This document shows, in pieces, positions 1 through 64,000 of a stretch of 64,000 nucleotides of DNA. Within the stretch, counting starts at the first letter, position 1. The number at the start of each line of letters is the position of its first letter. A program made the position numbers and the translations under genes. Source of the DNA: an uncultured Victivallis sp. (GTDB taxonomy: Bacteria > Verrucomicrobiota > Lentisphaeria > Victivallales > Victivallaceae); NCBI GenBank assembly GCA_944389895.1, contig CALXOA010000062.1, positions 7,073-71,072 of the forward strand. Direction: 5' to 3'. The notes beneath the pieces are model-generated. The model saw only the letters and a list, made by a program, of their open reading frames with translations, had not been told where the DNA came from and did no database searches.

Positions 1-194
1 CATTCATCGTGGTGTTCGTGTTGTTCATCGGCGCCGGAGTGGCGATCAACGACTTCGTACTGATTATGATGCTGGGAATCATCATCGGCACCTATTCGTC
101 GATTTTCCTCACCGGGCCGATGGTGGCGTGGATGCATGCGCGTCGCGACCGCCGTGCAGAACGTACCGGAGCGGCCGTGCCGGCGAAAAAGTGA
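1..194 (+). CDS. secF: C-terminal fragment of protein-export membrane protein SecF/SecDF (5' end outside window)
   Basis: The frame is open from the window edge to TGA at 192-194. The final TM helix plus basic tail (FVLIMMLGIIIGTYSSIFLTGPMVAW..RRDRR) resembles SecF C-termini. A terminator follows. Confidence 0.6.
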   Translation, partial: FIVVFVLFIGAGVAINDFVLIMMLGIIIGTYSSIFLTGPMVAWMHARRDRRAERTGAAVPAKK

Positions 195-212
195 CGGTTG
201 GACCGGAAGAGG

Positions 213-244
213 AGCCGGCTTGCTGAACAAGCCGGCTTTTTTTA
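213..244 (+). terminator. Rho-independent terminator after secF
   Basis: Perfect 9-bp stem AGCCGGCTT / AAGCCGGCT with a 7-nt loop, followed by a run of 7 T. Confidence 0.8.
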
Positions 245-276
245 ACCGAAAATGACATTGCGGGAGAAAACAGAAG

Positions 277-600
277 ATGTTTGGCAATCTGGCCGAAATG
301 GCGAAGCTGATGTCCAAAGCGAAGGATATTCAGTCCAATCTCAAGAAATTCAAGGAGGAGCTGCCGACAATGGAGTTCTCAGCCTCCAGTCCCGGCAGTC
401 AGGTGCGGGTGACCGTGACCGGGGATTTCCGGATCAAGAAGATCGAGCTCACTGACGAAGCGTTGCAGGATCGTGCTTCTCTTGAGGAGCAGATTCTGAT
501 GGCGACCAACTCCGCGCTGATCGCCGCCAAGGCTGCTGCGCAGGAGAAGATGGGGGAGGTCACCGGCGGACTCGGGCTGGATCTGCCCGGTATTTTCTGA
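277..600 (+). CDS. ybaB: YbaB/EbfC family nucleoid-associated protein
   Basis: 107 aa. The N-terminus MFGNLAEMAKLMSKAKDIQSNLKKFKEEL and the size are typical of YbaB. It sits immediately upstream of recR, the conserved ybaB-recR pairing. Confidence 0.85.
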   Translation: MFGNLAEMAKLMSKAKDIQSNLKKFKEELPTMEFSASSPGSQVRVTVTGDFRIKKIELTDEALQDRASLEEQILMATNSALIAAKAAAQEKMGEVTGGLGLDLPGIF

Positions 601-616
601 ATGGAGTTTCTCCGGG

Positions 617-1234
617 ATGGGTGGTAATCTGCGATATCCGGAGGCGGTCGAGGAGCTGGTGGGGGCGTTGAAGCAGCTTCCCGGCATCGGCCGCCGTGGC
701 GCCGAACGGATGGCGTTGGCCATGCTCGGCTGGGAACCGGACAAACTGCGTTGTCTCGGCGAGCTGATCGGTCATCTGCCGGATACGGTCGGCGTCTGCC
801 CCGAGTGCGGCGCATTGTCCGATGCAGGAGAGCTTTGTGCGGTCTGCCGCGCTCCCGGTCGTGATCCGTCGCTGCTCTGTGTGGTCGAGACGACCGCGCA
901 GCTTTTCGCGATTGAAGCCTGCGGCAATTTCCGCGGCCGTTACCATGTGCTGGGGGGGCGGTTGTCGCCGCTGGACGGCGAGAACGGCGCTGCTCTGAAT
1001 TTCGACCGGTTGCTGGAACGGGTCGGCGCAGGCGGGGTGCGTGAAGTGATTCTGGCGCTCAGTTCCGACGTCGAGGGGCGGGCGACCGCGATCTACGTCG
1101 CGGGGTTGTTGAAGACGTTGCCGGTGCGGGTGACCCGTCCGGCGCTGGGATTGCCCGCGGGGGCGAACCTCTCCTACGCCGACGGTGCGACAATTGCAGC
1201 CGCGCTTTCTGGACGGACTGCCGTGGAGGAGTAG
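617..1234 (+). CDS. recR: Recombination protein RecR
   Basis: HhH motif LPGIGRRGAERMA, C4 zinc finger CPECG..CAVC and a Toprim-like C-terminal half. 205 aa. Confidence 0.9.
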   Translation: MGGNLRYPEAVEELVGALKQLPGIGRRGAERMALAMLGWEPDKLRCLGELIGHLPDTVGVCPECGALSDAGELCAVCRAPGRDPSLLCVVETTAQLFAIEACGNFRGRYHVLGGRLSPLDGENGAALNFDRLLERVGAGGVREVILALSSDVEGRATAIYVAGLLKTLPVRVTRPALGLPAGANLSYADGATIAAALSGRTAVEE

Positions 1235-1241
1235 GGGGAAT

Positions 1242-2183
1242 ATGGCGAAGGTGACCAGCTATGTCTGCGCGGTGACGCCTCCGCAGGTTGCCGCGCTCGA
1301 AATCCTGCTCAGAGAGCGCGGGTGGGAGTTCTCCGCGGTTCCCTATGCACATTGGAAGGCGGCGAAAGAGAAAACCAATGTGGTTGCTTATCTTTCAGGA
1401 AAATTGACCGTACAGGGTGGGGGAACCGGGGAGTTTGTCAGTTTCATTCTTGAACCGGAGATTCTCCACACGTTTACATTTGAGCAGGAGGAGTCTGCCG
1501 CGGAGGAGGAGGCGGTGGAGCCTCACGGAGGAGTGGATGAGAGCGGCAAAGGGGATTTTTTCGGGCCTCTGGTGATTGCCGGGGTCTATGCCGACGCCGA
1601 GACCGGGCCGGAATTGCGCCGGATCGGCTGCTGTGATTCCAAATTGATAAAGAGTTCCCGGCGGATTCTCGAACTGGCCGGGAAAATCCGTGCCGTGTCA
1701 CGGGGGCGGTACACGACTGTGGTAATCGGTCCCGAGGCCTATAACAGGCTTCACGCCGGTTTCGGCAATCTGAACCGGCTGTTGGCCTGGGGGCATGCGC
1801 GGGTGATCGAGAATCTGCTTGAGAAAGTGCCGGGGTGCCCCCGGATGTTGTCGGATAAATTCGGGGACGAGAGCCTGATCCGGCGTGCGCTTCTGGAACG
1901 TGGCCGGAAGATTCTCCTGGAGCAGCGGACCCGGGCGGAGAGTGACGTCGCGGTTGCCGCTGCGAGCATTCTCGCCCGCGAAGGGTTCCTGAACGCGATG
2001 ACCAGGCTTTCGGCCGAACTCGGCATGGAGCTTCCCCGCGGCGCCGGTCCGCAGGTCAAGGAGGTCGGTTTGAGACTTCGTGCGCAGTTCGGGCCGGAGG
2101 TTTTCGGGCGTTGTGCAAAATTGCATTTTAAAACCACACAGGAATTGGCCGCCGGAAAGTCGGCCGGAGAGGAGATGGCATGA
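1242..2183 (+). CDS. rnhC: Ribonuclease HIII
   Basis: N-terminal RNase HIII-specific domain (..AYLSGKLTVQGGG..) followed by the RNase HII/HIII catalytic motif GVDESGKGDFFGPLVIAGV. The ATG at 1242 lies just after the recR stop; the ORF-track start at 1185 overlaps recR. Confidence 0.8.
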   Translation: MAKVTSYVCAVTPPQVAALEILLRERGWEFSAVPYAHWKAAKEKTNVVAYLSGKLTVQGGGTGEFVSFILEPEILHTFTFEQEESAAEEEAVEPHGGVDESGKGDFFGPLVIAGVYADAETGPELRRIGCCDSKLIKSSRRILELAGKIRAVSRGRYTTVVIGPEAYNRLHAGFGNLNRLLAWGHARVIENLLEKVPGCPRMLSDKFGDESLIRRALLERGRKILLEQRTRAESDVAVAAASILAREGFLNAMTRLSAELGMELPRGAGPQVKEVGLRLRAQFGPEVFGRCAKLHFKTTQELAAGKSAGEEMA

Positions 2184-3214
2184 TCGGGTCAAATGATTTT
2201 TTCAAGTTGGCGGATGGGCGCGTGGCGAAATTGTTTCAGTTGCGCAATCCTTCCGGGTTCGGAGCTGACATCACGGATTTCGGCGGTGCGATTGTCCGCC
2301 TTTTCACGCCGGATCGCAACGGGAATCTGGTTGACGTGGTGCTCGGATTCGCCGATCCGGAGGAGTACGTTGCGAATGATCCCTTTTTCGGCGCGCTGAT
2401 CGGACGGGTCGCCAACCGGATCGCCGGGGGGCGTTTCTCCCTCGATGGCCGGGAATACCGTCTTGCCCTCAACGACAGCAACGGCAAAAACACGTTGCAC
2501 GGCGGCGATTGTTACGGTCGCCGGCTATGGAAGGGAACTTTGCAGGGGGAGAACTCCCTGAAGCTGGAGTTGACCAGCCCGGACGGCGACGCCGGTTTTC
2601 CCGGGGAGGTGAAGGTCGAAGTCCTCTACACCGTGACCGATGCGAATGAGCTGGTGATCGAATACCGGGCGGTCACCGATCGCACCACCGTGTTCAGCAT
2701 GACCAACCACTCCTATTTCAACCTCAACGGCGAAGCGGCCGGGGAGTGCGGTGACCATTCAATCCGGATCGATGCTGCCCGGCGCACCGAGGTCGATGAG
2801 TTTCTCGCTCCGACCGGCCGCAATCCCGAAGTCGCCGGAACGGTCTACGATCTGCGCAGCGGCCGGACTTTCGAGGAGATTCATCGCGAACTCCCGAGGT
2901 GTTTTGACGACAATTTCGTGTTGGCGGAGCGTGACGGCGAGTTCAAACAGGGGGTTGCTTTTGCGGCATCGGCCCGGACCGGAATCACGCTTGAAGTTTC
3001 AACCACTGCTCCGGGGGTGCAGTTCTATATGGGCTACTTCCTCGATGGCAGTTGTGTCGGGAAATCCGGGATCCGCTATCCGCAGTTCGGCGCCTTCTGC
3101 CTGGAGACGCAGCTCTGGCCGGATGCGGTGCATCACCCTGATTTCCCGAGTGCCCGGCTGGAACCCGGGCAGGTCTACGGGCAGAAGACGGTCTACAAAT
3201 TCGGCAGCCGGTAG
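2180..3214 (+). CDS. galM: Aldose 1-epimerase (galactose mutarotase)
   Basis: GFADPEEY.., GRVANRIAGGRFSLDGREY.L..N.G.N.LHGG and ..FCLETQ motifs of the aldose epimerase family. ATGA overlap with the rnhC stop. Confidence 0.85.
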   Translation: MIGSNDFFKLADGRVAKLFQLRNPSGFGADITDFGGAIVRLFTPDRNGNLVDVVLGFADPEEYVANDPFFGALIGRVANRIAGGRFSLDGREYRLALNDSNGKNTLHGGDCYGRRLWKGTLQGENSLKLELTSPDGDAGFPGEVKVEVLYTVTDANELVIEYRAVTDRTTVFSMTNHSYFNLNGEAAGECGDHSIRIDAARRTEVDEFLAPTGRNPEVAGTVYDLRSGRTFEEIHRELPRCFDDNFVLAERDGEFKQGVAFAASARTGITLEVSTTAPGVQFYMGYFLDGSCVGKSGIRYPQFGAFCLETQLWPDAVHHPDFPSARLEPGQVYGQKTVYKFGSR

Positions 3215-3223
3215 GGGCGGCTT

Positions 3224-5359
3224 TCAACTGCGGCGGATCCGCAGTTCGGCATCCCGGGTGGAGGCGTTCTGTTTCCAGGACGCCTTCACTTTTTCCGGAA
3301 GCGTCAGTTCCAGCAGAACGCCCCGTTCCGTCCGCTGCCACTCCGAGACGATTTCGCCGTGGATCGACCGGAAACTTACACGGCAGCGGCCCAGTTTCCG
3401 CGGTACGACCGGTTCATAATCCAGTTCCGCCGCGGCGCCGAAACGCGGGCCGATCCGCAACCCGCCCAGGTTGCGGAAGTAGAAGGCTGCGAACCCGGTC
3501 TTCATCGGATGGTTGCGGGAACGGGCCCTGGTGCTCGAATCAATCGGATATTTCTCCCAGGTTTCCCAGAAGGTGGTTGCTCCCTGGCGGATCAACTCAA
3601 GAATGCCGGGATAACCGCGGGCATGGAGAACGGTCAGTACATCATCCGGATAACCGGCGTTACAGAGAGCTTCGAAGAGGTATTTGAAACCGAAGATCCC
3701 CGTGGTGAAATGCCCGTGTCGTTCGAGAAGTTCCGTGTGAAGCGTGGCTGCGACCGCAGCCGGATCCGGTGCCAGGCCGAAATAGAGGGCGAGCACGTCG
3801 GCGGTCTGGCTGCCGAAGGAGCGTTGTTCCGGCCGATAGAACTCCCCGGAGATTGCCGCCGCGATTCCGGCCGCCCGTTGCCGGCAGGCGTTCTGATCAT
3901 CGGTGCGGCCGAGGATTCCGGCGATGCGTTCCGTCAGCCGTACTGCGTGGAGATGATACACAGAGGAGGTCATTGTGACCGGTGTGTTGTGCGGATAGAT
4001 GCAGCCCGGCGGACAGAAGTCGCCGAGCCCCTGATCGATCAGGCCGCCGTGACTGAGGCGGTCGAGCCGTTCGAGAAGGGATTGCATCAGAGGGTAATTC
4101 CGCTCCAGAATTGCGGTATCCCCGTAGAAGCAGTAGTTCAAATAAGGGATTTCCACGATCGCGACAGCCCACTCCACCGTCGCTTCTCCGCAGGCGCGCG
4201 AACCCGGCGCGACCATCGGAATGGCTCCTCCTTCGACGGAAGTCTCGATGTCCCGGCAGTACTTGCGCCAGAACTCCCGCATGTCGTAGCGGAAGTCCGA
4301 CCAGCAGGCAATCACCTGTGCGTCGCCGAGCCAGCCGCACTTCTCGCGGATCGGGCAGTCGGTCGGCAAACCGTGGAGATTGCCGTCAAGTGTGCGGCAG
4401 GCCATCCGCCAGATCCGGTCGAGCAGCGGATCGTCTGACGAGAACGTTCCGGTTTCCCGCAGAAAGGTATGGATTTCTTCGGCGGTAAGAAAATCGGGCG
4501 GAGGCGCTTCCCCGCTCCAGCCAGAGACTTCGACATAGCGGAACCCGCGGTAGCCGAACATGGCCCCCCAGCATTCCGGTCCGTTTCCGCGGCAGATGTA
4601 ACGGTCGGTCGGAATGCAGCCGGTGGCGAACTCCCCGGTGCTGGAGAAGTCGATTTTTCCATCCTCATCAAGCTCTTCGGCATAGCGCAGAACGATCTCC
4701 GTACCGCGTGGTGCGGAAAGTTTCAGCACGGTCCGGCCGGCGATGTTCTCCCCGAAGTCGAAGAGCCATCGGCCCTCTCCGCCGGACAGAATTCCGACGG
4801 GCGCCAGCCGGCGGGTTGTACGTTCTCCGGGAATCGGCTGAAGACATGGAATCCCGCCGGGGGAGTCCGTCGGGACCGCATTTTTCCAAATGGTTTCTGC
4901 TCCGATTTCCCGGCGGGCATCGTACTCCTCCCCCGCGTAGACATTGTCTGCGATCCAGGGACCTTCGGTGCACAGCCAGACGGAAGAAGTGGTTGCGAAC
5001 GTCCTGCCGTCACACAGCAGTTCCGCGATCAGTTTCCGGGGGCCGTAAGGCTTTTCTGCCCATCCATAGGCCCCCAGCACACGGGACTGGGCGTAGAATC
5101 CCTCTCCGACATAGACCAGCAGTTCGTTTTCACCGGACCGCAGAAACGCATTCAGGTCATATTCAAGAAAGTAGACGATTTTCCGGTAATTGCTCTGGAC
5201 CGGAACCAGAAGTTCGTCGGAAAGCCGGCGGCCGTTGAGTTCGGCGAAGAAGAGTCCCAGGGCGGAAATACGCAACTGGAGTCGCCCGCCACCGGGGGCG
5301 GTGAAGGTGTGGCGGAATACGTTGCCGCCGCCGATCCATTCTGCCGATTCGAAAGGCAT
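3224..5359 (-). CDS. Glycoside hydrolase family 78 alpha-L-rhamnosidase
   Basis: GH78-type six-hairpin core with DCPIREKCGWLGDAQV (compare DCPQRDERLGWTGD) plus N-terminal rhamnosidase domains. Start chosen at the ATG at 5359, preceded by GAGGAGAGG. The ORF maximum extends to 5437. Confidence 0.8.
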   Translation of the reverse strand: MPFESAEWIGGGNVFRHTFTAPGGGRLQLRISALGLFFAELNGRRLSDELLVPVQSNYRKIVYFLEYDLNAFLRSGENELLVYVGEGFYAQSRVLGAYGWAEKPYGPRKLIAELLCDGRTFATTSSVWLCTEGPWIADNVYAGEEYDARREIGAETIWKNAVPTDSPGGIPCLQPIPGERTTRRLAPVGILSGGEGRWLFDFGENIAGRTVLKLSAPRGTEIVLRYAEELDEDGKIDFSSTGEFATGCIPTDRYICRGNGPECWGAMFGYRGFRYVEVSGWSGEAPPPDFLTAEEIHTFLRETGTFSSDDPLLDRIWRMACRTLDGNLHGLPTDCPIREKCGWLGDAQVIACWSDFRYDMREFWRKYCRDIETSVEGGAIPMVAPGSRACGEATVEWAVAIVEIPYLNYCFYGDTAILERNYPLMQSLLERLDRLSHGGLIDQGLGDFCPPGCIYPHNTPVTMTSSVYHLHAVRLTERIAGILGRTDDQNACRQRAAGIAAAISGEFYRPEQRSFGSQTADVLALYFGLAPDPAAVAATLHTELLERHGHFTTGIFGFKYLFEALCNAGYPDDVLTVLHARGYPGILELIRQGATTFWETWEKYPIDSSTRARSRNHPMKTGFAAFYFRNLGGLRIGPRFGAAAELDYEPVVPRKLGRCRVSFRSIHGEIVSEWQRTERGVLLELTLPEKVKASWKQNASTRDAELRIRRS

Positions 5360-5433
5360 CTGTTTCCTCTCCTCTGCGATTGTTGCGGCGGTTGGTTTTC
5401 TCCGGATTTCCCGGTTCTGCCGGGCTGGTGCTG

Positions 5434-6732
5434 TCAAACCAGATCGAGCACTGCCCGCCGGTCAGCCATGGCCGCCAGCACCTCTCCGGCAAGATAGAGC
5501 GATCCGGCCACCAGAACTTTACGTTCCGGATTCCCGAGTGCGTGGTTGACCGCAAGCAGCGCATTGGGAACGGCATGGCAGGGCGTTTCTCCGATCCGGC
5601 CTGCGATTTCGCACAGCGCTTCACCGGTATAACTGGGGCGATCACTCTCATGCAGCGGCACAAAGAGGAACTCCGCCGCCAGCGGATAGATCAGCCGCAG
5701 ACTGTTCTCGACATCCTTGTCGCAGAATCCGGCATAAACAACGGTGAATTTTTCTCCGGGCAACGCCTCGTTCAGTGCCGTTTTCAATGCGGCCAGGCCG
5801 TCCGGGTTGTGACCGCCGTCGATGAAGAGCCGTTCATTGAGCCGCTGGCAACGGGCGGGCCAGCGGACGTTTTCGAGGCCGTCAAGCGCCCGGTTGAGAT
5901 CCAGTCCGAAACGGGATTCCATGAACTTCAGCACCTGATAGACGATCCGGAAATTCGCCCTCTGCATCGCTCCCAGAAGGGGCAGCCGGATCCGCCGGCC
6001 TTCGAACTCGAATTCCTGCAGAGCGGACCGGTTGTTCAGCCGGTAGGAAACTTTTCCGGTCGGCGCGGGAGCCGGGCCGGTTGGCGCCGAACCGAGCGAA
6101 CGTGCACGGTCGAGCAATACCTGCCGTGCTTCCTCCGGCATCTCCCCATAGAAGAGCGGCACCGCGGGTTTGATGATTCCGCCTTTCTCCCAGGCGATTT
6201 TCTCGAGGGTTTCTCCGAGAAACTTCTGGTGGTCGAGGGCGATGTTGGTGATCACCGTGGCAATCGGAGTGACCACGTTGGTCGAATCGAGACGCCCCCC
6301 CATGCCGGTTTCCCAGATCACGACATCGACCCCGGCCCGGGCGAAGATCAACGCCGCCAGAACCGTGGTGAACTCGAAATAGGTGAAACGGAAGTCGTGG
6401 CCGGTGGTCCGGCGGGCGGCTTCGGCAAGTTCCGCTGCGTAGGTTTCGAAATCCGCCTGCGAAACCGCACGGCCGTTGACCCGGAACCGTTCCCGGATGT
6501 CCACCAGGTGCGGCGAGGAATAGAACCCGGTATTGAATCCGGCCGACCGCAATGCACACTCCAGCATCGCGCCGACGGACCCCTTGCCGTTGGTTCCGGC
6601 AATATGGATGAATTTCAGGTCTCTCTCCGGATTTCCGGCGCGCCGCATCAGTTCGGCGGTTGCTTCCAGCCCGGGCTTGATTCCGAACATGCCCAGGGAA
6701 TCCAGATACTCTTTGGCGGGAATGGTACTCAA
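5434..6732 (-). CDS. folC: Bifunctional folylpolyglutamate synthase / dihydrofolate synthase
   Basis: Mur-ligase P-loop HIAGTNGKGS and the YLDSL..FGIKPGLE N-terminus typical of FolC. The ORF extends to 6936 but would overlap tolB by 157 nt. TTG at 6732 has AGGAG 9 nt upstream; ATG at 6690 is the alternative start. Confidence 0.8.
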   Translation of the reverse strand: MSTIPAKEYLDSLGMFGIKPGLEATAELMRRAGNPERDLKFIHIAGTNGKGSVGAMLECALRSAGFNTGFYSSPHLVDIRERFRVNGRAVSQADFETYAAELAEAARRTTGHDFRFTYFEFTTVLAALIFARAGVDVVIWETGMGGRLDSTNVVTPIATVITNIALDHQKFLGETLEKIAWEKGGIIKPAVPLFYGEMPEEARQVLLDRARSLGSAPTGPAPAPTGKVSYRLNNRSALQEFEFEGRRIRLPLLGAMQRANFRIVYQVLKFMESRFGLDLNRALDGLENVRWPARCQRLNERLFIDGGHNPDGLAALKTALNEALPGEKFTVVYAGFCDKDVENSLRLIYPLAAEFLFVPLHESDRPSYTGEALCEIAGRIGETPCHAVPNALLAVNHALGNPERKVLVAGSLYLAGEVLAAMADRRAVLDLV

Positions 6733-6779
6733 TTGGACGAACTCCTCATCTCTACATCCTGCACGCGGCGTTTCGGATC

Positions 6780-7994
6780 CTATTCGGCGCAGGGGGACCA
6801 GACCGGCATCGACAGATTGTACGGAGTCGATACCAGAAGCCGTGTTTTTCCGGTCAGTGTATCCACCACATAGAGCGCCGACTTGCCACTGCCGTCGGAA
6901 CGCTTGCAGACCACCTGACGGTTGTCGGCCGCCCATGCCGGGGATTCCCAGCTGCCGGGAGCGGTGGTGGCGCGTTTGTTCTCGCCGGTTCTGGTGTCGT
7001 AGACGCCGATGGTGTATTCGCCGTCGACCTTGGCGGCATAGACGATTTTTCCGCTTTTCGACCAGTCCGGGGTCACCGCGTCGGAACCGATCGACGGCAG
7101 CCGCTTGCGGTTCGAACCGTCGGCATTGATCGTGAAGATCCGCGGGGAACCGGTTTCATCGCTGACGAAGGCGAGCTGGCGGCCGTCGGGACTCCAGCAG
7201 GGGGACGCCTCGACGGCGATACTCCGGGTCAGGCGCCGCGGTGTGCGGCTGCCGATCCGCATCACATAGAGGTCGACTTTGTGGTCCGGACTCAGGATCA
7301 GCGCAAGATTTTTTCCGTCGGGGCTGATGGCCGCGCCGGCGTTGATTCCGGAATAGGAGGAGAGCACTCTGCTCCGACGCGGACGCAGCTGCGTTTCAAT
7401 GACTTCGATCCCGGTCGGGGCATATTTCGAGTACCCGATCGATCCGCCGTCCGGGAACCAGCACGGTTCGACGCAGAGTGTGTTGAACCGGGTGATCTGT
7501 TCGACTTCCCCGCCGTCGATGTCACAGGCGAAAATATTACGCACTCCGCGCGAGGTCTGAGCGCAGAATGCGATGCGCGATGTACAGAACCCTTTGACCT
7601 TCAAATCGCTGAAGGTTTTTTCGATGATTGCGTCAACCGCATGCTTTGCGACCAGGCGGGAGTTGCCGGTGACGGTGACATTCCAGCTCCCGGCAGGTGC
7701 GTCGCCCCGTGTCAGGGTCAGTTTGAGTGTGTTGCCGGTACGGACCCCGGCGAGCTGGAAGTCGCTCTGCGGGTTGTTGGAGAGGTCAAACCAGCCGCAG
7801 GCACCGAGGAAGGTCCGGATATCCCGTGCGAGATCCGTATCGTTGACGACGCCGGTGAAATGGATTGTCGGATTGTCGCGGACCTGTTTATCCACGATGA
7901 TCGGTTCGAGCGCGGCAGAAGCCGGAACTGCGGCGAATGTGACGACGAGGGCGGTCAGCAGCAGACCGGCCGGGCGGAGCGGTTTGAACGACAT
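6780..7994 (-). CDS. tolB: TolB-like periplasmic beta-propeller protein
   Basis: Signal peptide (LLLTALVVTFAAVPASA), TolB N-terminal domain, then repeated WD40-like PD40 blades (SPDGKNLA.., WSPDGRQLAFVSD.., PDWSKSGKIVY..). AAGGAG lies 8 nt upstream of the ATG. Confidence 0.8.
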   Translation of the reverse strand: MSFKPLRPAGLLLTALVVTFAAVPASAALEPIIVDKQVRDNPTIHFTGVVNDTDLARDIRTFLGACGWFDLSNNPQSDFQLAGVRTGNTLKLTLTRGDAPAGSWNVTVTGNSRLVAKHAVDAIIEKTFSDLKVKGFCTSRIAFCAQTSRGVRNIFACDIDGGEVEQITRFNTLCVEPCWFPDGGSIGYSKYAPTGIEVIETQLRPRRSRVLSSYSGINAGAAISPDGKNLALILSPDHKVDLYVMRIGSRTPRRLTRSIAVEASPCWSPDGRQLAFVSDETGSPRIFTINADGSNRKRLPSIGSDAVTPDWSKSGKIVYAAKVDGEYTIGVYDTRTGENKRATTAPGSWESPAWAADNRQVVCKRSDGSGKSALYVVDTLTGKTRLLVSTPYNLSMPVWSPCAE

Positions 7995-8057
7995 GATGGA
8001 GACTCCTTCTTCCGTAAAAATGCATGTTTTGATTTTAAACAGTAAAATAACCCGGAA

Positions 8058-9164
8058 TCAGTAGTTTTTCAATACGGTTCCGAGTGCTTCAACCAACTTT
8101 TTCGCCTCCTCCGCGGTGGAGTCGGAACCCAGTCCGATCCGCAATCCCGAGTAGGCGTCCGCAGGGCGGAATCCGATGGCCCGGAGCGCTGTCGACGGTT
8201 CACGGCTCTCCGCCGAGCAGGCGCTGCCTGCTGCGGTCATCACTCCGGCTTCGGCGAGCATCCGGACCACGACCGCCGATTGCAGACCGGGGAGCGTCAG
8301 ATGCAGAATGTAGGGGGAGGCTGCTTCCTCCGGGATGGTACAGACGGGGTGCCCGCCGCCGGGAAGTTCCAGACGGCAGAGCGCTTCACGGAGAAAATGG
8401 TTCAATTCCGAGATCCGCCGGCAGGTCGTCTCAAGAGTGCTGCGCCGCAACTTCGCTGCGAAGGCAAGGGTCAGCAGCACCGGCGGTTCCGGCCGACCGA
8501 TCCGGTAGAATCTGTGGCGGTAATCCCGGGCGAAGGCGACAAGTTTTTCCGCTCCGGAAAACTCCGGCGCCAGCAGCAGTGCGGCTCCCCCGGGCGCACC
8601 GAACTTGTGACCCGAAACCGCGGCGACGTCGAAGTCCGCCGGAAATTCGAGTTTCCCCGCGCTCTGAATGGCGTCGACGAATCGCACCGCTCCGGGAGAG
8701 GCGGCGAAGAGTGCGGCGGTGTTCTGACATACCCCGAGTTCACTCTGTATTTGGTGGAATGCAGCCAGATCGATATCGGCGGAATCCACGCCGGATGGCT
8801 TCAAGCGACCGTCGTTTCCTGCCGGAATGAAACGTACTTCCGCCGCGCTGCGCTGGAGCGCCGCCAGCAGCGCGGGGTGTTCCAGGCGACTGGTGAGGAC
8901 TCTTTTCCCTGCCGCCACCGGGGAATCTGCGAACAGATTGAAGAGTTCCGTCCCGTTCATGCCCCAGATCACCCGGCAGCCGTCATGACCGGTCAACGCC
9001 GTTGACAGTTCCGCCGCCGCCCGGTCGAGTTTCCTGCGCAGTTCATACCCCAGGCTGTGGGTGGCCTCCTGGTTTGCATAGTGCAGGCGCACCATCTCTC
9101 CGTAATACGCGAGCACTTCCGGATCCGGTCGGGCCGCCGCCGCCTGGTCGAAGTAGACACTCAT
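8058..9164 (-). CDS. Class-V aminotransferase, divergent cysteine desulfurase-like paralog
   Basis: PLP-lysine motif SGHKFGAPGGAALLL and active-site Cys loop AAGSACSAESREPSTALRAIG (compare SGSACTS..LEPSHVLRAMG). The ATG at 9164 forms an ATGA overlap with the stop of the upstream membrane-protein gene. Confidence 0.7.
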   Translation of the reverse strand: MSVYFDQAAAARPDPEVLAYYGEMVRLHYANQEATHSLGYELRRKLDRAAAELSTALTGHDGCRVIWGMNGTELFNLFADSPVAAGKRVLTSRLEHPALLAALQRSAAEVRFIPAGNDGRLKPSGVDSADIDLAAFHQIQSELGVCQNTAALFAASPGAVRFVDAIQSAGKLEFPADFDVAAVSGHKFGAPGGAALLLAPEFSGAEKLVAFARDYRHRFYRIGRPEPPVLLTLAFAAKLRRSTLETTCRRISELNHFLREALCRLELPGGGHPVCTIPEEAASPYILHLTLPGLQSAVVVRMLAEAGVMTAAGSACSAESREPSTALRAIGFRPADAYSGLRIGLGSDSTAEEAKKLVEALGTVLKNY

Positions 9165-10600
9165 CTGGCGTTTCTCCGGGCGTCGAGCCATTTCCGGCTG
9201 AGGGCCTCCGCGTCCGCCTGCAGGCCGGCCGTCACCATGCTCTGCAACAGAAAACGCTCTCCCTCCGGCATCGGAACGTGACGTCGCCGGGCACGTTCGA
9301 GATAGGCCGCCGCCTGGTCGAAGCGACCGCAGTCAACGAGCAACCGTACGGTTGCGGCCCGTTCCGATTCCGGCAGCCGTGGTTCCGGAGGAGTCAGAAA
9401 CGTGAATACTCCTGCACCCAGTAACAGGATCACGGCCGCGGCAAGGGCCGGGCGTCGATGTTCGAAGCGAAATCGGAACAGGCTGCGGATTCCTGCTCCG
9501 GCCAGCAGGACCAGCAGCGGCACCGCCGGAATCCGGAACCGGTAATAAATGTCGCAGAAAACAATCGAGGCGAAATAGCCGGCGACCAGCAATCCGGCCA
9601 GCAAGACGAAGCCGTTGCGCCGGAACCCTCCCAGGCCGATCCAGGCCAGCGCCATCAGAAAAGGCATCGGCAATGCCAGCACCTTCAGAACCGGAATCAA
9701 CTCCCGGTGTGCATAGATCGACAGGCTGTTCGGTATTTCAAAAGGAGAGACCATATCGTAAACATGGGCGGGGATTCCGACCAGAATTTGCCGGAGACCG
9801 GTTGTCAAAGGTGCTTCCAGCGCAGCTTCTCCCTGAAAAAAACGAAAGACATTGGTCCCGTTCCCCGGGACGATTGCCGGAATCCCGCACCGGATGTAGT
9901 GATAGATCAGAATCGGTCCCACCGTGACGGCAACTCCGGCGGCGAAGAGCGCCGCGGAACGCCAGCGCAGGCGCGCTCTGATCGCGGGCAACAGCAAAAA
10001 CAGCAGCGGCAACGGAATCACGGCAATGAAGTTTTCCCGTCCAAGCATGCAGGCTCCGCCCAGCACTCCGGCGAGCAGCCAGAGGGAAGGGCGTTGTGAT
10101 TGCCAGGAGACGACGACAAGGTGGAAAAATGTCAGGAAGAGCAGTGCGAGCGGCGCCGCCCGCAGAAATTCCACTGAAATCAGAAGTGCGCTCCCGCAGA
10201 AGAGGTAGAGAACCGCCGCGAGTTCCGCGGCGCTGCGGCCGATTCCGATTCTGCGCCCCGTCCGGTAGATGAGAACGGGAATCAGGGCGCAGAGCGCCCC
10301 CTGCAGGAACCGCATCCAGACCAGATTGCCGGCCGTCACCCCGGCCAGTAATCCGAGCCAGAGCGTGTAAAGCGGAGAATAGAGATAGTTTCCGGGCACC
10401 GGCAGCTCTCCATGCCGGAGTCCCAGTCCGGCATTCAGCATGGTGTACTGGTCCATCCCCGGCCACGGGGTTCCCAGCAGGCCCACGGTGCGGGCGGAGT
10501 GGAGGATCCAGAGTGCCAGCAGCAGCCCGGCAAGATAGATGCACAGGGAGAAGTGTCGATGGATGAAAACCGAGATTGTTTCCATGCCGGATTTTTTCAT
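9161..10600 (-). CDS. Multi-pass membrane protein resembling ArnT/PMT-type (GT39/GT83-like) glycosyltransferases, with a TPR-like C-terminal tail
   Basis: About 11 predicted TM helices with a large hydrophobic N-terminal body, and a soluble helical-repeat tail (..DCGRFDQAAAYLERARR..). Start uncertain: ATG at 10600 or GTG at 10627. Confidence 0.45.
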   Translation of the reverse strand: MKKSGMETISVFIHRHFSLCIYLAGLLLALWILHSARTVGLLGTPWPGMDQYTMLNAGLGLRHGELPVPGNYLYSPLYTLWLGLLAGVTAGNLVWMRFLQGALCALIPVLIYRTGRRIGIGRSAAELAAVLYLFCGSALLISVEFLRAAPLALLFLTFFHLVVVSWQSQRPSLWLLAGVLGGACMLGRENFIAVIPLPLLFLLLPAIRARLRWRSAALFAAGVAVTVGPILIYHYIRCGIPAIVPGNGTNVFRFFQGEAALEAPLTTGLRQILVGIPAHVYDMVSPFEIPNSLSIYAHRELIPVLKVLALPMPFLMALAWIGLGGFRRNGFVLLAGLLVAGYFASIVFCDIYYRFRIPAVPLLVLLAGAGIRSLFRFRFEHRRPALAAAVILLLGAGVFTFLTPPEPRLPESERAATVRLLVDCGRFDQAAAYLERARRRHVPMPEGERFLLQSMVTAGLQADAEALSRKWLDARRNAR

Positions 10601-10748
10601 CGATTCCAACCACCCTTTCGTTTTCACCGGACAGTTTTTTCGCGGATTAATCTAACCGGTTCGAGAAAATTATCAATACAAAAACAGTTGACTTTTTTGA
10701 AAAAGATGGTTAATTTATATATTGACACAGGAAGAAAGCGTGGACAAC

Positions 10749-11963
10749 ATGGATCAAGTCATCTATCTGGATAACAATGCCACCACCCGGGTCGATCCCG
10801 AGGTATTCGCGGCAATGGAACCTTTTTTTTGCGAGCGTTACGGCAATCCGTCGAGTATTCATCGTTTCGGCGGCAGTGTCGCTGCCGAGATCGAGCAGGC
10901 ACGCTGCCGGGTCGCCGAACTTCTCGGCGCGAATTTCCGTGACAAGGATGGCGTCGCCGCGGAAATCATCTTCACCAGCTGCGGTACCGAAGGGGACAAT
11001 GCCGCTCTGAATGCGGCAATCGCGGTCAATCCGGATCGCCGGAAGGTGATCACCTCTGCCGTGGAGCATCCCGGCATTCTGAGTTACTGCAGGGAACTTT
11101 CCCGGCGCGGCTACGAAACCGTTCTGATCGATGTGGACGGGCGCGGGCGGCTTGATATGGACCGGCTCGCCGCCGAGATTGATGAAAATACCGCGGTCGT
11201 TTCCCTGATGTGGGCGAATAACGAGACGGGTACCATCTTCCCGGTCTGCGAGGCGGCGGAACTGGCTCACGCGAAAGGGGCGCTGTTTCACACCGACGCG
11301 GTCCAGGCGGCCGGCAAGGTGCCGATCAACGTCGATGACTCGATGATAGACTTTCTGTCGATTGCCGGGCACAAGCTCCACGCGCCCAAAGGGGTCGGGG
11401 CGTTGTATGTCCGGCGCGGCACCCGGTTTCGACCGTTGATTTTCGGCGGGCATCAGGAGCGTTCGCGCCGTGGCGGGACCGAGAACGTCACATCGGTGAT
11501 CGGGCTCGGCAAGGCGTGCGAGATGGCGCTGGCCAATCTGCCGCTGGAACGGGCGAAGCTCGCACGGTTGCGCGACCGCCTCGAAAAGGGGATTCTGGAG
11601 CGGGTTCCCGACGTTCGTGTGAACGGCGATATCGAAAATCGTCTGCCGAACACCTCCTCGATCAGCTTTGAATACATTGAAGGGGAATCAATTCTGATGT
11701 TGCTCGACCGGGAAAACATCTGTGCTTCGAGCGGTTCGGCCTGTACCACGGGCAGTCTGGAGCCGTCGCACGTGCTGCGGGCGATGGGGTTGCCCTATAC
11801 GGCGGCGCACGGCACGATTCGTTTCAGTCTTTCGAAATACAACACCGAGACGGAAATCGACCGGGTGATCGAGGTGATTCCCCCGATCATCGGGCAGCTC
11901 CGGGCCATCTCTCCCTACTGGAATGAGCGTCGCCGCGCCGTGGGAGAGGAGAGGAACGCATGA
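10749..11963 (+). CDS. nifS: Cysteine desulfurase (NifS/IscS type)
   Basis: IYLDNNATTRVDP.., SGHKLHAPKGVGALYVR (PLP Lys) and SSGSACTTGSLEPSHVLRAMG (catalytic Cys). About 404 aa from the ATG at 10749. Confidence 0.88.
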   Translation: MDQVIYLDNNATTRVDPEVFAAMEPFFCERYGNPSSIHRFGGSVAAEIEQARCRVAELLGANFRDKDGVAAEIIFTSCGTEGDNAALNAAIAVNPDRRKVITSAVEHPGILSYCRELSRRGYETVLIDVDGRGRLDMDRLAAEIDENTAVVSLMWANNETGTIFPVCEAAELAHAKGALFHTDAVQAAGKVPINVDDSMIDFLSIAGHKLHAPKGVGALYVRRGTRFRPLIFGGHQERSRRGGTENVTSVIGLGKACEMALANLPLERAKLARLRDRLEKGILERVPDVRVNGDIENRLPNTSSISFEYIEGESILMLLDRENICASSGSACTTGSLEPSHVLRAMGLPYTAAHGTIRFSLSKYNTETEIDRVIEVIPPIIGQLRAISPYWNERRRAVGEERNA

Positions 11964-12223
11964 AGCAATCACAAGAGATCAGATTCCCGGTCGACTGGGA
12001 GTTCCGCATCATCGTCGAGGCGGAGAAGGCGGAGGCGGCAAAGCCGCGGATCGTCGACTGCCTTGAGCGGCGCGAGATCGTGCCCGCGATCCATGAGGGG
12101 CTCGGTTCCTCCGGGGGGCGTTATACCTCTTTCAAAGTTCCGGTGTTGCTGACGGGGCGCGAGATGATGAATCGCCTGGCTGCGGAACTCGCGGCGATTG
12201 ACGGGGTGAAGTTTGTCCTGTAG
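11960..12223 (+). CDS. DUF493 / YbeD-like small protein
   Basis: 87 aa. FPVDWEFRIIV..., the ..Y.SFKV.V.. pattern and the C-terminal ..VKFVL resemble YbeD. ATGA overlap with the nifS stop. Confidence 0.6.
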   Translation: MKQSQEIRFPVDWEFRIIVEAEKAEAAKPRIVDCLERREIVPAIHEGLGSSGGRYTSFKVPVLLTGREMMNRLAAELAAIDGVKFVL

Positions 12224-12292
12224 GTTTTCGGGGAAAGTTCGGTTTTTCTCAAAAAAAAGTGAATTATTTGACGGAACTCCGCATTGGCGCAT

Positions 12293-12321
12293 TTGACAAT
12301 GCATTTTTGTGGTGCTACAGT
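12293..12321 (+). promoter_or_regulatory. Sigma70-type promoter for the coiled-coil/micro-protein operon
   Basis: TTGACA (12293-12298), 17-nt spacer, TACAGT (12316-12321), inside an AT-rich island 85 nt upstream of the ATG at 12407. Confidence 0.55.
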
Positions 12322-12406
12322 TTAAGCGTCACGGTCATGATTACGGATTTTTGTTTTTTTTAATTTAACGTTTGCAGAATCAAAACAATTCAGTTGGAGA
12401 GCCCCG

Positions 12407-13612
12407 ATGAAAGTTGTCAATGTCGTATTGAGCATTCTGATCCTTCTGCTCGCGATTACCAGCGCTGTATTTTCCTATTTTCTCTTTGCCAAGCGCGGTC
12501 AGATGGTCGACGGGTGGAGCAAGATGGCGACTGCGATCAACCAGACTGCGACCGAGCTGGATCGCAACAGCGGCACCAAGCTTGCCGCGGAACTGACGCC
12601 GGCCGCGCTGGGGCATGATCAATATGATGCGCTCGACGGCAAACTCGCGAAACTCACCGCGCAGACCAAGCAGCTGGTGATCGAGCGGGACGCGCTTGCC
12701 GATGCGTTGCGTCGGATCGGTTCGACGGTCGAGATGAAGAATCTCGGTTCGGAGGCTGCTTTCCGGAGCCTCGACACCTATTCGACCAACAAGGATGATG
12801 TGATCAACGGTGTGCGTGATGCGATCAACCGGCGGAACTCCTCGCTCCGCAATCTTGTCGAGCTGGCGCGTCAGAACCTCAAGGTTTCGCTTGATGAGAA
12901 GGCGCTTCAGAGCGGCGACCGTGCGGCGATGGAGAAGCTTTCCGGTGCGCTCCAGGCGATTGCGAAACGGCGCGACAACTATGAATCCGGGCTCCGGAAC
13001 ATTGCCGGGCAGACCGGTACCACCGGGCTGGACTTCGCCGAGGATAAGTACAGTGCTTCGACCGGGAAGGCGGTCAGCTCAGTCAAGGCGTTGAAGGATC
13101 GTTACAACGATACCAACAGCAAGCTGACCAAGGCGCAGAACGACATCAAGAATCTCGAAAGCACCATCGCGAACCGCAACAACGAGATCAGCAATCTCAA
13201 GAAGACCGTTGCCGGTCGTGACAACCAGCTCAACGAGTTGAAGCGGGCGTTGAACATCGACACGACTCAGAATCTGCCGACTCCCTGGAAGCCGGGTTCG
13301 GAAGAGGCGCGGCGTGCGTTGCTCGGCAAGGTGCTCGAGGTCAATACTCACTACGGTTACATCTGCATCGACCTCGGCAAGGATACCATGGTCTATCAGC
13401 AGATCGGCAACAAAACTGAAAAGGTGGATCCGAAGGTCGCTCCGGGGCTTGAGCTGGTGGTTGCCCGCGGCAATCTCGACGGAGAGCAGTCCGACTTTGT
13501 TGCCCGGGTCAAGCTTGAGAAGGTTGACAACTCCAGTTCGATTGCCAACATTCCTCCGGAATCACTGCCCATTCAGGTGGGTGACATCGTCTACTACGAA
13601 GCGGCGAAGTAA
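12407..13612 (+). CDS. Membrane-anchored coiled-coil protein with a C-terminal beta-rich domain (function unknown)
   Basis: N-terminal TM helix VVNVVLSILILLLAITSAVFSYFLF, about 270 aa of heptad-like polar sequence (..NDIKNLESTIANRNNEISNLKKTVAGRDNQLNELKRAL..), then GKVLEVNTHYGYICIDLGKD...VGDIVYY. No family recognised. Confidence 0.7.
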   Translation: MKVVNVVLSILILLLAITSAVFSYFLFAKRGQMVDGWSKMATAINQTATELDRNSGTKLAAELTPAALGHDQYDALDGKLAKLTAQTKQLVIERDALADALRRIGSTVEMKNLGSEAAFRSLDTYSTNKDDVINGVRDAINRRNSSLRNLVELARQNLKVSLDEKALQSGDRAAMEKLSGALQAIAKRRDNYESGLRNIAGQTGTTGLDFAEDKYSASTGKAVSSVKALKDRYNDTNSKLTKAQNDIKNLESTIANRNNEISNLKKTVAGRDNQLNELKRALNIDTTQNLPTPWKPGSEEARRALLGKVLEVNTHYGYICIDLGKDTMVYQQIGNKTEKVDPKVAPGLELVVARGNLDGEQSDFVARVKLEKVDNSSSIANIPPESLPIQVGDIVYYEAAK

Positions 13613-13636
13613 GCTGAAACGCAAGGAGTCTTTCAA

Positions 13637-13765
13637 GTGTTCAACTCCAGGTTTTTCACGGTGATGATTTTTCTGACCTTTGTGGTCGTCGTTGCTGCAG
13701 TCGTCTTTCAGGCGATCGAGATGCAGGAGTATAATCTCTTTCAGACCATGTTCGGTTCGAAATGA
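13637..13765 (+). CDS. Unannotated 42-aa single-pass membrane micro-protein
   Basis: GTG at 13637, 8 nt after AAGGAG (13623-13628). Translation: (M)FNSRFFTVMIFLTFVVVVAAVVFQAIEMQEYNLFQTMFGSK. Below the 60-aa cut-off of the ORF track. Its stop overlaps the next ATG (ATGA). Confidence 0.55.
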   Translation: MFNSRFFTVMIFLTFVVVVAAVVFQAIEMQEYNLFQTMFGSK

Positions 13766-13929
13766 CCAGAATCATCCCTTCTCGTCCGACCGTTGCCGCC
13801 GCTCTTTTTGCGGCGGCCTTTTTCTTTCTCTCCGGATGTACCGAGGCGGAGCGGCGCGGTTACAGTTCCATTCCGCACAACACTCCCGCCCAGTGGGAGT
13901 ATGCTCCCTACGGTGGGATTCACAACTAG
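13762..13929 (+). CDS. Unannotated 55-aa lipoprotein
   Basis: MTRIIPSRPTVAAALFAAAFFFLSGCTEAERRGYSSIPHNTPAQWEYAPYGGIHN, with a canonical lipobox L-S-G-C after a signal-peptide h-region. ATGA-coupled to the preceding micro-ORF. Confidence 0.6.
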   Translation: MTRIIPSRPTVAAALFAAAFFFLSGCTEAERRGYSSIPHNTPAQWEYAPYGGIHN

Positions 13930-14174
13930 AACTTTCCTTGTGTCCGTGTTTTTCTTTTCCGGGCTGATCGGTTGCAACGGGCAGCGGGGTTTCCCTGTCT
14001 TTTTTTCCAGAAGATGAACCGGAACTTTCTCCCGCTCTGAAGCTTGCAACGTTTTGGGGATGAATTTTCCCTTCCCGGATGAGAACGGGGATAAAAAATG
14101 GTTGTTTTTCTGTTTTTGTGAGTTGAAATCAAACAATCTCGCTGTACCTTTAGTGATTGTCAAAAAAATCGGTT

Positions 14175-14200
14175 GTCCGCCTCTGCGGCGGACCGTTTTT
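14175..14200 (+). terminator. Terminator-like hairpin inside the ODC leader (possible attenuator)
   Basis: GTCCGCC / GGCGGAC 7-bp stem with a 5-nt loop, followed by CGTTTTT. It lies 99 nt upstream of the ODC ATG and 246 nt downstream of the previous stop. Confidence 0.45.
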
Positions 14201-14298
14201 CGCAGGATCCGGGAATCCGCACCGCGCACGGGCAAGGCTGCAAGGCTCCGGGAGAGAGAATTACAGGAACGTTCAAGTTACGAAAGGTCAGGAGAAGC

Positions 14299-15465
14299 AT
14301 GCGGATAGACGTTCTGGATTACTACACCAAGGAAGACTGGCTCGCGATGAAGCAGGAGGCGAATCGCCATCCAACGCCGTTTCTGGTAGTCAATCTCGAC
14401 ATCGTGCGAAAGAAATATGAGGAGTTGAGGCTTCACTTCCCCTTTGCGAAGATTTACTATGCGGTCAAGGCGAATCCCGCCGTGGAAGTGCTTGCTCTGC
14501 TTCGGGATCTCGGGGCGTGCTTCGACATCGCCTCCCGCTATGAGCTTGATCGTGTCCTGTCGCTCGGCATTGAGCCGGAACGCATCAGTTTCGGTAACAC
14601 GATCAAGAAGGCCTCCGACATCCGTTATTTTTATGAAAAGGGGGTTCGGCTCTTTGCCACCGACAGCGAGGCGGATCTGCGCAATATCGCCAAAGAGGCT
14701 CCCGGGGTCAGGGTATTCTGCCGCATTCTGACCGAGGGCAGCGAGACGGCCGACTGGCCGTTGTCGCGCAAGTTCGGCTGCCACCCGGATATGGCGATCG
14801 ATCTGGTGATGCTGGCCCGGGAGCTCGGGCTGAGTCCCTGTGGAATCAGTTTCCACGTCGGTTCCCAGCAGCGTGACATCGGTGCCTGGGACTCGGCGAT
14901 TGCCAAGGTTCGTTACATCTTCGACTACCTCGAAGGGGAGGGGGTCAAACTCAGCTTGATCAACATGGGGGGCGGATTCCCGGCCAATTACATCTCCAAA
15001 ACCAATGAGATGAACGTCTATTCGGAGGAGATCTCCCGTTATCTCGAGGAGGACTTCGGTGACGATTTCCCGGAGATTATTCTGGAGCCCGGGCGCTCAC
15101 TGGTCGGGGAGAGCGGCATTCTGGTCAGCGAAGTGGTGTTGATCAGCCAGAAGTCCAGCATGGGTGTCGACAAGTGGCTTTACCTCGATACCGGCAAATT
15201 CAACGGCCTGATCGAAACCTGGGATGAAAGCATCAAATACCCGCTCTATTGCGAGGCCCGCGGCGAGCCGTCGGAGGACTTCATCATCGCCGGCCCGACC
15301 TGCGACAGCCAGGATGTGATGTACGAGTATTTCCGCAATCCGGTTCCGGCCTACATCAAGCCTGGTGACCGGGTTTACTGGCTTACGACAGGCGCGTATA
15401 CCTCGAGCTACTGCTCGGTGGAATTTAACGGTTTCCCACCGTTGCCGGTCTACTTCGTCGGTTAG
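14299..15465 (+). CDS. Group IV (eukaryote-type) PLP decarboxylase, ornithine/lysine decarboxylase
   Basis: PLP-lysine motif YAVKANP, GGGFP, the ..EPGR.. motif and CDS-type C-terminal beta-barrel motifs of the Orn/DAP/Arg decarboxylase family 2. ATG at 14299 is preceded by AGGTCAGGAGAAG. The ORF-track start at 14173 runs through the hairpin. Confidence 0.85.
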   Translation: MRIDVLDYYTKEDWLAMKQEANRHPTPFLVVNLDIVRKKYEELRLHFPFAKIYYAVKANPAVEVLALLRDLGACFDIASRYELDRVLSLGIEPERISFGNTIKKASDIRYFYEKGVRLFATDSEADLRNIAKEAPGVRVFCRILTEGSETADWPLSRKFGCHPDMAIDLVMLARELGLSPCGISFHVGSQQRDIGAWDSAIAKVRYIFDYLEGEGVKLSLINMGGGFPANYISKTNEMNVYSEEISRYLEEDFGDDFPEIILEPGRSLVGESGILVSEVVLISQKSSMGVDKWLYLDTGKFNGLIETWDESIKYPLYCEARGEPSEDFIIAGPTCDSQDVMYEYFRNPVPAYIKPGDRVYWLTTGAYTSSYCSVEFNGFPPLPVYFVG

Positions 15466-15497
15466 GGAGTCCTTTCACGCGCGGGGGAGGAGTGGGA

Positions 15498-18029
15498 TCA
15501 ACGGCAGGAAAGAAGCAGAATCTGGCGCTGAGCCGCGAAAGTTTCCAGTGCCTCGAGTGCTGCACGGCGGCGGTTGCCGTCAAAGTTGACGAAGAGATCG
15601 TCCAGTACGATTGGCAGTGGCTCATGCTCCTCTTCACAGCATGCGATCAATGCCAGCCGCATGGCGGTCATCAGTTCCTCCAGTGTTCCACGTGAAAGTT
15701 CTGCCGGGCGTTTTTCGCATTGATGAAGCGAGTCTGTGAGCAGGAGTTCCCCGGTCGCCAGCGACTTGTGAATGCGTGAGTAGCGGCCGCAGGTGAAGGC
15801 TTGAAAAAGGGTCGTTGCGCGCCGGATCACTTCCGGTTGCCGCTCCCTCTCATACCGGGTGACCGCGCGGTTGAGGAGATGATGGGCACCGGAGAGAATC
15901 AGGTATTCCCGGGCGGTCGTACGCAGTTCTCCACGAACTCCTTCGATCCGGTTGGCCAGCACAGCCGGATCTCCGGCCGCGAGCAACCGTTGCATTTCCG
16001 CTTCGGCCGCGCCGGCCGCGGCGGTTTCGGCAGCGGTCTGCTCTTCCAGTTCTTGCAGACGGGCGGCGAGTTCCTGTCGCCGGAGTGCCCCCTCCGCCGG
16101 GGAATATGCGCGTAACTCCTGCTCTGGAATCATTCCCTCAAATAACAATCGCAGCGCCTCACGGTCGGCAGACAGGTCGCGTTCAAGCTCCTGCGCGGCG
16201 TCCCGTCTCTTTTCCAGCTCGTGGAAGGCAGACTCCGTTTCAACTCCGAATTGTCCGAGAAAATTCTGCAGCGCCTTCTCCGCAGCCTGCCGGTCGGCGA
16301 CGGCTGCTGCAAGCTCGGACCCCAACGCGCTCCGCTGTTCTGCCAGCAGTTTCCGACGGGCGGCGGCCGCTTTCTGGTGTTCCAGTTCGTTCCGGAGGTG
16401 TACCAGACCACCTTCCGGCTCTCCCGAGGCTCCGGGCAGGGCGGCATAGTCCGTAGCGAACCTTTTCAGAAAGATTTCACAATCGGAGCTGACCCGGCGA
16501 TGTTCGCTTATTTCACGTCGCAGCCGCAGAAGTTCCCCGAGCTCTTCCAGCAGATCCGGCAACTCGGCGGAGGGAATACCCCGGACGAGGCCGAACGACG
16601 CGGCGAGACGGTCGCATTCCGCTTCCAGACCTGCGAGTTTCTCCCTCACCATTTTTTCCTTCCGGCGTCCGGCCCATGCGGCAGTGAGTACACCACAGAG
16701 CAGGAGAGTTCCCGTCACCGCGAAAGCTCCGCGCAGGATGCCGGAAATGAAAGGAAGTGCGAGGAACAGAAGCAATGCTCCCGGCAATAGAACTGCGATT
16801 GCTCTTCTGCAGCGGGAGGTCGACCGGCCTTCCCGACCGCTTCCGGCGGCCAGTTGTTCACGCATCCGCTCGAGCTCTCCGATCCGGTCGAAATCGCTGC
16901 GCGACGGCTCCCGAAGCGCTTCCGGTGCGGCGATTTTTCCGGCCAGGTGTTTTTCCAGTTCGGAACACCTTCCCGCCGCGAGATGGGAAAGTTCCGTATG
17001 CCGGAGCTGTTTTTCCTGATTCCGGTGAAGATTTTCCAACTGCTGTTCCAGACGCAGAATGTCCGGTTCGGCAGCCAGCAGTTTCCCGTTTTCCCGGGGA
17101 AGTTCCGCCTCCTGCTGTTTCAGAATGTCATGCCTTTCCAATCGGATTGCCAGTCGGTCGGTGGCACGGGAGAGTTCAGCCTTCAGCCGGGCAAATTCGG
17201 TTGTTGCCCCGGCCGCAAAATCGGGAGGAAGCGCCGGAAGGCGCTCTCGCTCCTCCAGACGGCGCTGCAGGATCTGGAAACGTTCCGCTCCTCCGGCCAG
17301 TTGCTCTTCCCTGCGCAGTTCCGCGGCAGTGCGGACGCCTTCCGCCCGGAGCGAGGCAATGCGTGCTTTTGCATCGACGGCACGTTGTCTGGCCGCTTCA
17401 AAGGCGGGGAGCTGCTGTTCCGCGGCCGAGAAGTTCTGCTGCAGGGCGGTGAGCTCGGTCGCAAGCACGGCGATGCGGTTTTTTTTCCCCCGGGCCTGAA
17501 AGAGTGCCGCCGCCTGCCGGTCAAATGCGGCCCCCAGCTTCGGCAACGACAGATCTCCCTGTGCGAGTCCGGCGCCGTAGAGGCGGGTCCGGATCTCCTC
17601 GTCATTGAGAAATGTGAGCGCATGCAGTTCATCGAGTGTGATCGCATAGACGTTGGTGTAGAAGGTGCGACTGACGTCGAGAAGTTTCTGCAGCTCCGTC
17701 TCGTCTTCCGTGACACTTCCGTCGGCACGGGTCAGTTTGAGGCGGCCGTTCTTCGGGCCGAGGCGTTCGACTTCGATCCTCTTTCCCGTAGAGAGTTCCA
17801 GGGTTATTCGTCCCCCGTAAAGGCCCGAGCCGTCGAGCGCCGGGTAGGGATTGAGGTCACTGTTCCTGCGGACCTGAAATCCCCAGAATATCCTGCGGAT
17901 AAACTCCAGCAGCGTGGTTTTCCCGAACTCGTTCTCACCGATGATCGGGTTTACGCCGAACCCGAGGCCGTCGAGACGGTAGTTGTGAAAGTGACCGAAA
18001 TTTTCGATCTGAAGGGAACGGATGATCAT
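15498..18029 (-). CDS. YhaN-like AAA/SMC-type ATPase (SbcC-like) with an internal TM hairpin
   Basis: Walker A GENEFGKTT, a long coiled-coil, two hydrophobic helices at about aa 410-453 (AIAVLLPGALLLFLALPFISG..AFAVTGTLLLCGVLTAAWAG), signature-like LSRGTLE and Walker B PIVLDDLFVNFD. Confidence 0.75.
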   Translation of the reverse strand: MIIRSLQIENFGHFHNYRLDGLGFGVNPIIGENEFGKTTLLEFIRRIFWGFQVRRNSDLNPYPALDGSGLYGGRITLELSTGKRIEVERLGPKNGRLKLTRADGSVTEDETELQKLLDVSRTFYTNVYAITLDELHALTFLNDEEIRTRLYGAGLAQGDLSLPKLGAAFDRQAAALFQARGKKNRIAVLATELTALQQNFSAAEQQLPAFEAARQRAVDAKARIASLRAEGVRTAAELRREEQLAGGAERFQILQRRLEERERLPALPPDFAAGATTEFARLKAELSRATDRLAIRLERHDILKQQEAELPRENGKLLAAEPDILRLEQQLENLHRNQEKQLRHTELSHLAAGRCSELEKHLAGKIAAPEALREPSRSDFDRIGELERMREQLAAGSGREGRSTSRCRRAIAVLLPGALLLFLALPFISGILRGAFAVTGTLLLCGVLTAAWAGRRKEKMVREKLAGLEAECDRLAASFGLVRGIPSAELPDLLEELGELLRLRREISEHRRVSSDCEIFLKRFATDYAALPGASGEPEGGLVHLRNELEHQKAAAARRKLLAEQRSALGSELAAAVADRQAAEKALQNFLGQFGVETESAFHELEKRRDAAQELERDLSADREALRLLFEGMIPEQELRAYSPAEGALRRQELAARLQELEEQTAAETAAAGAAEAEMQRLLAAGDPAVLANRIEGVRGELRTTAREYLILSGAHHLLNRAVTRYERERQPEVIRRATTLFQAFTCGRYSRIHKSLATGELLLTDSLHQCEKRPAELSRGTLEELMTAMRLALIACCEEEHEPLPIVLDDLFVNFDGNRRRAALEALETFAAQRQILLLSCR

Positions 18030-19255
18030 CGGTCGAACTCCAGATTACACGTCAGGCAGTCGAGCAGCCGCTCTTCCGCGGCATGCCGTATCTCGTCGTA
18101 CTCTTCCGGAGAAAAGGTGACGCCGTAGGGTCGGAAGAGTCGTCCCTCTTCTTCGAAAACCCCCTCCTGCCGGAGCTCATCGAGAGCCGCCGCCACTTCC
18201 CCCGAGAGCTCGTCCCGCCCGGCGAAATCCGCCGGGTCATACGGCCCACGTGTCTCGATCCGCAGTTCTTCAAGAAAACAACCGGGATGAAATTGTTCCA
18301 GTCGACTCTGAAAAATATCGGAGAGTTCCGCCGGGTCCTGTTCGCGCAGCTCTCTGTTCAGAGCTGCGGCTCCCCGGAGCCTGAGCCGGAGCAGCAACTG
18401 CTTTACTCCCTCAAATTCTGACAACGCTTCCCGCAGCCGGGCGAAAAGCCGCTCGAAATCCGATACGTCGGCGAGATTCGACAGCGTGATCGTCTCAATC
18501 CGGATCGTTTCCAGTTCCCGGAATTCCGGAACGACGTGACCGAAGGCGTCGACTCCGACCAGTACACATCCGCGCGGTCCGGGTTCGTTTACCGCGCGCC
18601 CCTGCGGACAACCCGGATAGACGATGGTCGGCGCTGAAGCCCGCAGCACCGCGTAGTTGTGAACGTGCCCCAGTGCCCAGTAATCCACCGGCAGTCGTGC
18701 CAGTTCCTCAAGAGTGACCGGCGCATAGCAGCCGCCACTGCCGACTTCGGCATGGAGCACACCGATCCGGAACCCCGGCGCGGGAAATTCTCCGAACCGC
18801 CGGGCGAGATTTTCCCCGAGTCTCGGCCGGTCATGGCTGATGCCCCCGAGCCGGGCGATCACCTCTCCCTGCCTTTCCACTGGAAAAAAATCGACCGTTT
18901 CCGTACTGAAGACCTTGACGTTTTCCGGCAACGCCAGAGAACCGGACCACGCATCGGGGCAGGGATCATGATTCCCGGCGGCGATGAATACGGGGATCTT
19001 CCGTTCGGCGAGATGCTGAAGTTCCGTTACGAAGCGGAGGCGCCCCGCCAGCGTCGGCCGGGAACGGTCGAAAAGATCTCCCGCGATCACCAGAAAATCA
19101 ACCTTTTCCACGATCGCCAGTGAGACGATCGCGTGGAATGTATCGAAAGGGGCGGCTGCGAGTTTTTCCGCCAGTTCCGGCCGATTCCGGGCCAGCCCGA
19201 GAAACGGACTGCCCAGATGCAGGTCCGCACAGTGGATGAATTTCAGCGGCTGCAT
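18026..19255 (-). CDS. YhaO/SbcD-like metallophosphoesterase (DNA repair exonuclease family)
   Basis: FIHCADLHLGS, GDLFD, AAGNHD and ALGHVH calcineurin-like phosphoesterase motifs. ATG at 19255 (MQPLKFIHCADLHLG). 4-nt overlap with the downstream ATPase gene. Confidence 0.8.
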   Translation of the reverse strand: MQPLKFIHCADLHLGSPFLGLARNRPELAEKLAAAPFDTFHAIVSLAIVEKVDFLVIAGDLFDRSRPTLAGRLRFVTELQHLAERKIPVFIAAGNHDPCPDAWSGSLALPENVKVFSTETVDFFPVERQGEVIARLGGISHDRPRLGENLARRFGEFPAPGFRIGVLHAEVGSGGCYAPVTLEELARLPVDYWALGHVHNYAVLRASAPTIVYPGCPQGRAVNEPGPRGCVLVGVDAFGHVVPEFRELETIRIETITLSNLADVSDFERLFARLREALSEFEGVKQLLLRLRLRGAAALNRELREQDPAELSDIFQSRLEQFHPGCFLEELRIETRGPYDPADFAGRDELSGEVAAALDELRQEGVFEEEGRLFRPYGVTFSPEEYDEIRHAAEERLLDCLTCNLEFDR

Positions 19256-19284
19256 CGCCCCTCCCTTCCGACCGCACGGAGTGA

Positions 19285-20592
19285 TCAGTGGAGCAGCGGT
19301 TCGCGGTTCTCCATTACATCCACGGTGTCGGCGGGGGTCTTGCCGATGTAGATCTGGCGCGGCCGGACAATCTTTGTTTCTCCGCCGATCATCTCCTTCC
19401 AGTGAGCCACCCACCCCGGCAGACGAGCCAGAGCGAACATCACCGTGAACATGTTTTCGGGAATGCCGAGCGCCCGGTACAGAATGCCGGTGTAGAAGTC
19501 CACATTGGGATAGAGATTGCGTTCGATGAAGTAGGAGTCGTGGAGAGCCGCTTCCTCAACTTCACGTGCCACCTCCAGCAGCGGATCGGTGTAGTGGGTC
19601 CGCTCGAGATAGTCATGACACTCCTTCTTGATGATCGCCGCCCGCGGATCGTAGGTCTTGTAGACGCGGTGACCGAACCCCATCAGTCGGAACGGATTGT
19701 TACGGTCTTTGGCCATGTCGATGAATTTTTTGACGTTGCCGTCGGCCTGGATCATCTTGAGCATCTCGATCACCGCCTGGTTCGCACCGCCGTGCAGCGG
19801 GCCGGAGAGCGCCGAAATGCCGGCGGAGATCGTCGCGTACAGATTCACCTGTGCACTGCCGATCGTCCGGACCGCGGTGGTGGAGCAGTTCTGCTCGTGG
19901 TCGGCATGCAGAATGAAGAGGATATTCAGAATCCGCACCGCTTCCGGATGGATCTGATAGGGGCGCACCGGCGAATCGAACATCATATTGAGGAAGTTCG
20001 CGCAGTACGAAAGGTCGTGCCGGGGATAGACCACCGGTTCTCCGATCGATTTCTTGTAGGCGAAAGCGGCCATCGTGCGTACGATCGAGATCAGGCGGGC
20101 ACTGGACAGATCGATATCTTCAGACATCGACTTCAAATCGACGTTGGGGTAGAAGGCCGCCAGTGCATTGATCATCGTCGACAGGATGTGCATCGGGTGC
20201 GCCCCCTGCGGGAAGTGATCGAAGAAATGTCGCATGTCCTCGTGCAGCATGGAATTTACATTGAGCATCGCCGAGAAGTTGCGCCGCTGCTCTTCATTGG
20301 GGAGTTCCCCGTGCACCAGCAGATAGGCGACCTCGATGAACATTGTTTTGCGGACCAGGTCTTCAATCGGGATCCCCCGGTAACGGAGGATTCCTTTCTC
20401 CCCGTCGATGAAGGTGATCTGACTGTAGCAGGCCGCTGTGTTCATGAAACTCGGGTCGAGTGTGACGTAACCGGTTTCACGGCGCAGAGACCCGATGTCG
20501 ATGGCCTTTTCTCCCTCGGAACCGATCACTACCGGGAGACGGACCGACTTCCCTTCCACTTCCAATGTTACAAAATTGGGACTCTCGTTCAT
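19285..20592 (-). CDS. gltA: Citrate synthase (type II, hexameric-type length)
   Basis: Motifs LHADHEQN, GPLHGGAN and MGFGHRVYKTYDPRA. 435 aa. Confidence 0.92.
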   Translation of the reverse strand: MNESPNFVTLEVEGKSVRLPVVIGSEGEKAIDIGSLRRETGYVTLDPSFMNTAACYSQITFIDGEKGILRYRGIPIEDLVRKTMFIEVAYLLVHGELPNEEQRRNFSAMLNVNSMLHEDMRHFFDHFPQGAHPMHILSTMINALAAFYPNVDLKSMSEDIDLSSARLISIVRTMAAFAYKKSIGEPVVYPRHDLSYCANFLNMMFDSPVRPYQIHPEAVRILNILFILHADHEQNCSTTAVRTIGSAQVNLYATISAGISALSGPLHGGANQAVIEMLKMIQADGNVKKFIDMAKDRNNPFRLMGFGHRVYKTYDPRAAIIKKECHDYLERTHYTDPLLEVAREVEEAALHDSYFIERNLYPNVDFYTGILYRALGIPENMFTVMFALARLPGWVAHWKEMIGGETKIVRPRQIYIGKTPADTVDVMENREPLLH

Positions 20593-20748
20593 CTCGGAAT
20601 CCTCCCTTTTCTCTCGATGATATTCTTCTGCAATAGATGTTTCCCGGGCAGGAAACCGGTACGGATCCTTCCGTGTTTTATTAATATGCCACCGCAGCGG
20701 CGCTTTTTCAAGCGTGTTTCCGCTGGAGAAGGGAGGTCCCCGCGCCGC

Positions 20749-23175
<2,427 letters not shown>

Positions 23176-23216
23176 TGCGGGGCCTCCTGTGTCGAACGAA
23201 TCAGGCAACGACCCGC

Positions 23217-23627
23217 TCAGAACGGTTCATCGAGGATGAAGCCGGTGATCACCGCATGAGCGACCACCTTCTTCTGATCGTTGAATACCTGTACCTGGTA
23301 GACCCCGGTCCGGCGGCCGCGGCTGATTTCCGTCGCCACGGCGCGGAGTTGCCGGCCCGTGCCGGGGCGGACATATGCGACGTTCGCATTGGAGGCCACA
23401 CAGCGGATTCCATAGGCGTTGGATGCTCCGGCGAAAGCGAGATCGGCCAGCGTGAACATCGCGCCTCCCTGTACGGAACCGAGGCCATTGAGTTTTTCCG
23501 GGGTGATGTCCAGAACCGCTTCCGCATAGCCGGGACGGATCGTTTCGAGCCGCATCCCGTTGTATTTACAGAAACGGTCATCGTTGTTCAAGATTTCCAT
23601 GATCTCTTCTGGTTTCATCGGATTCAT
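23217..23627 (-). CDS. PaaI-family hotdog-fold thioesterase
   Basis: ..G.VQGGAMFTLADLAFAGA.. motif and 136-aa size. ATG at 23627 follows GGGGAGG. Its stop is only 41 nt upstream of the copA ATG. Confidence 0.7.
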   Translation of the reverse strand: MNPMKPEEIMEILNNDDRFCKYNGMRLETIRPGYAEAVLDITPEKLNGLGSVQGGAMFTLADLAFAGASNAYGIRCVASNANVAYVRPGTGRQLRAVATEISRGRRTGVYQVQVFNDQKKVVAHAVITGFILDEPF

Positions 23628-23723
23628 CCTCCCCGGGTTCGTTTGCTTTTCCTCAAGTGTGATATAATATACACGGGGAAAAACAATTTTGTACCGGAGA
23701 GCGTAAAAAAAAAGCCGGAAAGG

Positions 23724-23752
23724 TTGAAAAATTTCTTCTGAACTGCTACAGT
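23724..23752 (+). promoter_or_regulatory. Sigma70-type promoter for the NSS transporter gene
   Basis: TTGAAA (23724-23729), 17-nt spacer, TACAGT (23747-23752), in an AT-rich island 47 nt upstream of the ATG. Confidence 0.5.
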
Positions 23753-23798
23753 AATCGGAATTTATTTTTATAACAACAATCAACGACACGGAAAAATC

Positions 23799-25403
23799 AT
23801 GGCTGCCGAAAAACGGGAAAATTGGGGTAGTTCACTCGGGTTCATTCTGGCGATTGCAGGTTCGGCCATCGGTCTGGGCAACGTCTGGAAGTTCCCCTAC
23901 ATCACCGGAATGAACGGTGGCGGCGCTTTTGTGCTGGTCTATCTTTTCTGCATTTTCCTGCTCGGTGTGCCGATCATGCTCTGCGAAATCGCGATCGGCC
24001 GCCGTACCGGGAAGGATGCCTACGGCGCATTCAAAGCTCTGCAGCTTCGCCGTTCCCGGCTGGCGAATCTCTTCGGTGTGATGCTTCTCGCGAGCGGCAT
24101 CTATCTGCTGGCCACCGGCGGTTACGGTTTCGCCTTCATCACACTGGTTTCGGCGCTGTTGCTGCTGAAGATCGGTTTTGCCGCCGTCGGACTCTGGTCG
24201 CTGCTGGCGGCGATGCTGATCCTCTCCTATTACTCGGTCGTCGGCGGCTGGATTCTCGAATATGTCTGGAAATCCTTTTCCGGGGGACTCAATTTCGAAA
24301 ACGTTCAGGATGCCGGGGAGGCGTTCGGCGCGTTTGTTGACAACCCGCATCGTGTCGCCATGTGGCATCTCTTCTTCATGGGATTGGCTGCGCTGATGCT
24401 GATCGGGGGAATCCAGAAGGGAATTGAGCGCTGGTCGAAGATTCTGATGCCTGCACTCTTCCTGCTGCTGGTTGCGGTGTTGATCCGCAGCGTCACGCTG
24501 TCGGGTGCGGGAGCCGGTGCGGATTTCTTTCTGCGCCCCGATTTCTCCAAGCTGAGCGCGGAGGGGGCGCTGGTGGCGCTCGGGCACGCCTTCTACACGC
24601 TCAGTCTTGCGATGGGCATTACGATCACCTACGGCAGTTACCTGGCCAAGGACCGGAACATCTTCAGTTCGGCGCTCTGGGTGGTTCTGCTCGATACCGT
24701 GGTCGCGGTGATGGCCGGCCTGGCGATTTTCCCTGCCGTGTTCGCGATGGGATTTGATCCCGCCGCCGGTCCGGGACTGATCTTCCGGGTGCTCCCGGCA
24801 ACCTTCAACCACTTCCCGGGGGGAATGGGATGGCTCTGGGCCGGATTGTTTTTCCTGATGCTCACCATCGCGGCATTGACCAGTACGGCGGCTCTGCTTG
24901 AGAGCGGAGTCACTTTCCTGATCGATCAGTTCCGGGTGCCCCGCCTGCCGGCGATCCTGCTGGTCTACGTGTCGATCGGCAGTCTGGGGCTTCTGGCGTG
25001 CTACAGCACCACCGGCTGGGAACACATCCCCGGGGTGAAATCATTTCTCGCCGCGGTATTCGGCGGGGATTTTACGGTCAACTACACCAACTGGTTCGAC
25101 CTGCTCGACGCGTTCACCAGCAACTGGATGCTGCCTCTCGGCGGTTTCTTCACGGCAATCTTCGTCGGCTGGATCTGGACGGTCCGCAAGGCGGGGCGCG
25201 AACTGCGTCTCGGCGCCGGGGATGTTGTGGACTCCAACCTGATAACGCTGCTCTCCGGTTTTGCCGGGGAACCGCGTTATCGGATGTCCCGCAACCAGGG
25301 ATTGACCGTGATGACACTCTGGGGACTGCTGATTCGCTATGCGGCTCCGGTGATCATCCTGATACTCTTTTTGAAGGCGGTCGGAGTTCCGGTCGGCTTC
25401 TGA
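23799..25403 (+). CDS. Sodium-dependent transporter, neurotransmitter:sodium symporter (NSS/SNF) family
   Basis: Hallmark N-terminus W.S.LGFILA.AGSAIGLGNVWKFPY and 11-12 TM helices. Confidence 0.88.
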   Translation: MAAEKRENWGSSLGFILAIAGSAIGLGNVWKFPYITGMNGGGAFVLVYLFCIFLLGVPIMLCEIAIGRRTGKDAYGAFKALQLRRSRLANLFGVMLLASGIYLLATGGYGFAFITLVSALLLLKIGFAAVGLWSLLAAMLILSYYSVVGGWILEYVWKSFSGGLNFENVQDAGEAFGAFVDNPHRVAMWHLFFMGLAALMLIGGIQKGIERWSKILMPALFLLLVAVLIRSVTLSGAGAGADFFLRPDFSKLSAEGALVALGHAFYTLSLAMGITITYGSYLAKDRNIFSSALWVVLLDTVVAVMAGLAIFPAVFAMGFDPAAGPGLIFRVLPATFNHFPGGMGWLWAGLFFLMLTIAALTSTAALLESGVTFLIDQFRVPRLPAILLVYVSIGSLGLLACYSTTGWEHIPGVKSFLAAVFGGDFTVNYTNWFDLLDAFTSNWMLPLGGFFTAIFVGWIWTVRKAGRELRLGAGDVVDSNLITLLSGFAGEPRYRMSRNQGLTVMTLWGLLIRYAAPVIILILFLKAVGVPVGF

Positions 25404-25514
25404 AATTCTCCCCTCCCGGAGTGGCGAAGTCGATTGCTGAAAACCTTCGGGGACCGGGCCGATTCCCCGGCGTTTCGAGGGGAAAAGAGACGGCAGGCCG
25501 GAAGGAGGGGAACT

Positions 25515-25940
25515 TCACTCCACCAGCGCTTCCCGGTTACGCTTATATTTGGAACTGGTAGGAACCCCCTGCTGAATCGTCTCTTTGGCCTCTTTGACGT
25601 TCTGTTCGAGCTTTTCGCCGGTCTTTCTCATCAGCCGATCGACGTCGGATTTGTTCTGATTGTAATACCACGAGGCTGCCGCGGCGGCCAGGATGATGAT
25701 CAGAAGAACGATGATTGCACGCCGCCGGGTGCGGAGGTCGGTCCGTCGCTTTTCTTCCAGCGTCCGGTTGACCTGCCCGACGGTTTCCATGGCGTTTTCG
25801 GCGCATGCTTTTGAACAGTAGTTCACCCCATTCCTGCTCACGATGCAGCGTTTGCAGATCGGTTTGCTGCAGGTTGCGCAACGTGTGACCGCAGGAGTAT
25901 CCGGGTGGTTCAGACAGACGCTTTCAAAAAGATCAGCCAT
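25515..25940 (-). CDS. Zinc-ribbon/B-box-like membrane-anchored protein (function unknown)
   Basis: N-terminal Cys/His cluster C..HP...RCATCSKPICKRC.....YCSKAC, one TM helix (AIIVLLIIILAAAAASWYY) and a helical tail. ATG at 25940 is preceded by AAGGAG. Confidence 0.6.
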   Translation of the reverse strand: MADLFESVCLNHPDTPAVTRCATCSKPICKRCIVSRNGVNYCSKACAENAMETVGQVNRTLEEKRRTDLRTRRRAIIVLLIIILAAAAASWYYNQNKSDVDRLMRKTGEKLEQNVKEAKETIQQGVPTSSKYKRNREALVE

Positions 25941-26102
25941 GGTTGCAACTCCTTCTTTGCGTGTTTGGAATGGCCGGAACCGCAAAGGGCCCGTTGCAGA
26001 CTATACCCGCCCCACACCGGTTTTTCAATGGCTTCGGCGTGAGAAAATGCTGATTTTTCAGGAAGCGCTGCCGTTTCCCGTTTCCTCTACCGGAGTTGCC
26101 GG

Positions 26103-27212
26103 TCAGATTTCAATCAGTTCATAGGCGCGGGTGCCGAGTCCGATCTTCTCCGCGTGTTCAAGCTGCAGCTCCCAGTTTGTGGTCGGAGAGACATTCTTGA
26201 AGTGATCATGGTGCGAATCCCCGTGATCCCCGAGCAGACTGTTGCAGAGCGGGGTCTGCCGGTTCACCGCGTCGGCGCAGGCCTGATCGAGCGCGACCGG
26301 ATCGAAGGAGGCGAACATTCCGACGTTCGGCACGATCGGCGCATCGTTTTCCGGGTGGCAGTCGCAATACGGGGAGACATCCATCACGATGCTGATGTGG
26401 AAATGCGGTCGCCCGTGAACCACCGCGAGAGCGTACTCCGCCATCTTCCGGTCAAGCAGTCCCGCCTGCTGTTCCATCGGCGGCTCAACGGCGTCGCGGG
26501 GACACACGCCGATGCAGCGGCCGCAACCGACACATTTCGCATGATCGATCGTCGCTTTCCCGTCATGGAAGGAGGGTGCCCCATGCGCGCAGATGCGGGC
26601 GCAGGCACGGCAGCCGATGCACTTCTCCCGGTTGACCGACGGCTTGCCGTCGCAGTGCTGTTCCATCTTTCCGGCCCGTGAACCGCAGCCCATGCCGATA
26701 TTCTTCAGGGCGCCGCCGAAACCGGTCATTTCATGGCCCTTGAAGTGAGTCAGCGAAAGGAAGATGTCAGCGTCCATCACCGCCCGTCCGATTTTCGCCT
26801 CGCGGACAAGTTCTCCGTTCGGCACCGGAACCGCGACGTCGTCGGTTCCCTTGAGTCCGTCACCGATGATGATGTGGCAGCCGGTCGCATAAGGCGAGAA
26901 ACCGTTCTGATAAGCGGACTCCAGGTGTTCGAGGGCGTCTTTTCTGCGCCCGACGTAGAGTGTATTGCAGTCGGTCAGAAAGGGTTTTCCCCCACGTTTC
27001 TTCACCTCATCGACCACTGCCCGGGCGAAGTTCGGACGCAGAAACGAGAGGTTGCCGGGTTCTCCAAAGTGGATTTTGATTGCGGTGAAACGGCCGTTGA
27101 AATCGATTTTTCCCATTCCCGCCTGTTCGAGCAGGGCGGCGAGTTTGTCCAGCAGATTCCGGCCGTTCGGACGGACCCGCATATCGGTGAAATAGACTTT
27201 CGCTTTTTCCAT
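26103..27212 (-). CDS. DUF362 domain protein with 4Fe-4S ferredoxin-type cluster motifs
   Basis: N-terminus ..IKIHFGEPGN..F.RP...A.V...K..G..PFLTDCNTLY typical of DUF362, plus two CxxCxxCxxxCP-like motifs (CIGCRACARIC, CVGCGRCIGVCP). Confidence 0.8.
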   Translation of the reverse strand: MEKAKVYFTDMRVRPNGRNLLDKLAALLEQAGMGKIDFNGRFTAIKIHFGEPGNLSFLRPNFARAVVDEVKKRGGKPFLTDCNTLYVGRRKDALEHLESAYQNGFSPYATGCHIIIGDGLKGTDDVAVPVPNGELVREAKIGRAVMDADIFLSLTHFKGHEMTGFGGALKNIGMGCGSRAGKMEQHCDGKPSVNREKCIGCRACARICAHGAPSFHDGKATIDHAKCVGCGRCIGVCPRDAVEPPMEQQAGLLDRKMAEYALAVVHGRPHFHISIVMDVSPYCDCHPENDAPIVPNVGMFASFDPVALDQACADAVNRQTPLCNSLLGDHGDSHHDHFKNVSPTTNWELQLEHAEKIGLGTRAYELIEI

Positions 27213-27430
27213 GATTCCGGTTCTCCTCGGAGGTTCTATGGTTCGGAAGGTGGTGATTCATCCTATTACAATACCTCTTCCCGGGCCGGATTGCAAATAT
27301 CGTCACCGGGGAGTATGCGGCGCGTCGTTTCGGAGAAATGCGTTTCTGCGGAACCGGAAGCCGGGAAACAAATTCCGGGTGGAGTCGCATCTCTCCCGCG
27401 ACTCCCGTCCCAGGCATGGAAAATGTTCCT

Positions 27431-28669
27431 TCAATAGACGAGAGATCTGAAATCAGCGACCCTGTGAAGCGTAATCAGGTTGCCGTTGTGGGGAGAGGCC
27501 GCCTCGTCGTCCCCGGAACGGCTCAGAACCAGCAGGTCGTCGCCGTCGATCAACAGCGAGGCGTAATGGCGTGACGCCTTGTCGCGATGCCCGATCGCGA
27601 TCATGCCGGCAAAGCACCAGTCGAAGCCGTTTCGCGAAAAAGAGAGCTGGAGGCGGTTGCGTTCGTTGTTCGGCAGATTGAAACGCTCGTCGGACAACCG
27701 TTCCGGACGGGTGAAGGAGTCGGTTGCCTGGCTGCTGACCAGCCAGTAGAGTTTCGAGACCGGGTCGTAGTCTAGGTGAAATTTCATCTGCCCGCCGGGA
27801 AAGGGGATGTAGAAGAACCGGGCACCGCCGGGGGTGGTGATGTAATCGAGTTTCAGAGAGCCGTCTTCATTTTCAACTCCCTTGAGAACCGCGGCGAGGT
27901 TGCTCGAACCGGTGTGGGCCCGCATGAAAAGGAGGACCGTCCGGTCGGCCGGATCGTAGAACAGGTGGTCGGAGTCGTAAATTCTTACGACACTGGTCTC
28001 CAGGATGCCGGGCGCACCGCACCAGCGGGGATCGTTTCTGCGTCCCGGCACGAGGTCGGCATTGGGAAAGAAGGGAACGCCGAGATCATTCGGGAAACGG
28101 ATTTGCCGGTTGATGTCGAGAGGTTCCGAGAAGGTCCAGTTCGCCGGATCGGTCAGATCGGCGTCTTCACACGCCGCCAGCAGCACCGGTGCGACGTCCG
28201 GCCAGTTCCGGTTGCCCAGCCGCTGTTCATAGGCGACGTAGACCTTGCCGTGACGGTGGTCGATCCGGCCGGCGCTCTGGTGCCACTGGTGCTCCGATTC
28301 GAGTATGGCGGGCGAACTCCAGTGTTCCCCGTTGTCGTCACTCCGACTGATCAGGAGTCGGCCGCTGTGACCGATCACGTAGAGAGCTTTCCCGGCCCGG
28401 AAGATGGTGGCGTGAAGCATCGGCAGCACGGCGGTCCGACGCCAGCTGCGGCCGTGATCGTCGGAGAGGTGAATCTGCAACTGATTGCCGCCGGCGGCGT
28501 CGCCGGAATCGGAATGCGGTCCTTCAAGTTCGGTGATCGCCGGACCGCTGAGATCGAAACTGGCCGCGATCCGGCCGTTGAAAGCATGGCAGAGTGACGG
28601 GGTGTAGCAGTAGATCCCGGCGGGATTCGGTGAACGGAAGAGAACAGACTCCTCTGCAATCGGTTTCAT
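27431..28669 (-). CDS. BNR/Asp-box repeat sialidase-like glycosidase (no signal peptide seen)
   Basis: Asp-box motifs SDDHGRSW and SDDNGEHW and beta-propeller-like repeats. Start is ATG at 28669 (7 nt after AAGGA); ATG at 28675 and the ORF maximum at 28726 are alternatives. Confidence 0.6.
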   Translation of the reverse strand: MKPIAEESVLFRSPNPAGIYCYTPSLCHAFNGRIAASFDLSGPAITELEGPHSDSGDAAGGNQLQIHLSDDHGRSWRRTAVLPMLHATIFRAGKALYVIGHSGRLLISRSDDNGEHWSSPAILESEHQWHQSAGRIDHRHGKVYVAYEQRLGNRNWPDVAPVLLAACEDADLTDPANWTFSEPLDINRQIRFPNDLGVPFFPNADLVPGRRNDPRWCGAPGILETSVVRIYDSDHLFYDPADRTVLLFMRAHTGSSNLAAVLKGVENEDGSLKLDYITTPGGARFFYIPFPGGQMKFHLDYDPVSKLYWLVSSQATDSFTRPERLSDERFNLPNNERNRLQLSFSRNGFDWCFAGMIAIGHRDKASRHYASLLIDGDDLLVLSRSGDDEAASPHNGNLITLHRVADFRSLVY

Positions 28670-28734
28670 GATCATTTCCTTCTCTGATTCCAGACGACAG
28701 TTGAATGTCTGGGAATATAGTTCCACCGTTCCTC

Positions 28735-29586
28735 TTAATCCAGCGGCAGACCGGGAAACGCAAGGATATTTTTCAACAGACCCTGTTGCGCCATCGCATG
28801 TTTGAGCCCCCGGATCACCCCGGGGGTATCGGGGCGGGAGTCATAAAGTTTCTGAAGTTCCAGAATTTCCGCCTGAGCTCTCTTTTCCGCAGCAGCATCA
28901 TTTTTCCGCACAGCCTGGTAGAGGTCTCGGAAGAGTTCCGGGCGGAGATTTGCTCCACCGTTGACACCGCCGTCTCCACCCATCCGGATGGTCGTTGCGG
29001 TCAATGCTTCCGGCCCGGTCAGCAGACTGAAATCCTCGCGGCCGCCCAGACGCCGTATCACATCGGCAAATGCGTTGAGGTCACCGGAACTGTCTTTGTA
29101 TCCGGCAATGCCGGGAATTTTCGCGAGCCGTTCGACGAGCGCGGGGTGCAAAGTGACTTTGGTGAGAGCCGGCATGTTGTAGAGATGGAGCGGCAGCTCT
29201 GTTTCCCCGGCGAGGCGTTCGAAATAGTTGTAAAGTTCCCTGTCGTCGGCGGGCAGGTAGCAGGGGGGAGCCGCGACGACCGCGTCTGCGCCGCATCGGG
29301 CGGCGAAACGGCCGAGTTCGAGCGTTTCCGCGGCGGATGCGCTTGAAACACCGACCAGTACCGGACACCGCCCTGCGACACATTCCATGGCGATTTCCAG
29401 GAACCGGTGCTGTGTTTCGACTGTGAGGGCGGGACCTTCCCCGGTTGAACCGAGCAGAAAGATTGCATCTACACCGCCTTGTATCACGTGATTGATGGTG
29501 TTTCGTGTTCCCCGCGGATCGATGGTGTCCGGGGTCGCCAGCGGGGTGACCAATGGAACGATGATTCCCTGTAATTTCCGTGTCAT
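28735..29586 (-). CDS. DapA-family aldolase (dihydrodipicolinate synthase / N-acetylneuraminate lyase family)
   Basis: GIIVPLVTP.., GVDAIFLLGSTGEG, the YN.P motif (LYNMPALT) and the Schiff-base region ..IAGYKDSSGD. Being next to a sialidase-like gene favours a sugar-acid lyase role. ATG at 29586. Confidence 0.75.
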   Translation of the reverse strand: MTRKLQGIIVPLVTPLATPDTIDPRGTRNTINHVIQGGVDAIFLLGSTGEGPALTVETQHRFLEIAMECVAGRCPVLVGVSSASAAETLELGRFAARCGADAVVAAPPCYLPADDRELYNYFERLAGETELPLHLYNMPALTKVTLHPALVERLAKIPGIAGYKDSSGDLNAFADVIRRLGGREDFSLLTGPEALTATTIRMGGDGGVNGGANLRPELFRDLYQAVRKNDAAAEKRAQAEILELQKLYDSRPDTPGVIRGLKHAMAQQGLLKNILAFPGLPLD

Positions 29587-29711
29587 TTGCAGAACTCTCC
29601 GGTTTTCGGAATAGTATGGTCCCCCGGAGAGGATTTTGCAAGGATCTGAATGAAAACATGTGAAAATTATTTCTGAAACATTCTGAAATATTTCATCTTC
29701 TCGCTCCGTCA

Positions 29712-31508
29712 TCACCGGTCGACATTGAGTGCGGAACGTCCCCATAACCGCATTCTCTGGGCCGGGTTGGTGAATCTTACGGGAGTATTTCCGGCGGTTA
29801 TCACGATTCCGATTCTGTCGCCGGCGGAGAGGTAACCGGGCATGACATGAGCCGGAACGCCTCTGGAAACTTTTCCGATCGGAACGGCAAATTCGATGAC
29901 GGCGGTTGCATCGGCTGTCCCGGCTTGACTGATGGAAAGTCGGCCGGAGCTGAACTGGTCGGCGGTGACGATTGTCCCGCTGGGAATGCCTTCTCCGGAG
30001 AGGCGTGTTCCGGGAACGATTCCGCGGTAATAAAAATTCCCCTGTCTGTTTGCGTGGTGTTCTTCCGTCCCCGGGGCGGCTGTGATTACTTTTTCTCCTT
30101 TTCGGAGGATACAGGGGATCGAGGTGAGGCGGATGATCTCGCCGGTGGCTTCCGGAGAGTCCCAGTCCATCAGGTATTCCAGGCGGGTATCGATCAGTCC
30201 CTCCGGAGGGACTGTGATCCAGCCTTCCTTGTACAGGCCGGCGAAACGATGGTGCAGATAGTCCTGGCTGTTACCGTCGTGGGAGAACCTTACGGCCGCG
30301 CTTCCCTGAGCCGGAATAGTCTGAGGAGTATTCCCGCTCAGCAGGGCGATCGTCGCATCTTGAAAGTTGTACTTCCCGCCGATGATTCTGCTCAACAGCG
30401 ACTCTGCGCCGCCACCCATGCAGCCGAATACCGTGGTGTCGCCGACAATGATCCGAAATTCCGGAGATTCCGAAGCGTCGACGAGCAATGGACTCGGGCC
30501 GTGGTTCTTCACATCGCGTCTGTAGAAGTAGGAGCCGAGGTTGATCAGGCCGGTACAGTTTTTTCCCACCTGGAACATCGGATCCTTCACGGACGTGAAA
30601 CCGCAGAAGCCGTTGGTGTTTCCGTTGATGTGCAGCTCCCCGGCGGAGTTGTCCTCCCACTTCACGCCCCTTTTCCACTCCAGTGTGGAGGAATCGATCC
30701 GCACCGTTGTTGAATAAGCCTTTTCATCTGCGAAGATCACTGCCCAGCCGCCGGCTTCTCCGAAATCGTTCAAGCCGGTCTGCATGAAGTTGCAACCGGT
30801 GAAACGGGCGGTCCCGCAATTCATTTTGACGATGAAATTCTGGTCCATGTCGACTTTGCCGCGTTTCGGAAATGCCGTGTTGATATGGCATGCGTTGAAA
30901 ATGGCGTCGACGAAACGGCCGCCCTGATTGTCCATGATCATCTGACATTGGGCCAGCCAGCAGTTTGCGAAGAAAAATTCCGAAATCTTGGCGAACTGCG
31001 GCACATTGTCGGAGGGAATCCCGACCACCAGTGCCTTGATGTTCTGCCGGAATACGCAGTTGATGAAGAAGATCTTGTCGATGCTGCAACTACCGTTCCG
31101 GGTGTGGATCCGCACCAATGTCGAATAGGTGTCGTCAAATTCCCCCAACCCCTGAAATTCAAGGCCGCTGAAAGTGGCGTCCTGTCCGGAGATGTCTACG
31201 AGAAACTCCCTCTTCTCTCCCGGAAGTCCGACGATTTTCGCTCTGTTGCCGCGATATTGAAACATCGGATCGTTGTCGGCGTCTCCCCAGTAGAACTTCA
31301 ACTGGGTGACCCGGTAGGTCCCCGGGGGGAAATAGACGCTGCCTCCCTGATCAATCGCCGTTTGAATTGCCGTGGTGTCATCGGTCACACCGTCGCCGCG
31401 CGCTCCGAAATCCATGACGTTGACTTCCTTGTATCTGGGGGTCGCGTGGATATTGATGTTGATCAGGCTCAGAATTGCCGCCAGAAGCGATAACCGTTTT
31501 GCATTCAC
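29712..31508 (-). CDS. Secreted right-handed beta-helix protein (pectate-lyase superfamily / polysaccharide depolymerase-like)
   Basis: Signal peptide, then VMDFGARGDGVTDDTTAIQTAIDQGGSVYFPPGTYRV, the classic N-terminus of the pectate_lyase_3 / tailspike-like fold. GTG start at 31508. Confidence 0.65.
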   Translation of the reverse strand: MNAKRLSLLAAILSLININIHATPRYKEVNVMDFGARGDGVTDDTTAIQTAIDQGGSVYFPPGTYRVTQLKFYWGDADNDPMFQYRGNRAKIVGLPGEKREFLVDISGQDATFSGLEFQGLGEFDDTYSTLVRIHTRNGSCSIDKIFFINCVFRQNIKALVVGIPSDNVPQFAKISEFFFANCWLAQCQMIMDNQGGRFVDAIFNACHINTAFPKRGKVDMDQNFIVKMNCGTARFTGCNFMQTGLNDFGEAGGWAVIFADEKAYSTTVRIDSSTLEWKRGVKWEDNSAGELHINGNTNGFCGFTSVKDPMFQVGKNCTGLINLGSYFYRRDVKNHGPSPLLVDASESPEFRIIVGDTTVFGCMGGGAESLLSRIIGGKYNFQDATIALLSGNTPQTIPAQGSAAVRFSHDGNSQDYLHHRFAGLYKEGWITVPPEGLIDTRLEYLMDWDSPEATGEIIRLTSIPCILRKGEKVITAAPGTEEHHANRQGNFYYRGIVPGTRLSGEGIPSGTIVTADQFSSGRLSISQAGTADATAVIEFAVPIGKVSRGVPAHVMPGYLSAGDRIGIVITAGNTPVRFTNPAQRMRLWGRSALNVDR

Positions 31509-31592
31509 GATAAGGATCCTTTATTTTGGAATTTTACCTGTGGAAACTGATAGGAGATTGCCGGCTCCGGAGAGATTTCAACATTCCGGAAG

Positions 31593-32252
31593 CTATTCGA
31601 AAAGATCGCGGAAATAACCCGGATCAAATTCATCCCGAGGAATGAAATCCCTGGTCACGTGGCCGTCGAAGCAGAGCATGTTTGAACGGTTCCGGTGTCT
31701 TCCGATGACTCTGTCGAGGGCGTACCCCCACCAGAAAAACCATTGTCCGTAAGTACTGGGATCCCCTTCCATCAGATAATACCGAACCGATGGATTCGTG
31801 ATCCGCGACATCGGCAGCGGATTGGTGTAAATGGTTTCGACGTCGATCAGGGCAAACGTCCCCATGTAGGAGACGCGCCAGTCGGTGAGCACCCACGGGC
31901 ATTCCGCCTTGTGCCTGGGGCAAAGCAGATTTTCGTTGACTTCCGGTCCGAAGGTGTGGAGAGGGGTCCATGGGCCGAGATAGGGGATCATCAGGTCCGC
32001 CCTGGTCGTGTTGTCCTGGCTGCCGGCCGGTCGCCGGATTCCCCAGCGGGCCTGTACGATCGGAAAAAACTTCCCATCATCTCCGTAGTACATGGCTGAG
32101 CTTGTCCCAATCTGTTTCAAATGGTTCATGCAGGTCGTCGCATAAGCTGATTCGCGGGCCTGGTTCAGGGCCGGCAGCAGGATTGCCGCCAGGATGGCGA
32201 TGATCGCTACGACGATTAAAAGTTCAATCAGTGTGAAATGTTTCAAGCTCAT
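31593..32252 (-). CDS. Prepilin-type N-terminal domain protein with H-X9-DG motif (DUF1559-like), copy P1
   Basis: [34 protein letters not shown]...C.NHLKQ at the N-terminus and [13 protein letters not shown] (H-X9-DG) near the C-terminus. Confidence 0.85.
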
Positions 32253-32658
32253 TGTTGTACCCCTTCTGCAAAGAGATTTGGAATTGATGACACCCTGATG
32301 GTGATTGCCGGGCCGACGGTGTTGTTTTCATCCTCCTTCATTTCTTCCATGGTTTTGGTTTCACGACGGAATCTTCGGCAATTGGCCGTCTGCCGGATCC
32401 GGCGTCCTCCCGTGCAATACCGGAGAGGGGTTGCTGTCTGGAAAGATCTCATCGCTTCAACCTTGGTTTGCCCCCGGGAAGAACGCGGACGGCATTCTTC
32501 ATGAAGCGTATTCCAAGCCGTCCCGGGAGGCCGTCCGCCGTCCGTCGCAGGGCGGCAGCCGCCGGAATGAAAGTTCTTTCGTCATCCCGCTGCGCCGGGC
32601 ACTGTATTTCTCCTTCCGGTGGATTTCCGGAGCCTCTTTCTCCGGATAACTCCGTATT

Positions 32659-33759
32659 TCAGATTTCGGCGGAGGCCGCGCTCTCCCGACTGCGGGAGCT
32701 CAAATCCAGAACGGAATTTCTCTCGATGATCGTCGGCCGGTGATAGTAGTTCTTCTGAGCCATCTTTTCCGGATCGCTGACCATGTCCAGAGCCACCTTG
32801 ATCTGATCCACACAGTCGAGACTCTCTGCGGTGATCGGCGGGAAGTAGGTTTCAGTGATTTTTTCTCCCCCGATGGACAGGATCCCGAGATCTTCCGGAA
32901 TGCGCACTCCATGCCGGTGACAGGCGTTGATTGCTCCCTGCAGCGAACCGCCGCAGACTCCGATCAAGGCGCTGATCTTCAACCCGTTTTTTATGACCTC
33001 GTCGAATTTATGGCACGCTTTGAGAGCGCCTTCCTCACCGCGTTTGACATCGCAGTCGATGATCTGAAGTTCGAGTCCGTGCAGGTCACAGTAGTCCCGG
33101 ACGCCTTTCACTCGTTCCATGATGATGCAGTCGTGCGGTTCCGAGACAAGCACGCCGATTCTGTGATGTCCGCGTCGGAAGAGATAGTTTGCCGCCATGT
33201 GGCCGGCGAAAAGATCATCGGTCCCGACGGACGGCATATCGAACATGTCCAGATGCCATCCCCAGACGATCAGCGGAATCTCGTACTCCAGCAACGTTTT
33301 GACCTCGTTCAAACTGAAGTTTCCAGAACTCGGCAGAACGATCAATCCCACGACATTTTCTTCGGTGATCGGGAGCTCCCGGGGCACGATCAGCGACGGG
33401 TCGTATTCCTGCAGCAGCAGACGGTGCGCCGGGTATCGGTGCCGCAGGTCGTCCATTGCCTGTGCCAGCTCCACGATATCCGAAGAAACACAATGCGGAA
33501 CCGCGATCATCAGGGTCGGCTCATGGGTGATGTTCAGTTTTGCAACCCTGTCGGTGACGAAGACGCCTTTCCCCGGAATCTGCTGCAGATATCCCTCTTC
33601 ACGAAGCTGGCTGCAGGCCATGTATACCGTCATCTGTCCCACACTGTAGCGCTTCATCAATTCCCGCACCGAAGGGAATTTCTGACCCGCGGGAATGGAA
33701 GAGAGTTCCTCCAGCAAACAGTGATACAATTCTTCATATTTCAGTTTTGCGGCGGTCAT
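32659..33759 (-). CDS. GntR-family regulator of the AraR type (GntR wHTH plus LacI/PBP1-like sugar-binding domain)
   Basis: N-terminus ..KFPSVRELMKRYSVGQMTVYMACSQLREEGYLQQIPGKGVFV (GntR HTH), then a roughly 270-aa periplasmic-binding-protein type I fold. Confidence 0.75.
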   Translation of the reverse strand: MTAAKLKYEELYHCLLEELSSIPAGQKFPSVRELMKRYSVGQMTVYMACSQLREEGYLQQIPGKGVFVTDRVAKLNITHEPTLMIAVPHCVSSDIVELAQAMDDLRHRYPAHRLLLQEYDPSLIVPRELPITEENVVGLIVLPSSGNFSLNEVKTLLEYEIPLIVWGWHLDMFDMPSVGTDDLFAGHMAANYLFRRGHHRIGVLVSEPHDCIIMERVKGVRDYCDLHGLELQIIDCDVKRGEEGALKACHKFDEVIKNGLKISALIGVCGGSLQGAINACHRHGVRIPEDLGILSIGGEKITETYFPPITAESLDCVDQIKVALDMVSDPEKMAQKNYYHRPTIIERNSVLDLSSRSRESAASAEI

Positions 33760-33794
33760 GGGCTTCCTCTGTCGTTTTTAGTGTATCTAGCTAT

Positions 33795-33823
33795 ATTATA
33801 CTGTAAAATACATAAAATGTCAA
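33795..33823 (-). promoter_or_regulatory. Consensus sigma70 promoter for the AraR-type regulator gene
   Basis: On the minus strand: TTGACA (33823-33818), 17-nt spacer, TATAAT (33800-33795). It lies 36 nt upstream of the ATG at 33759. Confidence 0.6.
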
Positions 33824-33984
33824 TACCTTTTTCCTTTTTTTTTAATACATGATGCCGGATCCGGGCATGGGGCCCCGGAAATCCGGGGTATTCCCTCCGC
33901 GTCGGGATGGCGGGGGATCCGAGCGATACGGGGATCAGCAGGGTGTTTTTTCGATAAACATTCCGGTAAAGTATCGGATCTGGC

Positions 33985-34013
33985 TTGTTTTCAAGTCGAA
34001 AGAGTGCTATAAT
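33985..34013 (+). promoter_or_regulatory. Sigma70-type promoter for the 1394-aa GH2 gene
   Basis: TTGTTT (33985-33990), 17-nt spacer, TATAAT (34008-34013), 57 nt upstream of the ATG at 34070. Confidence 0.55.
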
Positions 34014-34069
34014 TAGCTTGATATAAGATTCACATATGTTTGGCAGATCAATCAGGAGTGAAGTTGCAG

Positions 34070-37000
34070 ATGAGCGGAATCTGGTCGAGAGTGCGCATGG
34101 GGGCGTGCCTGGGAGTGCTCACTATGGCGCCGATGGTCGCCGTGACGGCGGCAGAGAAGGGAAAAACGGTTGAAGAGAGTCAGCAGGAGATTGCACCATG
34201 GTATCCGGCTCCGGAGCCGCTGCGGCCGATGAATACCGCAATTCCCGCCGCTGAAGTCAGGGCGGTTCTTGCCGACGGGATCACGGTGGAGCCGGGAAAA
34301 TTCAATTCGACGCGATTGTTGAACGGTACCTGGCGTTGTTCCGGTCTGGTCCGGTCGGCGGATCCCTTCGACAACGGAATCGATCTTGACAAGGGGTATT
34401 CTGCCGCGGATTTCGACGATGGCGCCTGGGATCAGATCGAGGTGCCGCGCAACTGGTACCTGAAGTATCCCTATCGGACGATTCACAATCCGCGTGAACC
34501 CTTCGTCAAAGGATGGTATCGCCGGACGTTTGACCTGACTGCCGATGAGCTTCGCGACCGGGCGGTCATATTACATTTCAACGCCCTCGGTTACGAAGGC
34601 AGGCTCTGGATCAACGGAGAGGAGGCGGGAAGCCATCACGGGGATTTCGTCCCGTGGACGGTTGACATCACCAGATTCGTGAAGCCGGGGCGGAATACCA
34701 TCGCACTGCGGGTGTTTTCGGATTTCGGCGTCTCACAGACCCGGGGCGGCCTGAAGGCGGTGCGTTCCTACGGGGCGCAGTGGAGCGTCGAAAGCATCAA
34801 GGGCGGTTTATGGCAGGACGTCGAACTGCGTTTTGAACCGCTGATCCGGTTCAGCCGGATTCTGGTGAATCCCGAGCTCGCCTCGGGCGGAATCTCGGTC
34901 GACTATACGGTGGAAAACAGTACCGGGCGGAAGGTTGAGGCTGAACTGGGCGGTGTGGTCACGACTGCGCTCAGGGAGGGGGCAAATCAATTCAATGCCG
35001 CGGCGACCGTGTCGCGTGAACTGCCCCCCGGAACAACTTCCGGAACACTTGAAATCAAACTCGACCGGCCGGTACTGTGGTCTCCGGAACAGCCCTATCT
35101 TTACTTCCTTTCAATGTTCGTCCGTGACGGTGACAAGATTCTCTCCGCAAAGGCGGAGCGTTTCGGCTATCGTGAGTTCAAAGTCCGGGACGGCCATTTT
35201 CAACTCAACGGGAAACGGATTTTTCTGTTCGGCGAGAATATTCCCGCGAATGGTTACGGCGGCGGGGACAGCGACGAAAAATACCGGCCGATCCTCCACG
35301 CCTGGCTCGCCAACGCGCGGGCTCGCGGAATCAATATCGTCCGGAACGCCCATATGCCGATTCTGCGCCAGGCGCTCGAAGTCGCCGATGAGATCGGTTT
35401 GATGTTCTACGACGAGTGGAGCTGGAGCTTCACCAACGCGATTGAGGAAAAAGAGTTCGAAAAGCGCAATCTCGCGGAGTTCTCCCGCTGGATCGAGCGT
35501 GATTACAACCATCCGTCTGTGGTGATGTGGTCGTGCGGCAATGAGGTGATCTATCGCGACAAGCCGGAGGTGCAGCGCCAGCTTGACAAGCAGGTGGAAC
35601 TGGCGCGGCGACTTGACCGGTCCGGCCGTCCCGCCGGCTCGTTTTCCGGCTGTGCGATGTGGGACATGTATGGTACCGGAAAGCTGGTTACCGATTTCAT
35701 AGACCTCCACTTCTATCTTGGTAACGGTGTCGCGCCGTGGACACACTGGAACCGGCGGTTCGATGAATATTATGCCGGTTCGCTTCAACATTACCAGGCA
35801 ACCGGTGCGAGACTGCCTTTCCCGTACATCATCTGGGAGTGCATCGGGTTCTCGTGGGGAGGCAAGACCGATCCCACCTTCCGAGCCAACGATCCGCGCG
35901 CCTACGCCAACTATGCGCGCAGCAAGACCGACTGGGCGCAGCCGAATGGAATCGGTTATTCCGGCACCATCGGACTTGCCCGGGCTCTTTCCCCGGATGG
36001 ATTGACTTACGCCAAGAATCATTATGGCCACCGATTGCTTGAACTGATGCGTCAGGATGTCCGGATCGATGGTTTCGCCCCGTGGTTCCATGGCGCGAAG
36101 CTGGCGGGAGCCGCGCTCTGGAATCAGCCGGTTCTGCCGGGGTTGCGCGGCGCGGCCGGTTTCCCCCCGTCGAATCTTTTCTCGAAGCGGCCGGTGAAGC
36201 TGGAACTCTTCGTCGTCAATTCAACTGATCGGGCGCTTGTTGACGCAACCGCCGAGGTGACTGTGATGACCGGGCCATGGACGGAGCGCCGGATCGGGCG
36301 TTATCCGCTGGGGGGGATCGGATCATGGGAGCGACCTGTCAGGGAAATTGAATTTGAGCTGCCTTCTTCGATCCGCGGTGTTGCCCAGTTCCGGATTACG
36401 CTGTCGGCAGAGGGAAAGACCGTCGGGCGTAATTTCTATGACATTTTTGTACAGGATCCGGCTGTTTTGAATACTCCCCTTGCCGGAGCATCCCCGGTGG
36501 CGCTGCTCGACGGGGGCGACGAAACCGACATCGAGACGACCGCGGCGATCCTGAAGGCGCTGGCGATTCCGTATGAAAAAGTCGGGGACGCCGAGGCGCT
36601 GGCGAAGTTCAGAAATGCGGTGGTCCCGGCCTCGCTGCACAATACCGGAGCATTGGAGTTCGATCGCGATGCGTTGTATGGCTGGGTACAGGCGGGGGGA
36701 AATCTGCTGATCCTCGAACAGACGCCCGGCAGCGGTTCAATCCTTCCCGATCTGAGCGTGACTGCCGATCCGAACACCTTTGTCGATCTGGTGATGCCGG
36801 CGCATCCGGTCTTTTCCGGCCTGACGCAGCGGAATTTCGATACCTGGGAAAACCCGGATCTGGGCAATGTGATCACCAATGTGATTTCTCCGTTCTCCGT
36901 CAATTCGCTTGCCGCGAAGGGGCCGGTGCTTGGCGGTCGCAAGGTTTCGACGGCGATTCTGGAGGCTGCAGTCGGGCAGGGGTATGTGTTCTGGAATCAG

Positions 37001-38251
37001 CTCGATGCAGTAAAACTCTGGGGGCGCGACAGCGCTGCGTCCACCTACCTTGGAAATCTGTTCCGGTATCTTTTCTGCGGAGGTGGGCGTCATGCCGGAG
37101 TTCTGCCGCTTGAGGCGAGCATGGCTGCCGGATTCCAGGTGGATCCGGAGCGGTTGTCGCCGATCGATCTGACCGCCCATGTCAACCGCAGTTTCACCGA
37201 TGAGACCGACGGCGACGGCAAGGGAGGGTGGACGGACCAGGGGATCAACGATTTCCGCAATATGCCGCTCGGCAGACAGCGTGCGGCGGGGGTGATGTTC
37301 GAAATCATCGATCCGGCGAAGAATAACGACAAGAGCTGCATCGTTCTGCGTGGATCGAACCGGACTTATTTTCCGGAGGCTGTCCGGGGAATCCGGGTCG
37401 GCGAGAAGTTGAGCCGGATCTTCTTTCTGCATACCTGCGCCTGGGTCGGCGGAGAAGCCGGCTGTTACCGGATGAATTATGCCGACGGTACCTTCTGCGA
37501 TCTTGTGCTGGTTGACGGCAAAAACATCGGTGACTGGTGGATGGTCACGTTTCTCTCCGATGCGCTGCCGGGAATCATGCGGCCGAATGCAACCCGTGAG
37601 GAGGTGGGCACCTATGTGACCTGCTGGGAGAATCCGCGGCCCGATCAGGAGATCGTTTCGATCGATTTTCTCGGTGCCGGAGTGGCCCGCAGGGGAGAGA
37701 TCGCCTATGTCGCCGCAGCCGCTCCGGTTCCGGTCCTGGTTGCCGCGACCGGTGAGCGTTACAATCCCGCTGCGATTGAGATCAGGCCGCCGTTCCGGGG
37801 AGAGTGTTCCGACGGGGAACAGCCGCCGAAGATCGAACTGGAAAAAACGACATTGCCCGACGGTTCCGGGGGCGAGGCGATCCGGGTGGAATTTCCCGCG
37901 GTCTCCGGGAAAGGTATGAGCTGGTTTTCCGCTTCATTCGATCCGTCGAAATACAGCAAGGAGGGATTTCGCTATCTGACGTTCTGGATCAAACCGGCCG
38001 GCCTCGGGGCGCTCGACATCTCCCTTCCGGGACGGGACCGTCAGGGGGCCATGAGCCGGAGCATTGAAATCGGTACGAAGGATCGTGACTGGACCAGGAT
38101 CCGGCTCAATCTCGGCTCGGATCTGAAGTGGAGCGGGAAGGCCGCCGATGCGCTTGCCGGAGAACTTCTCATCTGCAACGGGCAGGACAAGAAGGTGTTT
38201 TTCCCGCGGCCGGCCGTGAGTTTTCTGATCAGCGGCATTGTGCTGGAGTAG
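34070..38251 (+). CDS. Large secreted glycoside hydrolase family 2 protein with an extended C-terminal region
   Basis: Signal peptide, GH2 sugar-binding domain (W..I.VP.NW.., RAVILHFNALGYEGRLWINGEE), TIM-barrel motifs (NIVRNAHMP.., WSCGNEV) and about 800 extra C-terminal residues. ATG at 34070 follows AGGAG; the ORF-track start at 34040 is a TTG. Confidence 0.8.
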   Translation: MSGIWSRVRMGACLGVLTMAPMVAVTAAEKGKTVEESQQEIAPWYPAPEPLRPMNTAIPAAEVRAVLADGITVEPGKFNSTRLLNGTWRCSGLVRSADPFDNGIDLDKGYSAADFDDGAWDQIEVPRNWYLKYPYRTIHNPREPFVKGWYRRTFDLTADELRDRAVILHFNALGYEGRLWINGEEAGSHHGDFVPWTVDITRFVKPGRNTIALRVFSDFGVSQTRGGLKAVRSYGAQWSVESIKGGLWQDVELRFEPLIRFSRILVNPELASGGISVDYTVENSTGRKVEAELGGVVTTALREGANQFNAAATVSRELPPGTTSGTLEIKLDRPVLWSPEQPYLYFLSMFVRDGDKILSAKAERFGYREFKVRDGHFQLNGKRIFLFGENIPANGYGGGDSDEKYRPILHAWLANARARGINIVRNAHMPILRQALEVADEIGLMFYDEWSWSFTNAIEEKEFEKRNLAEFSRWIERDYNHPSVVMWSCGNEVIYRDKPEVQRQLDKQVELARRLDRSGRPAGSFSGCAMWDMYGTGKLVTDFIDLHFYLGNGVAPWTHWNRRFDEYYAGSLQHYQATGARLPFPYIIWECIGFSWGGKTDPTFRANDPRAYANYARSKTDWAQPNGIGYSGTIGLARALSPDGLTYAKNHYGHRLLELMRQDVRIDGFAPWFHGAKLAGAALWNQPVLPGLRGAAGFPPSNLFSKRPVKLELFVVNSTDRALVDATAEVTVMTGPWTERRIGRYPLGGIGSWERPVREIEFELPSSIRGVAQFRITLSAEGKTVGRNFYDIFVQDPAVLNTPLAGASPVALLDGGDETDIETTAAILKALAIPYEKVGDAEALAKFRNAVVPASLHNTGALEFDRDALYGWVQAGGNLLILEQTPGSGSILPDLSVTADPNTFVDLVMPAHPVFSGLTQRNFDTWENPDLGNVITNVISPFSVNSLAAKGPVLGGRKVSTAILEAAVGQGYVFWNQLDAVKLWGRDSAASTYLGNLFRYLFCGGGRHAGVLPLEASMAAGFQVDPERLSPIDLTAHVNRSFTDETDGDGKGGWTDQGINDFRNMPLGRQRAAGVMFEIIDPAKNNDKSCIVLRGSNRTYFPEAVRGIRVGEKLSRIFFLHTCAWVGGEAGCYRMNYADGTFCDLVLVDGKNIGDWWMVTFLSDALPGIMRPNATREEVGTYVTCWENPRPDQEIVSIDFLGAGVARRGEIAYVAAAAPVPVLVAATGERYNPAAIEIRPPFRGECSDGEQPPKIELEKTTLPDGSGGEAIRVEFPAVSGKGMSWFSASFDPSKYSKEGFRYLTFWIKPAGLGALDISLPGRDRQGAMSRSIEIGTKDRDWTRIRLNLGSDLKWSGKAADALAGELLICNGQDKKVFFPRPAVSFLISGIVLE

Positions 38252-38560
38252 TTATTCACGGAAGAGAAATTTAAAATTATCGAAAAAAAAGGGTTGATAT
38301 TTTCTCTATTCAGCCTATATTGAGTAACAGGGAAAAGGGAAATTGTCCGGATTTAATATGTAGTTCGGCAGTTTCTCTTTTTTTATTTTCCGGTTGTTCA
38401 GGGGCGTTTGGGAGCGTGAGATCAGCCGTTAAGCCATGTTAACTAGTCGTAAATTGTAGTTTTTTTTACACGAAATGAAAAAAAAATTTGATTTTTTTTG
38501 TTTTCAGGCATATTGTCTGCAGTATAGGTTTCTTTTCAGTCAGGAAAACTGGGCCGAATC

Positions 38561-39385
38561 ATGCCGGAGTTGCCGGAAGCGGAAAATATCGGACGGGCGT
38601 TGAACCGGGTTCTGACGGGGCGCCGGATCACCGCGGTTGAAGTATTTACTCCGGCGATGCGCGAACCGTTGCTGCCGCTTCTCGAGGCTGGGTTGCCGGG
38701 GCATTGTTTTACCGGCGTTCGGCGTCGCGGTCGTTATCTGGTGGCGGAGCTGGATGACAGACGGGGACTTCTGATGCATTTCGGCATGTCCGGAGTGGTG
38801 CGCGTCGAGGATCCGGCGATTCCGAAGCGGAAACATGAACATGTTTTCATCCATCTGGATGATGGGCGGGCATTCCGGTTCGAGTGCACGCGGCGATTCA
38901 GCATACTCAAGGTATGCCGGGTGCCTGAGCCCGGGGCGTGGCCGGAAGAGCTGGCCGCACTCGGGGTTGAACCGCTGACCGCGGCGTTTTCGGGCGAGAT
39001 GTTTTTCGCCGCTTCTCGGGGACGGCGCGGATGCGTGAAGAATTTGTTGATGGATAACCGGGTGGTTGTCGGGATCGGCAACATCTATGCGACGGAAACA
39101 CTCTTCGCCGCCGGAGTGGATCCGCGGCGTGAGGCGGAGACGTTGCTTCCGGAGGAATGCGGGAGGATCGTCCGCGAAGCGAGGCGGATACTGAGGCGGG
39201 CGATCGAGCTTGGCGGCAGTTCCATTTCGGATTTTCTGAATGTCGATGGAACGGAGGGTAAGTTCGCACAGGAGTTGCGGATCTACGGGCGTCGCGGAGA
39301 GCGGTGTCCGGTCTGCGGGAAAACGATCGAAATGGTGCGGCTGGGCGGCAGGAGTTCCTGTTACTGCCCGGGATGCCAGAGATAA
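38561..39385 (+). CDS. mutM: Formamidopyrimidine-DNA glycosylase
   Basis: Invariant N-terminus MPELPEAE, H2TH region and C-terminal zinc finger CPVCG...CYCPGCQ. Confidence 0.92.
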   Translation: MPELPEAENIGRALNRVLTGRRITAVEVFTPAMREPLLPLLEAGLPGHCFTGVRRRGRYLVAELDDRRGLLMHFGMSGVVRVEDPAIPKRKHEHVFIHLDDGRAFRFECTRRFSILKVCRVPEPGAWPEELAALGVEPLTAAFSGEMFFAASRGRRGCVKNLLMDNRVVVGIGNIYATETLFAAGVDPRREAETLLPEECGRIVREARRILRRAIELGGSSISDFLNVDGTEGKFAQELRIYGRRGERCPVCGKTIEMVRLGGRSSCYCPGCQR

Positions 39386-39477
39386 CGGGGCCGACCTTGT
39401 GGGGAATGGTGGTCCGGCCGGAGACGGGGCGCAAAACGAGGAAAGTAAAAGAGGTGTTTGATTTGAAAATCGGTGGG

Positions 39478-39963
39478 ATGATTCTGTCGGGGATGCCGGG
39501 GCTGTTGCTGTTGCTGTTGCTGTTGCCGGTCGGCTGCGCGTCGTCCGGCGGTACGGAGCAGACGGTTCGTCCCGAAATTGTGACGGCGGAGTTATCCGAT
39601 GCAGCCAGAACTGAAGCCGAAAAATATGTGGAGGGATTTGCCGCTGCCCTCAAGAGCGGCGATTACGGCGTGTTGGAAGCGGTGTTGCCCACGGCGGAAG
39701 GGCGTCGGCAGGTTTCCCGGGAGATGTTTGATTCTCTGCGCGGAGAATTGGAGCGTGAATATGGGAAATTGGTCGATGTCGGATTTTTCGGCGAATTGGA
39801 TCAGACGCTGGTTCGCGACTACTACTGGGCGTTTACTTTTGAGCGCCGTGTTGAGTCGGCGGAGCGGCCGGGGGTGGTGAGCAGAGTGCATCTGCTTTAT
39901 CTGGTGCGGGTTGGCAGTCAGGACGGCAGACCGGTGATCACCGGCGCCGGATTCCGGATTTGA
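39478..39963 (+). CDS. Probable lipoprotein (function unknown)
   Basis: MILSGMPG-L8-PVGC: a signal peptide with a poly-Leu h-region and a Cys at the lipobox position (atypical Pro at -3). Start uncertain: 39406, 39454, 39463 or 39478. Confidence 0.5.
   Translation: MILSGMPGLLLLLLLLPVGCASSGGTEQTVRPEIVTAELSDAARTEAEKYVEGFAAALKSGDYGVLEAVLPTAEGRRQVSREMFDSLRGELEREYGKLVDVGFFGELDQTLVRDYYWAFTFERRVESAERPGVVSRVHLLYLVRVGSQDGRPVITGAGFRI
39501..39524 (+). repeat. Perfect hexanucleotide tandem repeat (GCTGTT)x4 inside the signal-peptide coding region
   Basis: GCTGTT repeated four times head to tail, read as (CTG TTG)x4 = Leu8. Confidence 0.9.
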
Positions 39964-39997
39964 ATTTTTTCTTATTTCAGGTAAAGTGAGGTTTCTT

Positions 39998-40630
39998 ATG
40001 AAAGCATTGACGGAAAAACAGAAAAATATCCTTGAGTTCATCGAAGATTTTCTGGATCGCGAGGGGATGGCGCCGACGGTTTACGAAATCGCGGATAATT
40101 TCCACATCAAGACTTCGACCGTGTTTGCCCATTTACGTGCATTGCAGCGCAAGAAGCAGTTATCCCGCAGTTCGAAGGCGCGCAGCATCAGTCTGGCTTC
40201 CCGCAATCGCAGCGGCAAGAGTGCTCCGTTGGGTGCTTTCATGATTCCGTTGCTTGGAAGGATCAACGCCGGTGCTCCGAGCGAAAGCTTGGAGTTCAAG
40301 GAAGGGGAGATCTGTGTCCAGAGTTCTCTTGTCGCGGATTGCGCTCCGGAGCAGCTCTATGCGCTGCGCATTCAGGGCGAGAGCATGCGCGACCTCGGCA
40401 TCTACGACGGCGACGTGGTGATCGTGGCGCAGAACGGCACCAAGCCCCGCCCGGGTGACATTGTTGTCGCGCTGGTACAGGGGAACGAGGTTACGGTGAA
40501 GAGTTATTTCCCGAAGACCGGCGGTCGGGTGGAGCTGCGGCCGGCGAATCCGGAATTTCCGATTCAGGTCTATCCGAGCATCGACGTCGCCATCCAGGGG
40601 CGTGTGATCGGGCTTCAGCGCAAATACTGA
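39998..40630 (+). CDS. lexA: LexA repressor (S24 peptidase)
   Basis: N-terminal wHTH (LTEKQKNILEFIEDFLDREGMAPTVYEIADNF), Ala-Gly cleavage region (GRINAGAP), catalytic Ser (GESMRD) and Lys (VTVKSY). ATG at 39998. Confidence 0.88.
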   Translation: MKALTEKQKNILEFIEDFLDREGMAPTVYEIADNFHIKTSTVFAHLRALQRKKQLSRSSKARSISLASRNRSGKSAPLGAFMIPLLGRINAGAPSESLEFKEGEICVQSSLVADCAPEQLYALRIQGESMRDLGIYDGDVVIVAQNGTKPRPGDIVVALVQGNEVTVKSYFPKTGGRVELRPANPEFPIQVYPSIDVAIQGRVIGLQRKY

Positions 40631-40646
40631 TTGCTGGTCGGTCGTT

Positions 40647-40683
40647 GCGGCCTTCTCCTCTTCGGGGAAGGCCGCTTTTTTTT
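40647..40683 (+). terminator. Rho-independent terminator after lexA
   Basis: GCGGCCTTC...GAAGGCCGC stem followed by a run of 9 T, starting 17 nt after the lexA stop. Confidence 0.8.
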
Positions 40684-40846
40684 CGGGGGTATCCGGGGTG
40701 GGGGAATGATCATCGGAAGTCCGGGAAGGTTCCCACGCGGAAAGGCGTGACGGAGAATGCGGAAGGCGGAAATTCACCCTGTCGCACGGGGCGGAACTTT
40801 CTGCGGAAAGTTTCACGAGATTTGAATAAAATGTTATCTGGATGAC

Positions 40847-40875
40847 TTGCAAAAACTGTTTTTCCCCGGTATACT
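40847..40875 (+). promoter_or_regulatory. Sigma70-type promoter for the 1590-aa GH2-like gene
   Basis: TTGCAA (40847-40852), 17-nt spacer, TATACT (40870-40875). This places the ORF-track start at 40842 upstream of the transcript and supports the ATG at 40914. Confidence 0.5.
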
Positions 40876-40913
40876 ATTGTCCGACTACCCGGGCGAACAA
40901 CTTAAAATCGAGG

Positions 40914-43900
40914 ATGACGACTATGAAAATTGCCGTATTTCTTCTGTCCTTCACTTTATTGACGATGGTGTTTCCCGGAGTTGCCGCCTCGGAAAATCTG
41001 CTCCGAAACAGTGACTTTCAATTGTCGGATTCAAAGGGGGCGGGAGAGGTCCCCGATTGGCATCGTTCCGGCGGTGTTTCCATTCGGCAGCACGGCGGAA
41101 AACTGGAATTGACCACATCGGCACAGGCGCCTGACATGCGGGTCGAGCAGTTCCTTCCCGTCGCCGACAACTGGGGAACGCTCCGGTTCAGCGGAACAAT
41201 TGAAATCGACCGGATCACACCGATCGGACGTGTCGATTTCAGCGTTTATCCGACGGTGATGTTCTTCAGTGCCGACAAAAAGATTCTCGGTACGCTCCAA
41301 CTGGATGCCTCTCCAGGCAAAAGTGCCGGGATCCACGAGTTTTCGCGGGTGTTCGGGTTGCCCGCCGGCACCGTGCAGATCGCAGTCCAGTTCCGGGTCC
41401 GCTCTGCAGAAGCGGTTGCGAAAGTCGTTGCGCCGGTTCTCGAGGTGCTCGGCGCCCCCGGGGAAGCGGTTGACGCTCCGCCGCCTGCCGGACGCACGGT
41501 GGACTGGGGGCGTGAGCCGGTGATTGTACGCGGTAGTGACAGGGGCGAGATCGTGCTCAACGGGCTTTGGCGGTTTCAGATTCTCGATCCGGCGATCAAC
41601 CGCGACAAACCCGTTTCGAAGGGGTGGGGGCTGATCAACGTTCCCGGTACCTGGAATGCCCGGTCTCAGGTGCCGAACCTTGCCGCGCACGGCGGTGGGC
41701 CTCTTTGGCAGGGGAGGAACATCGACAATGCTTCCGCCGCCTGGTTCAGTCGGCCGTTGGAGATTCCCGCAGATTGGAAAGGGCGGAAAATCGAACTGGA
41801 GCTGGAACGGGTCGGTACCGTTGCCGAGGTGTGGGTTGACGGAGTCAACTGTGGGGAAGTCCGGCATCCCGGTGGTGTGGTGGATCTCACGCGGGCTGCC
41901 CGTCCCGGAGAGAAATCCGAATTGACCATCAAGGTGCTCGCCGTTTCAGACGTCAAGGAGATTCTTGAGATTGAGGGCGCCAATGCGGATCAGTTCTACA
42001 AGAAGAAGGTTACGCTGGAAGGGAAGGGGCTGACCGGCGATGTGGTGCTCCACAGCCGTCCCGCCGGCGGCGGTTATGCAGGTGTGTTCATTCAGCCGTC
42101 GGTTCGCCGCAGGATGCTGAAGCTGGTGGTCGAGTTTGCCGGACTCGACAAGCCGGGCGAATGGAAGATTGCCGCCCGGGCGCTCAAAAGTTCGGGGAAT
42201 CGGAGTTTTCCCGAGCATACCGTGCAGCTCTCCCCGGATGCAGCGGGGGAGGCGGTCGTCACTCTCGAATATCCGTGGCCCGATCCGGAACTCTGGGACA
42301 TCGACCAGCCCAACCTCTACGATCTTGAACTGACGGTGAGCGGCAACGGGCGGACCGAGACGATTCTGGAGCGTTTCGGATTTCGAGAGTTTCACATTGC
42401 GGGGCGCGATTTCTTTTTGAATGACCGCAAGTTCAATCTCCGCCCGATGGTGCTCTCCGGCTGGTCCAGCCCGACCTTCACGATCGAGGGAATGCAGGGG
42501 GCGATTGCGGGGTGGAAAAAGGCCGGCTTCAACCTCCACGAGGTCTGGCCGCAGGAGGATTTCCCCGGTAAGGTCGTCTATCCGGAACGTGCGGCGCTCG
42601 ATTACGCAGCTGAAATCGGCTGGCCGGTGATCGCCGATCTGCCGTCGATGCGTGATCTGCGGCTGAGTTTCCTCTCCGACAAGCAGGCTGCTGCCGCATG
42701 GAAAAAACGGGTCGAGGCTAAATTGCGCAGGTATCGCAACAATCCGGCGATTCTGATGTGGGTCCACTCCGCGAACTCCTTCAACGGCGTCAGCGACCAG
42801 GATCCGCGTTACATCGGTCAGCCGGAAAAGTTTTTTGCCGAGGGGAACGGCGTCACCAACGCGCTTCCCGCCGGACTTGCGGTGTCGGAGATCCTCCGGG
42901 AACTCGATCCTACCCGGCCGAATTTCTCTCACGCCGGGCAGGTCGGTGACGTCTACACCGCGAACAATTATCTGAGTATGATTCCTCTCCAGGAGCAGGA
43001 GGAGTGGCTCTCAGACTATGTCCGGTTCGGTACACACCCCTATCTTGCAGTGGAATTTGGTTTCATCGCCGGTTTCGATTTCCGGCGCGGCCGCTCCGCC
43101 TACCAGTACACCAACAGTACCGAGAAGCAGATGACGGAACACCTCGCCGCCTTCTATGGTCGTGAGGCCTATGAAAAGGAGTCCTTCGCTGCTGCGGCCG
43201 ACAACCGCAACACCCTGATCCGGGATCAGCTCTATCGCAGCACCGATGCGTTTGTTCCCGATGAACTGGCGCTTGATCTCTTCGCCAGGATGAACCGCCA
43301 GGTGTTCCGCAGCTGGCGTACTGCCGGCTGTTCCGGTGGAATGATCCCGTGGATGATCAAGGATGGTTACGATCTCGGGCGTCTCGATCAATCACTGAAG
43401 CTGAAAACCATGGCGACCGTCAAGAGTCCGCCTTTCCAGCCCGGTCGTCGCGGATTCTACAACCCCTATCTGTCGCTTGAGGCGCGCTATTGCATCGGTC
43501 TCGAGGCGGCGACGCCCAATGTCGCCGGCAAGGCGCTCTCCGAGGTCAACTCGGCGACTCTCGCCTGGCTCGGAGGCGCGGAGATCCCGGGCGATGTGGT
43601 TGATTTCACCGAGAAGAGCCACAGCTTCTACGGTGGAGAGAACGTCCGGAAACAGGTGGTGATCCACAACGACCTGCGCCGGAGCGCCCCCTACCGGTAT
43701 GAGCTTGAGCTGCTTCTCGGGGGCAAAGTTCTGGACTCCCGTAAAGGCTCCGGAACAATTGACGCGGCGGGGAAACTGCTGATTCCGGTGGAGTTCAAAC
43801 TGCCCGAAGTCACGGAGAAAACCGATGCCGAACTCCGGCTTGTCGCGGAGGTCGGCGGCAATTCCCACGGCGATCGGTTCCGTCTGCGCGTTTTCCCGGC

Positions 43901-45683
43901 GAGGCCGCAGCCGTCGGCGGGAGAAATTGCACTCTGGGATCCGAAGGGCGATACTGCGAAATTCCTGAAATCCGCCGGATACCGGGTGAAGATGGTGGAG
44001 TCTCCCGCCGCGGATACGAAGTTTCTGGTGGTCGGGCGCGACAATCTGATCCGGGGAGGAAAGCGCCCCTTCGATCTCGAAAAATATGTTTCCGGCGGCG
44101 GCACTCTGCTGGTGATGGCGCACAAGAGCTATGGGGACGGCTTCCGTTACGGCAACTTTGTGCAACGCCAGGTGTTCCCGGTGGACGACGCGTCGCCGGT
44201 TACCGCAGGGCTGGATCGCGAGGATCTGCGTGACTGGCGGGGATCCGGTACACTGCTGGAACCCTACCCGAAGGTGCCCGCCGGCAAAACCGGCTGGGGA
44301 TGGCACTGGGGGAACCGCGGTTCCGTGGTCAGCCGCAACATCGAAAAGCCGCACCATGGCGGCTGGACTCCATTGCTGGAAAGTGACTTTGATCTTCAAT
44401 ACACCCCGCTGATGGAACTTGCCCGCGGTCGGGGCGGAGTGATCGTCTGCCAGCTGGATTTCGAGGACAATCTTGCCGATCCCGCGGCAATGCGGCTTTT
44501 CGACAATCTCATCGTCTATGCGGAAGCGAAACGGTTTTCTCCGCGCAGCCGCAGTACCGTCTATCTCGGTGACGATTCCGGCCGGGAGCTGCTGACCTCC
44601 TTCGGTCTGCGATTTGAAAGTTCCGACGCGATTCCCGCCACGGCCGATCTGGTGCTGGTCGGTCCCGGTGCGAAAGCGACCCGGGCTGAACTGGAGGCCG
44701 CGGTCGGACGCGGTGCGAAGGTCGCGGTGCTCGGTGCAGAGCCTGCCCGGCGGATTCTCGGTCTGGAGCTGGAGAAAAGAAAGGATTACCGTGGTTCGTT
44801 GAGGCCCCCGGCGTGGCCGGTGGCGGCCGGGCTTTCTGCGAGCGATCTGCGTTGGCGTTCTCCGCTGGATGCCGAACTTCTGCAATCAGCATCCGGTCTG
44901 GAGGCGGGAGCCGACGGGCAGCTCGGTCGTCTGGCTGTGCCGGGAGGAGAGATCATCGTCTCGCTGCTCGATCCGAACCGGTTCGACACGGTCAAATTTC
45001 CGTACTGGCGTTTCACCCGCTGGCGGCAGACCCGGGCGTTGAATCAGCTGCTGGCAAACCTGGGTGCGGAGTTTTCCGTCGATGGAGAGTTTTTCGCCAA
45101 TACTCCCGGTGCGACGGGGTGGCTTGATTTTGCCGAAAACTGGCGCGGCAGATTTCTCGTGAAAATGGGAAAGGCTTCGGCTCCGCTGAAGGATCCGGGG
45201 ATTTCCGCTGAGGCACGAAAGGCGGTCCAGCCTGATTTCGACGATTCGAAGTGGCAGCTGATCGACATGCCCTTCTGCTGGCATCGGGAGGCGTTGAACG
45301 ATCCGGAGTGGGGAGAGCAGAACGGCGAAGCGGTTTTCCGCCGTGAAATCACAATTCCCGCGGAACTTGCCGGAAAGAGTCTGAAGCTCGATCTCGGTCT
45401 GATCGATGATACGGACAAGACCTATTTCAACGGCGAATTGATCGGGGGCGCCGACAACTACCAGGTGTTCCGCAGTTATACGATTCCGGGACGACTGGTG
45501 AAGGCCGGCCGCAACGTGATTGCGATCAGGCTATTTGACAACTTTGGAGAAGGTGGCTTCTTCAGCAATGCGAAGGTCTTCCGGATGCCGCTCAAGGAAC
45601 AGGTCATCGGCCTTTACCATTCCGATTATCTCGATGCCGATTTCAGGAGTGCCGATCATCCGCATCGTTACCATCGCTGGTGA
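40914..45683 (+). CDS. Very large secreted multidomain glycoside hydrolase family 2-like protein
   Basis: Signal peptide (MKIAVFLLSFTLLTMVFPGVAAS), N-terminal CBM-like jelly roll, GH2 sugar-binding domain (..AAWFSRPLEIPADWKGRKIELELERVGTVAEVWVDGVNCG), TIM-barrel-like region and a C-terminal galactose-binding-like domain (DDSKWQLIDMPFCW...KTYFNGELIG). Confidence 0.7.
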   Translation: MTTMKIAVFLLSFTLLTMVFPGVAASENLLRNSDFQLSDSKGAGEVPDWHRSGGVSIRQHGGKLELTTSAQAPDMRVEQFLPVADNWGTLRFSGTIEIDRITPIGRVDFSVYPTVMFFSADKKILGTLQLDASPGKSAGIHEFSRVFGLPAGTVQIAVQFRVRSAEAVAKVVAPVLEVLGAPGEAVDAPPPAGRTVDWGREPVIVRGSDRGEIVLNGLWRFQILDPAINRDKPVSKGWGLINVPGTWNARSQVPNLAAHGGGPLWQGRNIDNASAAWFSRPLEIPADWKGRKIELELERVGTVAEVWVDGVNCGEVRHPGGVVDLTRAARPGEKSELTIKVLAVSDVKEILEIEGANADQFYKKKVTLEGKGLTGDVVLHSRPAGGGYAGVFIQPSVRRRMLKLVVEFAGLDKPGEWKIAARALKSSGNRSFPEHTVQLSPDAAGEAVVTLEYPWPDPELWDIDQPNLYDLELTVSGNGRTETILERFGFREFHIAGRDFFLNDRKFNLRPMVLSGWSSPTFTIEGMQGAIAGWKKAGFNLHEVWPQEDFPGKVVYPERAALDYAAEIGWPVIADLPSMRDLRLSFLSDKQAAAAWKKRVEAKLRRYRNNPAILMWVHSANSFNGVSDQDPRYIGQPEKFFAEGNGVTNALPAGLAVSEILRELDPTRPNFSHAGQVGDVYTANNYLSMIPLQEQEEWLSDYVRFGTHPYLAVEFGFIAGFDFRRGRSAYQYTNSTEKQMTEHLAAFYGREAYEKESFAAAADNRNTLIRDQLYRSTDAFVPDELALDLFARMNRQVFRSWRTAGCSGGMIPWMIKDGYDLGRLDQSLKLKTMATVKSPPFQPGRRGFYNPYLSLEARYCIGLEAATPNVAGKALSEVNSATLAWLGGAEIPGDVVDFTEKSHSFYGGENVRKQVVIHNDLRRSAPYRYELELLLGGKVLDSRKGSGTIDAAGKLLIPVEFKLPEVTEKTDAELRLVAEVGGNSHGDRFRLRVFPARPQPSAGEIALWDPKGDTAKFLKSAGYRVKMVESPAADTKFLVVGRDNLIRGGKRPFDLEKYVSGGGTLLVMAHKSYGDGFRYGNFVQRQVFPVDDASPVTAGLDREDLRDWRGSGTLLEPYPKVPAGKTGWGWHWGNRGSVVSRNIEKPHHGGWTPLLESDFDLQYTPLMELARGRGGVIVCQLDFEDNLADPAAMRLFDNLIVYAEAKRFSPRSRSTVYLGDDSGRELLTSFGLRFESSDAIPATADLVLVGPGAKATRAELEAAVGRGAKVAVLGAEPARRILGLELEKRKDYRGSLRPPAWPVAAGLSASDLRWRSPLDAELLQSASGLEAGADGQLGRLAVPGGEIIVSLLDPNRFDTVKFPYWRFTRWRQTRALNQLLANLGAEFSVDGEFFANTPGATGWLDFAENWRGRFLVKMGKASAPLKDPGISAEARKAVQPDFDDSKWQLIDMPFCWHREALNDPEWGEQNGEAVFRREITIPAELAGKSLKLDLGLIDDTDKTYFNGELIGGADNYQVFRSYTIPGRLVKAGRNVIAIRLFDNFGEGGFFSNAKVFRMPLKEQVIGLYHSDYLDADFRSADHPHRYHRW

Positions 45684-45816
45684 CGGGAGCCTCCCCTCTT
45701 TCCGGATCGGGCGTATTACAACCGGCCCGGACAGAGGGGCTTTCAACGCATGTCATTTCGATGCCCCGGGAGGCCGGTGCGACGGTTCCTCGTGTGCCGT
45801 TTTCCCGGTGTGATTT

Positions 45817-46341
45817 TCATTTCATTTTCTTGATGAACCGGAAAAAGTACCGGCCGGCCTCATCCGTCATGCCGCCATGGTATTCTTCCGCCTCTGGAAG
45901 CTTGTGACCGGGATGAAAGAACTCCACGATCTGAAATCCGCAGCGGTTGACGTAGAAGTGAATGTTGCGCTTTTCAAAATACGGTGTGCAGGTCTCCCAC
46001 ACCTCGGTTTCCGGATGGAGTTCCTCTATGGCGTTCCAGATTGCCTGACCGGTGCCCCTGTTCTGTACGCCGACCCTGACGAAGAGCAGTTCCAGATGGT
46101 TGTACCGGCTCTCCGGGTCGATTCTGACGACTGCGCCTCCCGCCATGGCTCCATCCTGCCGGGCAACATAGGCGATTGCTCCGCCGGCGTATAGCGACTG
46201 ATCGATATCCTCTTCGGGAAGAACCGGTTTTTCACAGGGACCGAACTGCGCTTCATATCCGGTCTGAAATGCCTTCTGCATCTCACGCTTGAACTCGGCG
46301 TGATCGTTTTCCGGAAGCCGGATCAGGTGAAAATGTTTCAT
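45817..46341 (-). CDS. GNAT family N-acetyltransferase
   Basis: Acetyl-CoA motif A region V..QNRGTGQAIWNAIE and 174-aa size. 4-nt overlap with the upstream MATE gene. Confidence 0.7.
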   Translation of the reverse strand: MKHFHLIRLPENDHAEFKREMQKAFQTGYEAQFGPCEKPVLPEEDIDQSLYAGGAIAYVARQDGAMAGGAVVRIDPESRYNHLELLFVRVGVQNRGTGQAIWNAIEELHPETEVWETCTPYFEKRNIHFYVNRCGFQIVEFFHPGHKLPEAEEYHGGMTDEAGRYFFRFIKKMK

Positions 46342-47684
46342 ATCGTCTCAATCCTCCTTCTTTTCTTGTCTCCGGGGCGCCTCAGGCCGAACCAGAAGTA
46401 GAGCAGAAGCCCGGTCAGCAGAAGCCGTGAAACCGGCATTGCCAGCCACACGCCATCCATGCCGAACCAGAGCGGCAAAGTGTAGATACAGAGCGGCAAG
46501 GCGATGAAGGCGTCACCGTAAATCAGCCACGAGGATTTTACAATGCTTCCGGTGGACTGGTAGTAGAACGCCGCCACCCGGATGACCCCGAGCAGCAGAA
46601 ATGCCGGTGCCGAGAGCAGGATTCCGCGCATCGCCAGTTCCCTGGCCTCTCCGGAGGTCAAGCCCATCCAGCCGGGGATGATTCCATGCATCGCGAAGGA
46701 GAACAGCATCAGAATGATTCCGGAGGCGAATGCAAACCAGTAGCCGTAATTGCCGAAACGGTTCTGCCGCCTGTGTTTCCCCGCACCGAACATCGAGGCC
46801 GATAACGGCTGGACTCCTCCCGCAATTCCGGTCATGAACATCGAGCCGAGTGCTTCGAGAGAGGAGATGACCGTGTAGGCGGCGAGGCCGTCAATTCCTC
46901 CGTAACGCAGCGACTGGGCGTTGTGCATATAGAGCATGGCAATGATCGAAAGCATATTTCCGAAGATCGGCAGCCCGGTCAGCGTGATTCTCCGAAGTTC
47001 ACTCCACGCGGGAGTGAAAATTCCGGGTGAAAAGCGCAGTCCGGTCAGCCGAGAACAGAAATAAAAGGCCCCCAGCACGCAGGCTCCCCCCTGACTGACC
47101 ACCGTCGCGATTGCTGCCCCGACGGCGCCGAACTCGAGGAGAAAGACAAAGACCCAGTCCAGGACGATATTGCCGACGAGTCCGGTGACCATCAGCAGCA
47201 TCGAGAGGGTGGGATGGCCATCGTTGCGGATCACTTCCAGGCAGATCGACATGAAAACGGCAAACACCATTCCTCCGGTCAGAATCTGCGAATACCGCAG
47301 AGAGATCGGCATCAGCTCCTCCGTCGCTCCCAGCAGGGTCAGAATCGTCCGGAGACATGGGAACGTCAGCGTCGTCAGGAACAGGCTCCAGATCAGGCCG
47401 AGAAGAAGCGTCTGGGAGAAAATCCGCTTTGCAATTTCGTAGTCGCCCGCTCCGCGGCTCTGGGCGATCAGAACCGCCCCGCCGGAACCGACAAGAAAAC
47501 CGAATGCCTGAAGCAGCATCACCAGCGGCCAGGTGACCGAGGCTGCCGCCAGAGCGTTTTTTCCGCCGGATAATCCGATGAACATCGCATCGACGATTGA
47601 AAAGGAACCGCCGATGAGAGCTCCGAAGATGGAAGGCGCCACATATTTCCAGAACAGGCGCGAGTCTTTACTGAGTATTTTCAT
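46338..47684 (-). CDS. MATE family efflux transporter
   Basis: 12 TM helices, N-terminus ..FWKYVAPSIFGALIGGSFSIVDAMFIG typical of MATE/NorM-like proteins, 448 aa. Confidence 0.8.
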   Translation of the reverse strand: MKILSKDSRLFWKYVAPSIFGALIGGSFSIVDAMFIGLSGGKNALAAASVTWPLVMLLQAFGFLVGSGGAVLIAQSRGAGDYEIAKRIFSQTLLLGLIWSLFLTTLTFPCLRTILTLLGATEELMPISLRYSQILTGGMVFAVFMSICLEVIRNDGHPTLSMLLMVTGLVGNIVLDWVFVFLLEFGAVGAAIATVVSQGGACVLGAFYFCSRLTGLRFSPGIFTPAWSELRRITLTGLPIFGNMLSIIAMLYMHNAQSLRYGGIDGLAAYTVISSLEALGSMFMTGIAGGVQPLSASMFGAGKHRRQNRFGNYGYWFAFASGIILMLFSFAMHGIIPGWMGLTSGEARELAMRGILLSAPAFLLLGVIRVAAFYYQSTGSIVKSSWLIYGDAFIALPLCIYTLPLWFGMDGVWLAMPVSRLLLTGLLLYFWFGLRRPGDKKRRRIETI

Positions 47685-48111
47685 TGGTCAGATTCAGTGC
47701 TTTGTGGAAGGCCGCCGCATAGAAGTCCAGAGCTTCGACAAATTCCGGTGAAAATCTGGCAACGGTTTCACGCATGGCTTTTTCTTCCGCCGCATGAATC
47801 TCCGCCAGAATCAGTTCTGCGAACTCCCGGCCCTTCCGGGTGAAGCGCAGGTAGCATTCGCGCCGTCTGCCGGGGATGGGTTCCAGGGTGATGTACCCGG
47901 CATTCCGGCATTCGGTGACGATCGTGTTGATGGTCGACAGCGGCAGCAGCCAGTTGTTGTGCAATTTACTCTGGGAAAGGTTCTCATCGTCGGCCAGCGC
48001 ATACAGGAGAACCACGATATTGGGTTTGACCGCGATGGAACGCCCCTTGACCAGGTAGGCGTGATCGATCACGTTGGTTGCATTGACCAGTTTCCGGATT
48101 TCGCCGCGCAT
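47668..48111 (-). CDS. MarR family transcriptional regulator
   Basis: 147 aa with a winged-helix core (..LSQSKLHNNWLLPLSTINTIVTECRNAGYITLEPIPGRRRECYLRFTRKG..). First gene of the MarR-MATE-GNAT operon. Confidence 0.75.
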   Translation of the reverse strand: MRGEIRKLVNATNVIDHAYLVKGRSIAVKPNIVVLLYALADDENLSQSKLHNNWLLPLSTINTIVTECRNAGYITLEPIPGRRRECYLRFTRKGREFAELILAEIHAAEEKAMRETVARFSPEFVEALDFYAAAFHKALNLTNENTQ

Positions 48112-48130
48112 GGAAAATCTCCTTATATTA

Positions 48131-48176
48131 CGGATTCGTATTTTTCAAATCCATAATATAATCCGGATTCGTATTT
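48131..48176 (-). promoter_or_regulatory. Pair of identical 13-bp direct repeats at the MarR promoter (candidate operator sites)
   Basis: CGGATTCGTATTT at 48131-48143 and again at 48164-48176, centre-to-centre 33 bp. On the minus strand one copy sits in the spacer of a TTGCAG-16-TATATT promoter and the other just downstream of the predicted start site. Confidence 0.5.
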
Positions 48177-48330
48177 CTGCAAGGCTGTTGTGCAAAAAAT
48201 TGAAATCAGGACAACGGAGCCCCGGGGCGATGAAGTGGAAAGCAGATACCGAAGGCCTTCCGGAGAGTACCCGGAGATTGGCCACGAGGTGTACGGCACA
48301 GAATTGATCGGAAAAGGAATGTAAAAAAGC

Positions 48331-49287
48331 CTACTTCCGGGGAGGTGGTGCGACACTCTTTCGCTCGCAATAAAGGTAAGGAATCATCTGATTGGTGATT
48401 TTTTCCCTTTTCTTGAGCAGCAACAGACGGATCAACGACAATGCATTTGCGGCCAGAGCCGGATAGTTCTGGCAGAAGGTTGTGAGAGGCGGTTCGACCG
48501 CATGGGATAGTTGCAGGTTTTCCCAGGTAATCAGGGAAATATCCTGTGGAACCCGGATTCCGACTTCCGCCAGAGCCTTCAGGACTTTGAGAGACATCTC
48601 TTCATGCGGCAGCAACAGGGCTGTGACTTTATCCGAAACGAGCTGTTCCAGCTGTGGGCGGAATCCTCTGATCGGGTCATGTTCATATACTTTCCCCTCA
48701 CAAAGTTGATGTTTCCCTATCGCTTCGATGAAATACCTTTGTCGCAATTTCTGAGAATATCCGCCTTCCCCGATATCCAGCAGACCGATTTTGCCGTGGC
48801 CGGCCTGGATGAAAACATTTACCGCCCGTTCGATGGCGTCTCCCTCATCGGAGTTGATGGACCAGATATCGTTACCGGAACGGTGGCGGTTGTTGATTAC
48901 GACAATGGGGCAACTGTAAAATTCCGCCAGTTTCCGGTTGACCAGATCACTGTAACAAAGTGAGATGATTCCATCGAAAACCACTGCCGCCCCGCAGCGC
49001 AAATTGGATTCGGTCAACATCAGCAGTCCCCACTCTTCTTTTGCGCAGAGCTGTATTAATTCAGATACCAGGGACTGGTCATAAGAGCCGAGACAGAATC
49101 GGTCATGAACCACGAGGAGAAGTTGTTTCCGCAGGGTATCCGGGCGGTATTTCTGTTTACGTGCCTCGGCAAGAACTCGTTCTCGCGTTTCCGGCGAGAC
49201 TGATGAACAGCCGGCTAACGCACGTGACACTGTCGCGGGGGAGAGGCCCAACGTTGCCGCAAGTGTCCTGATTGAAACCTTTTTCAC
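48331..49287 (-). CDS. LacI family transcriptional regulator
   Basis: N-terminal HTH MKKVSIRTLAATLGLSPATVSRALAG plus a PBP1 sugar-binding domain. GTG start at 49287 is preceded by AGAGGA. Confidence 0.85.
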   Translation of the reverse strand: MKKVSIRTLAATLGLSPATVSRALAGCSSVSPETRERVLAEARKQKYRPDTLRKQLLLVVHDRFCLGSYDQSLVSELIQLCAKEEWGLLMLTESNLRCGAAVVFDGIISLCYSDLVNRKLAEFYSCPIVVINNRHRSGNDIWSINSDEGDAIERAVNVFIQAGHGKIGLLDIGEGGYSQKLRQRYFIEAIGKHQLCEGKVYEHDPIRGFRPQLEQLVSDKVTALLLPHEEMSLKVLKALAEVGIRVPQDISLITWENLQLSHAVEPPLTTFCQNYPALAANALSLIRLLLLKKREKITNQMIPYLYCERKSVAPPPRK

Positions 49288-49310
49288 CGGTGATTCCTCT
49301 TTCAGGTTAT

Positions 49311-49348
49311 CTGTATTGCAAATATACAGTTTTTTTTGGTAAAAACAA
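49311..49348 (-). promoter_or_regulatory. Putative LacI-gene promoter overlapped by an inverted repeat
   Basis: Minus strand: TTGTTT (49348-49343), 16-nt spacer, TATATT (49326-49321). The inverted repeat CTGTAT-N7-ATACAG (49311-49329) overlaps the -10 element and start site. Confidence 0.35.
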
Positions 49349-49392
49349 GATATCTCCGCTCAGTTTTGTTCCATTATGTTTCATGGAAACGG

Positions 49393-49421
49393 TTGGAAAT
49401 CCCGCCTGCTTTGGGTATAAT
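49393..49421 (+). promoter_or_regulatory. Near-consensus sigma70 promoter preceding a 400-nt leader of the H-X9-DG gene P2
   Basis: TTGGAA (49393-49398), 17-nt spacer, TATAAT (49416-49421). Confidence 0.55.
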
Positions 49422-49829
49422 TAGGTACGATGGCCGAAGTATTCGAAACAATGAAAGTCCTGGAGCCGGTGAAAAAAAGGACATGGGAGACATCGGTTTC
49501 CGGTTGGAGTCAACCATGGGGCCTGCAGGGACGGAGTGCGGCAATGAGCGACAGGGTGGTTTGCCGGAAGAAACTTGCCGGAGAACATCGGTGTACTCGC
49601 TGCGGATTGCAATCGTTTATTCGAACCTTACGGGGGGCTCCTTGAAAGCGGAACTTGCAGGCAGTTTCAAAAACGGGTGAGGGATGGTGGGACAGGGGAG
49701 GACACATTTCCCGATCTGCTCAGACCTGGAGGAGCCACCTGCGGACAGAAAGACAGAATCAGGCGAACCAGTTTTATTTCCGGAAAATTGCGATAAGAAT
49801 CGGTTTTCTCAAAATGAAGGAGAGTCATC

Positions 49830-50618
49830 ATGCAGAGCAGAGAGTCACACAACCGCCCCATTGGCCAGTCGCAGATGAACAATCGGGGAAAGCATTTTAC
49901 ATTGATTGAATTGCTCATAGTGATTGCGATCATCGCAATTCTGGCCGGAATGCTGTTGCCGGTTCTCAACAAAGCACGCGAGAAGGCACGTTCCGCCAAC
50001 TGCATCAGCAATCTCAGGCAATTGCAGGCCGGCACCATGCTTTACGCAAATGACAACGATCAATGGATTGTTGCGTATTGCGGAAATACAATGGCTGCAT
50101 TGTTGTATATCGGGAATTATGCTCCGTTCAAGAGTTACTATTGTCCGTCGTTGAGGACTCCCGCCGGGCAGTGGGTCGCGTCAGACGTGGTGGCAGTTCC
50201 GGATCAGGATCAGCGTCTCACGTTCGGTTACGGGAATGTGCGTTATGATATTCCCTGGCAGTTGACCTATTACGATGAACGAAAGGAGAGGTGGGGAACA
50301 TTTTACAATGTTTCCGGTTCCTGGGCGGGTTACAAGGTTGACCGGATGAAAGCGCCTTCGGAGATCTTCTACTGGGCTGATACGCTCAACAATCCTGTAA
50401 CCACCGGACAGGGATTGCCGCAGTTCGGCTGGGGACAGTGGACTCCTGCCGGGGACGTGGGTGTTTCGCTTGATGCATACCACATGTCGTTGAATCACGG
50501 GGAGCGCGGAACGGTCTCATTCATCGACGGACACGTAACGCAGTTAGACCGAAATTCCGGGAAAAAGGCGGGAATTGAAGCGATGACCATTCAAGGTGTT
50601 TTTGCCGTGAACATCTGA
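49830..50618 (+). CDS. Prepilin-type N-terminal domain protein with H-X9-DG motif (DUF1559-like), copy P2
   Basis: ..[47 protein letters not shown] and C-terminal [19 protein letters not shown] lies 7 nt upstream of the ATG at 49830. Confidence 0.85.
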
Positions 50619-50669
50619 CCATTGCAATGGTCCCGATCATTGACATTCATGGCGTGGGAGTTCTGGAAT

Positions 50670-51872
50670 ATGGAAGAACGTAAATGGCTTTTCAGTTTTG
50701 CCGCAGCCGTATCTGTGGTATTCCTTATCTGTGCAGGGGAGGTGGAGAGTGCGGGTGTCTTCGGCTGGTCGCGCCACTGGAATCGTCCTGAACGGTTCGA
50801 TGCTGTTTCCGGTGGCCGATTCAAACAGCCCGGCCGGGGAAAAGTGACTTTTGACGAGGAGGAGAAAGCGCTCCGCTTCGAGTTTGATTTTGAAGGAGAC
50901 GGCGATTTCTGGGCTTATCCGCGGATCTTTCTGGGAGAGAGTGAAGATCTGAGCAACGCGGATTACATCACCTTTGAAATGCGGGTAGATGATTCGAGTG
51001 AGGCCGCCGGAATCGAGTGCGCCCATGTCATGCTCGGGTTCGATAACAAATTCTACCAGATTGCCGTCCCCGGCAGAGAGTACCGTCATTATGTGGTGGA
51101 TCTCAATAATGGTTGCAGGAACAAAAAGGAGGTTCGCAATATTGCGATCGGAATGAATCCACGGTCAAGAAAGCTCATTTACTGGGTGAAGGACATCCGG
51201 GTTCTCGGCAAAAACGTTCCCGATTCGGAACTGGATGTTTCAGAAGTGGTCTCGGTCGGAGTGCCCGGAACGGTCTTCACGCGAAGTGATAAGCTGGAGT
51301 TCCTCCTGGATTATCTTCCGGCCGGAACGAGGATTGATTGGAAACTTCTCGACTGGCGGGGAAAAGAGTTGGATTCCGGGCAGTGGCCGGATTTCGGGAG
51401 AAAACCCCTGCTGCTTGAACCTCTGCCCGACGGATATTACAGGCTTTCGCTCTTGTCCGATTCGGTAAAATTCACTGGGGAAAAGAGTTTTCTGGTTGTT
51501 CCGGATCCCGTTGACCGCCCCGACAACCCTGATGCTTTTTTCTGCTGGGACACCGCACAGAGTGAACTTGGCAGAGAAAATCCTGAAAACACGCGCCACC
51601 CCTGGAACGGATGGGCCGAAGCAAGTGAGATTTCGCGCCGGTGCGGAGTCCGAATCATCCGGGATCGTTTCTGCTGGCCCGTCTGTGAAGAGAAACCCGG
51701 GAGGTATAACTTTGACGGCTACAAGGAGAATGTCGAGGCGTTGAACAGCCGCGGGATCAAAATAAGTAATCTTTTCTACGGTTGTCCGGAATGGGCCAGA
51801 GAGAAAAACGGGATTCTTCCCTCTGATCTGCTCTCTCTATCGTTTTGCGGAAGCGGCGGGAAAGTTCTATGA
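50670..51872 (+). pseudogene. Clan GH-A TIM-barrel glycoside hydrolase, N-terminal fragment (frameshifted)
   Basis: Signal peptide (MEERKWLFSFAAAVSVVFLICAGEVESA), a CBM-like domain and the start of the catalytic barrel. The frame ends at TGA 51870-51872, while homology continues in the +1 frame. Confidence 0.65.
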
Positions 51873-52026
51873 TGGAAAGGTTGATGTATGGGAATTCTGG
51901 AATGAAGAGGACATCTGGTTCGCTTCGGAATCGGCGTGGGATTTTGCATCTGCACAAAAGGCGGCGTATCTCGGCTTCAAAGCAGGATCTCCCGATACTC
52001 CGGTAGCACAGGGCGCCATCTCCAAT

Positions 52027-53652
52027 ATGGAGGAACCGTCTTCTTACGTTCACGTGATGTTTTCCAATGGGGTCAGGGATTATCTGGATATCTTCAACGT
52101 CCACAGCTACGCGGCGATTTGTGAGCTTCCCCGGCTGGGGGCTACCATTGAACAGTTCGCGCGGCAGCATGGCATCGATGAACGCCCGCTCTGGATTACG
52201 GAGAACGGAACCAGGGCGGAGGGCGCGGGGCGGGAAACAAGTTATATGACGCGTTTCCGCAAACACTCTTATGAGCAGGAACTTCTGGTTGCAGAAGCTT
52301 TGCCGAAAGGGATGATTACGATGCAGGCGGCCGGCGTTGATCGCAACTTCTTCTTCGTGCTTCTCCCCTACAATGAACAGAATGGTCATAAGGACTGGGG
52401 ACTTCTGAGGCGTGATCTCAGCGCGAAACCGGCAGTCGCGGCACAGTCGAATCTTCTCTACCTCCTCGCGGATGCCGAATTGATGGGGGAGATGAAACTT
52501 GGCGATGGACTCAAGGGGTTTCTCTATCGGAAACTGGATGGAAGTCAGACGCTTGTTTTCTGGAGCCAATCACCTCTTGACACGCGCCAATGGAACAGCG
52601 GGCTTGAGTTTGACGATCTGCTGGAACGGAACTTCACACTTGATTTTGCCGGTGATCCCAGAGGATACAATCTTTTCGGTACCCCGGTGGCGTTGAACAT
52701 GGAAAAGGGGCAACTGAAACTTCAGGCGATCAGAATGCCGCAATTCATCTCCGGATTGAAAGGATTAAAGGCTGATATCCCCTTTGCAAAACGGAACCGG
52801 AGGTTTTCCCCGTCCCGGGTCGACTATGATCGTACCATCGTCTATCAGGTGAAAACCGGCCGTAACTTCAAATCTTTGACCTATGCCAAGGATTACGTCG
52901 AATTGAAGGAGAAAGCAGGAGAACTGCAACTGATTGTCTGGAACCTCTCTTTAGAGAAGAAATCCGGAGTTGTCTCTTTTTCGGGGCTTGCAGTCGGGAA
53001 TGCGCCGGAGATTCTCTCCGTCAATCCATTTGAGAAGACAACGGTTCCGCTTGAGGTTTCCTTCCCGGATGATTCCGCGCAGACTGTCTTTGAGGTGAAA
53101 GGTGTTTTCAATGGTCTGGAAACCAGTTGCCTGCGTATGCCTGTCGTTTCGGAGGAAGAGGTCGCCCGGAGGATTGCGCAGGGGCGTAAGGAAAAGTTGA
53201 TGTTTACGGAGGATCCCGGCAGCTGGCGTAAAAACGCATCCGGGGAGATGCAGATCAGCTGGGATGAAAATGAAAATGCGGTCAAATTCGTCACAGATTT
53301 CTCGCACGTGGCAGATAAACAGTTCTGGGCATATCCCGAATACGTTCTGCAACTTCCGCAAGAATCCATGCGGGGGGCTCTCGGCATCATTTTTGAATGG
53401 AAGGCGACTCCCGCCGCGGATGTAAATCTTGCTTTGTTGATGGCGGTTTACAGTACGGAGTCGGAACATGGCAAAAGTTTCTGGCTCGATGTCGCCCTCC
53501 CACAGGAAACCTGGGAGAGCCGAACGGTGATTTTCAAGAATCAGAATGTTGATCCGGAAAAGATCCGGCAGATTCGCATCGGAATGAATCCCACCCGGGG
53601 AGGAGTTCTAAGTTACTGGATCCGCAATATCCGGGTTATTTATCCCCGATGA
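52027..53652 (+). pseudogene. Clan GH-A TIM-barrel glycoside hydrolase, C-terminal fragment (frameshifted)
   Basis: Same frame is open from 51766 and encodes ..YRFAEAAGKFYDGKVDVWEFWNEED.. before the first ATG at 52027. It contains the PLWITENG nucleophile-type motif and a second CBM-like domain. Confidence 0.65.
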
Positions 53653-53878
53653 GATTCCACTTCTCTCCGCCGGTGGAGATTGTTCTGGAATACTTTCCGG
53701 AGGTGATCTGAAGTATTCTCTCTCTCATGGATGGGTGAGCAACCAACCGGGAAGAGGCCCCACGTCTTTCCCGAAGTGAATCCCCACAAACCGGATGGGG
53801 TCGCCGCCGCGAATGTATTTCCCCGCGTGACATCCCTCCTTCCGGAGGTCCATCCGGGTGTCCTTGAGGGGGAAAAGT

Positions 53879-55432
53879 TTATTCCGCCTTCAGAAGCGAT
53901 TTCGAAAACCTCTGATTCTCCTTCATATACTTGAGCAGGATTCTGCGGCGCGGGGTGTCCCCCGCTCTTTCGGTTTTCCCGTTCACTTCGATAACCTCGG
54001 CATCCCAGCCGTGATACTCCCGAAACGAGTGATAGGTCCAGCTCCAGCCGTACTCCTCGAAAATGGAGATCGCATCATCCAGATACTGTTCCACGCCGGG
54101 AGCCCAGTAGGGGGCGCTGAACTCTCCGACATAGATCGGGACATGGTACTTCTTGTGGAAGTCTATGACCGGTTTCATGCTTTGGATCATCTGCTCGCGA
54201 TTCCAGAAAACCCCGTCGATCACGCCCGGGTATTTCAGGTTTCCCGGCCTGCCGTGGATCCCCTGATGGGTGTAACTGTGCGGCTGGTAGTAGTGGAAAC
54301 TGTAGATCACGTTGTTTACGCTGACCGGGCGGAGCGTTTCAAAGCCGGCCGGATGTCCCCATTTTGCGCACTCCACAATGATCGGTGTGACGGGATCCAC
54401 CTCGCGGATGGCACGGGCGATCTTATCCGCCAGACCATTCCAGTCCAGCCTGCCGTCATCCTTGTAGACGTAATCATCCTCGCGGGGTTCGTTCAACAGA
54501 TCATATCCCAGGATCATCGGTTCATCCCTGTAGCGTGCGGCGATTTCCCGCCAGACGTCGGCCAGGAGCTGCTGCATCTCCGGATCCCAGCTCAAATCGT
54601 TACTGGAGAGTTCGCTGACTCGAGTTCCGGGGCCGACATGCATGTCAATTACAATTCCGATTCCATATTTGCGCGCATACGGCAGAATGCGATCCAGCAC
54701 TTCCAGCCGGTTTTTCACGATGGTCCGAAATCCTTTTTCGGTACGGTGGTCGTTGATCTTGTCCTTGTCGATCCAGAATCGGATCAGATTGGCGTTCCAG
54801 ACCTCGCTCAGTTCCCGGAATGCTTCCTCCCGGATGTCGTGGCCGATCATGACCCCGCGGAAGCGGCTCTTCTCCGGCGGTGGCAGCTGAATTGCCGGAT
54901 TGAACTTGACATCCTGCTTCGCCGGAGCGGCGATCAGGCCTATGTCATCGAAGAAAATGGTTCCTTCCGATTGTTGCAGTCCGATCAGAATGGATAATTC
55001 CGAAACATTCTCCGGAACGTTGCAGAATGCGGAAAATTCCCGCCAGTCATAGCTGCCGTACGTTTTGGAATGGCTTGCGTAGTCCACACCGTTCGGAGTA
55101 ACCACCTTCAGCGCGAAAGCCGGGCCGAGATAGCTCAACGCCGGTTTCCGGATGTTCTCCCCCCGGATTTTTCCGGTGAGAGTGATTCCTCTTCCGCGCA
55201 GCTTTTCCACCGGAATGCGGATCTCGCTCATGGCACGATTGTCGACTTTCGAATAGGTGAATTTCGCGCAGCCGGAATGGTTTGCTCCTTCGGTGGCGGA
55301 ATAGCTCATTCCGGCGATCTCCGGCCACCTGGAAAATTCGGACTGTGAATTGAAATCACAGAAAAAGATCTCCTCCGCCGGAATCCCCGGCGTCAAGAAA
55401 ACAAGCGCGATGAAAATGGCTCTCTTCAGCAT
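53879..55432 (-). CDS. Secreted glycoside hydrolase family 5 (cellulase-family) enzyme with an N-terminal CBM-like domain
   Basis: Signal peptide MLKRAIFIALVFLTPGIPA, GH5 motifs ..NANLIRFW.., IVIDMH, GYDLLNEP (acid/base) and VGEFS (nucleophile). ATG at 55432 is preceded by GAGGAG. Confidence 0.8.
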   Translation of the reverse strand: MLKRAIFIALVFLTPGIPAEEIFFCDFNSQSEFSRWPEIAGMSYSATEGANHSGCAKFTYSKVDNRAMSEIRIPVEKLRGRGITLTGKIRGENIRKPALSYLGPAFALKVVTPNGVDYASHSKTYGSYDWREFSAFCNVPENVSELSILIGLQQSEGTIFFDDIGLIAAPAKQDVKFNPAIQLPPPEKSRFRGVMIGHDIREEAFRELSEVWNANLIRFWIDKDKINDHRTEKGFRTIVKNRLEVLDRILPYARKYGIGIVIDMHVGPGTRVSELSSNDLSWDPEMQQLLADVWREIAARYRDEPMILGYDLLNEPREDDYVYKDDGRLDWNGLADKIARAIREVDPVTPIIVECAKWGHPAGFETLRPVSVNNVIYSFHYYQPHSYTHQGIHGRPGNLKYPGVIDGVFWNREQMIQSMKPVIDFHKKYHVPIYVGEFSAPYWAPGVEQYLDDAISIFEEYGWSWTYHSFREYHGWDAEVIEVNGKTERAGDTPRRRILLKYMKENQRFSKSLLKAE

Positions 55433-55518
55433 GATCTCTCCTCTGTAAATCGATGGCCCGGCAGGGGGCGGTGCTCCTGCCTCATCCCGACGATTGTTCG
55501 TGCCGATGAATGGAAACA

Positions 55519-56226
55519 TCAGTCATCCATCGGGCTGTACATGCGCTGGTTCTGAAAATTCAACAGCTCCCGCCAGTGGATGGAATCCGCGTGTCCGTCG
55601 AAGAATGCATTGTTGACATGGGCGGAATGGCGGTAGGCTACTCCGTATGTGCCGTTTTCTCCGGCGGCCAGGCTGGCCAGCGCCTCCGCTTCCGTGAAGC
55701 TGCCGTTGAGATTGGCGCTCAATGCATCGGCAAAAGCCGCCTTGGCGGAAGGCTTTCGGATCCGGCTGAGCTTGAATGCATATGCGATCCATTCCCCGGC
55801 ACTGTCGTCGTGGAGTCCACGGTAGCTGGCTCCGTAAGAGGTTCTCGGGTCGCCGTAGGCGCCGAGAGTTGCGCTGGCGGTGGTCAGCACCGCCTTGGAA
55901 ACCGGACACAATACTTTTTTCTGGAAAAATTCCGTTGCGTAGAGCGGTCCTGCCGAGGTGACGGCTTTGGACGGTGTCCCGATCAGCGCCCGGAAGGTAT
56001 CGTTCAGCCAGTAGGCGTCATTTCCCGCCGGCGGTACCCAGTACTCCTGTTGTTCCGAGGCGTACATGGTTCCGGCGAGTCCCCATTGTTTGAGCTGATT
56101 GGTACAGGTCGTTTTCCTAGCCGCGTCCCGGGCTTTGTTCAGCGCGGGAAGCAACATTGAGGCGAGTACGGCGATGATTGCAATAACGACCAGTAATTCT
56201 ATCAATGTGAATCTATCCGTATTCAT
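55519..56226 (-). CDS. Prepilin-type N-terminal domain protein with H-X9-DG motif (DUF1559-like), copy P3
   Basis: [47 protein letters not shown] and C-terminal [13 protein letters not shown]. The ATG at 56226 lies 19 nt after the regulator stop. Confidence 0.85.
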
Positions 56227-56245
56227 GATTCTCCTGCTCCTTTCA

Positions 56246-57268
56246 TCATGTGTAATGCAGACTGATTCCGATTGCGGTGTGATAGTCAGGTTCGTTCCCC
56301 TTTCCCTGCAGCTCCCGTTCAAGGCGTTCCGCCATGAACTCAGCCGCTTCGGTCATTTTCCGGCGTACCACCAGCCCGTGGAAATCCATGTTGGCGAAAA
56401 GGGTCATCTCCCCGGCGACGGGAAGTGTTTCTCCCATTTGCCGGATCAAGGTCATGAAGGGGTGTATTTCGCCGCAGAAGATCACCGCGTCCGGCCTGTC
56501 TGCGGAATCCAGTATCTCTTTCAGCGCGGAATAGTTCAGCAGTTCATTTTCCATCAGGTATCTCACTTTCACGCTGCTCTTCCGCACGGATTCAATTCCG
56601 GAATGCAGTTCGGAAAACATCTCCCCGTAGGGATTGCCGACAACCGCGATGTTGCTCCTGCCCTCCTTCTGCAGGAAATCGAAGATTTCCGCATATTCTT
56701 CGCGGAATGCCCAGTGTGCGCAGTAAGGATGGCTTCCCTGGGCTCCGAAGGCAATCACCGGCAGTCCGCCGCGGCGCAGGCGCAGTGCGGTTTCCAGATG
56801 TGAATCCAGCGGTTTCACCCAGATGACGCCGTCAACTCCGGATTTGACGATCTGATCGTAAAGTTCATCGGATTCTCCGCCGCAGTTCAGCAAAGTTTCG
56901 ATCCGGTAGCCGGGGTCCCTGTGCAATATCGCGCGGGTGATGGAGTAGTGAAGCAGATTGCTGGCGTTGTCCTGGTAGATCTGCCGCCCGTCCCGGAAAA
57001 TCAGGCCGATCACCTTGAAGTGGTTCACTGCCAGCATCGGACTCGGAACGGTCACGAATCCCCGGTTCCCGGTCGCAGTCAGGTAACCGTCACGTACCAG
57101 CCCCTTCAGCGCCCGTTGAACTGTGGGGTGGGTTACCCCCAGCATTTTCCCGAGTTTCCGCGCGGAATCGATTTTCATCGCCTGATTTCCGGAGCGGGCG
57201 ATCAGTTTGATGATATGCTGCTGGACCTTCAGATACTCGGGAACGTAATATTTCTTTTCCAAAGTCAT
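56246..57268 (-). CDS. GntR-family regulator of the AraR type (GntR wHTH plus PBP1-like sugar-binding domain)
   Basis: ..[40 protein letters not shown] (GntR HTH) followed by a LacI/PBP1-like domain. Confidence 0.75.
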
Positions 57269-57305
57269 ACTGTCTTTACCAGTGATTTACCATTTTTTAT
57301 GGGAT

Positions 57306-57334
57306 ATTATAGCAAAAAAAACCTGACATGTCAA
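57306..57334 (-). promoter_or_regulatory. Consensus sigma70 promoter for the regulator-P3-GH5 operon, with a palindrome over the -35 element
   Basis: Minus strand: TTGACA (57334-57329), 17-nt spacer, TATAAT (57311-57306). The 10-bp palindrome TGACATGTCA (57324-57333) overlaps the -35 hexamer. Confidence 0.6.
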
Positions 57335-57526
57335 GAGGAGGATCGTCTTTTTTTCAAAAAAAGCATTCCCCTGAGAAGGAAGACCGACGATGACGGTGGA
57401 CGGTGAAGCGTGTCCGGTAATTCTGTTGCCTCGCGGCGGAACACCGGTGAGCCGCATGGAGAATTTTCACCGGGTCAGTCACATGACTGGAGAGCAGGGA
57501 AGTGCGGCTCTGCTACGGGCGTGGAT

Positions 57527-58504
57527 TCAATGGGAACGGATTCCGGGGGATGGCACAGCTCCCGGTTCCTCCTTTTCCCCCCTGATTCCTTCTCCGGCCC
57601 CGGACTTCTGCAGGCGCCTGCGGTAAGATGAGGGAGGCTCGCCGCAGTAGCTTCGAAACTCCCGGCTGAAGTGATAAGGATCGGCAAAGCCCAGCCGGTC
57701 GGCACATTCCGCGATGGACAGTTCGGAGCAGGTCAGCAGACGGCAGGCACGCCCGAAGAGGATGCGTTTGTAATACTGCCCGGGGGAAATTCCGATCTTC
57801 GCGGCAAACAGCGCCTGAAAGCGCGAGGGGGAAAGATGTATCAGAGCCGCCAGTTCCGCGATGGATGGTTTGCGTTCCGCGCGGTTCAGCAGCCGCAGTG
57901 CCGGCAGAAGACGTCTCTCGCTTTCCCCGGGATCGGATAGCGCGGGCAGTCCGTTCCGTTCCGCCAGACGCAGCAGCTCCAGTGAGAGGGCGATGCCGTA
58001 CAGCTGATGCCGGATGGTCTGCGCGGTATTCAGAATCTCCGGCTGGCGGATCAGATTCCGGAGATGTTCCGCAACCGGCCCCTCCGGAGAGGGGATCGCG
58101 ATCGGCGGTACTCTCAGAAAGGAGAAGATATCATACTCCTGCCAGAATGTCGTGCGGAAATGAACCCAGAGGCTTTTCCGCGGCGTATTGCCGAAATCAT
58201 TCAGCCGGTGGGTGACCCCGGCGGGAATGAAGATCAGCGGATTGCCGGTCAGCCGAATCGGTTTTTCGCCTTTGATCAGGACCTCCACTCCCTCATCACG
58301 CGGGACTCCGGTTCCACAGGTGCAGAGGTCGAAGGGCATCGTGCGCCAGCCGGTCGAATGACCGGTCGGCACGTCGGTTTCACTGCCGATGATGAGTTCG
58401 AAGTCCAGATTCAGCGGCATCGGCTGTTTCACCTTTGCGGCATCCTGCGGAAGGCAGAAGAGATTGTCAATCGTTTTATTCATCTTTTCAGTGGAAATCT
58501 TCAT
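57527..58504 (-). CDS. AraC family transcriptional regulator (cupin sensor plus HTH)
   Basis: C-terminal AraC HTH: SIAELAALIHLSPSRFQALFAAKIGISPGQYY...ADRLGFADPYHFSREFRSYCGEPPSSYRR. Confidence 0.85.
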   Translation of the reverse strand: MKISTEKMNKTIDNLFCLPQDAAKVKQPMPLNLDFELIIGSETDVPTGHSTGWRTMPFDLCTCGTGVPRDEGVEVLIKGEKPIRLTGNPLIFIPAGVTHRLNDFGNTPRKSLWVHFRTTFWQEYDIFSFLRVPPIAIPSPEGPVAEHLRNLIRQPEILNTAQTIRHQLYGIALSLELLRLAERNGLPALSDPGESERRLLPALRLLNRAERKPSIAELAALIHLSPSRFQALFAAKIGISPGQYYKRILFGRACRLLTCSELSIAECADRLGFADPYHFSREFRSYCGEPPSSYRRRLQKSGAGEGIRGEKEEPGAVPSPGIRSH

Positions 58505-58590
58505 CGCCGGTTTCTGTCTGCAATGATAATTTAACTTCTGTTTTCGAGAGGCTCAACAACGGTTCTGCAGAAAATAAGGATTTTGAGGAA

Positions 58591-58941
58591 ATGTTGTATT
58601 TCCATATTGCGATGTTTCTCACATTTCAGGTCGCGGCGAATCTTTGCTTCAAATTCGGCGGCACGGCACCACATCATTTCTGGTGGGGGTTCGGGATCGG
58701 CAATCTGATCGGAATGTCAAGTATTGTTTTCATGATCATGATGTACAGAGCCATGCCGGCCGCGCTGGTGATCGCCATCGGGACCGGGGGAACTTTTCTG
58801 CTGAACCAGGTTGCGATCTTTCTCGTCTACCGGGAACGTATTTCCACTGCCGGCTGTGTAGGGCTGGGATTGATTCTGGCCGGGATCCTGATCACCGCAT
58901 TCCTGAACAATCCTGCCTCAATTGCGCAACAGGGAAGCTGA
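58591..58941 (+). CDS. Small 4-TM DMT-superfamily membrane protein (SMR/ArnE-like)
   Basis: 116 aa from the ATG at 58591, with four hydrophobic helices. It lacks the SMR TM1 Glu (Gln in its place). Divergent from the AraC gene. Confidence 0.5.
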   Translation: MLYFHIAMFLTFQVAANLCFKFGGTAPHHFWWGFGIGNLIGMSSIVFMIMMYRAMPAALVIAIGTGGTFLLNQVAIFLVYRERISTAGCVGLGLILAGILITAFLNNPASIAQQGS

Positions 58942-59287
58942 ATTTCGGCTGCAATCAGCGGCCGGCATCGCGAGCTCCGGCGCGGAAAGGGTCCCGGCCG
59001 TCCGGCTTCCTGCAGCCGGTTGCCGCGACGGTCCCGCGGAGTCCTGTTTGAATTGTGATCGCAGGGGAAGAAAGGGGGTCTCTCCCTCCGTTCTCCGGAG
59101 GCTTCCGGCTCTTCGCATCCACTCCGGTTGCAGCCAGGACGATGCCGGAATACTCCGGACTGCGGAATCCGGGGAGCGGAAACTTTCGTAGCGATGGAAC
59201 ATCTCCGGATGATTCCGGAATGGAGAGGAATCGGTCTGAACTCGTTCCTCCGCGACTTCCGGAGAGGTTCCGGCACCGCTTCCCGGG

Positions 59288-59331
59288 GGAATCCCTGCCG
59301 GACAGCTGTGTGGTTCCTGTGCAGGGATTCC
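59288..59331 (-). terminator. GC-rich hairpin 17 nt downstream of the stop of the 59348-60280 gene (no U-tract)
   Basis: Perfect 11-bp stem GGAATCCCTGC / GCAGGGATTCC with a 22-nt loop that contains the palindrome ACAGCTGT. Confidence 0.35.
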
Positions 59332-59347
59332 GGAGTGCCGTTTCCGT

Positions 59348-60280
59348 TCAGCGGACGGTGAATTGAACCTTGAAATTTTTCCCGTTGGGATGAGTGAATA
59401 CGACCGTTGTGGTTCCCGGTGCAATTCCCTTCAGTTCGATTTCCGCCTGATCGTATCGGAAGGGCCAGATCCCGTCGCGGTCATGCTCCATCTCGACACG
59501 GCAGATCCCGGCGTCATAGCTGGCGATGGTCCAGTAGAAACCTTTATCGGCGTCTTCCTCCAGTTCGAAGTCGATACTTCCGTGGAGCGGCACTGTCGCC
59601 TGGAAGGTTTCATTGGAGATGCTGTTCAGGGAGTAGTATTTGTCGTGGATCAGAGGGCGGAAGGCCGTGGGCGCCTGAACGGTTGCCGTTGCCACCGGAG
59701 AAGCCGGGGGCAGTACCACCGGTACGGCTCCGGTCGGAGTGGCGGTACCGGCCGGTACCGTGTGGATCCGTTTGAATTCCGCTTCCACATCCGCGAAGGT
59801 CACCGAGGAGCCCTTCCCGGCGGTGAGAACGATTTTCACGAACTTGACATCAGGGTTGGTTATGGTGAAGTAGTTTCTGGTCTTGCTCCAGAAGGCGGAG
59901 GCCTGGTAGGATTGTACGGCACCGGGCAGAGCGTTTTTCCCCGCATCAAATGCGATAAATCCGATTGTTGCGACCCCGGTCCCCTTCAATTCCGATTCGA
60001 TCTTGAGTGCGTTGCCGACGACCGGATGGAGGTCCGAAAGGACCGATTCCGGATTTTGAGCTGTCGCGTTGACCTCAATGGCAAACTCGTCAAAATCACC
60101 GCCCGGGACAATTCGGGTTGACCCTCCGCCGGATTGGATTGTCCAGCCGGGCGCGATCGCGGAGTTTGCCTGGGCACCGCGAAAATCCCCGTTGATTCTC
60201 AACTCATAGTCATCGTCGGCAAAGAGTGGAGATGTTCCGATTGCCACGATCATGGATGCCAGCAGAAGTTTTCGAGTCAT
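59348..60280 (-). CDS. Secreted protein with N-terminal CBM-like beta-sandwich, Pro/Thr/Ala linker and a small C-terminal domain (function unknown)
   Basis: ATG at 60280 is preceded by CAGGAGG. Signal peptide MTRKLLLASMIVAIGTSPLFA, a jelly-roll-like region (INGDFRG...WT...), then linker VPAGTATPTGAVPVVLPPASPVATATVQAP. Confidence 0.6.
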   Translation of the reverse strand: MTRKLLLASMIVAIGTSPLFADDDYELRINGDFRGAQANSAIAPGWTIQSGGGSTRIVPGGDFDEFAIEVNATAQNPESVLSDLHPVVGNALKIESELKGTGVATIGFIAFDAGKNALPGAVQSYQASAFWSKTRNYFTITNPDVKFVKIVLTAGKGSSVTFADVEAEFKRIHTVPAGTATPTGAVPVVLPPASPVATATVQAPTAFRPLIHDKYYSLNSISNETFQATVPLHGSIDFELEEDADKGFYWTIASYDAGICRVEMEHDRDGIWPFRYDQAEIELKGIAPGTTTVVFTHPNGKNFKVQFTVR

Positions 60281-60857
60281 AATTCCTCCTGATCGATTTG
60301 CGGAAAGCCGCCACTTCCTCTGCCACGATGGATTTCCGGAGATCCGGCAAGCGCCTGCCGCTTCAGTGTGGGGCACTGCAGGGCGAACCGATTGCCGGGC
60401 GGGAAATGCTTCGCAAACGGATTTGCACCAGGCTTTCCGCATACCCTGCTCCCGGGGGAACCGAAGCCGGCTGCCGCCTGCGCTGCGACCTTTACGGGAG
60501 AGGAACGTTATTGATGTTTCCGACGGTATTTTCACACCATCTTTGGTTGAACTCCACGGTACGCCGGGAGTTGCCGAATCACGTCGTTCCATGCATATCA
60601 TGCAGGAACCCGACAAAGTAATATGCACCATAAATCACAATTTTTCAAGTCTTATCGTGCGTCCTCCGTCGGATCCGGCCTGTTTCTCCGGCCGCGTGGA
60701 TTCAAAAAGGCGGGAGAAGTTCTTCTCATGGAAGCGAGGCGGAAAGGGAGGGGAATGCGGTATTTGAAAATTTCCCGTGATGCAGTATCTTTTATCGGAG
60801 TCATTGTGATTCCGCGGCAGGTCGGCCGTGTTGCAGTCAGCCAGAGAACAGAGCGCG

Positions 60858-61910
60858 ATGGTGGAACAATATCTTGAGGATCTGGAGAGACGCCTCGATG
60901 TTGCCGTTGAGGAGGAACTTGAGGCGGAGTGGAGAACTTTTCTCGGAGGATGCTTTCCGGAGCCCTGTTTCCGGCCCCGGCGCCGGAGTGCTGCTCCGGC
61001 ACGGATCGAATGGCCGGTGATCCTGATCAATCAGGCGTTGAAGGATCCGGAGTTGATGCTGTTGCGCGAGCTGGCGGCGGCTTCCGCCGTCATTGCGAAG
61101 GGCGACGGGCAGATTCTGAATATCCGCTGCAATTACGGAACCACGATTCTTCCGTCGTTGTTCGGTGTCGAGATCTTCTATCTGGAAGATCAGCATGACA
61201 CGCTTCCGGCGTCACACCCGTTGTCGGGCGGAATCGACGGCATCCGCACGTTACTGGAGGCCGGAGTGCCGGATTTCAACCGCGGCTGGGGTGCCCGGGT
61301 GTTTGAGACGGCGGCTTACTACCGGGAGAAACTCGATCCCTATCCGAAACTCCGGGAATATCTCCGGATCTATCATCCTGATCTGCAGGGTCCGCTGGAT
61401 CTGGCGGAGATGATCTGGGGAAGCGGTATTTTCATCGAGTTTTACGATCATCCGGAATTGATTAAAGCTTTCCTTGCGCTGTTGACCGAGACCTACCGGA
61501 GGTTCATGCATCGATGGGACGAACAATTTCCGCCGGTCAACGACCGTTTCTGTTCCCACTGGGGATGGGGCCATACCGGTCGAATTGTGCTTCGCGAGGA
61601 TTCCGCAATGAATCTTTCCGCCGAGATGTATCGGGAGTTCGCACTGCCGTTCGATCGGCAGCTGCTGGAGGAGTTCGGCGGCGGAGTGGTTCATTTCTGC
61701 GGACGGGGGGATCACTATATCGCGGACCTTGCCGCCGTGCCGGAAGTGACCGGGATTCAGCTTTCGCAGCCGGAGTACAACGACATGGAGACGATTTTCC
61801 GGAATACCGTGGATCGGGGGATTCCGCTGCTGGCGCTCCCGTTTTCGACCGGGGCGGAGCCTGCCCTTGCCGCCGGGCGCGATCTGCATGGACGGGTCCA
61901 TTGCTGTTGA
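60858..61910 (+). CDS. Uroporphyrinogen-decarboxylase (URO-D) family protein, MtaA/CmuA-like
   Basis: URO-D-like TIM-barrel pattern (..NYGTTILPSLFG.., ..REDSAMNLSAEMYREFALPF.., GGGVVHFCGRG with an H-x-C Zn-type motif). Start uncertain: ATG at 60858 or GTG at 60828. Confidence 0.45.
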   Translation: MVEQYLEDLERRLDVAVEEELEAEWRTFLGGCFPEPCFRPRRRSAAPARIEWPVILINQALKDPELMLLRELAAASAVIAKGDGQILNIRCNYGTTILPSLFGVEIFYLEDQHDTLPASHPLSGGIDGIRTLLEAGVPDFNRGWGARVFETAAYYREKLDPYPKLREYLRIYHPDLQGPLDLAEMIWGSGIFIEFYDHPELIKAFLALLTETYRRFMHRWDEQFPPVNDRFCSHWGWGHTGRIVLREDSAMNLSAEMYREFALPFDRQLLEEFGGGVVHFCGRGDHYIADLAAVPEVTGIQLSQPEYNDMETIFRNTVDRGIPLLALPFSTGAEPALAAGRDLHGRVHCC

Positions 61911-61938
61911 GGTGCTCCGGGCCCGGGCCGGAAGGCAT

Positions 61939-62865
61939 TCAGAGCAGCCGGCGGGCTGCGAGCGCACGTCGCCGGTATTCGGCCGGCGTGCAGCTGTACT
62001 GGTTGCGGAACAGGTGATAGAAACGGCTCAGACTCTGAAAATTCAGCCGGTAGGCCAGTTCCGCAATCGATTCCCCGGAATCCGCCAGCAGCCGGGCGGC
62101 GTGGTTGATCCGCAGCTCATTGATAAATTCGGTCGGTGTGCGGTCGAGATGCCGCCGGAACACTTTGCACAGGTATTCCGGTGTGTAGCCGGAGAGCTGC
62201 TGCATCCGCCTGAGTCCCGGGATGAAATTTTCCGGGGCTTTCATTTTCTCGCAGAGATGTTCCAGCCACTCCGGCGCATCGGCGGAACCGGCGCTCTGCC
62301 GCGGCAGAAAAAAGCGTGTGAAGAGTTCCGCCAGCAACACCTTGAAGCGGATCTTCCGGACTGCCGGCGTGATTCCCTGCGCATTCAGGCTCAGCAGTTC
62401 CAGGGAGAGTTCATTCATCCGGCTTTCCGGCACCCGGAATACGGCCGGGAGTACACTTTCGGTATAACGGTGCAGAAAGGCGTCATCTTCGAGGTAGCGG
62501 CTGATCGTTACGAAGAGTTCCAGGTGAAAAGAGAGCAACAGCAGTTCGCAATCGGGCGCCCCCGGGGCGGGCAGAAAGCCGTGGCGGTCGTCGGGGCGCA
62601 CGAAAACGATGCTGTTCGGTTCCAGCAGCTGCCGCTCCCCGTTGACACGGTGGATGATCGAACCGGAGAGCAGAAAGATCAATTCACCGAACTCATGCGA
62701 ATGCTCCACGGTTCCCCCGGAAGGCAGCGAATGGTAGTGCAAATTTCCGCCGCTCGGAATGGAGGACTGTCTGCGCCCCGCATTCCAGCTGATCGCGTGG
62801 AACGACACTTCCGCGCCGACGGCCGGATTGATGAAGTTTCCCAATTCCAGTGTGATTGTTCCCAT
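61939..62865 (-). CDS. AraC family transcriptional regulator (cupin sensor plus HTH)
   Basis: Cupin region (HSHEFGELIFLLSGSIIHRVNG) and AraC HTH (..LSGYTPEYLCKVFRRHLDRTPTEFINELRINHAARLL...LNFQSLSRFYHLFRNQYSCTPAEYRRR). ATG at 62865; the rest of the 531-aa ORF is antisense to the next gene. Confidence 0.85.
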   Translation of the reverse strand: MGTITLELGNFINPAVGAEVSFHAISWNAGRRQSSIPSGGNLHYHSLPSGGTVEHSHEFGELIFLLSGSIIHRVNGERQLLEPNSIVFVRPDDRHGFLPAPGAPDCELLLLSFHLELFVTISRYLEDDAFLHRYTESVLPAVFRVPESRMNELSLELLSLNAQGITPAVRKIRFKVLLAELFTRFFLPRQSAGSADAPEWLEHLCEKMKAPENFIPGLRRMQQLSGYTPEYLCKVFRRHLDRTPTEFINELRINHAARLLADSGESIAELAYRLNFQSLSRFYHLFRNQYSCTPAEYRRRALAARRLL

Positions 62866-62965
62866 GTAGATTAATATAGAGCAAAACATTGCAAAAGAAA
62901 AGAAGATATTTCCGGAAAATCTGGTAAAATATAAAGAAAAAGTCACGATGCTTCCGGAGGTTTGC

Positions 62966-63979
62966 ATGCAGCATGATATGAAACGGTTTATACGGGAGAT
63001 TCTGGAATCTCCGCGTCGTCGGGCGATCCCGATCATGACCAGTCCGGGAATTGAGCTGGTCGGAGCCTCTCCCGCCGACGTGTTCCGGGACGGCGCCCTG
63101 CAGTTCCGTTGCATCGAGGCGCTGGCCGGTGAAGTGCACGCGGATGCGCTGGTCACCTTCATGGATCTTTCGGTGGAGGCCGAGGCGTTCGGTTCCCCGG
63201 TGCGGTATTCGGAACATGAGAATCCGACGGTGTCCGACAGTATCGCTTCCACACCCGAGGCGATTGAGGCTCTCTCCGTTCCCGGGGTCGGGACAAAGCG
63301 GACCTCCGAGGTGCTGCGCTGTGCGCAGTTGTGTGCGGAGAAACTCGACCGGCCGGTTCTGGGGGGAATGATCGGACCGTTTTCGCTGGCCGGCCGGCTG
63401 GCCGACATGACTGAAATCATGATCCTCGCGGCGGTGGAGCAGGAGGCGGCGGCGCAGCTGCTCGACAAGGCCACTTCGTTTCTGGTCGAGTATGCGAAGG
63501 CGTTCCGGGCGGCGGGGGTGAACGGGCTGATCATTGCCGAACCCGCCGCCGGGTTGCTTTCGCCCGATATGTGTCGGGAGTTTGCCGCCGACTATCTGAA
63601 ACGGATCGTCGCGGCGGTGCAGGACGATGACTTCCCCGTGGTGGTTCACAATTGCGGCAATGCCGCCGATCGCCAGATCCCCGCACTGGTTTCGACCGGT
63701 GCCGCCGCCCTTCATCTCGGGAATGCGGTATCGTTGCCGGAGCTGCTGCCTCAGATGCCCCCCCGGGTGTTGCTGATGGGCAACATCGACCCGGTCGGCG
63801 TGTTGAAGGACGGGACTCCGGAGACGGTTTATGCGGCGACCGCCGGACTGCTGCGGGCGACCGCCGCGTGGCCCAATTATGTGCTTTCCTCCGGTTGCGA
63901 TGTGCCGCCCGGGGTAAAGCTGGAAAACGTTCGTGCCTTTTTCCGTGCGCTGGATGATTATAACCGAACCGTAGAATAA
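62966..63979 (+). CDS. MtaA/CmuA-type methylcobamide methyltransferase (URO-D family)
   Basis: Colinear with MtaA-type enzymes: ..LSVEAEAFGS.., VLGGMIGPFSLAGRL, GVNGLIIAEPAAGLLSPDMCREF, VVHNCGN (Zn His/Cys), LMGNIDPV and SSGCDVPPGVKLENV (Zn Cys). GGAGG lies 5 nt upstream of the ATG at 62966. Confidence 0.7.
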   Translation: MQHDMKRFIREILESPRRRAIPIMTSPGIELVGASPADVFRDGALQFRCIEALAGEVHADALVTFMDLSVEAEAFGSPVRYSEHENPTVSDSIASTPEAIEALSVPGVGTKRTSEVLRCAQLCAEKLDRPVLGGMIGPFSLAGRLADMTEIMILAAVEQEAAAQLLDKATSFLVEYAKAFRAAGVNGLIIAEPAAGLLSPDMCREFAADYLKRIVAAVQDDDFPVVVHNCGNAADRQIPALVSTGAAALHLGNAVSLPELLPQMPPRVLLMGNIDPVGVLKDGTPETVYAATAGLLRATAAWPNYVLSSGCDVPPGVKLENVRAFFRALDDYNRTVE

Positions 63980-64000
63980 CGAGGGAGAATCTGACCATGA

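Follow-up and report, generated by a model that had tools for sequence, protein, structure and literature searches.

In Lentisphaerota, operons that encode, in this order, a sugar-type regulator, an H-X9-DG / DUF1559 protein resembling type IV pilins and an exported enzyme recur throughout the lineage as one design. We analysed a 64,000-nt stretch (the window) of contig CALXOA010000062.1, assembly GCA_944389895.1, from an uncultured Victivallis sp. (gut Lentisphaerota), which carries three such sets: copy 1, and two others at 48.3-53.7 kb and 53.9-57.3 kb. ORF calling and Pfam/NCBIfam scans confirmed all the gene positions of the initial annotation, as well as its observation that the order of copy 1 recurs twice more. 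The position of the pilin-like genes ahead of exported polysaccharide degraders points to an unstudied mode of export or anchoring.

Copy 1 (27431-38251) comprises, on the minus strand, genes for an AraR-type regulator, the pilin-like protein P1, a beta-helix enzyme, a DHDPS-family aldolase and a weakly BNR-like ORF. The regulator (32659-33759) is of the sugar-responsive AraR type, as had been proposed, with a GntR winged helix at residues 8-68 (44.7 bits) and a LacI-like periplasmic-binding-protein fold (Peripla_BP_3, residues 191-350, 65.2 bits); the orthologous regulators of loci L001 and L002 share this architecture. In a promoter scan, the minus-strand promoter of its gene (33823-33795) matched TTGACA-17-TATAAT at 12/12 positions. 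The promoter spacer holds TGTA-N3-TACA, with ATACA further downstream, and both are, from their sequence, candidate GntR-type operator half-sites. This consensus promoter is conserved upstream of the regulator in L001 and L002, where its core, TTGACAT..TGTATTTTNCAGTATAATATA..AGATACA, has been kept despite diverged flanks. The claim of back-to-back consensus promoters held for this side, while on the GH2 side we found a -10 element TGcTATAAT (34005-34013) with a -35 element matching the consensus at 3/6 positions. Between the regulator gene and P1 lies a non-coding spacer of 406 nt (32253-32658), which contains the perfect 12-bp palindrome GCCGGATCCGGC at 32392-32403; the exact 12-mer TGCCGGATCCGG occurs twice in the 64 kb, in this spacer and in the divergent promoter region (33853-33864). 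The corresponding gap in the orthologous loci is 28 nt and lacks the 12-mer motif.

Downstream of P1, an exported 598-aa right-handed beta-helix enzyme (29712-31508, minus strand) has a Sec-type signal peptide and PF12708 at its N-terminus, and its AF2 model (pLDDT 65) matches phage tailspike and capsule depolymerases, WceF and RbmB, in agreement with its earlier description as a signal-peptide-bearing, depolymerase-like protein; it has only 4 clusters of full-length homologues. The next gene (28735-29745, minus strand) encodes a cytoplasmic enzyme of the DHDPS/KDG-aldolase family. Its previous assignment as a DapA/NAL-family aldolase stood for the DHDPS family (194 bits), with 4xky (a DHDPS) as best match at 214 bits, and the N-acetylneuraminate lyases, at about 110 bits, are more distant than YagE (KDGal aldolase, 138 bits); the nanA models gave 108-112 bits against cut-offs of 281-382. 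The last ORF, of 431 aa (27431-28726, minus strand), gave a weak BNR/beta-propeller signal (BNR_2, 22.4 bits; cut-off 31.4), has no signal peptide, and had a best PDB sialidase match of E = 4e-4 without an aligned stretch; its reading as a BNR sialidase-like enzyme is weakly supported. A sialic-acid catabolic cluster, and with it the label of a sialic-acid-like branch, is not supported, as neither a GH33 sialidase nor a NanA-type lyase passed its threshold, and the aldolase is nearest to DHDPS and YagE. Divergently transcribed, as described before, is a GH2 enzyme with a signal peptide (34040-38251, plus strand; likely start ATG 34070).

In copy 2, a LacI-family regulator gene (48331-49287, minus strand) is divergent from the gene for P2 (49875-50618, plus strand), an H-X9-DG pilin-like protein whose N-terminus reads MNNRGKH before FTLIELL. 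It is followed by a gene for an exported clan GH-A glycosidase (50622-53652, plus strand) that appears as two ORFs, because its frame shifts close to the CTCTCTCT run (about 51830-51840). The frame of ORF2 encodes WEFWNEE upstream of its ATG and LWITENG within it, and a homologue in L039 aligns over both frames. Copy 3 lies wholly on the minus strand, with a winged-helix (GntR-like) regulator (56246-57268), P3 (55519-56226; MNTDR before FTLIELL) and an exported GH5 enzyme (53879-55432; 517 aa counted from the recorded start), the regulator and the GH5 being assigned by Pfam scan; the pilin-like / GH5 pair occurs on other contigs too. The secreted glycanase foreseen for these two copies was thus found as such in copy 3, and in copy 2 as a single gene split by the frameshift. 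No pilin-like gene accompanies the exported GH2 enzymes of the window, which indicates that a partner in cis is not required by every exported enzyme. Among the gene calls of the 64-kb window that were examined by Pfam scan there was no GspD/E/F, PilB/C/D or secretin, as the initial annotation had also noted, and no TonB_dep_Rec or SusD-like match, so the window does not qualify as a Bacteroidota-type PUL.

P1 (219 aa, 31593-32252, minus strand) models as a type IV pilin, and its designation as a prepilin-type/H-X9-DG protein was supported at both termini. The prepilin-type N-terminal model TIGR02532 scored P1, P2 and P3 at 21.6-21.9 bits (cut-off 16.3), with Pfam N_methyl at 19.5-21.0 bits, slightly under its cut-off of 21.2. 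The first 55-60 residues of P1 match the GspG, GspH, ComGC and PilA models of NCBIfam; the GspG equivalog TIGR01710, however, reached 30.4 bits against a cut-off of 88.85 and over residues 5-62 only, and no gspD/E/F or other gsp gene is encoded with P1 among the window ORFs scanned. The AF2 model (pLDDT 79, pTM 0.80) shows the extended N-terminal helix of pilins (residues 7-59) packed on a small alpha/beta head with strands at 128-130, 157-162, 189-193 and 198-201. The head has no match among solved structures, a PDB profile search meeting pilins and GspG through the helix alone, and no lectin or CBM domain was recognisable in it by Pfam scan. The H-X9-DG motif lies close to the C-terminus in all three proteins; H185, D195 and G196 are conserved at ≥90% in the alignment, and DG forms the turn of the modelled C-terminal beta-hairpin 189-193/198-201. 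Cys40 and Cys110 are a conserved pair, which fits an extracytoplasmic location. PF07596 matched P3 at 29.3 bits (cut-off 23.3; profile positions 2-32 only) and neither P1 nor P2 at E ≤ 0.01, whereas the orthologues P0002 and P0003 have precomputed PF07596 matches; in NCBIfam no H-X9-DG model came up, even at E ≤ 10. The heads are hyperdivergent and the N-terminal helices interchangeable. Synonymous sites of the helix differ among the three window paralogues, indicating that it is under selection at the protein level, which is what one would expect if a single machine used all paralogues.

The short leader of P1, MSLKH, ends in His at -1, and Phe and Glu follow at positions +1 and +5. Processing and filament assembly depend on these two residues, Phe+1 and Glu+5, which are invariant in 75 aligned members and in all three window copies. 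Prepilin peptidase normally needs Gly, rarely Ala, at -1, whereas P1 and P2 have His and P3 has Arg there. Gly/Ala at -1 was found in 3 of 46 Lentisphaerota copies, against 52/52 from Verrucomicrobiota and Planctomycetota, and in 42/137 top family members; the other 43 Lentisphaerota copies have R, K, S, L, H, P and others, and the shortest leaders count 3-5 residues. This makes canonical prepilin peptidase cleavage, and hence filament assembly, uncertain.

The operon order was then followed across genomes, in a sample biased by the choice of loci for their similarity to P1, with genes called in this analysis and 3 low-GC loci lost; here a sugar-type regulator (PBP-type, AraC or ROK) lay immediately upstream of 24/41 Lentisphaerota H-X9-DG units compared with 19/312 other genes (odds ratio 21.8, p = 4e-15). 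Full triads made up 21 of the 36 units with both neighbours present, and a regulator lay directly downstream in 1/36. The suggestion that H-X9-DG genes are enriched beside sugar regulators therefore proved right for Lentisphaerota, by about 22-fold at -1, but the association was absent from the fetched loci of Verrucomicrobiota (1/27) and Planctomycetota (0/19), which makes it lineage-specific rather than a property of the H-X9-DG/DUF1559 family. Pilin-like gene and enzyme gene are separated by a median of 24 nt, and the commonest closed operon is one pilin-like gene plus one enzyme gene; in L043 and L056 such pairs alternate. Among co-oriented downstream proteins of at least 80 aa, 27/31 had a length of ≥200 aa and began with a hydrophobic stretch resembling a signal peptide, and their domains were mostly carbohydrate-active (beta-helix, CBM9, GH5, GH78, GH99, GH123, heparinase). 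Independent third-party gene calls gave the same gene order. With regulators upstream and carbohydrate-active domains downstream, the pilin-like genes are embedded in glycan-utilisation loci and not in a pilus operon, as had been suspected; the fetched Lentisphaerota loci contained no secretion or pilus machinery genes, and the neighbour tabulation no consistently adjacent transporter. The triad of copy 1 has orthologues in L001 and L002 (about 67% identity; gaps of 28 nt between regulator and pilin-like gene and 27 nt between the latter and the enzyme gene). Orthologous heads are 62-69% conserved alongside partner enzymes at 68-78%, so the heads do not evolve freely. The nearest paralogue of P1, with about 37% identity in the head, accompanies an unrelated enzyme and a regulator of another type; this speaks against a strict recognition of a single enzyme fold. 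With orthologues excluded, head similarity and partner-enzyme similarity were not related (n = 4 pairs, p = 0.37).

For H-X9-DG / DUF1559 proteins a literature search found no assigned function, as stated by the initial annotation. The family is very large: clustered at 50% identity, no fewer than 65,428 clusters score E ≤ 1e-30, and planctomycetes are reported to carry 68-74 copies of this type (PMC10632474, PMC2754498). PF07596 is SBP_bac_10 in Pfam, a 'solute binding protein' label that has been repeated (PMC2754498), and sources name the homologues 'prepilin-type processing-associated H-X9-DG protein'. Verruconatronum alginivorum has a pulG-like pseudopilin in an alginate-induced lyase cluster, with 67 homologous genome copies, and over-expresses on alginate another pseudopilin from outside both induced clusters; its authors suggest lyase export by a T2SS (PMC13274419). 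In the Lentisphaerae strain WC36, laminarin raises T2SS genes, namely those for the secretin, E and F, together with a 'GspH family' protein whose expression is very high (PMC11361711, supplementary file 1).

The reading that we put forward, tentatively and at somewhat less than even odds, is that P1 is an operon-specific pilin-like subunit that connects the enzyme made with it, or the glycan of that enzyme, to a T2SS / type IV filament machine. On this reading copy 1 is a sugar-controlled operon consisting of the AraR-type repressor gene, P1, the Sec-exported beta-helix depolymerase and cytoplasmic follow-up enzymes. Once repression is lifted, the pilin-like subunit and the enzyme would be made from one transcript, and the nearly invariant N-terminal helix would take the subunit into the inner membrane. 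There, the T2SS / type IV filament machine, encoded elsewhere, would engage it, and the hypervariable head would couple the co-expressed enzyme to the machine for outer-membrane crossing or retention at the cell surface, each operon supplying its own adaptor subunit for one shared machine. We infer both couplings, of P1 with the enzyme and of P1 with the machine. Counting against an adaptor are the exported GH2s of the window, which have no pilin-like gene, and the closest paralogue of P1 with its unrelated enzyme. So do the lack of machinery genes nearby, the -1 residue other than Gly/Ala, the marine Lentisphaeria WC36 locus L049, which is not a triad, and the biased locus sample.

The same operon and pilin evidence would fit a pilin whose variable head binds the poly- or oligosaccharide of its operon and which, displayed on a type IV-like fibre, holds the substrate or reels it in, an explanation that is possible though rather unlikely. 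Such a protein would parallel SusD or glycan-binding pilins in function, possibly providing the missing outer-membrane route in a lineage for which the isolate study cited here reports no genes for TonB-dependent uptake. TonB-dependent receptors and SusD were absent from the window scans and are not reported in Kiritimatiella either (PMC5148204). Precedents are PilA of Caldicellulosiruptor bescii, which is xylan-induced and binds xylan and cellulose (10.1101/614800), and the glycan-binding minor pilins known in S. sanguinis (PMC9934059). The different enzyme fold beside the closest P1 paralogue is also more easily reconciled with glycan than with enzyme specificity. The P1 head, however, offers no recognisable lectin or CBM domain or structural match, and a separate binder for every enzyme gene, instead of a single one for the locus, looks excessive, as in the alternating pairs of L043 and L056.

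The -1 residues and very short leaders, together with the names SBP_bac_10 and 'solute binding protein', would also suit an uncleaved bitopic inner-membrane protein whose periplasmic head escorts the enzyme or acts as its holdase, or else serves in solute binding or sensing. We consider this improbable, as Phe+1 and Glu+5 are strictly kept under purifying selection, the AF2-modelled head is too small for a periplasmic-binding-protein fold and does not have its topology, and transporters are not consistently adjacent. Still less probable is that induced operons merely add a pseudopilin for secretion capacity, without specificity for cargo or glycan, the head diversity reflecting relaxed constraint or pressure from phages or grazers on an exposed surface. 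Interchangeable helices, the unrelated head and enzyme similarities outside orthologues, and the polysaccharide induction of T2SS genes in WC36 (PMC11361711) speak for it, but orthologous heads are conserved along with their enzymes, and the strict slot, first after the regulator and directly before the exported enzyme, exceeds what co-regulation needs.

Extending the operon-specific subunit to the phylum, Lentisphaerota might use glycans through a modular filament system in which such subunits join a shared machine and their heads dock enzyme or glycan, a generalisation we hold to be speculative and rather doubtful. If true, fibre make-up would track the glycans sensed by the cell; outer-membrane bacteria without SusC/D would have an adaptor-based means of export, display or capture; loss of Gly(-1) would represent a new prepilin-processing rule, evolved together with the operon design; and a first function would be assigned to a bacterial protein family that is among the largest still uncharacterised.

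T2SS pseudopilins (GspG/PulG, GspH-K) resemble P1 in the N-terminal 55-60 residues and in the long helix with a small head, and P1 too could plausibly be linked to exported hydrolases. They differ in that P1 scores far under their cut-offs, has a head unlike those of solved pseudopilins, lacks Gly at -1 and belongs to a type encoded outside gsp operons, in many paralogues each tied to one operon. Type VI secretion provides cargo-specific adaptors encoded beside effectors, as in adaptor/VgrG-effector pairs; by analogy only, a small accessory gene likewise stands right upstream of a secreted protein, with the shared machine elsewhere. To our knowledge no such cargo adaptor has been described for T2SS or type IV filaments.

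The Verruconatronum gene is likewise a multi-copy, pilin-like gene within an induced polysaccharide-lyase cluster, but it belongs to Opitutales, in another phylum, is mentioned in passing and resembles P1 by description; the paper describes no regulator/pilin/enzyme order, enrichment test or -1 anomaly (PMC13274419). C. bescii PilA shows polysaccharide induction, an association with plant-biomass degradation and direct glycan binding (10.1101/614800), and differs as a single major pilin of a Gram-positive organism, with a complete T4P locus, no H-X9-DG and no per-operon copies. The SusC/SusD PULs of Bacteroidota also place a non-catalytic accessory protein beside exported glycanases in each regulator-controlled glycan locus; the Victivallis window has no SusC/TonB or SusD and its accessory protein is pilin-like, so the likeness is one of logic only. 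The other H-X9-DG / DUF1559 proteins have the same prepilin-type N-terminus, C-terminal H-X9-DG and massive paralogous expansion in PVC bacteria. The fetched Planctomycetota and Verrucomicrobiota genes have Gly/Ala at -1 and no adjacent sugar regulators or exported CAZymes, whereas the Lentisphaerota copies, without Gly/Ala at -1, lie inside regulator/enzyme operons.

The genes of copy 1 lie where the initial annotation had placed them, as confirmed by an ORF map together with Pfam and NCBIfam scans. On the minus strand these are an AraR-type regulator (32659-33759), in which a GntR winged helix is combined with Peripla_BP_3 as in the AraR architecture; the 219-aa H-X9-DG pilin-like protein P1 (31593-32252), which starts with MSLKH before Phe+1 and carries an exact H-X9-DG motif at its end; a 598-aa beta-helix enzyme (29712-31508) with a Sec-type signal peptide and a PF12708 N-terminus; a DHDPS-family aldolase (28735-29745), assigned by Pfam/NCBIfam; and a BNR ORF (27431-28726) whose BNR signal is sub-threshold. 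A GH2 gene, assigned by Pfam and with a predicted signal peptide, lies on the plus strand (34040-38251). The same order, namely sugar-type regulator, H-X9-DG pilin-like gene and exported enzyme (hereafter, triad), had been claimed to recur twice more, and a motif scan of the 64 kb indeed found three prepilin/H-X9-DG proteins and no more: besides P1, these are P2 of copy 2 (49875-50618, plus strand), divergent from a LacI gene, and P3 of copy 3 (55519-56226, minus strand), with a winged-helix regulator on one side and on the other a GH5, the 517-aa form of which was matched by exact sequence look-up. The absence of machinery genes also held, as GspD/E/F, PilB/C/D and secretin were not found by Pfam on the window gene calls examined; Rfam returned no match in the window. 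Two very large exported GH2-type proteins, of ~1394 aa (34070-38251) and ~1613 aa (40842-45683, after fpg, an unassigned ORF and lexA), both with a signal peptide, come without a pilin-like gene of their own. Unrelated to the triads, a SbcC-like AAA/SMC ATPase (843 aa) beside a calcineurin-like phosphoesterase at 15498-19255 looks like an SbcCD-type nuclease pair.

The enzymes of copies 1 and 2 were then compared with known proteins. For the beta-helix enzyme of copy 1, a search of 5.8 billion proteins gave four full-length homologue clusters (64-99% identity), all other matches being confined to the N-terminal 40-60 residues. The AF2 model obtained for it is of middling quality (pLDDT 65) and matches phage tailspike and capsule depolymerases, WceF and RbmB with probability 1.0 at low TM-scores, so that "depolymerase-like" is a fair description at the level of the predicted fold class. 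The "sialic-acid" label given to this locus is not supported, since the aldolase is nearest to DHDPS 4xky and to the YagE KDGal aldolase, with N-acetylneuraminate lyases more distant, and the BNR ORF has a weak signal and no signal peptide. In copy 2 (50622-53652), the two ORFs that follow P2 (416 and 541 aa) have no Pfam hits and are one clan GH-A glycosidase gene that a frameshift close to the CT-repeat run CTCTCTCT (~51830-51840) has split: WEFWNEE is encoded in the ORF2 frame upstream of the ORF2 ATG, LWITENG lies within ORF2, and the homologue at comparison locus L039 spans both frames. The N-terminal domain of this gene is repeated at its C-terminus with ~30% identity, and a homologue search with its front half (ORF 50703-51872) gave no match. 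The frameshift could reflect a pseudogene, an assembly error or slippage. GC content is 0.50-0.53 over copy 2 (window 48000-54000) vs 0.58-0.61 in most of the window, and the segment may have been acquired more recently.

P1 passes the TIGR02532 threshold, and the GspG, ComGC, PilA and GspH models cover only its residues ~4-62, with scores far under their cut-offs. Structure prediction of P1 alone, proposed in the initial annotation, yielded from an alignment of 75 homologues a pilin-like AF2 model (pLDDT 79, pTM 0.80), in which a small alpha/beta head follows an N-terminal helix of 53 residues. In this model the last beta-hairpin turns at the motif's DG, which suggests a structural and not a catalytic role for the motif. 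When the PDB was searched by structure with Foldseek and by profile at the sequence level, pilins were reached through the N-terminal helix only; neither search matched the head, hence no solved structure covering it and no functional lead. Because NCBIfam scans returned no H-X9-DG model even at E <= 10, membership was judged from the motif, from the alignment and from the names of the homologues in their sources, which read "DUF1559 domain-containing", "type II secretion system protein" or "prepilin-type processing-associated H-X9-DG protein" and come mainly from Victivallaceae and Lentisphaeria. P1 belongs to a known, uncharacterised family within the type IV pilin-like proteins. The family is very large: 7,957 of the 8,000 scored candidates were hits, and a library of 1.84 billion representatives contained at least 65,428 at E <= 1e-30, each standing for a cluster at 50% identity, and 251,173 at E <= 1e-10. 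Across the alignment F+1, E+5, the hydrophobic helix, Cys40, Tyr54 and Cys110 are invariant, and H185, N190, D195, G196 and H197 are conserved in at least 90% of the sequences; the heads are hyperdivergent, and for most pairs no similarity is detectable. Synonymous sites in the conserved helix differ among P1, P2 and P3, the helix being therefore kept by purifying selection at the protein level and not by gene conversion.

Orthologues of P1 with 66-67% identity were found in an identical triad (GntR-PBP3 regulator, pilin-like gene, 598-aa PF12708 enzyme) on two independent contigs (L001 and L002). The same contigs carry further triads, one of GntR, pilin-like gene and GH5+CBM9, one of ROK, pilin-like gene and GH99, and one in which a pilin-like gene has a divergent AraC gene on one side and a GH42-like enzyme downstream. 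A paralogue of P1 with 45% identity is flanked by a LacI gene on one side and a GH39-like enzyme on the other. Third-party gene calls with precomputed Pfam assignments agreed with the order at three more loci, which comprise GntR-PBP3, a pilin-like gene and a 1305-aa CBM9 protein with a sulfatase further on (L086), GntR, a pilin-like gene and an esterase (L087), and LacI, GH123, GHL6, GH32, a pilin-like gene and GH42 (L088).

The initial annotation had proposed a test of whether CAZymes and sugar regulators are enriched beside such genes. We scanned one genome per species and picked 80 loci by similarity to P1, with genes called by a codon-model caller validated on the window and H-X9-DG genes identified by HMM; this gave 97 units (41 Lentisphaerota, 28 Verrucomicrobiota, 22 Planctomycetota, 6 other). 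Three low-GC loci had essentially no gene calls; one of them is from the marine strain WC36 (L049), which is not a triad and encodes an H-X9-DM variant with Lys at -1. By Pfam, the upstream neighbours in Lentisphaerota (n = 41) comprised Peripla_BP_3 (16), GntR (12), AraC (5), LacI (4) and ROK (1), and the downstream neighbours (n = 36) beta-helix/PF12708 (4), CBM9 (4), Laminin_G_3 (3), GH5 (2), DUF4838 (2) and one each of GH78, GH99, GH123 and heparinase, with a regulator in only 1/36. Among 110 Lentisphaerota control genes at least three positions away, Peripla_BP_3 occurred at most once and AraC five times. When single Lentisphaerota genes were classified with local HMMs, the enrichment was borne out, regulators accounting for 24/41 upstream neighbours vs 19/312 other genes (OR 21.8, Fisher p = 4e-15), a value by which chance was ruled out as the source of the gene order. 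Nineteen of these upstream regulators are co-oriented and five divergent, 21 of the 36 Lentisphaerota units are full triads, the median gap between pilin-like gene and enzyme is 24 nt, and the commonest closed operon consists of the pilin-like gene and one enzyme. Upstream regulators were found in 1/27 Verrucomicrobiota and 0/19 Planctomycetota units, and among the lineages sampled the operon design is restricted to Lentisphaerota. In the other two phyla (L012-L084) the downstream genes are usually small (medians of 193 and 277 aa in Planctomycetota and Verrucomicrobiota, respectively) and a secretin gene directly follows the H-X9-DG gene in 2/48 cases, suggesting a different partner set, nearer to the machinery. 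The observation is real and statistically solid.

Regulatory sequences of copy 1 were compared between window 33757-33880 and positions 8780-8904 of L001/L002, where the proteins are ~67-78% identical. A perfect TTGACA-17-TATAAT promoter lies right before the regulator gene (33823-33795, minus strand), and its core, including TGTATTTTNCAGTATAATATA, is kept in both contigs together with a downstream AGATACA, the flanks having diverged; this conserved block looks like a promoter/operator footprint. Operators of the GntR family follow a GT..AC half-site pattern, and TGTA-N3-TACA at the regulator promoter fits it and may be an operator. On the GH2 side we found an extended -10 (TGcTATAAT, 34005-34013) with a -35 matching 3/6. 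In the orthologous loci the gap between regulator and pilin-like gene is 28 nt and holds an AAGGAGG ribosome-binding site, so that the three genes, from regulator to enzyme, must share one transcript there. In the window, a 406-nt non-coding spacer (32253-32658) separates the regulator from P1; it had no protein or DNA similarity to any sequence fetched for comparison, and a search for terminator-like sites on its minus strand found none. The spacer contains the perfect palindrome GCCGGATCCGGC, a candidate operator that two intergenic regions of copy 1 share; in the whole 64 kb there are only two instances of the 12-mer TGCCGGATCCGG, of which the second lies between the divergent promoters (33853-33864). 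Since GCCGGATCCGGC is missing from the orthologous loci, we did not rely on it.

The pilin-like fold and the exported nature of the partner enzymes were both established, and as to how they are connected we tentatively favour the following mechanism. Each operon would make its own pilin-like subunit, the common helix would allow this subunit to enter a T2SS or type IV filament machine encoded elsewhere, and the variable head would couple the co-made enzyme to export or to surface retention. A strict enzyme specificity is weakened by the pairing of P1's nearest paralogue with an unrelated enzyme and by the exported GH2s of the window that lack a pilin-like gene of their own; similarity of heads against similarity of enzymes outside the orthologues gave p = 0.37 with n = 4 informative pairs, which are too few. 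A pilin that captures the glycan itself is a somewhat less likely explanation, and a non-specific supply of pseudopilins is improbable.

The processing site bears on a further explanation, an unlikely one, according to which the protein stays uncleaved as a periplasmic partner anchored in the inner membrane. Gly(-1) is the key determinant for prepilin peptidases. Over loci L001-L085, the -1 residue is Gly/Ala in 23/23 Planctomycetota and 29/29 Verrucomicrobiota copies (52/52 together) and in only 3/46 Lentisphaerota copies, and in 42 of the best 137 family representatives; it is His in P1 (32238-32240) and P2 (49893-49895) and Arg in P3 (56212-56214). Either Lentisphaerota have a prepilin peptidase with relaxed or altered specificity, or these proteins are not cleaved. 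Phe+1 and Glu+5 are invariant despite the change at -1, and this strict retention favours, without proving it, a relaxed peptidase over non-cleavage.

H-X9-DG/DUF1559 is a very large family without an assigned function, with dozens of copies in single genomes, and the arrangement described here touches the question of how polysaccharide degraders of the PVC group secrete and retain their enzymes and take up the products without a Bacteroidota-style SusC/D. One pilin-like subunit with one exported enzyme and one sugar regulator offers a testable handle on both, and a close relative of the source organism, Victivallis vadensis, is a named isolate, whose citrate synthase shares a cluster of at least 90% identity with that of the window, the window itself being from Victivallis. 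If the subunits were indeed cargo- or glycan-specific adaptors of the T2SS/type IV filament machine, this would be a new principle for that machine superfamily. Searching for this operon design might also lead to secreted glycan-active enzymes of unknown families, such as the 598-aa beta-helix protein.

In the full-text literature, DUF1559 and H-X9-DG receive only passing mentions that give no function, reporting 68-74 paralogues and a "solute-binding" label (PMC10632474, PMC2754498), and papers on Kiritimatiellales and Kiritimatiella are silent on pilins. Laminarin raises the expression of the T2SS secretin, E and F genes in Lentisphaerae WC36 (PMC11361711, supplementary file 1), as it does that of a gene labelled "GspH family" by the source, which is very highly expressed (expression value ~15,000); it also induces abundant filamentous particles, read by the authors as phages (PMC11361711). 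A pilin that is induced by a glycan and also binds it has a precedent in PilA of C. bescii (10.1101/614800). The nearest precedent is Verruconatronum alginivorum (2026 description, PMC13274419), where a lyase cluster induced by alginate includes a pulG-like pseudopilin that has 67 homologous copies in the genome; growth on alginate also led to over-expression of a pseudopilin encoded outside both induced clusters (PMC13274419). What is new here is an operon design specific to Lentisphaerota, together with the lost canonical residue at -1.

Follow-up and report, generated by a model that had tools for sequence, protein, structure and literature searches.

Two convergent gene modules

The DNA analyzed here is a stretch of 64,000 nucleotides from an uncultured Victivallis sp. 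(the window), in which three modules each combine a regulator (R), a pilin-like H-X9-DG protein (P) and an enzyme (G). Copies 2 and 3 converge on each other, as the earlier note had described, with stop codons 226 nt apart.

29712-33759, minus strand: copy 1 (R1-P1-G1)
29712-31508, minus strand: G1, beta-helix, RHGA/pectate-lyase-like enzyme
31593-32252, minus strand: P1, pilin-like protein
32659-33759, minus strand: R1, GntR + Peripla_BP_3 regulator
48331-49287, minus strand: R2, LacI-family regulator with an HTH and a periplasmic-binding-protein-like effector domain, divergent from P2
49288-49829, plus strand: R2-P2 intergenic region, 542 nt
49830-50618, plus strand: P2, pilin-like H-X9-DG protein
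50670-53652, plus strand: G2, predicted secreted enzyme of ~1000 aa built around a clan GH-A barrel (PslG/GH39-like) at its centre
53653-53878: convergent spacer between copies 2 and 3, with a weak palindrome at 53664-53679
53879-55432, minus strand: G3, predicted secreted GH5 enzyme of the endoglucanase type with an N-terminal non-catalytic domain
55519-56226, minus strand: P3, pilin-like H-X9-DG protein, 235 aa
56246-57268, minus strand: R3, winged-helix regulator of the GntR type, its effector domain divergent and probably AraR-like
57306-57334, minus strand: sigma-70 consensus promoter with an extended -10 TG, TTGACA-17-TATAAT, ahead of R3-P3-G3

The divergent arrangement of a LacI regulator and P2 was found as claimed, and R2 matched Pfam LacI (3.5e-8) and Peripla_BP_3 (5.5e-19) together with LacI-type NCBIfam models. 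The region between the two genes contains a promoter-like TTGGAA-17-TATAAT at 49393-49421, which would leave a leader of ~400 nt ahead of P2. An Rfam search of this region returned no family, and a search for an operator palindrome gave none that was convincing. The P2 ATG at 49830 has a good Shine-Dalgarno sequence (AAGGAG) 6 nt upstream; a second possible start at 49875 would yield MNNRGKH before FTLIE.

The gene downstream of P2 had been called a secreted clan GH-A hydrolase, and its signal peptide, its WEFWNEED motif (containing the NE acid/base motif) and its profile matches all support this, but it is not a single intact gene here. Loss of 2 bp from a CT run at 51837/51838 splits G2 into two ORFs (50622-51872 and 52027-53652), and in 99.7% identical strains the gene is one ORF of 994-1001 aa (994/1001 aa in L001-L003). 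Candidate starts lie at 50622, 50649, and 50670. Domains of ~130 aa, similar to each other, sit at both ends of the central barrel. A Pfam search with G2 gave no family above the cutoff, and we therefore place it in no particular CAZy family; a three-sequence G2 profile matched 5jvk (1.8e-11), PslG (8e-7), GH1 (1e-3), and GH42 (1e-3), supporting the assignment to clan GH-A.

In copy 3, the promoter reported as perfect indeed matches the consensus at 12 of 12 positions and carries a TG extension. R3 may be an AraR-type regulator, as described: its HTH is of the GntR type and its AraR-like nature is suggested by an hhalign comparison of the R3 group with GntR + Peripla_BP_3 regulators (98.4% over 186 columns, reaching beyond the HTH), but Pfam gave no periplasmic-binding-protein match for the effector domain and scored GntR at 26.6 bits, just short of the cutoff (27). 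P3 follows 19 nt after R3, at the spacing first proposed, and the secreted GH5 said to lie beyond it was confirmed by matches of G3 to Pfam Cellulase (PF00150, 1.5e-29, 103.8 bits) and to PDB endoglucanases (8ag9, 1e-84; CelC, 2e-29). A GAGGAG Shine-Dalgarno site precedes G3, whose predicted signal peptide is MLKRAIFIALVFLTPGIPA.

A divergent family of pilin-like proteins

According to the earlier note, P1, P2, and P3 share only an FTLIELL N-terminus and a C-terminal H-X9-DG, with unrelated cores between them. Both shared regions are present in all three proteins, with identities of 67-71% for the N-terminus and 38-46% for H-X9-DGH. The claim that the cores are unrelated was not borne out: despite core identities of 17-19%, a core-only hhalign comparison gave a probability of 97.1% (E 5e-11), and the landmarks CP, YG, and K.PS..AD are common to all three. 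At full length, the probability reached 100% (E 2e-65). Judged by these profile comparisons, P1, P2, and P3 are one homologous family, head domain included, and the analysis establishes that the heads are homologous yet extremely divergent.

Membership in known families was checked with HMM searches, which the earlier note had recommended, and held for some models only. TIGR02532 matched all three proteins (21.5-21.9 bits, with P2 at 21.5, against a cutoff of 16.3), and PF07596 exceeded its cutoff in P3 alone (28.9 versus 23.3 bits), covering just profile positions 2-32 of 268. PF07963 stayed slightly below its cutoff of 21.2 (19.5-21.0 bits), and TIGR04294 gave no match to any of the three at E<=10. 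N-terminal matches in NCBIfam and PDB are to GspG, ComGC, and PilA. GspG identity (TIGR01710) was rejected, the P proteins reaching 29-31 bits where the cutoff is 88.85, over the N-terminal 57 residues only.

Inspection places H-X9-DG at the C-terminus of P1-P3, after the prepilin-type N-terminus; in both subfamily alignments, its H, D, and G either never vary or are at least 90% conserved. All 145 relatives in these alignments have F1 and E5, and in the P3 subfamily C41, C107, D210, and G211 are invariant as well. Many close homologues have precomputed PF07596 matches or the JGI name 'H-X9-DG protein'. We regard the P proteins as divergent members of the H-X9-DG/DUF1559 pilin-like superfamily (PF07596 'SBP_bac_10', TIGR04294), with which they share the prepilin-type N-terminus, C.N.LKQ, a small head, and the C-terminal H-X9-DG(H). 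Unlike that superfamily, those of the window are short (214-240 aa when mature), poorly captured by existing HMMs, and devoid of Gly or Ala at position -1, and their genes are the first structural genes in LacI/GntR-controlled CAZyme operons. We found no description of such P-headed operons in the searchable literature.

AlphaFold2 models of P2 (pLDDT 85) and P3 (pLDDT 91) consist of a 50-residue N-terminal helix and a head, which in P2 is a small alpha/beta domain. Trp and Tyr make up 8.8% of the P heads versus 3.3% of the window's housekeeping proteins. A Foldseek search of the heads against solved structures found no significant carbohydrate-binding or other fold (best E 0.56). The P2 head is a near-orphan, with 16 matches among 1.84 billion representatives; its three best matches form its own subgroup, and two of these were found to precede a G2 homologue. 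The variable core had been taken as a sign of tailoring to each locus's substrate or cargo. We do not retain this argument: a constant N-terminus with a variable head is a generic pilin pattern, which by itself indicates no tailoring, and the cores are homologous.

Prepilin peptidase sites are expected to have Gly at -1, rarely Ala or Ser. This residue is His in P1 and P2 and Arg in P3, which rules out a canonical Gly -1 site in these proteins. Among 235 Victivallaceae-type relatives, Gly occurs in 4, Ala in 9, and Ser in 23, the rest having Asn, Lys, Arg, His, Tyr, and others (Asn, Lys, Arg, Ser, His, or Tyr in ~90%), versus Gly in 24 and Ala in 14 of a broad Planctomycetes-Verrucomicrobia (PVC-group) contrast set of 44 (38/44 together). 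Since just 4 of the 235 have Gly, canonical cleavage by prepilin peptidase is uncertain, and with it the assembly of fibres.

Association with secreted enzymes in relatives

The order of regulator, pilin-like protein, and glycanase is real and recurs in Victivallaceae and Lentisphaeria relatives. Our sample comprised 15 Lentisphaeria P loci, of which 14 have a readable downstream gene and one lies too near the end of its contig. In 13 of these 14, the gene right after P is of a secreted enzyme type: 10 have a GH, PL, or beta-helix enzyme next, 1 has an FAD oxidoreductase followed by a beta-helix protein, and 2 have large proteins, uncharacterized or hydrolase-like. A housekeeping gene follows P in the last. 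Gaps between P and enzyme are 0-125 nt, most loci having a single large enzyme downstream, and the downstream enzymes carry predicted Sec signal peptides. A LacI, GntR, or GntR + PBP regulator adjoins P in 11 of the 15 loci. An MFS transporter gene follows one module, in L004.

Several pairs of P and enzyme are conserved, with identities in the same range for both partners. P2, P0122, and P0124 each precede a G2 homologue (P2/P0122, 61% versus ~50% for the enzymes; P2/P0124, 40% versus 43%), P3 and P0003 each precede a GH5 (49% versus 52%), and P0006 and P0020 each precede a GH2 (42% versus 40%). At the level of gene order and protein identity, these comparisons demonstrate that each P gene and its enzyme have been inherited as a pair among relatives.

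The comparative check on whether the two co-migrate favored the pairs but not an obligatory link. GH5 and G2 homologues outside Lentisphaeria (Kiritimatiellia, Verrucomicrobiota) lack P genes, one close P3 relative is located amid housekeeping genes, and a GH2 at 34040-38251 of the window, which shares 46% identity with a P-linked GH2, has no P gene. Conservation of the pair does not extend to the regulators. Comparison of P heads across enzyme families revealed no clustering by family; the GH2-linked heads of P0006 and P0020 are 31.5% identical, versus 33-34% to GH5-linked heads. In L119, a single P gene heads a GH127-GH28-G2 operon, where the P protein before the G2 homologue (37% identical) has an unrelated-looking head. 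One P gene for three enzymes fits a role per locus or per substrate better than one per enzyme.

Possible roles of the P proteins

We read copies 2 and 3 as two sugar-regulated polysaccharide-utilization operons in which P may be a locus-specific extracytoplasmic accessory for glycan capture or enzyme presentation, a reading to which we give a probability of roughly 40%. Each operon encodes a pilin-type protein first, built of a short basic leader, a hydrophobic helix with invariant F1 and E5, and a small head that is rich in Trp and Tyr and ends in H-X9-DGH, and then one or more Sec-exported glycan-degrading enzymes. P would be co-induced with these enzymes, enter the inner membrane through its pilin-type helix, and pass to the single type II secretion (T2SS) or type IV pilus-like machine of the cell; no secretion or pilus machinery genes lie within the window. 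Outside the cytoplasm it would serve as an accessory per substrate, most likely capturing or presenting the target glycan or keeping the enzymes at the cell surface, much as SusD or a solute-binding protein does elsewhere. In its favor are the pilin-type N-termini and models, the recurring gene order with adjacent regulators, the conserved pairs, the L119 operon, the Sec signal peptides, and the Trp/Tyr content of the heads; against it stand the heads' failure to match a solved fold, the scarcity of Gly at -1, the homologous enzymes that lack P genes, the P3 relative amid housekeeping genes, and the absence of machinery genes from the window.

A one-to-one adaptor, with the P head binding the neighboring enzyme in the periplasm and recruiting it to a T2SS pseudopilus, would account for the position of P immediately upstream of a single large exported enzyme in most loci, the parallel divergence of the two proteins, the near confinement of the P2 head to the neighborhood of G2 homologues, and the resemblance of the N-terminus to GspG. 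We consider it unlikely given the three unrelated enzymes behind one P gene in L119, the unrelated-looking P head before a G2 homologue there, the GH2-linked heads that resemble each other no more than they do GH5-linked ones, and the P-less GH2 of the window. The P proteins share with T2SS pseudopilins (GspG major, GspH-K minor) an N-terminus of the class III signal type that carries F1 and E5, in a diderm host that needs to move folded glycanases across the outer membrane, for which the T2SS is a known route (Out, Xps, Pul). In contrast to pseudopilin genes, however, P genes lie outside any gsp operon, dispersed beside cargo genes with regulators and CAZymes as neighbors, and we know of no T2SS with pseudopilin copies so dispersed; PDB and Foldseek searches detected no similarity of the heads to GspG-K structures.

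The missing Gly at -1 raises another explanation, in which P escapes prepilin peptidase and stays anchored in the inner membrane as a periplasmic oligosaccharide binder for transporters or a folding or holding factor for the enzymes. Planctomycete homologues fractionate with membranes (PMC8567305), the -1 residues of the Victivallaceae-type relatives differ from those of the PVC group as given above, and the L004 transporter would suit such a binder, but most modules have no transporter. N-methylation and fibre assembly in type IV pilins are expected to call for F1 and E5, and an invariant F1 and, above all, a membrane-embedded E5 are hard to explain in an unprocessed anchor, making this quite improbable. 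Still more doubtful is the absence of any specific functional link, with generic pseudopilin paralogues proliferating at the 5' ends of inducible operons, their heads drifting under weak constraint, and the pairing with enzymes reflecting common descent of neighboring genes. The near-invariant N-terminus beside extremely divergent heads, the lack of clustering at depth, and the occurrence of enzymes without P genes and of one P gene without enzymes agree with this; the promoter-proximal position directly upstream of secreted enzymes in 13 of 14 loci, with differing enzyme families and regulators, does not, and the conserved head landmarks and fold, with confident models, argue for purifying selection on a folded domain.

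The reading of P as a per-locus accessory brings these operons close to PULs (SusC/SusD loci of Bacteroidota; regulator, ABC solute-binding protein, and GH in Gram-positives), which likewise unite a regulator that responds to the substrate, a non-catalytic protein outside the cytoplasm, and secreted GHs, co-localized and co-inherited as a module. P loci differ in having no SusC/SusD and usually no transporter, and in a non-catalytic protein that is pilin-like and only a putative glycan binder. Cellulose-binding type IV pilin-like proteins are reported from Ruminococcus albus (CbpC/GP25) and Fibrobacter; they too are pilin-type proteins implicated in polysaccharide adhesion in fibre-degrading gut anaerobes, but there one pilin or a few belong to a type IV pilus system, whereas P proteins are hundreds of operon-embedded paralogues. 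A bolder and improbable extension is a previously undescribed kind of PUL in Victivallaceae, in which a hypervariable pilin-like head, carried on a stalk common to all, would be the element specific to the substrate. Many such heads, each switched on together with its own enzymes through a repressor that senses sugar, would be served by one shared T2SS/T4P-type engine and matured at a non-Gly -1 site, which would imply that the specificity of the prepilin peptidase has changed.

Planctomycetes, Lentisphaerae, and Verrucomicrobia have in the H-X9-DG/DUF1559 proteins one of their largest paralogous families. Planctomycete genomes encode 68-91 copies (PMC10632474, PMC8567305), in one genome the biggest paralogue group, with its function listed as unknown (PMC10632474), and the genes often adjoin those for signal-peptide proteins (PMC8567305). 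In gut Lentisphaeria, as the window and its relatives show, P genes have a fixed place near the promoter of sugar-regulated CAZyme operons and are inherited with the enzymes, which gives the family a testable functional context, glycan capture or enzyme presentation/secretion. The GH5 module with its consensus promoter and the strain pair with intact and frameshifted G2 offer experimental handles, and a biochemical question is raised as to how, or whether, a prepilin without Gly at -1 is processed. TonB-dependent SusC-like uptake systems are reported to be absent from a related lineage (PMC5148204), and P-headed operons could explain how polysaccharide degradation is organized in the bacteria described here.

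Gene layout of the three modules

In a six-frame motif scan the 64 kb yielded three FTLIE-type genes and no more: P1, P2 and P3. They encode pilin-like H-X9-DG proteins and form, with their regulators (R1 to R3) and enzymes (G1 to G3), copies 1 to 3 of the module. Copies 2 and 3 occupy 48.3-57.3 kb and point toward each other, as the earlier note had described; its divergent LacI regulator in copy 2 and its perfect promoter and order of regulator, P3 and secreted GH5 in copy 3 were likewise confirmed.

Genes and sites of the modules
31593-32252, minus strand: P1, FTLIE-type gene of copy 1
48331-49287, minus strand: R2, matching LacI HTH and Peripla_BP_3
49288-49829: spacer between R2 and P2, 542 nt and unusually long, with a single promoter-like site at 49393-49421
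49830-50618, plus strand: P2, pilin-like
ending at 53652, plus strand: G2, large gene downstream of P2
53879-55432, minus strand: G3, preceded by a GAGGAG ribosome-binding site of its own, starting 86 nt behind P3 and encoding a signal peptide
55519-56226, minus strand: P3, starting 19 nt behind R3
56246-57268, minus strand: R3, regulator of copy 3
57334-57306, minus strand: promoter of copy 3, TTGACA-17-TATAAT, 12/12 to consensus, with an extended -10 TG

The only promoter-like site of the R2-P2 spacer lies ∼400 nt upstream of P2, and the spacer shows neither an Rfam match nor a clear operator. This stretch may serve as a long leader, or an unrecognised regulatory element may lie in it. The whole window, long P2 leader included, gave no Rfam match at the gathering threshold, and it contains no tRNAs. 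Since an inverted-repeat search of the regulator-P intergenic regions returned only AT-rich, low-quality palindromes, we propose no operator.

P1 is flanked by a GntR+Peripla_BP_3 regulator on one side and a beta-helix, rhamnogalacturonase-like enzyme on the other. Past this enzyme, the copy-1 operon (27431-32252) also encodes a DHDPS-family lyase (28735-29745) and, further on, a BNR/sialidase-like protein (27431-28726), which suggests a pathway for an acidic or sialic-acid-like sugar. The regulator of copy 3 had been called AraR-type; R3 has a weak GntR match and no recognised effector domain, and appears AraR-like only by remote comparison (hhalign of the R3 group against bona fide GntR+PBP regulators, 98.4% over 186 columns).

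G3 is a clear GH5 enzyme (Pfam Cellulase, 1.5e-29; PDB endoglucanase 8ag9, 1e-84). G2, which the earlier note took for a clan GH-A hydrolase, is present in the window as two ORFs in different frames (50622-51872 and 52027-53652), with the GH-A signature WEFWNEED between them, in the second frame. Three further assemblies from this species, which match at 99.6-99.7% identity across 16 kb, have it as a single ORF of 994-1001 aa, and the alignment shows that the gene is broken by the loss of 2 bp from a CTCTCTC run at window position 51837/51838. The broken G2 is a pseudogene specific to this strain or else an artefact of assembly. A programmed frameshift was ruled out because the ORF is uninterrupted in these near-identical strains. 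The intact protein matches no Pfam family, but the clan assignment holds, since a small G2 profile matches 5jvk (1.8e-11), PslG (8e-7), GH1 and GH42. Only 92 proteins make up the family; every one is labelled hypothetical, and they come from Lentisphaeria, Kiritimatiellae, Verrucomicrobiota and Planctomycetes. Both termini of G2 carry similar domains of ∼130 aa (residues ∼57-186 and ∼861-998 of the intact homologue in L001; window 50622-51200 and 53230-53650), ∼31% identical to each other, with the motif FWAYP...IGMNP...YW.R.IRV and no Pfam family match; these may be carbohydrate-binding modules.

Kinship, fold and processing of the P proteins

Aligned region by region, P1 to P3 are 67-71% identical from F1 of the FTLIE motif to Q42, 38-46% over H-X9-DGH and 17-19% in between. 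The earlier note had called the central cores unrelated, which profile-profile comparison contradicts: the P3 and P2 subfamily alignments match with 100% probability at full length, and the cores alone, left after 61-63 N-terminal residues and the C-terminal motif had been cut away, still match at 97.1% (E 5e-11), with the landmarks CP, YG and K.PS..AD aligned. AF2 models are confident (pLDDT 91 for P3 and 85 for P2) and in each a helix of 50 residues leads into a small alpha/beta head. By these comparisons, the heads are homologous yet hypervariable.

Family membership was borne out in part. TIGR02532 scores above its cutoff for all three proteins, PF07963 just below, PF07596 above in P3 alone and there N-terminally only, and the TIGR04294 model had no match in the three C-termini. 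Foldseek searches of the PDB with both models returned nothing significant (best, FimA pilin, E 0.56), which leaves the head fold without assignment to CBMs, solute-binding proteins or known pseudopilins, and the Pfam name SBP_bac_10 is thus no evidence for a solute-binding fold; sequence searches of the PDB matched through the pilin N-terminal helix only. The heads are rich in Trp and Tyr (8.8% versus 3.3% in housekeeping proteins). Homologues carry the names Victivallis vadensis or Victivallaceae, which places the organism in the Lentisphaerota.

Classical prepilin peptidases require Gly at -1, the residue before F1. This residue is His in P1 (codon 32238-32240) and P2 (49893-49895) and Arg in P3 (56212-56214), and among 235 Victivallaceae-type relatives Gly occurs 4 times, Ala 9 and Ser 23. 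As a contrast, a metagenome scan with the P3 alignment returned a mixed set of longer proteins with mostly Gly or Ala at -1 (24 Gly and 14 Ala in a broad sample of the superfamily, n=44) and with mostly small or absent ORFs downstream. Either the prepilin peptidase of the lineage is unusual or cleavage does not take place. F1 and the membrane-embedded E5 are invariant, which argues that pilin-type handling has been retained.

Recurrence and co-inheritance with glycan-active enzymes

The context of P homologues was sampled at 15 Lentisphaeria loci, and a LacI, GntR or GntR+PBP regulator adjoins P in 11 of them. One related genome (L004, 1-12720) has three regulator/pilin-like/enzyme modules in a row within 12.7 kb, the first with a heparinase II/III-like enzyme and an MFS protein, the second with a GH2 and the third running off the locus end.

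Gene directly downstream of P at the 14 loci where it is readable
10 loci: recognisable glycan-active enzyme (GH5, GH2, G2 family, heparinase II/III-like lyase, GH127, beta-helix)
1 locus: FAD oxidoreductase, then a beta-helix protein
2 loci: large uncharacterised or hydrolase-like protein
1 locus: housekeeping gene

An FAD-dependent oxidoreductase (PF12831) stands right beside P genes twice, upstream of P0003 (L012, 492-1817) and downstream of P in L119 (12788-14131), which hints at an oxidative step in the pathways of these loci.

Identity of P proteins and of the enzymes encoded downstream
P2 and P0122, 61%: G2 homologues, 40-50%
P2 and P0124, 40%: G2 homologues, 43%
P3 and P0003, 49%: GH5, 52% over 502 aa
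P0006 and P0020, 42%: GH2, 40%

As these four pairs indicate, the proposal that P migrates with its glycanase largely stands at moderate evolutionary distance; among close relatives, glycanase loci did not routinely lack P, nor did P shuffle independently. A search of 1.84 billion representatives with the P2 head alone retrieved just 16 proteins at E<=1e-3; its own subgroup supplies the three best matches, two of which precede a G2 homologue. The regulator is not kept with the pair, being a divergent LacI in the window and a co-directional GntR+PBP in L008; none is present on the short contigs of L009 and L011.

The association has clear limits, which make a core tailored to each enzyme too strong a reading. 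A GH2 in the window (34040-38251, 1403 aa), divergent from R1, is 46% identical to the P-linked GH2 of L004 yet has no P gene, and nearby P1 is not the matching paralogue. In L119, a single P gene leads GH127-GH28-G2, and its head has no significant head-only match to that of P2, though the G2 enzymes are 37% identical. GH2-linked heads stand no nearer to one another than to GH5-linked heads. P0008, a very widespread protein that shares 41% identity with P3, lies among accD, rph and dnaX. No P gene is close to the GH5 and G2 homologues of Kiritimatiellia and Verrucomicrobiota. A scan of genomes with G3 probes orthologous loci only weakly: its GH5 matches are all distant (<=34% identity across most of the protein), and P accompanies none of them.

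A second giant secreted GH2-type protein in the window (40842-45683, 1613 aa) also has no pilin-like gene in front. P0008 itself (244 aa; L005/L006, 6001-6735) is present on >300 contigs, and as it is set amid accD, RNase PH and dnaX rather than enzymes, it may supply the presumed machine with a constitutive "core" subunit.

Possible role of the P proteins

The P proteins have pilin-type N-termini and the enzymes carry Sec signals. Because no structural analogue turned up for the heads and no secretion or pilus machinery genes lie within the window, we infer each functional step. P would be co-expressed with the neighbouring enzymes and act outside the cytoplasm, with a shared machine of type II secretion or type IV pilus type handling its pilin stalk, and would serve as a per-locus, that is per-substrate, accessory for glycan capture or enzyme presentation. 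We favour this per-locus role since one P can serve several unrelated enzymes, the heads do not follow enzyme family and are Trp/Tyr-rich, and the P gene is placed right behind the regulator.

The main rival, a one-to-one secretion adaptor in which each P serves its own enzyme, would account for the tight adjacency of the two genes and their parallel divergence but is strained by the three-enzyme operon of L119 and by the GH2 cases. The absence of Gly at -1 keeps alive an uncleaved membrane anchor. That P merely hitch-hikes, with no functional tie to the enzymes, is unlikely, given that its position stays constant while enzymes and regulators differ and that the fold of its head is conserved.

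In this group of phyla, H-X9-DG/DUF1559 "SBP_bac_10" proteins of unknown function have expanded massively (PMC10632474, PMC2754498); Tuwongella has 91 proteins of this type, of which 25 were seen in the proteome. We found no description in the open-access literature of a regulator/P/CAZyme module in Lentisphaerae or of a non-Gly cleavage site, so that the module is apparently an undescribed setting of a known family. Its parts are ordinary; its use lies in the functional context that it offers for a large orphan family.
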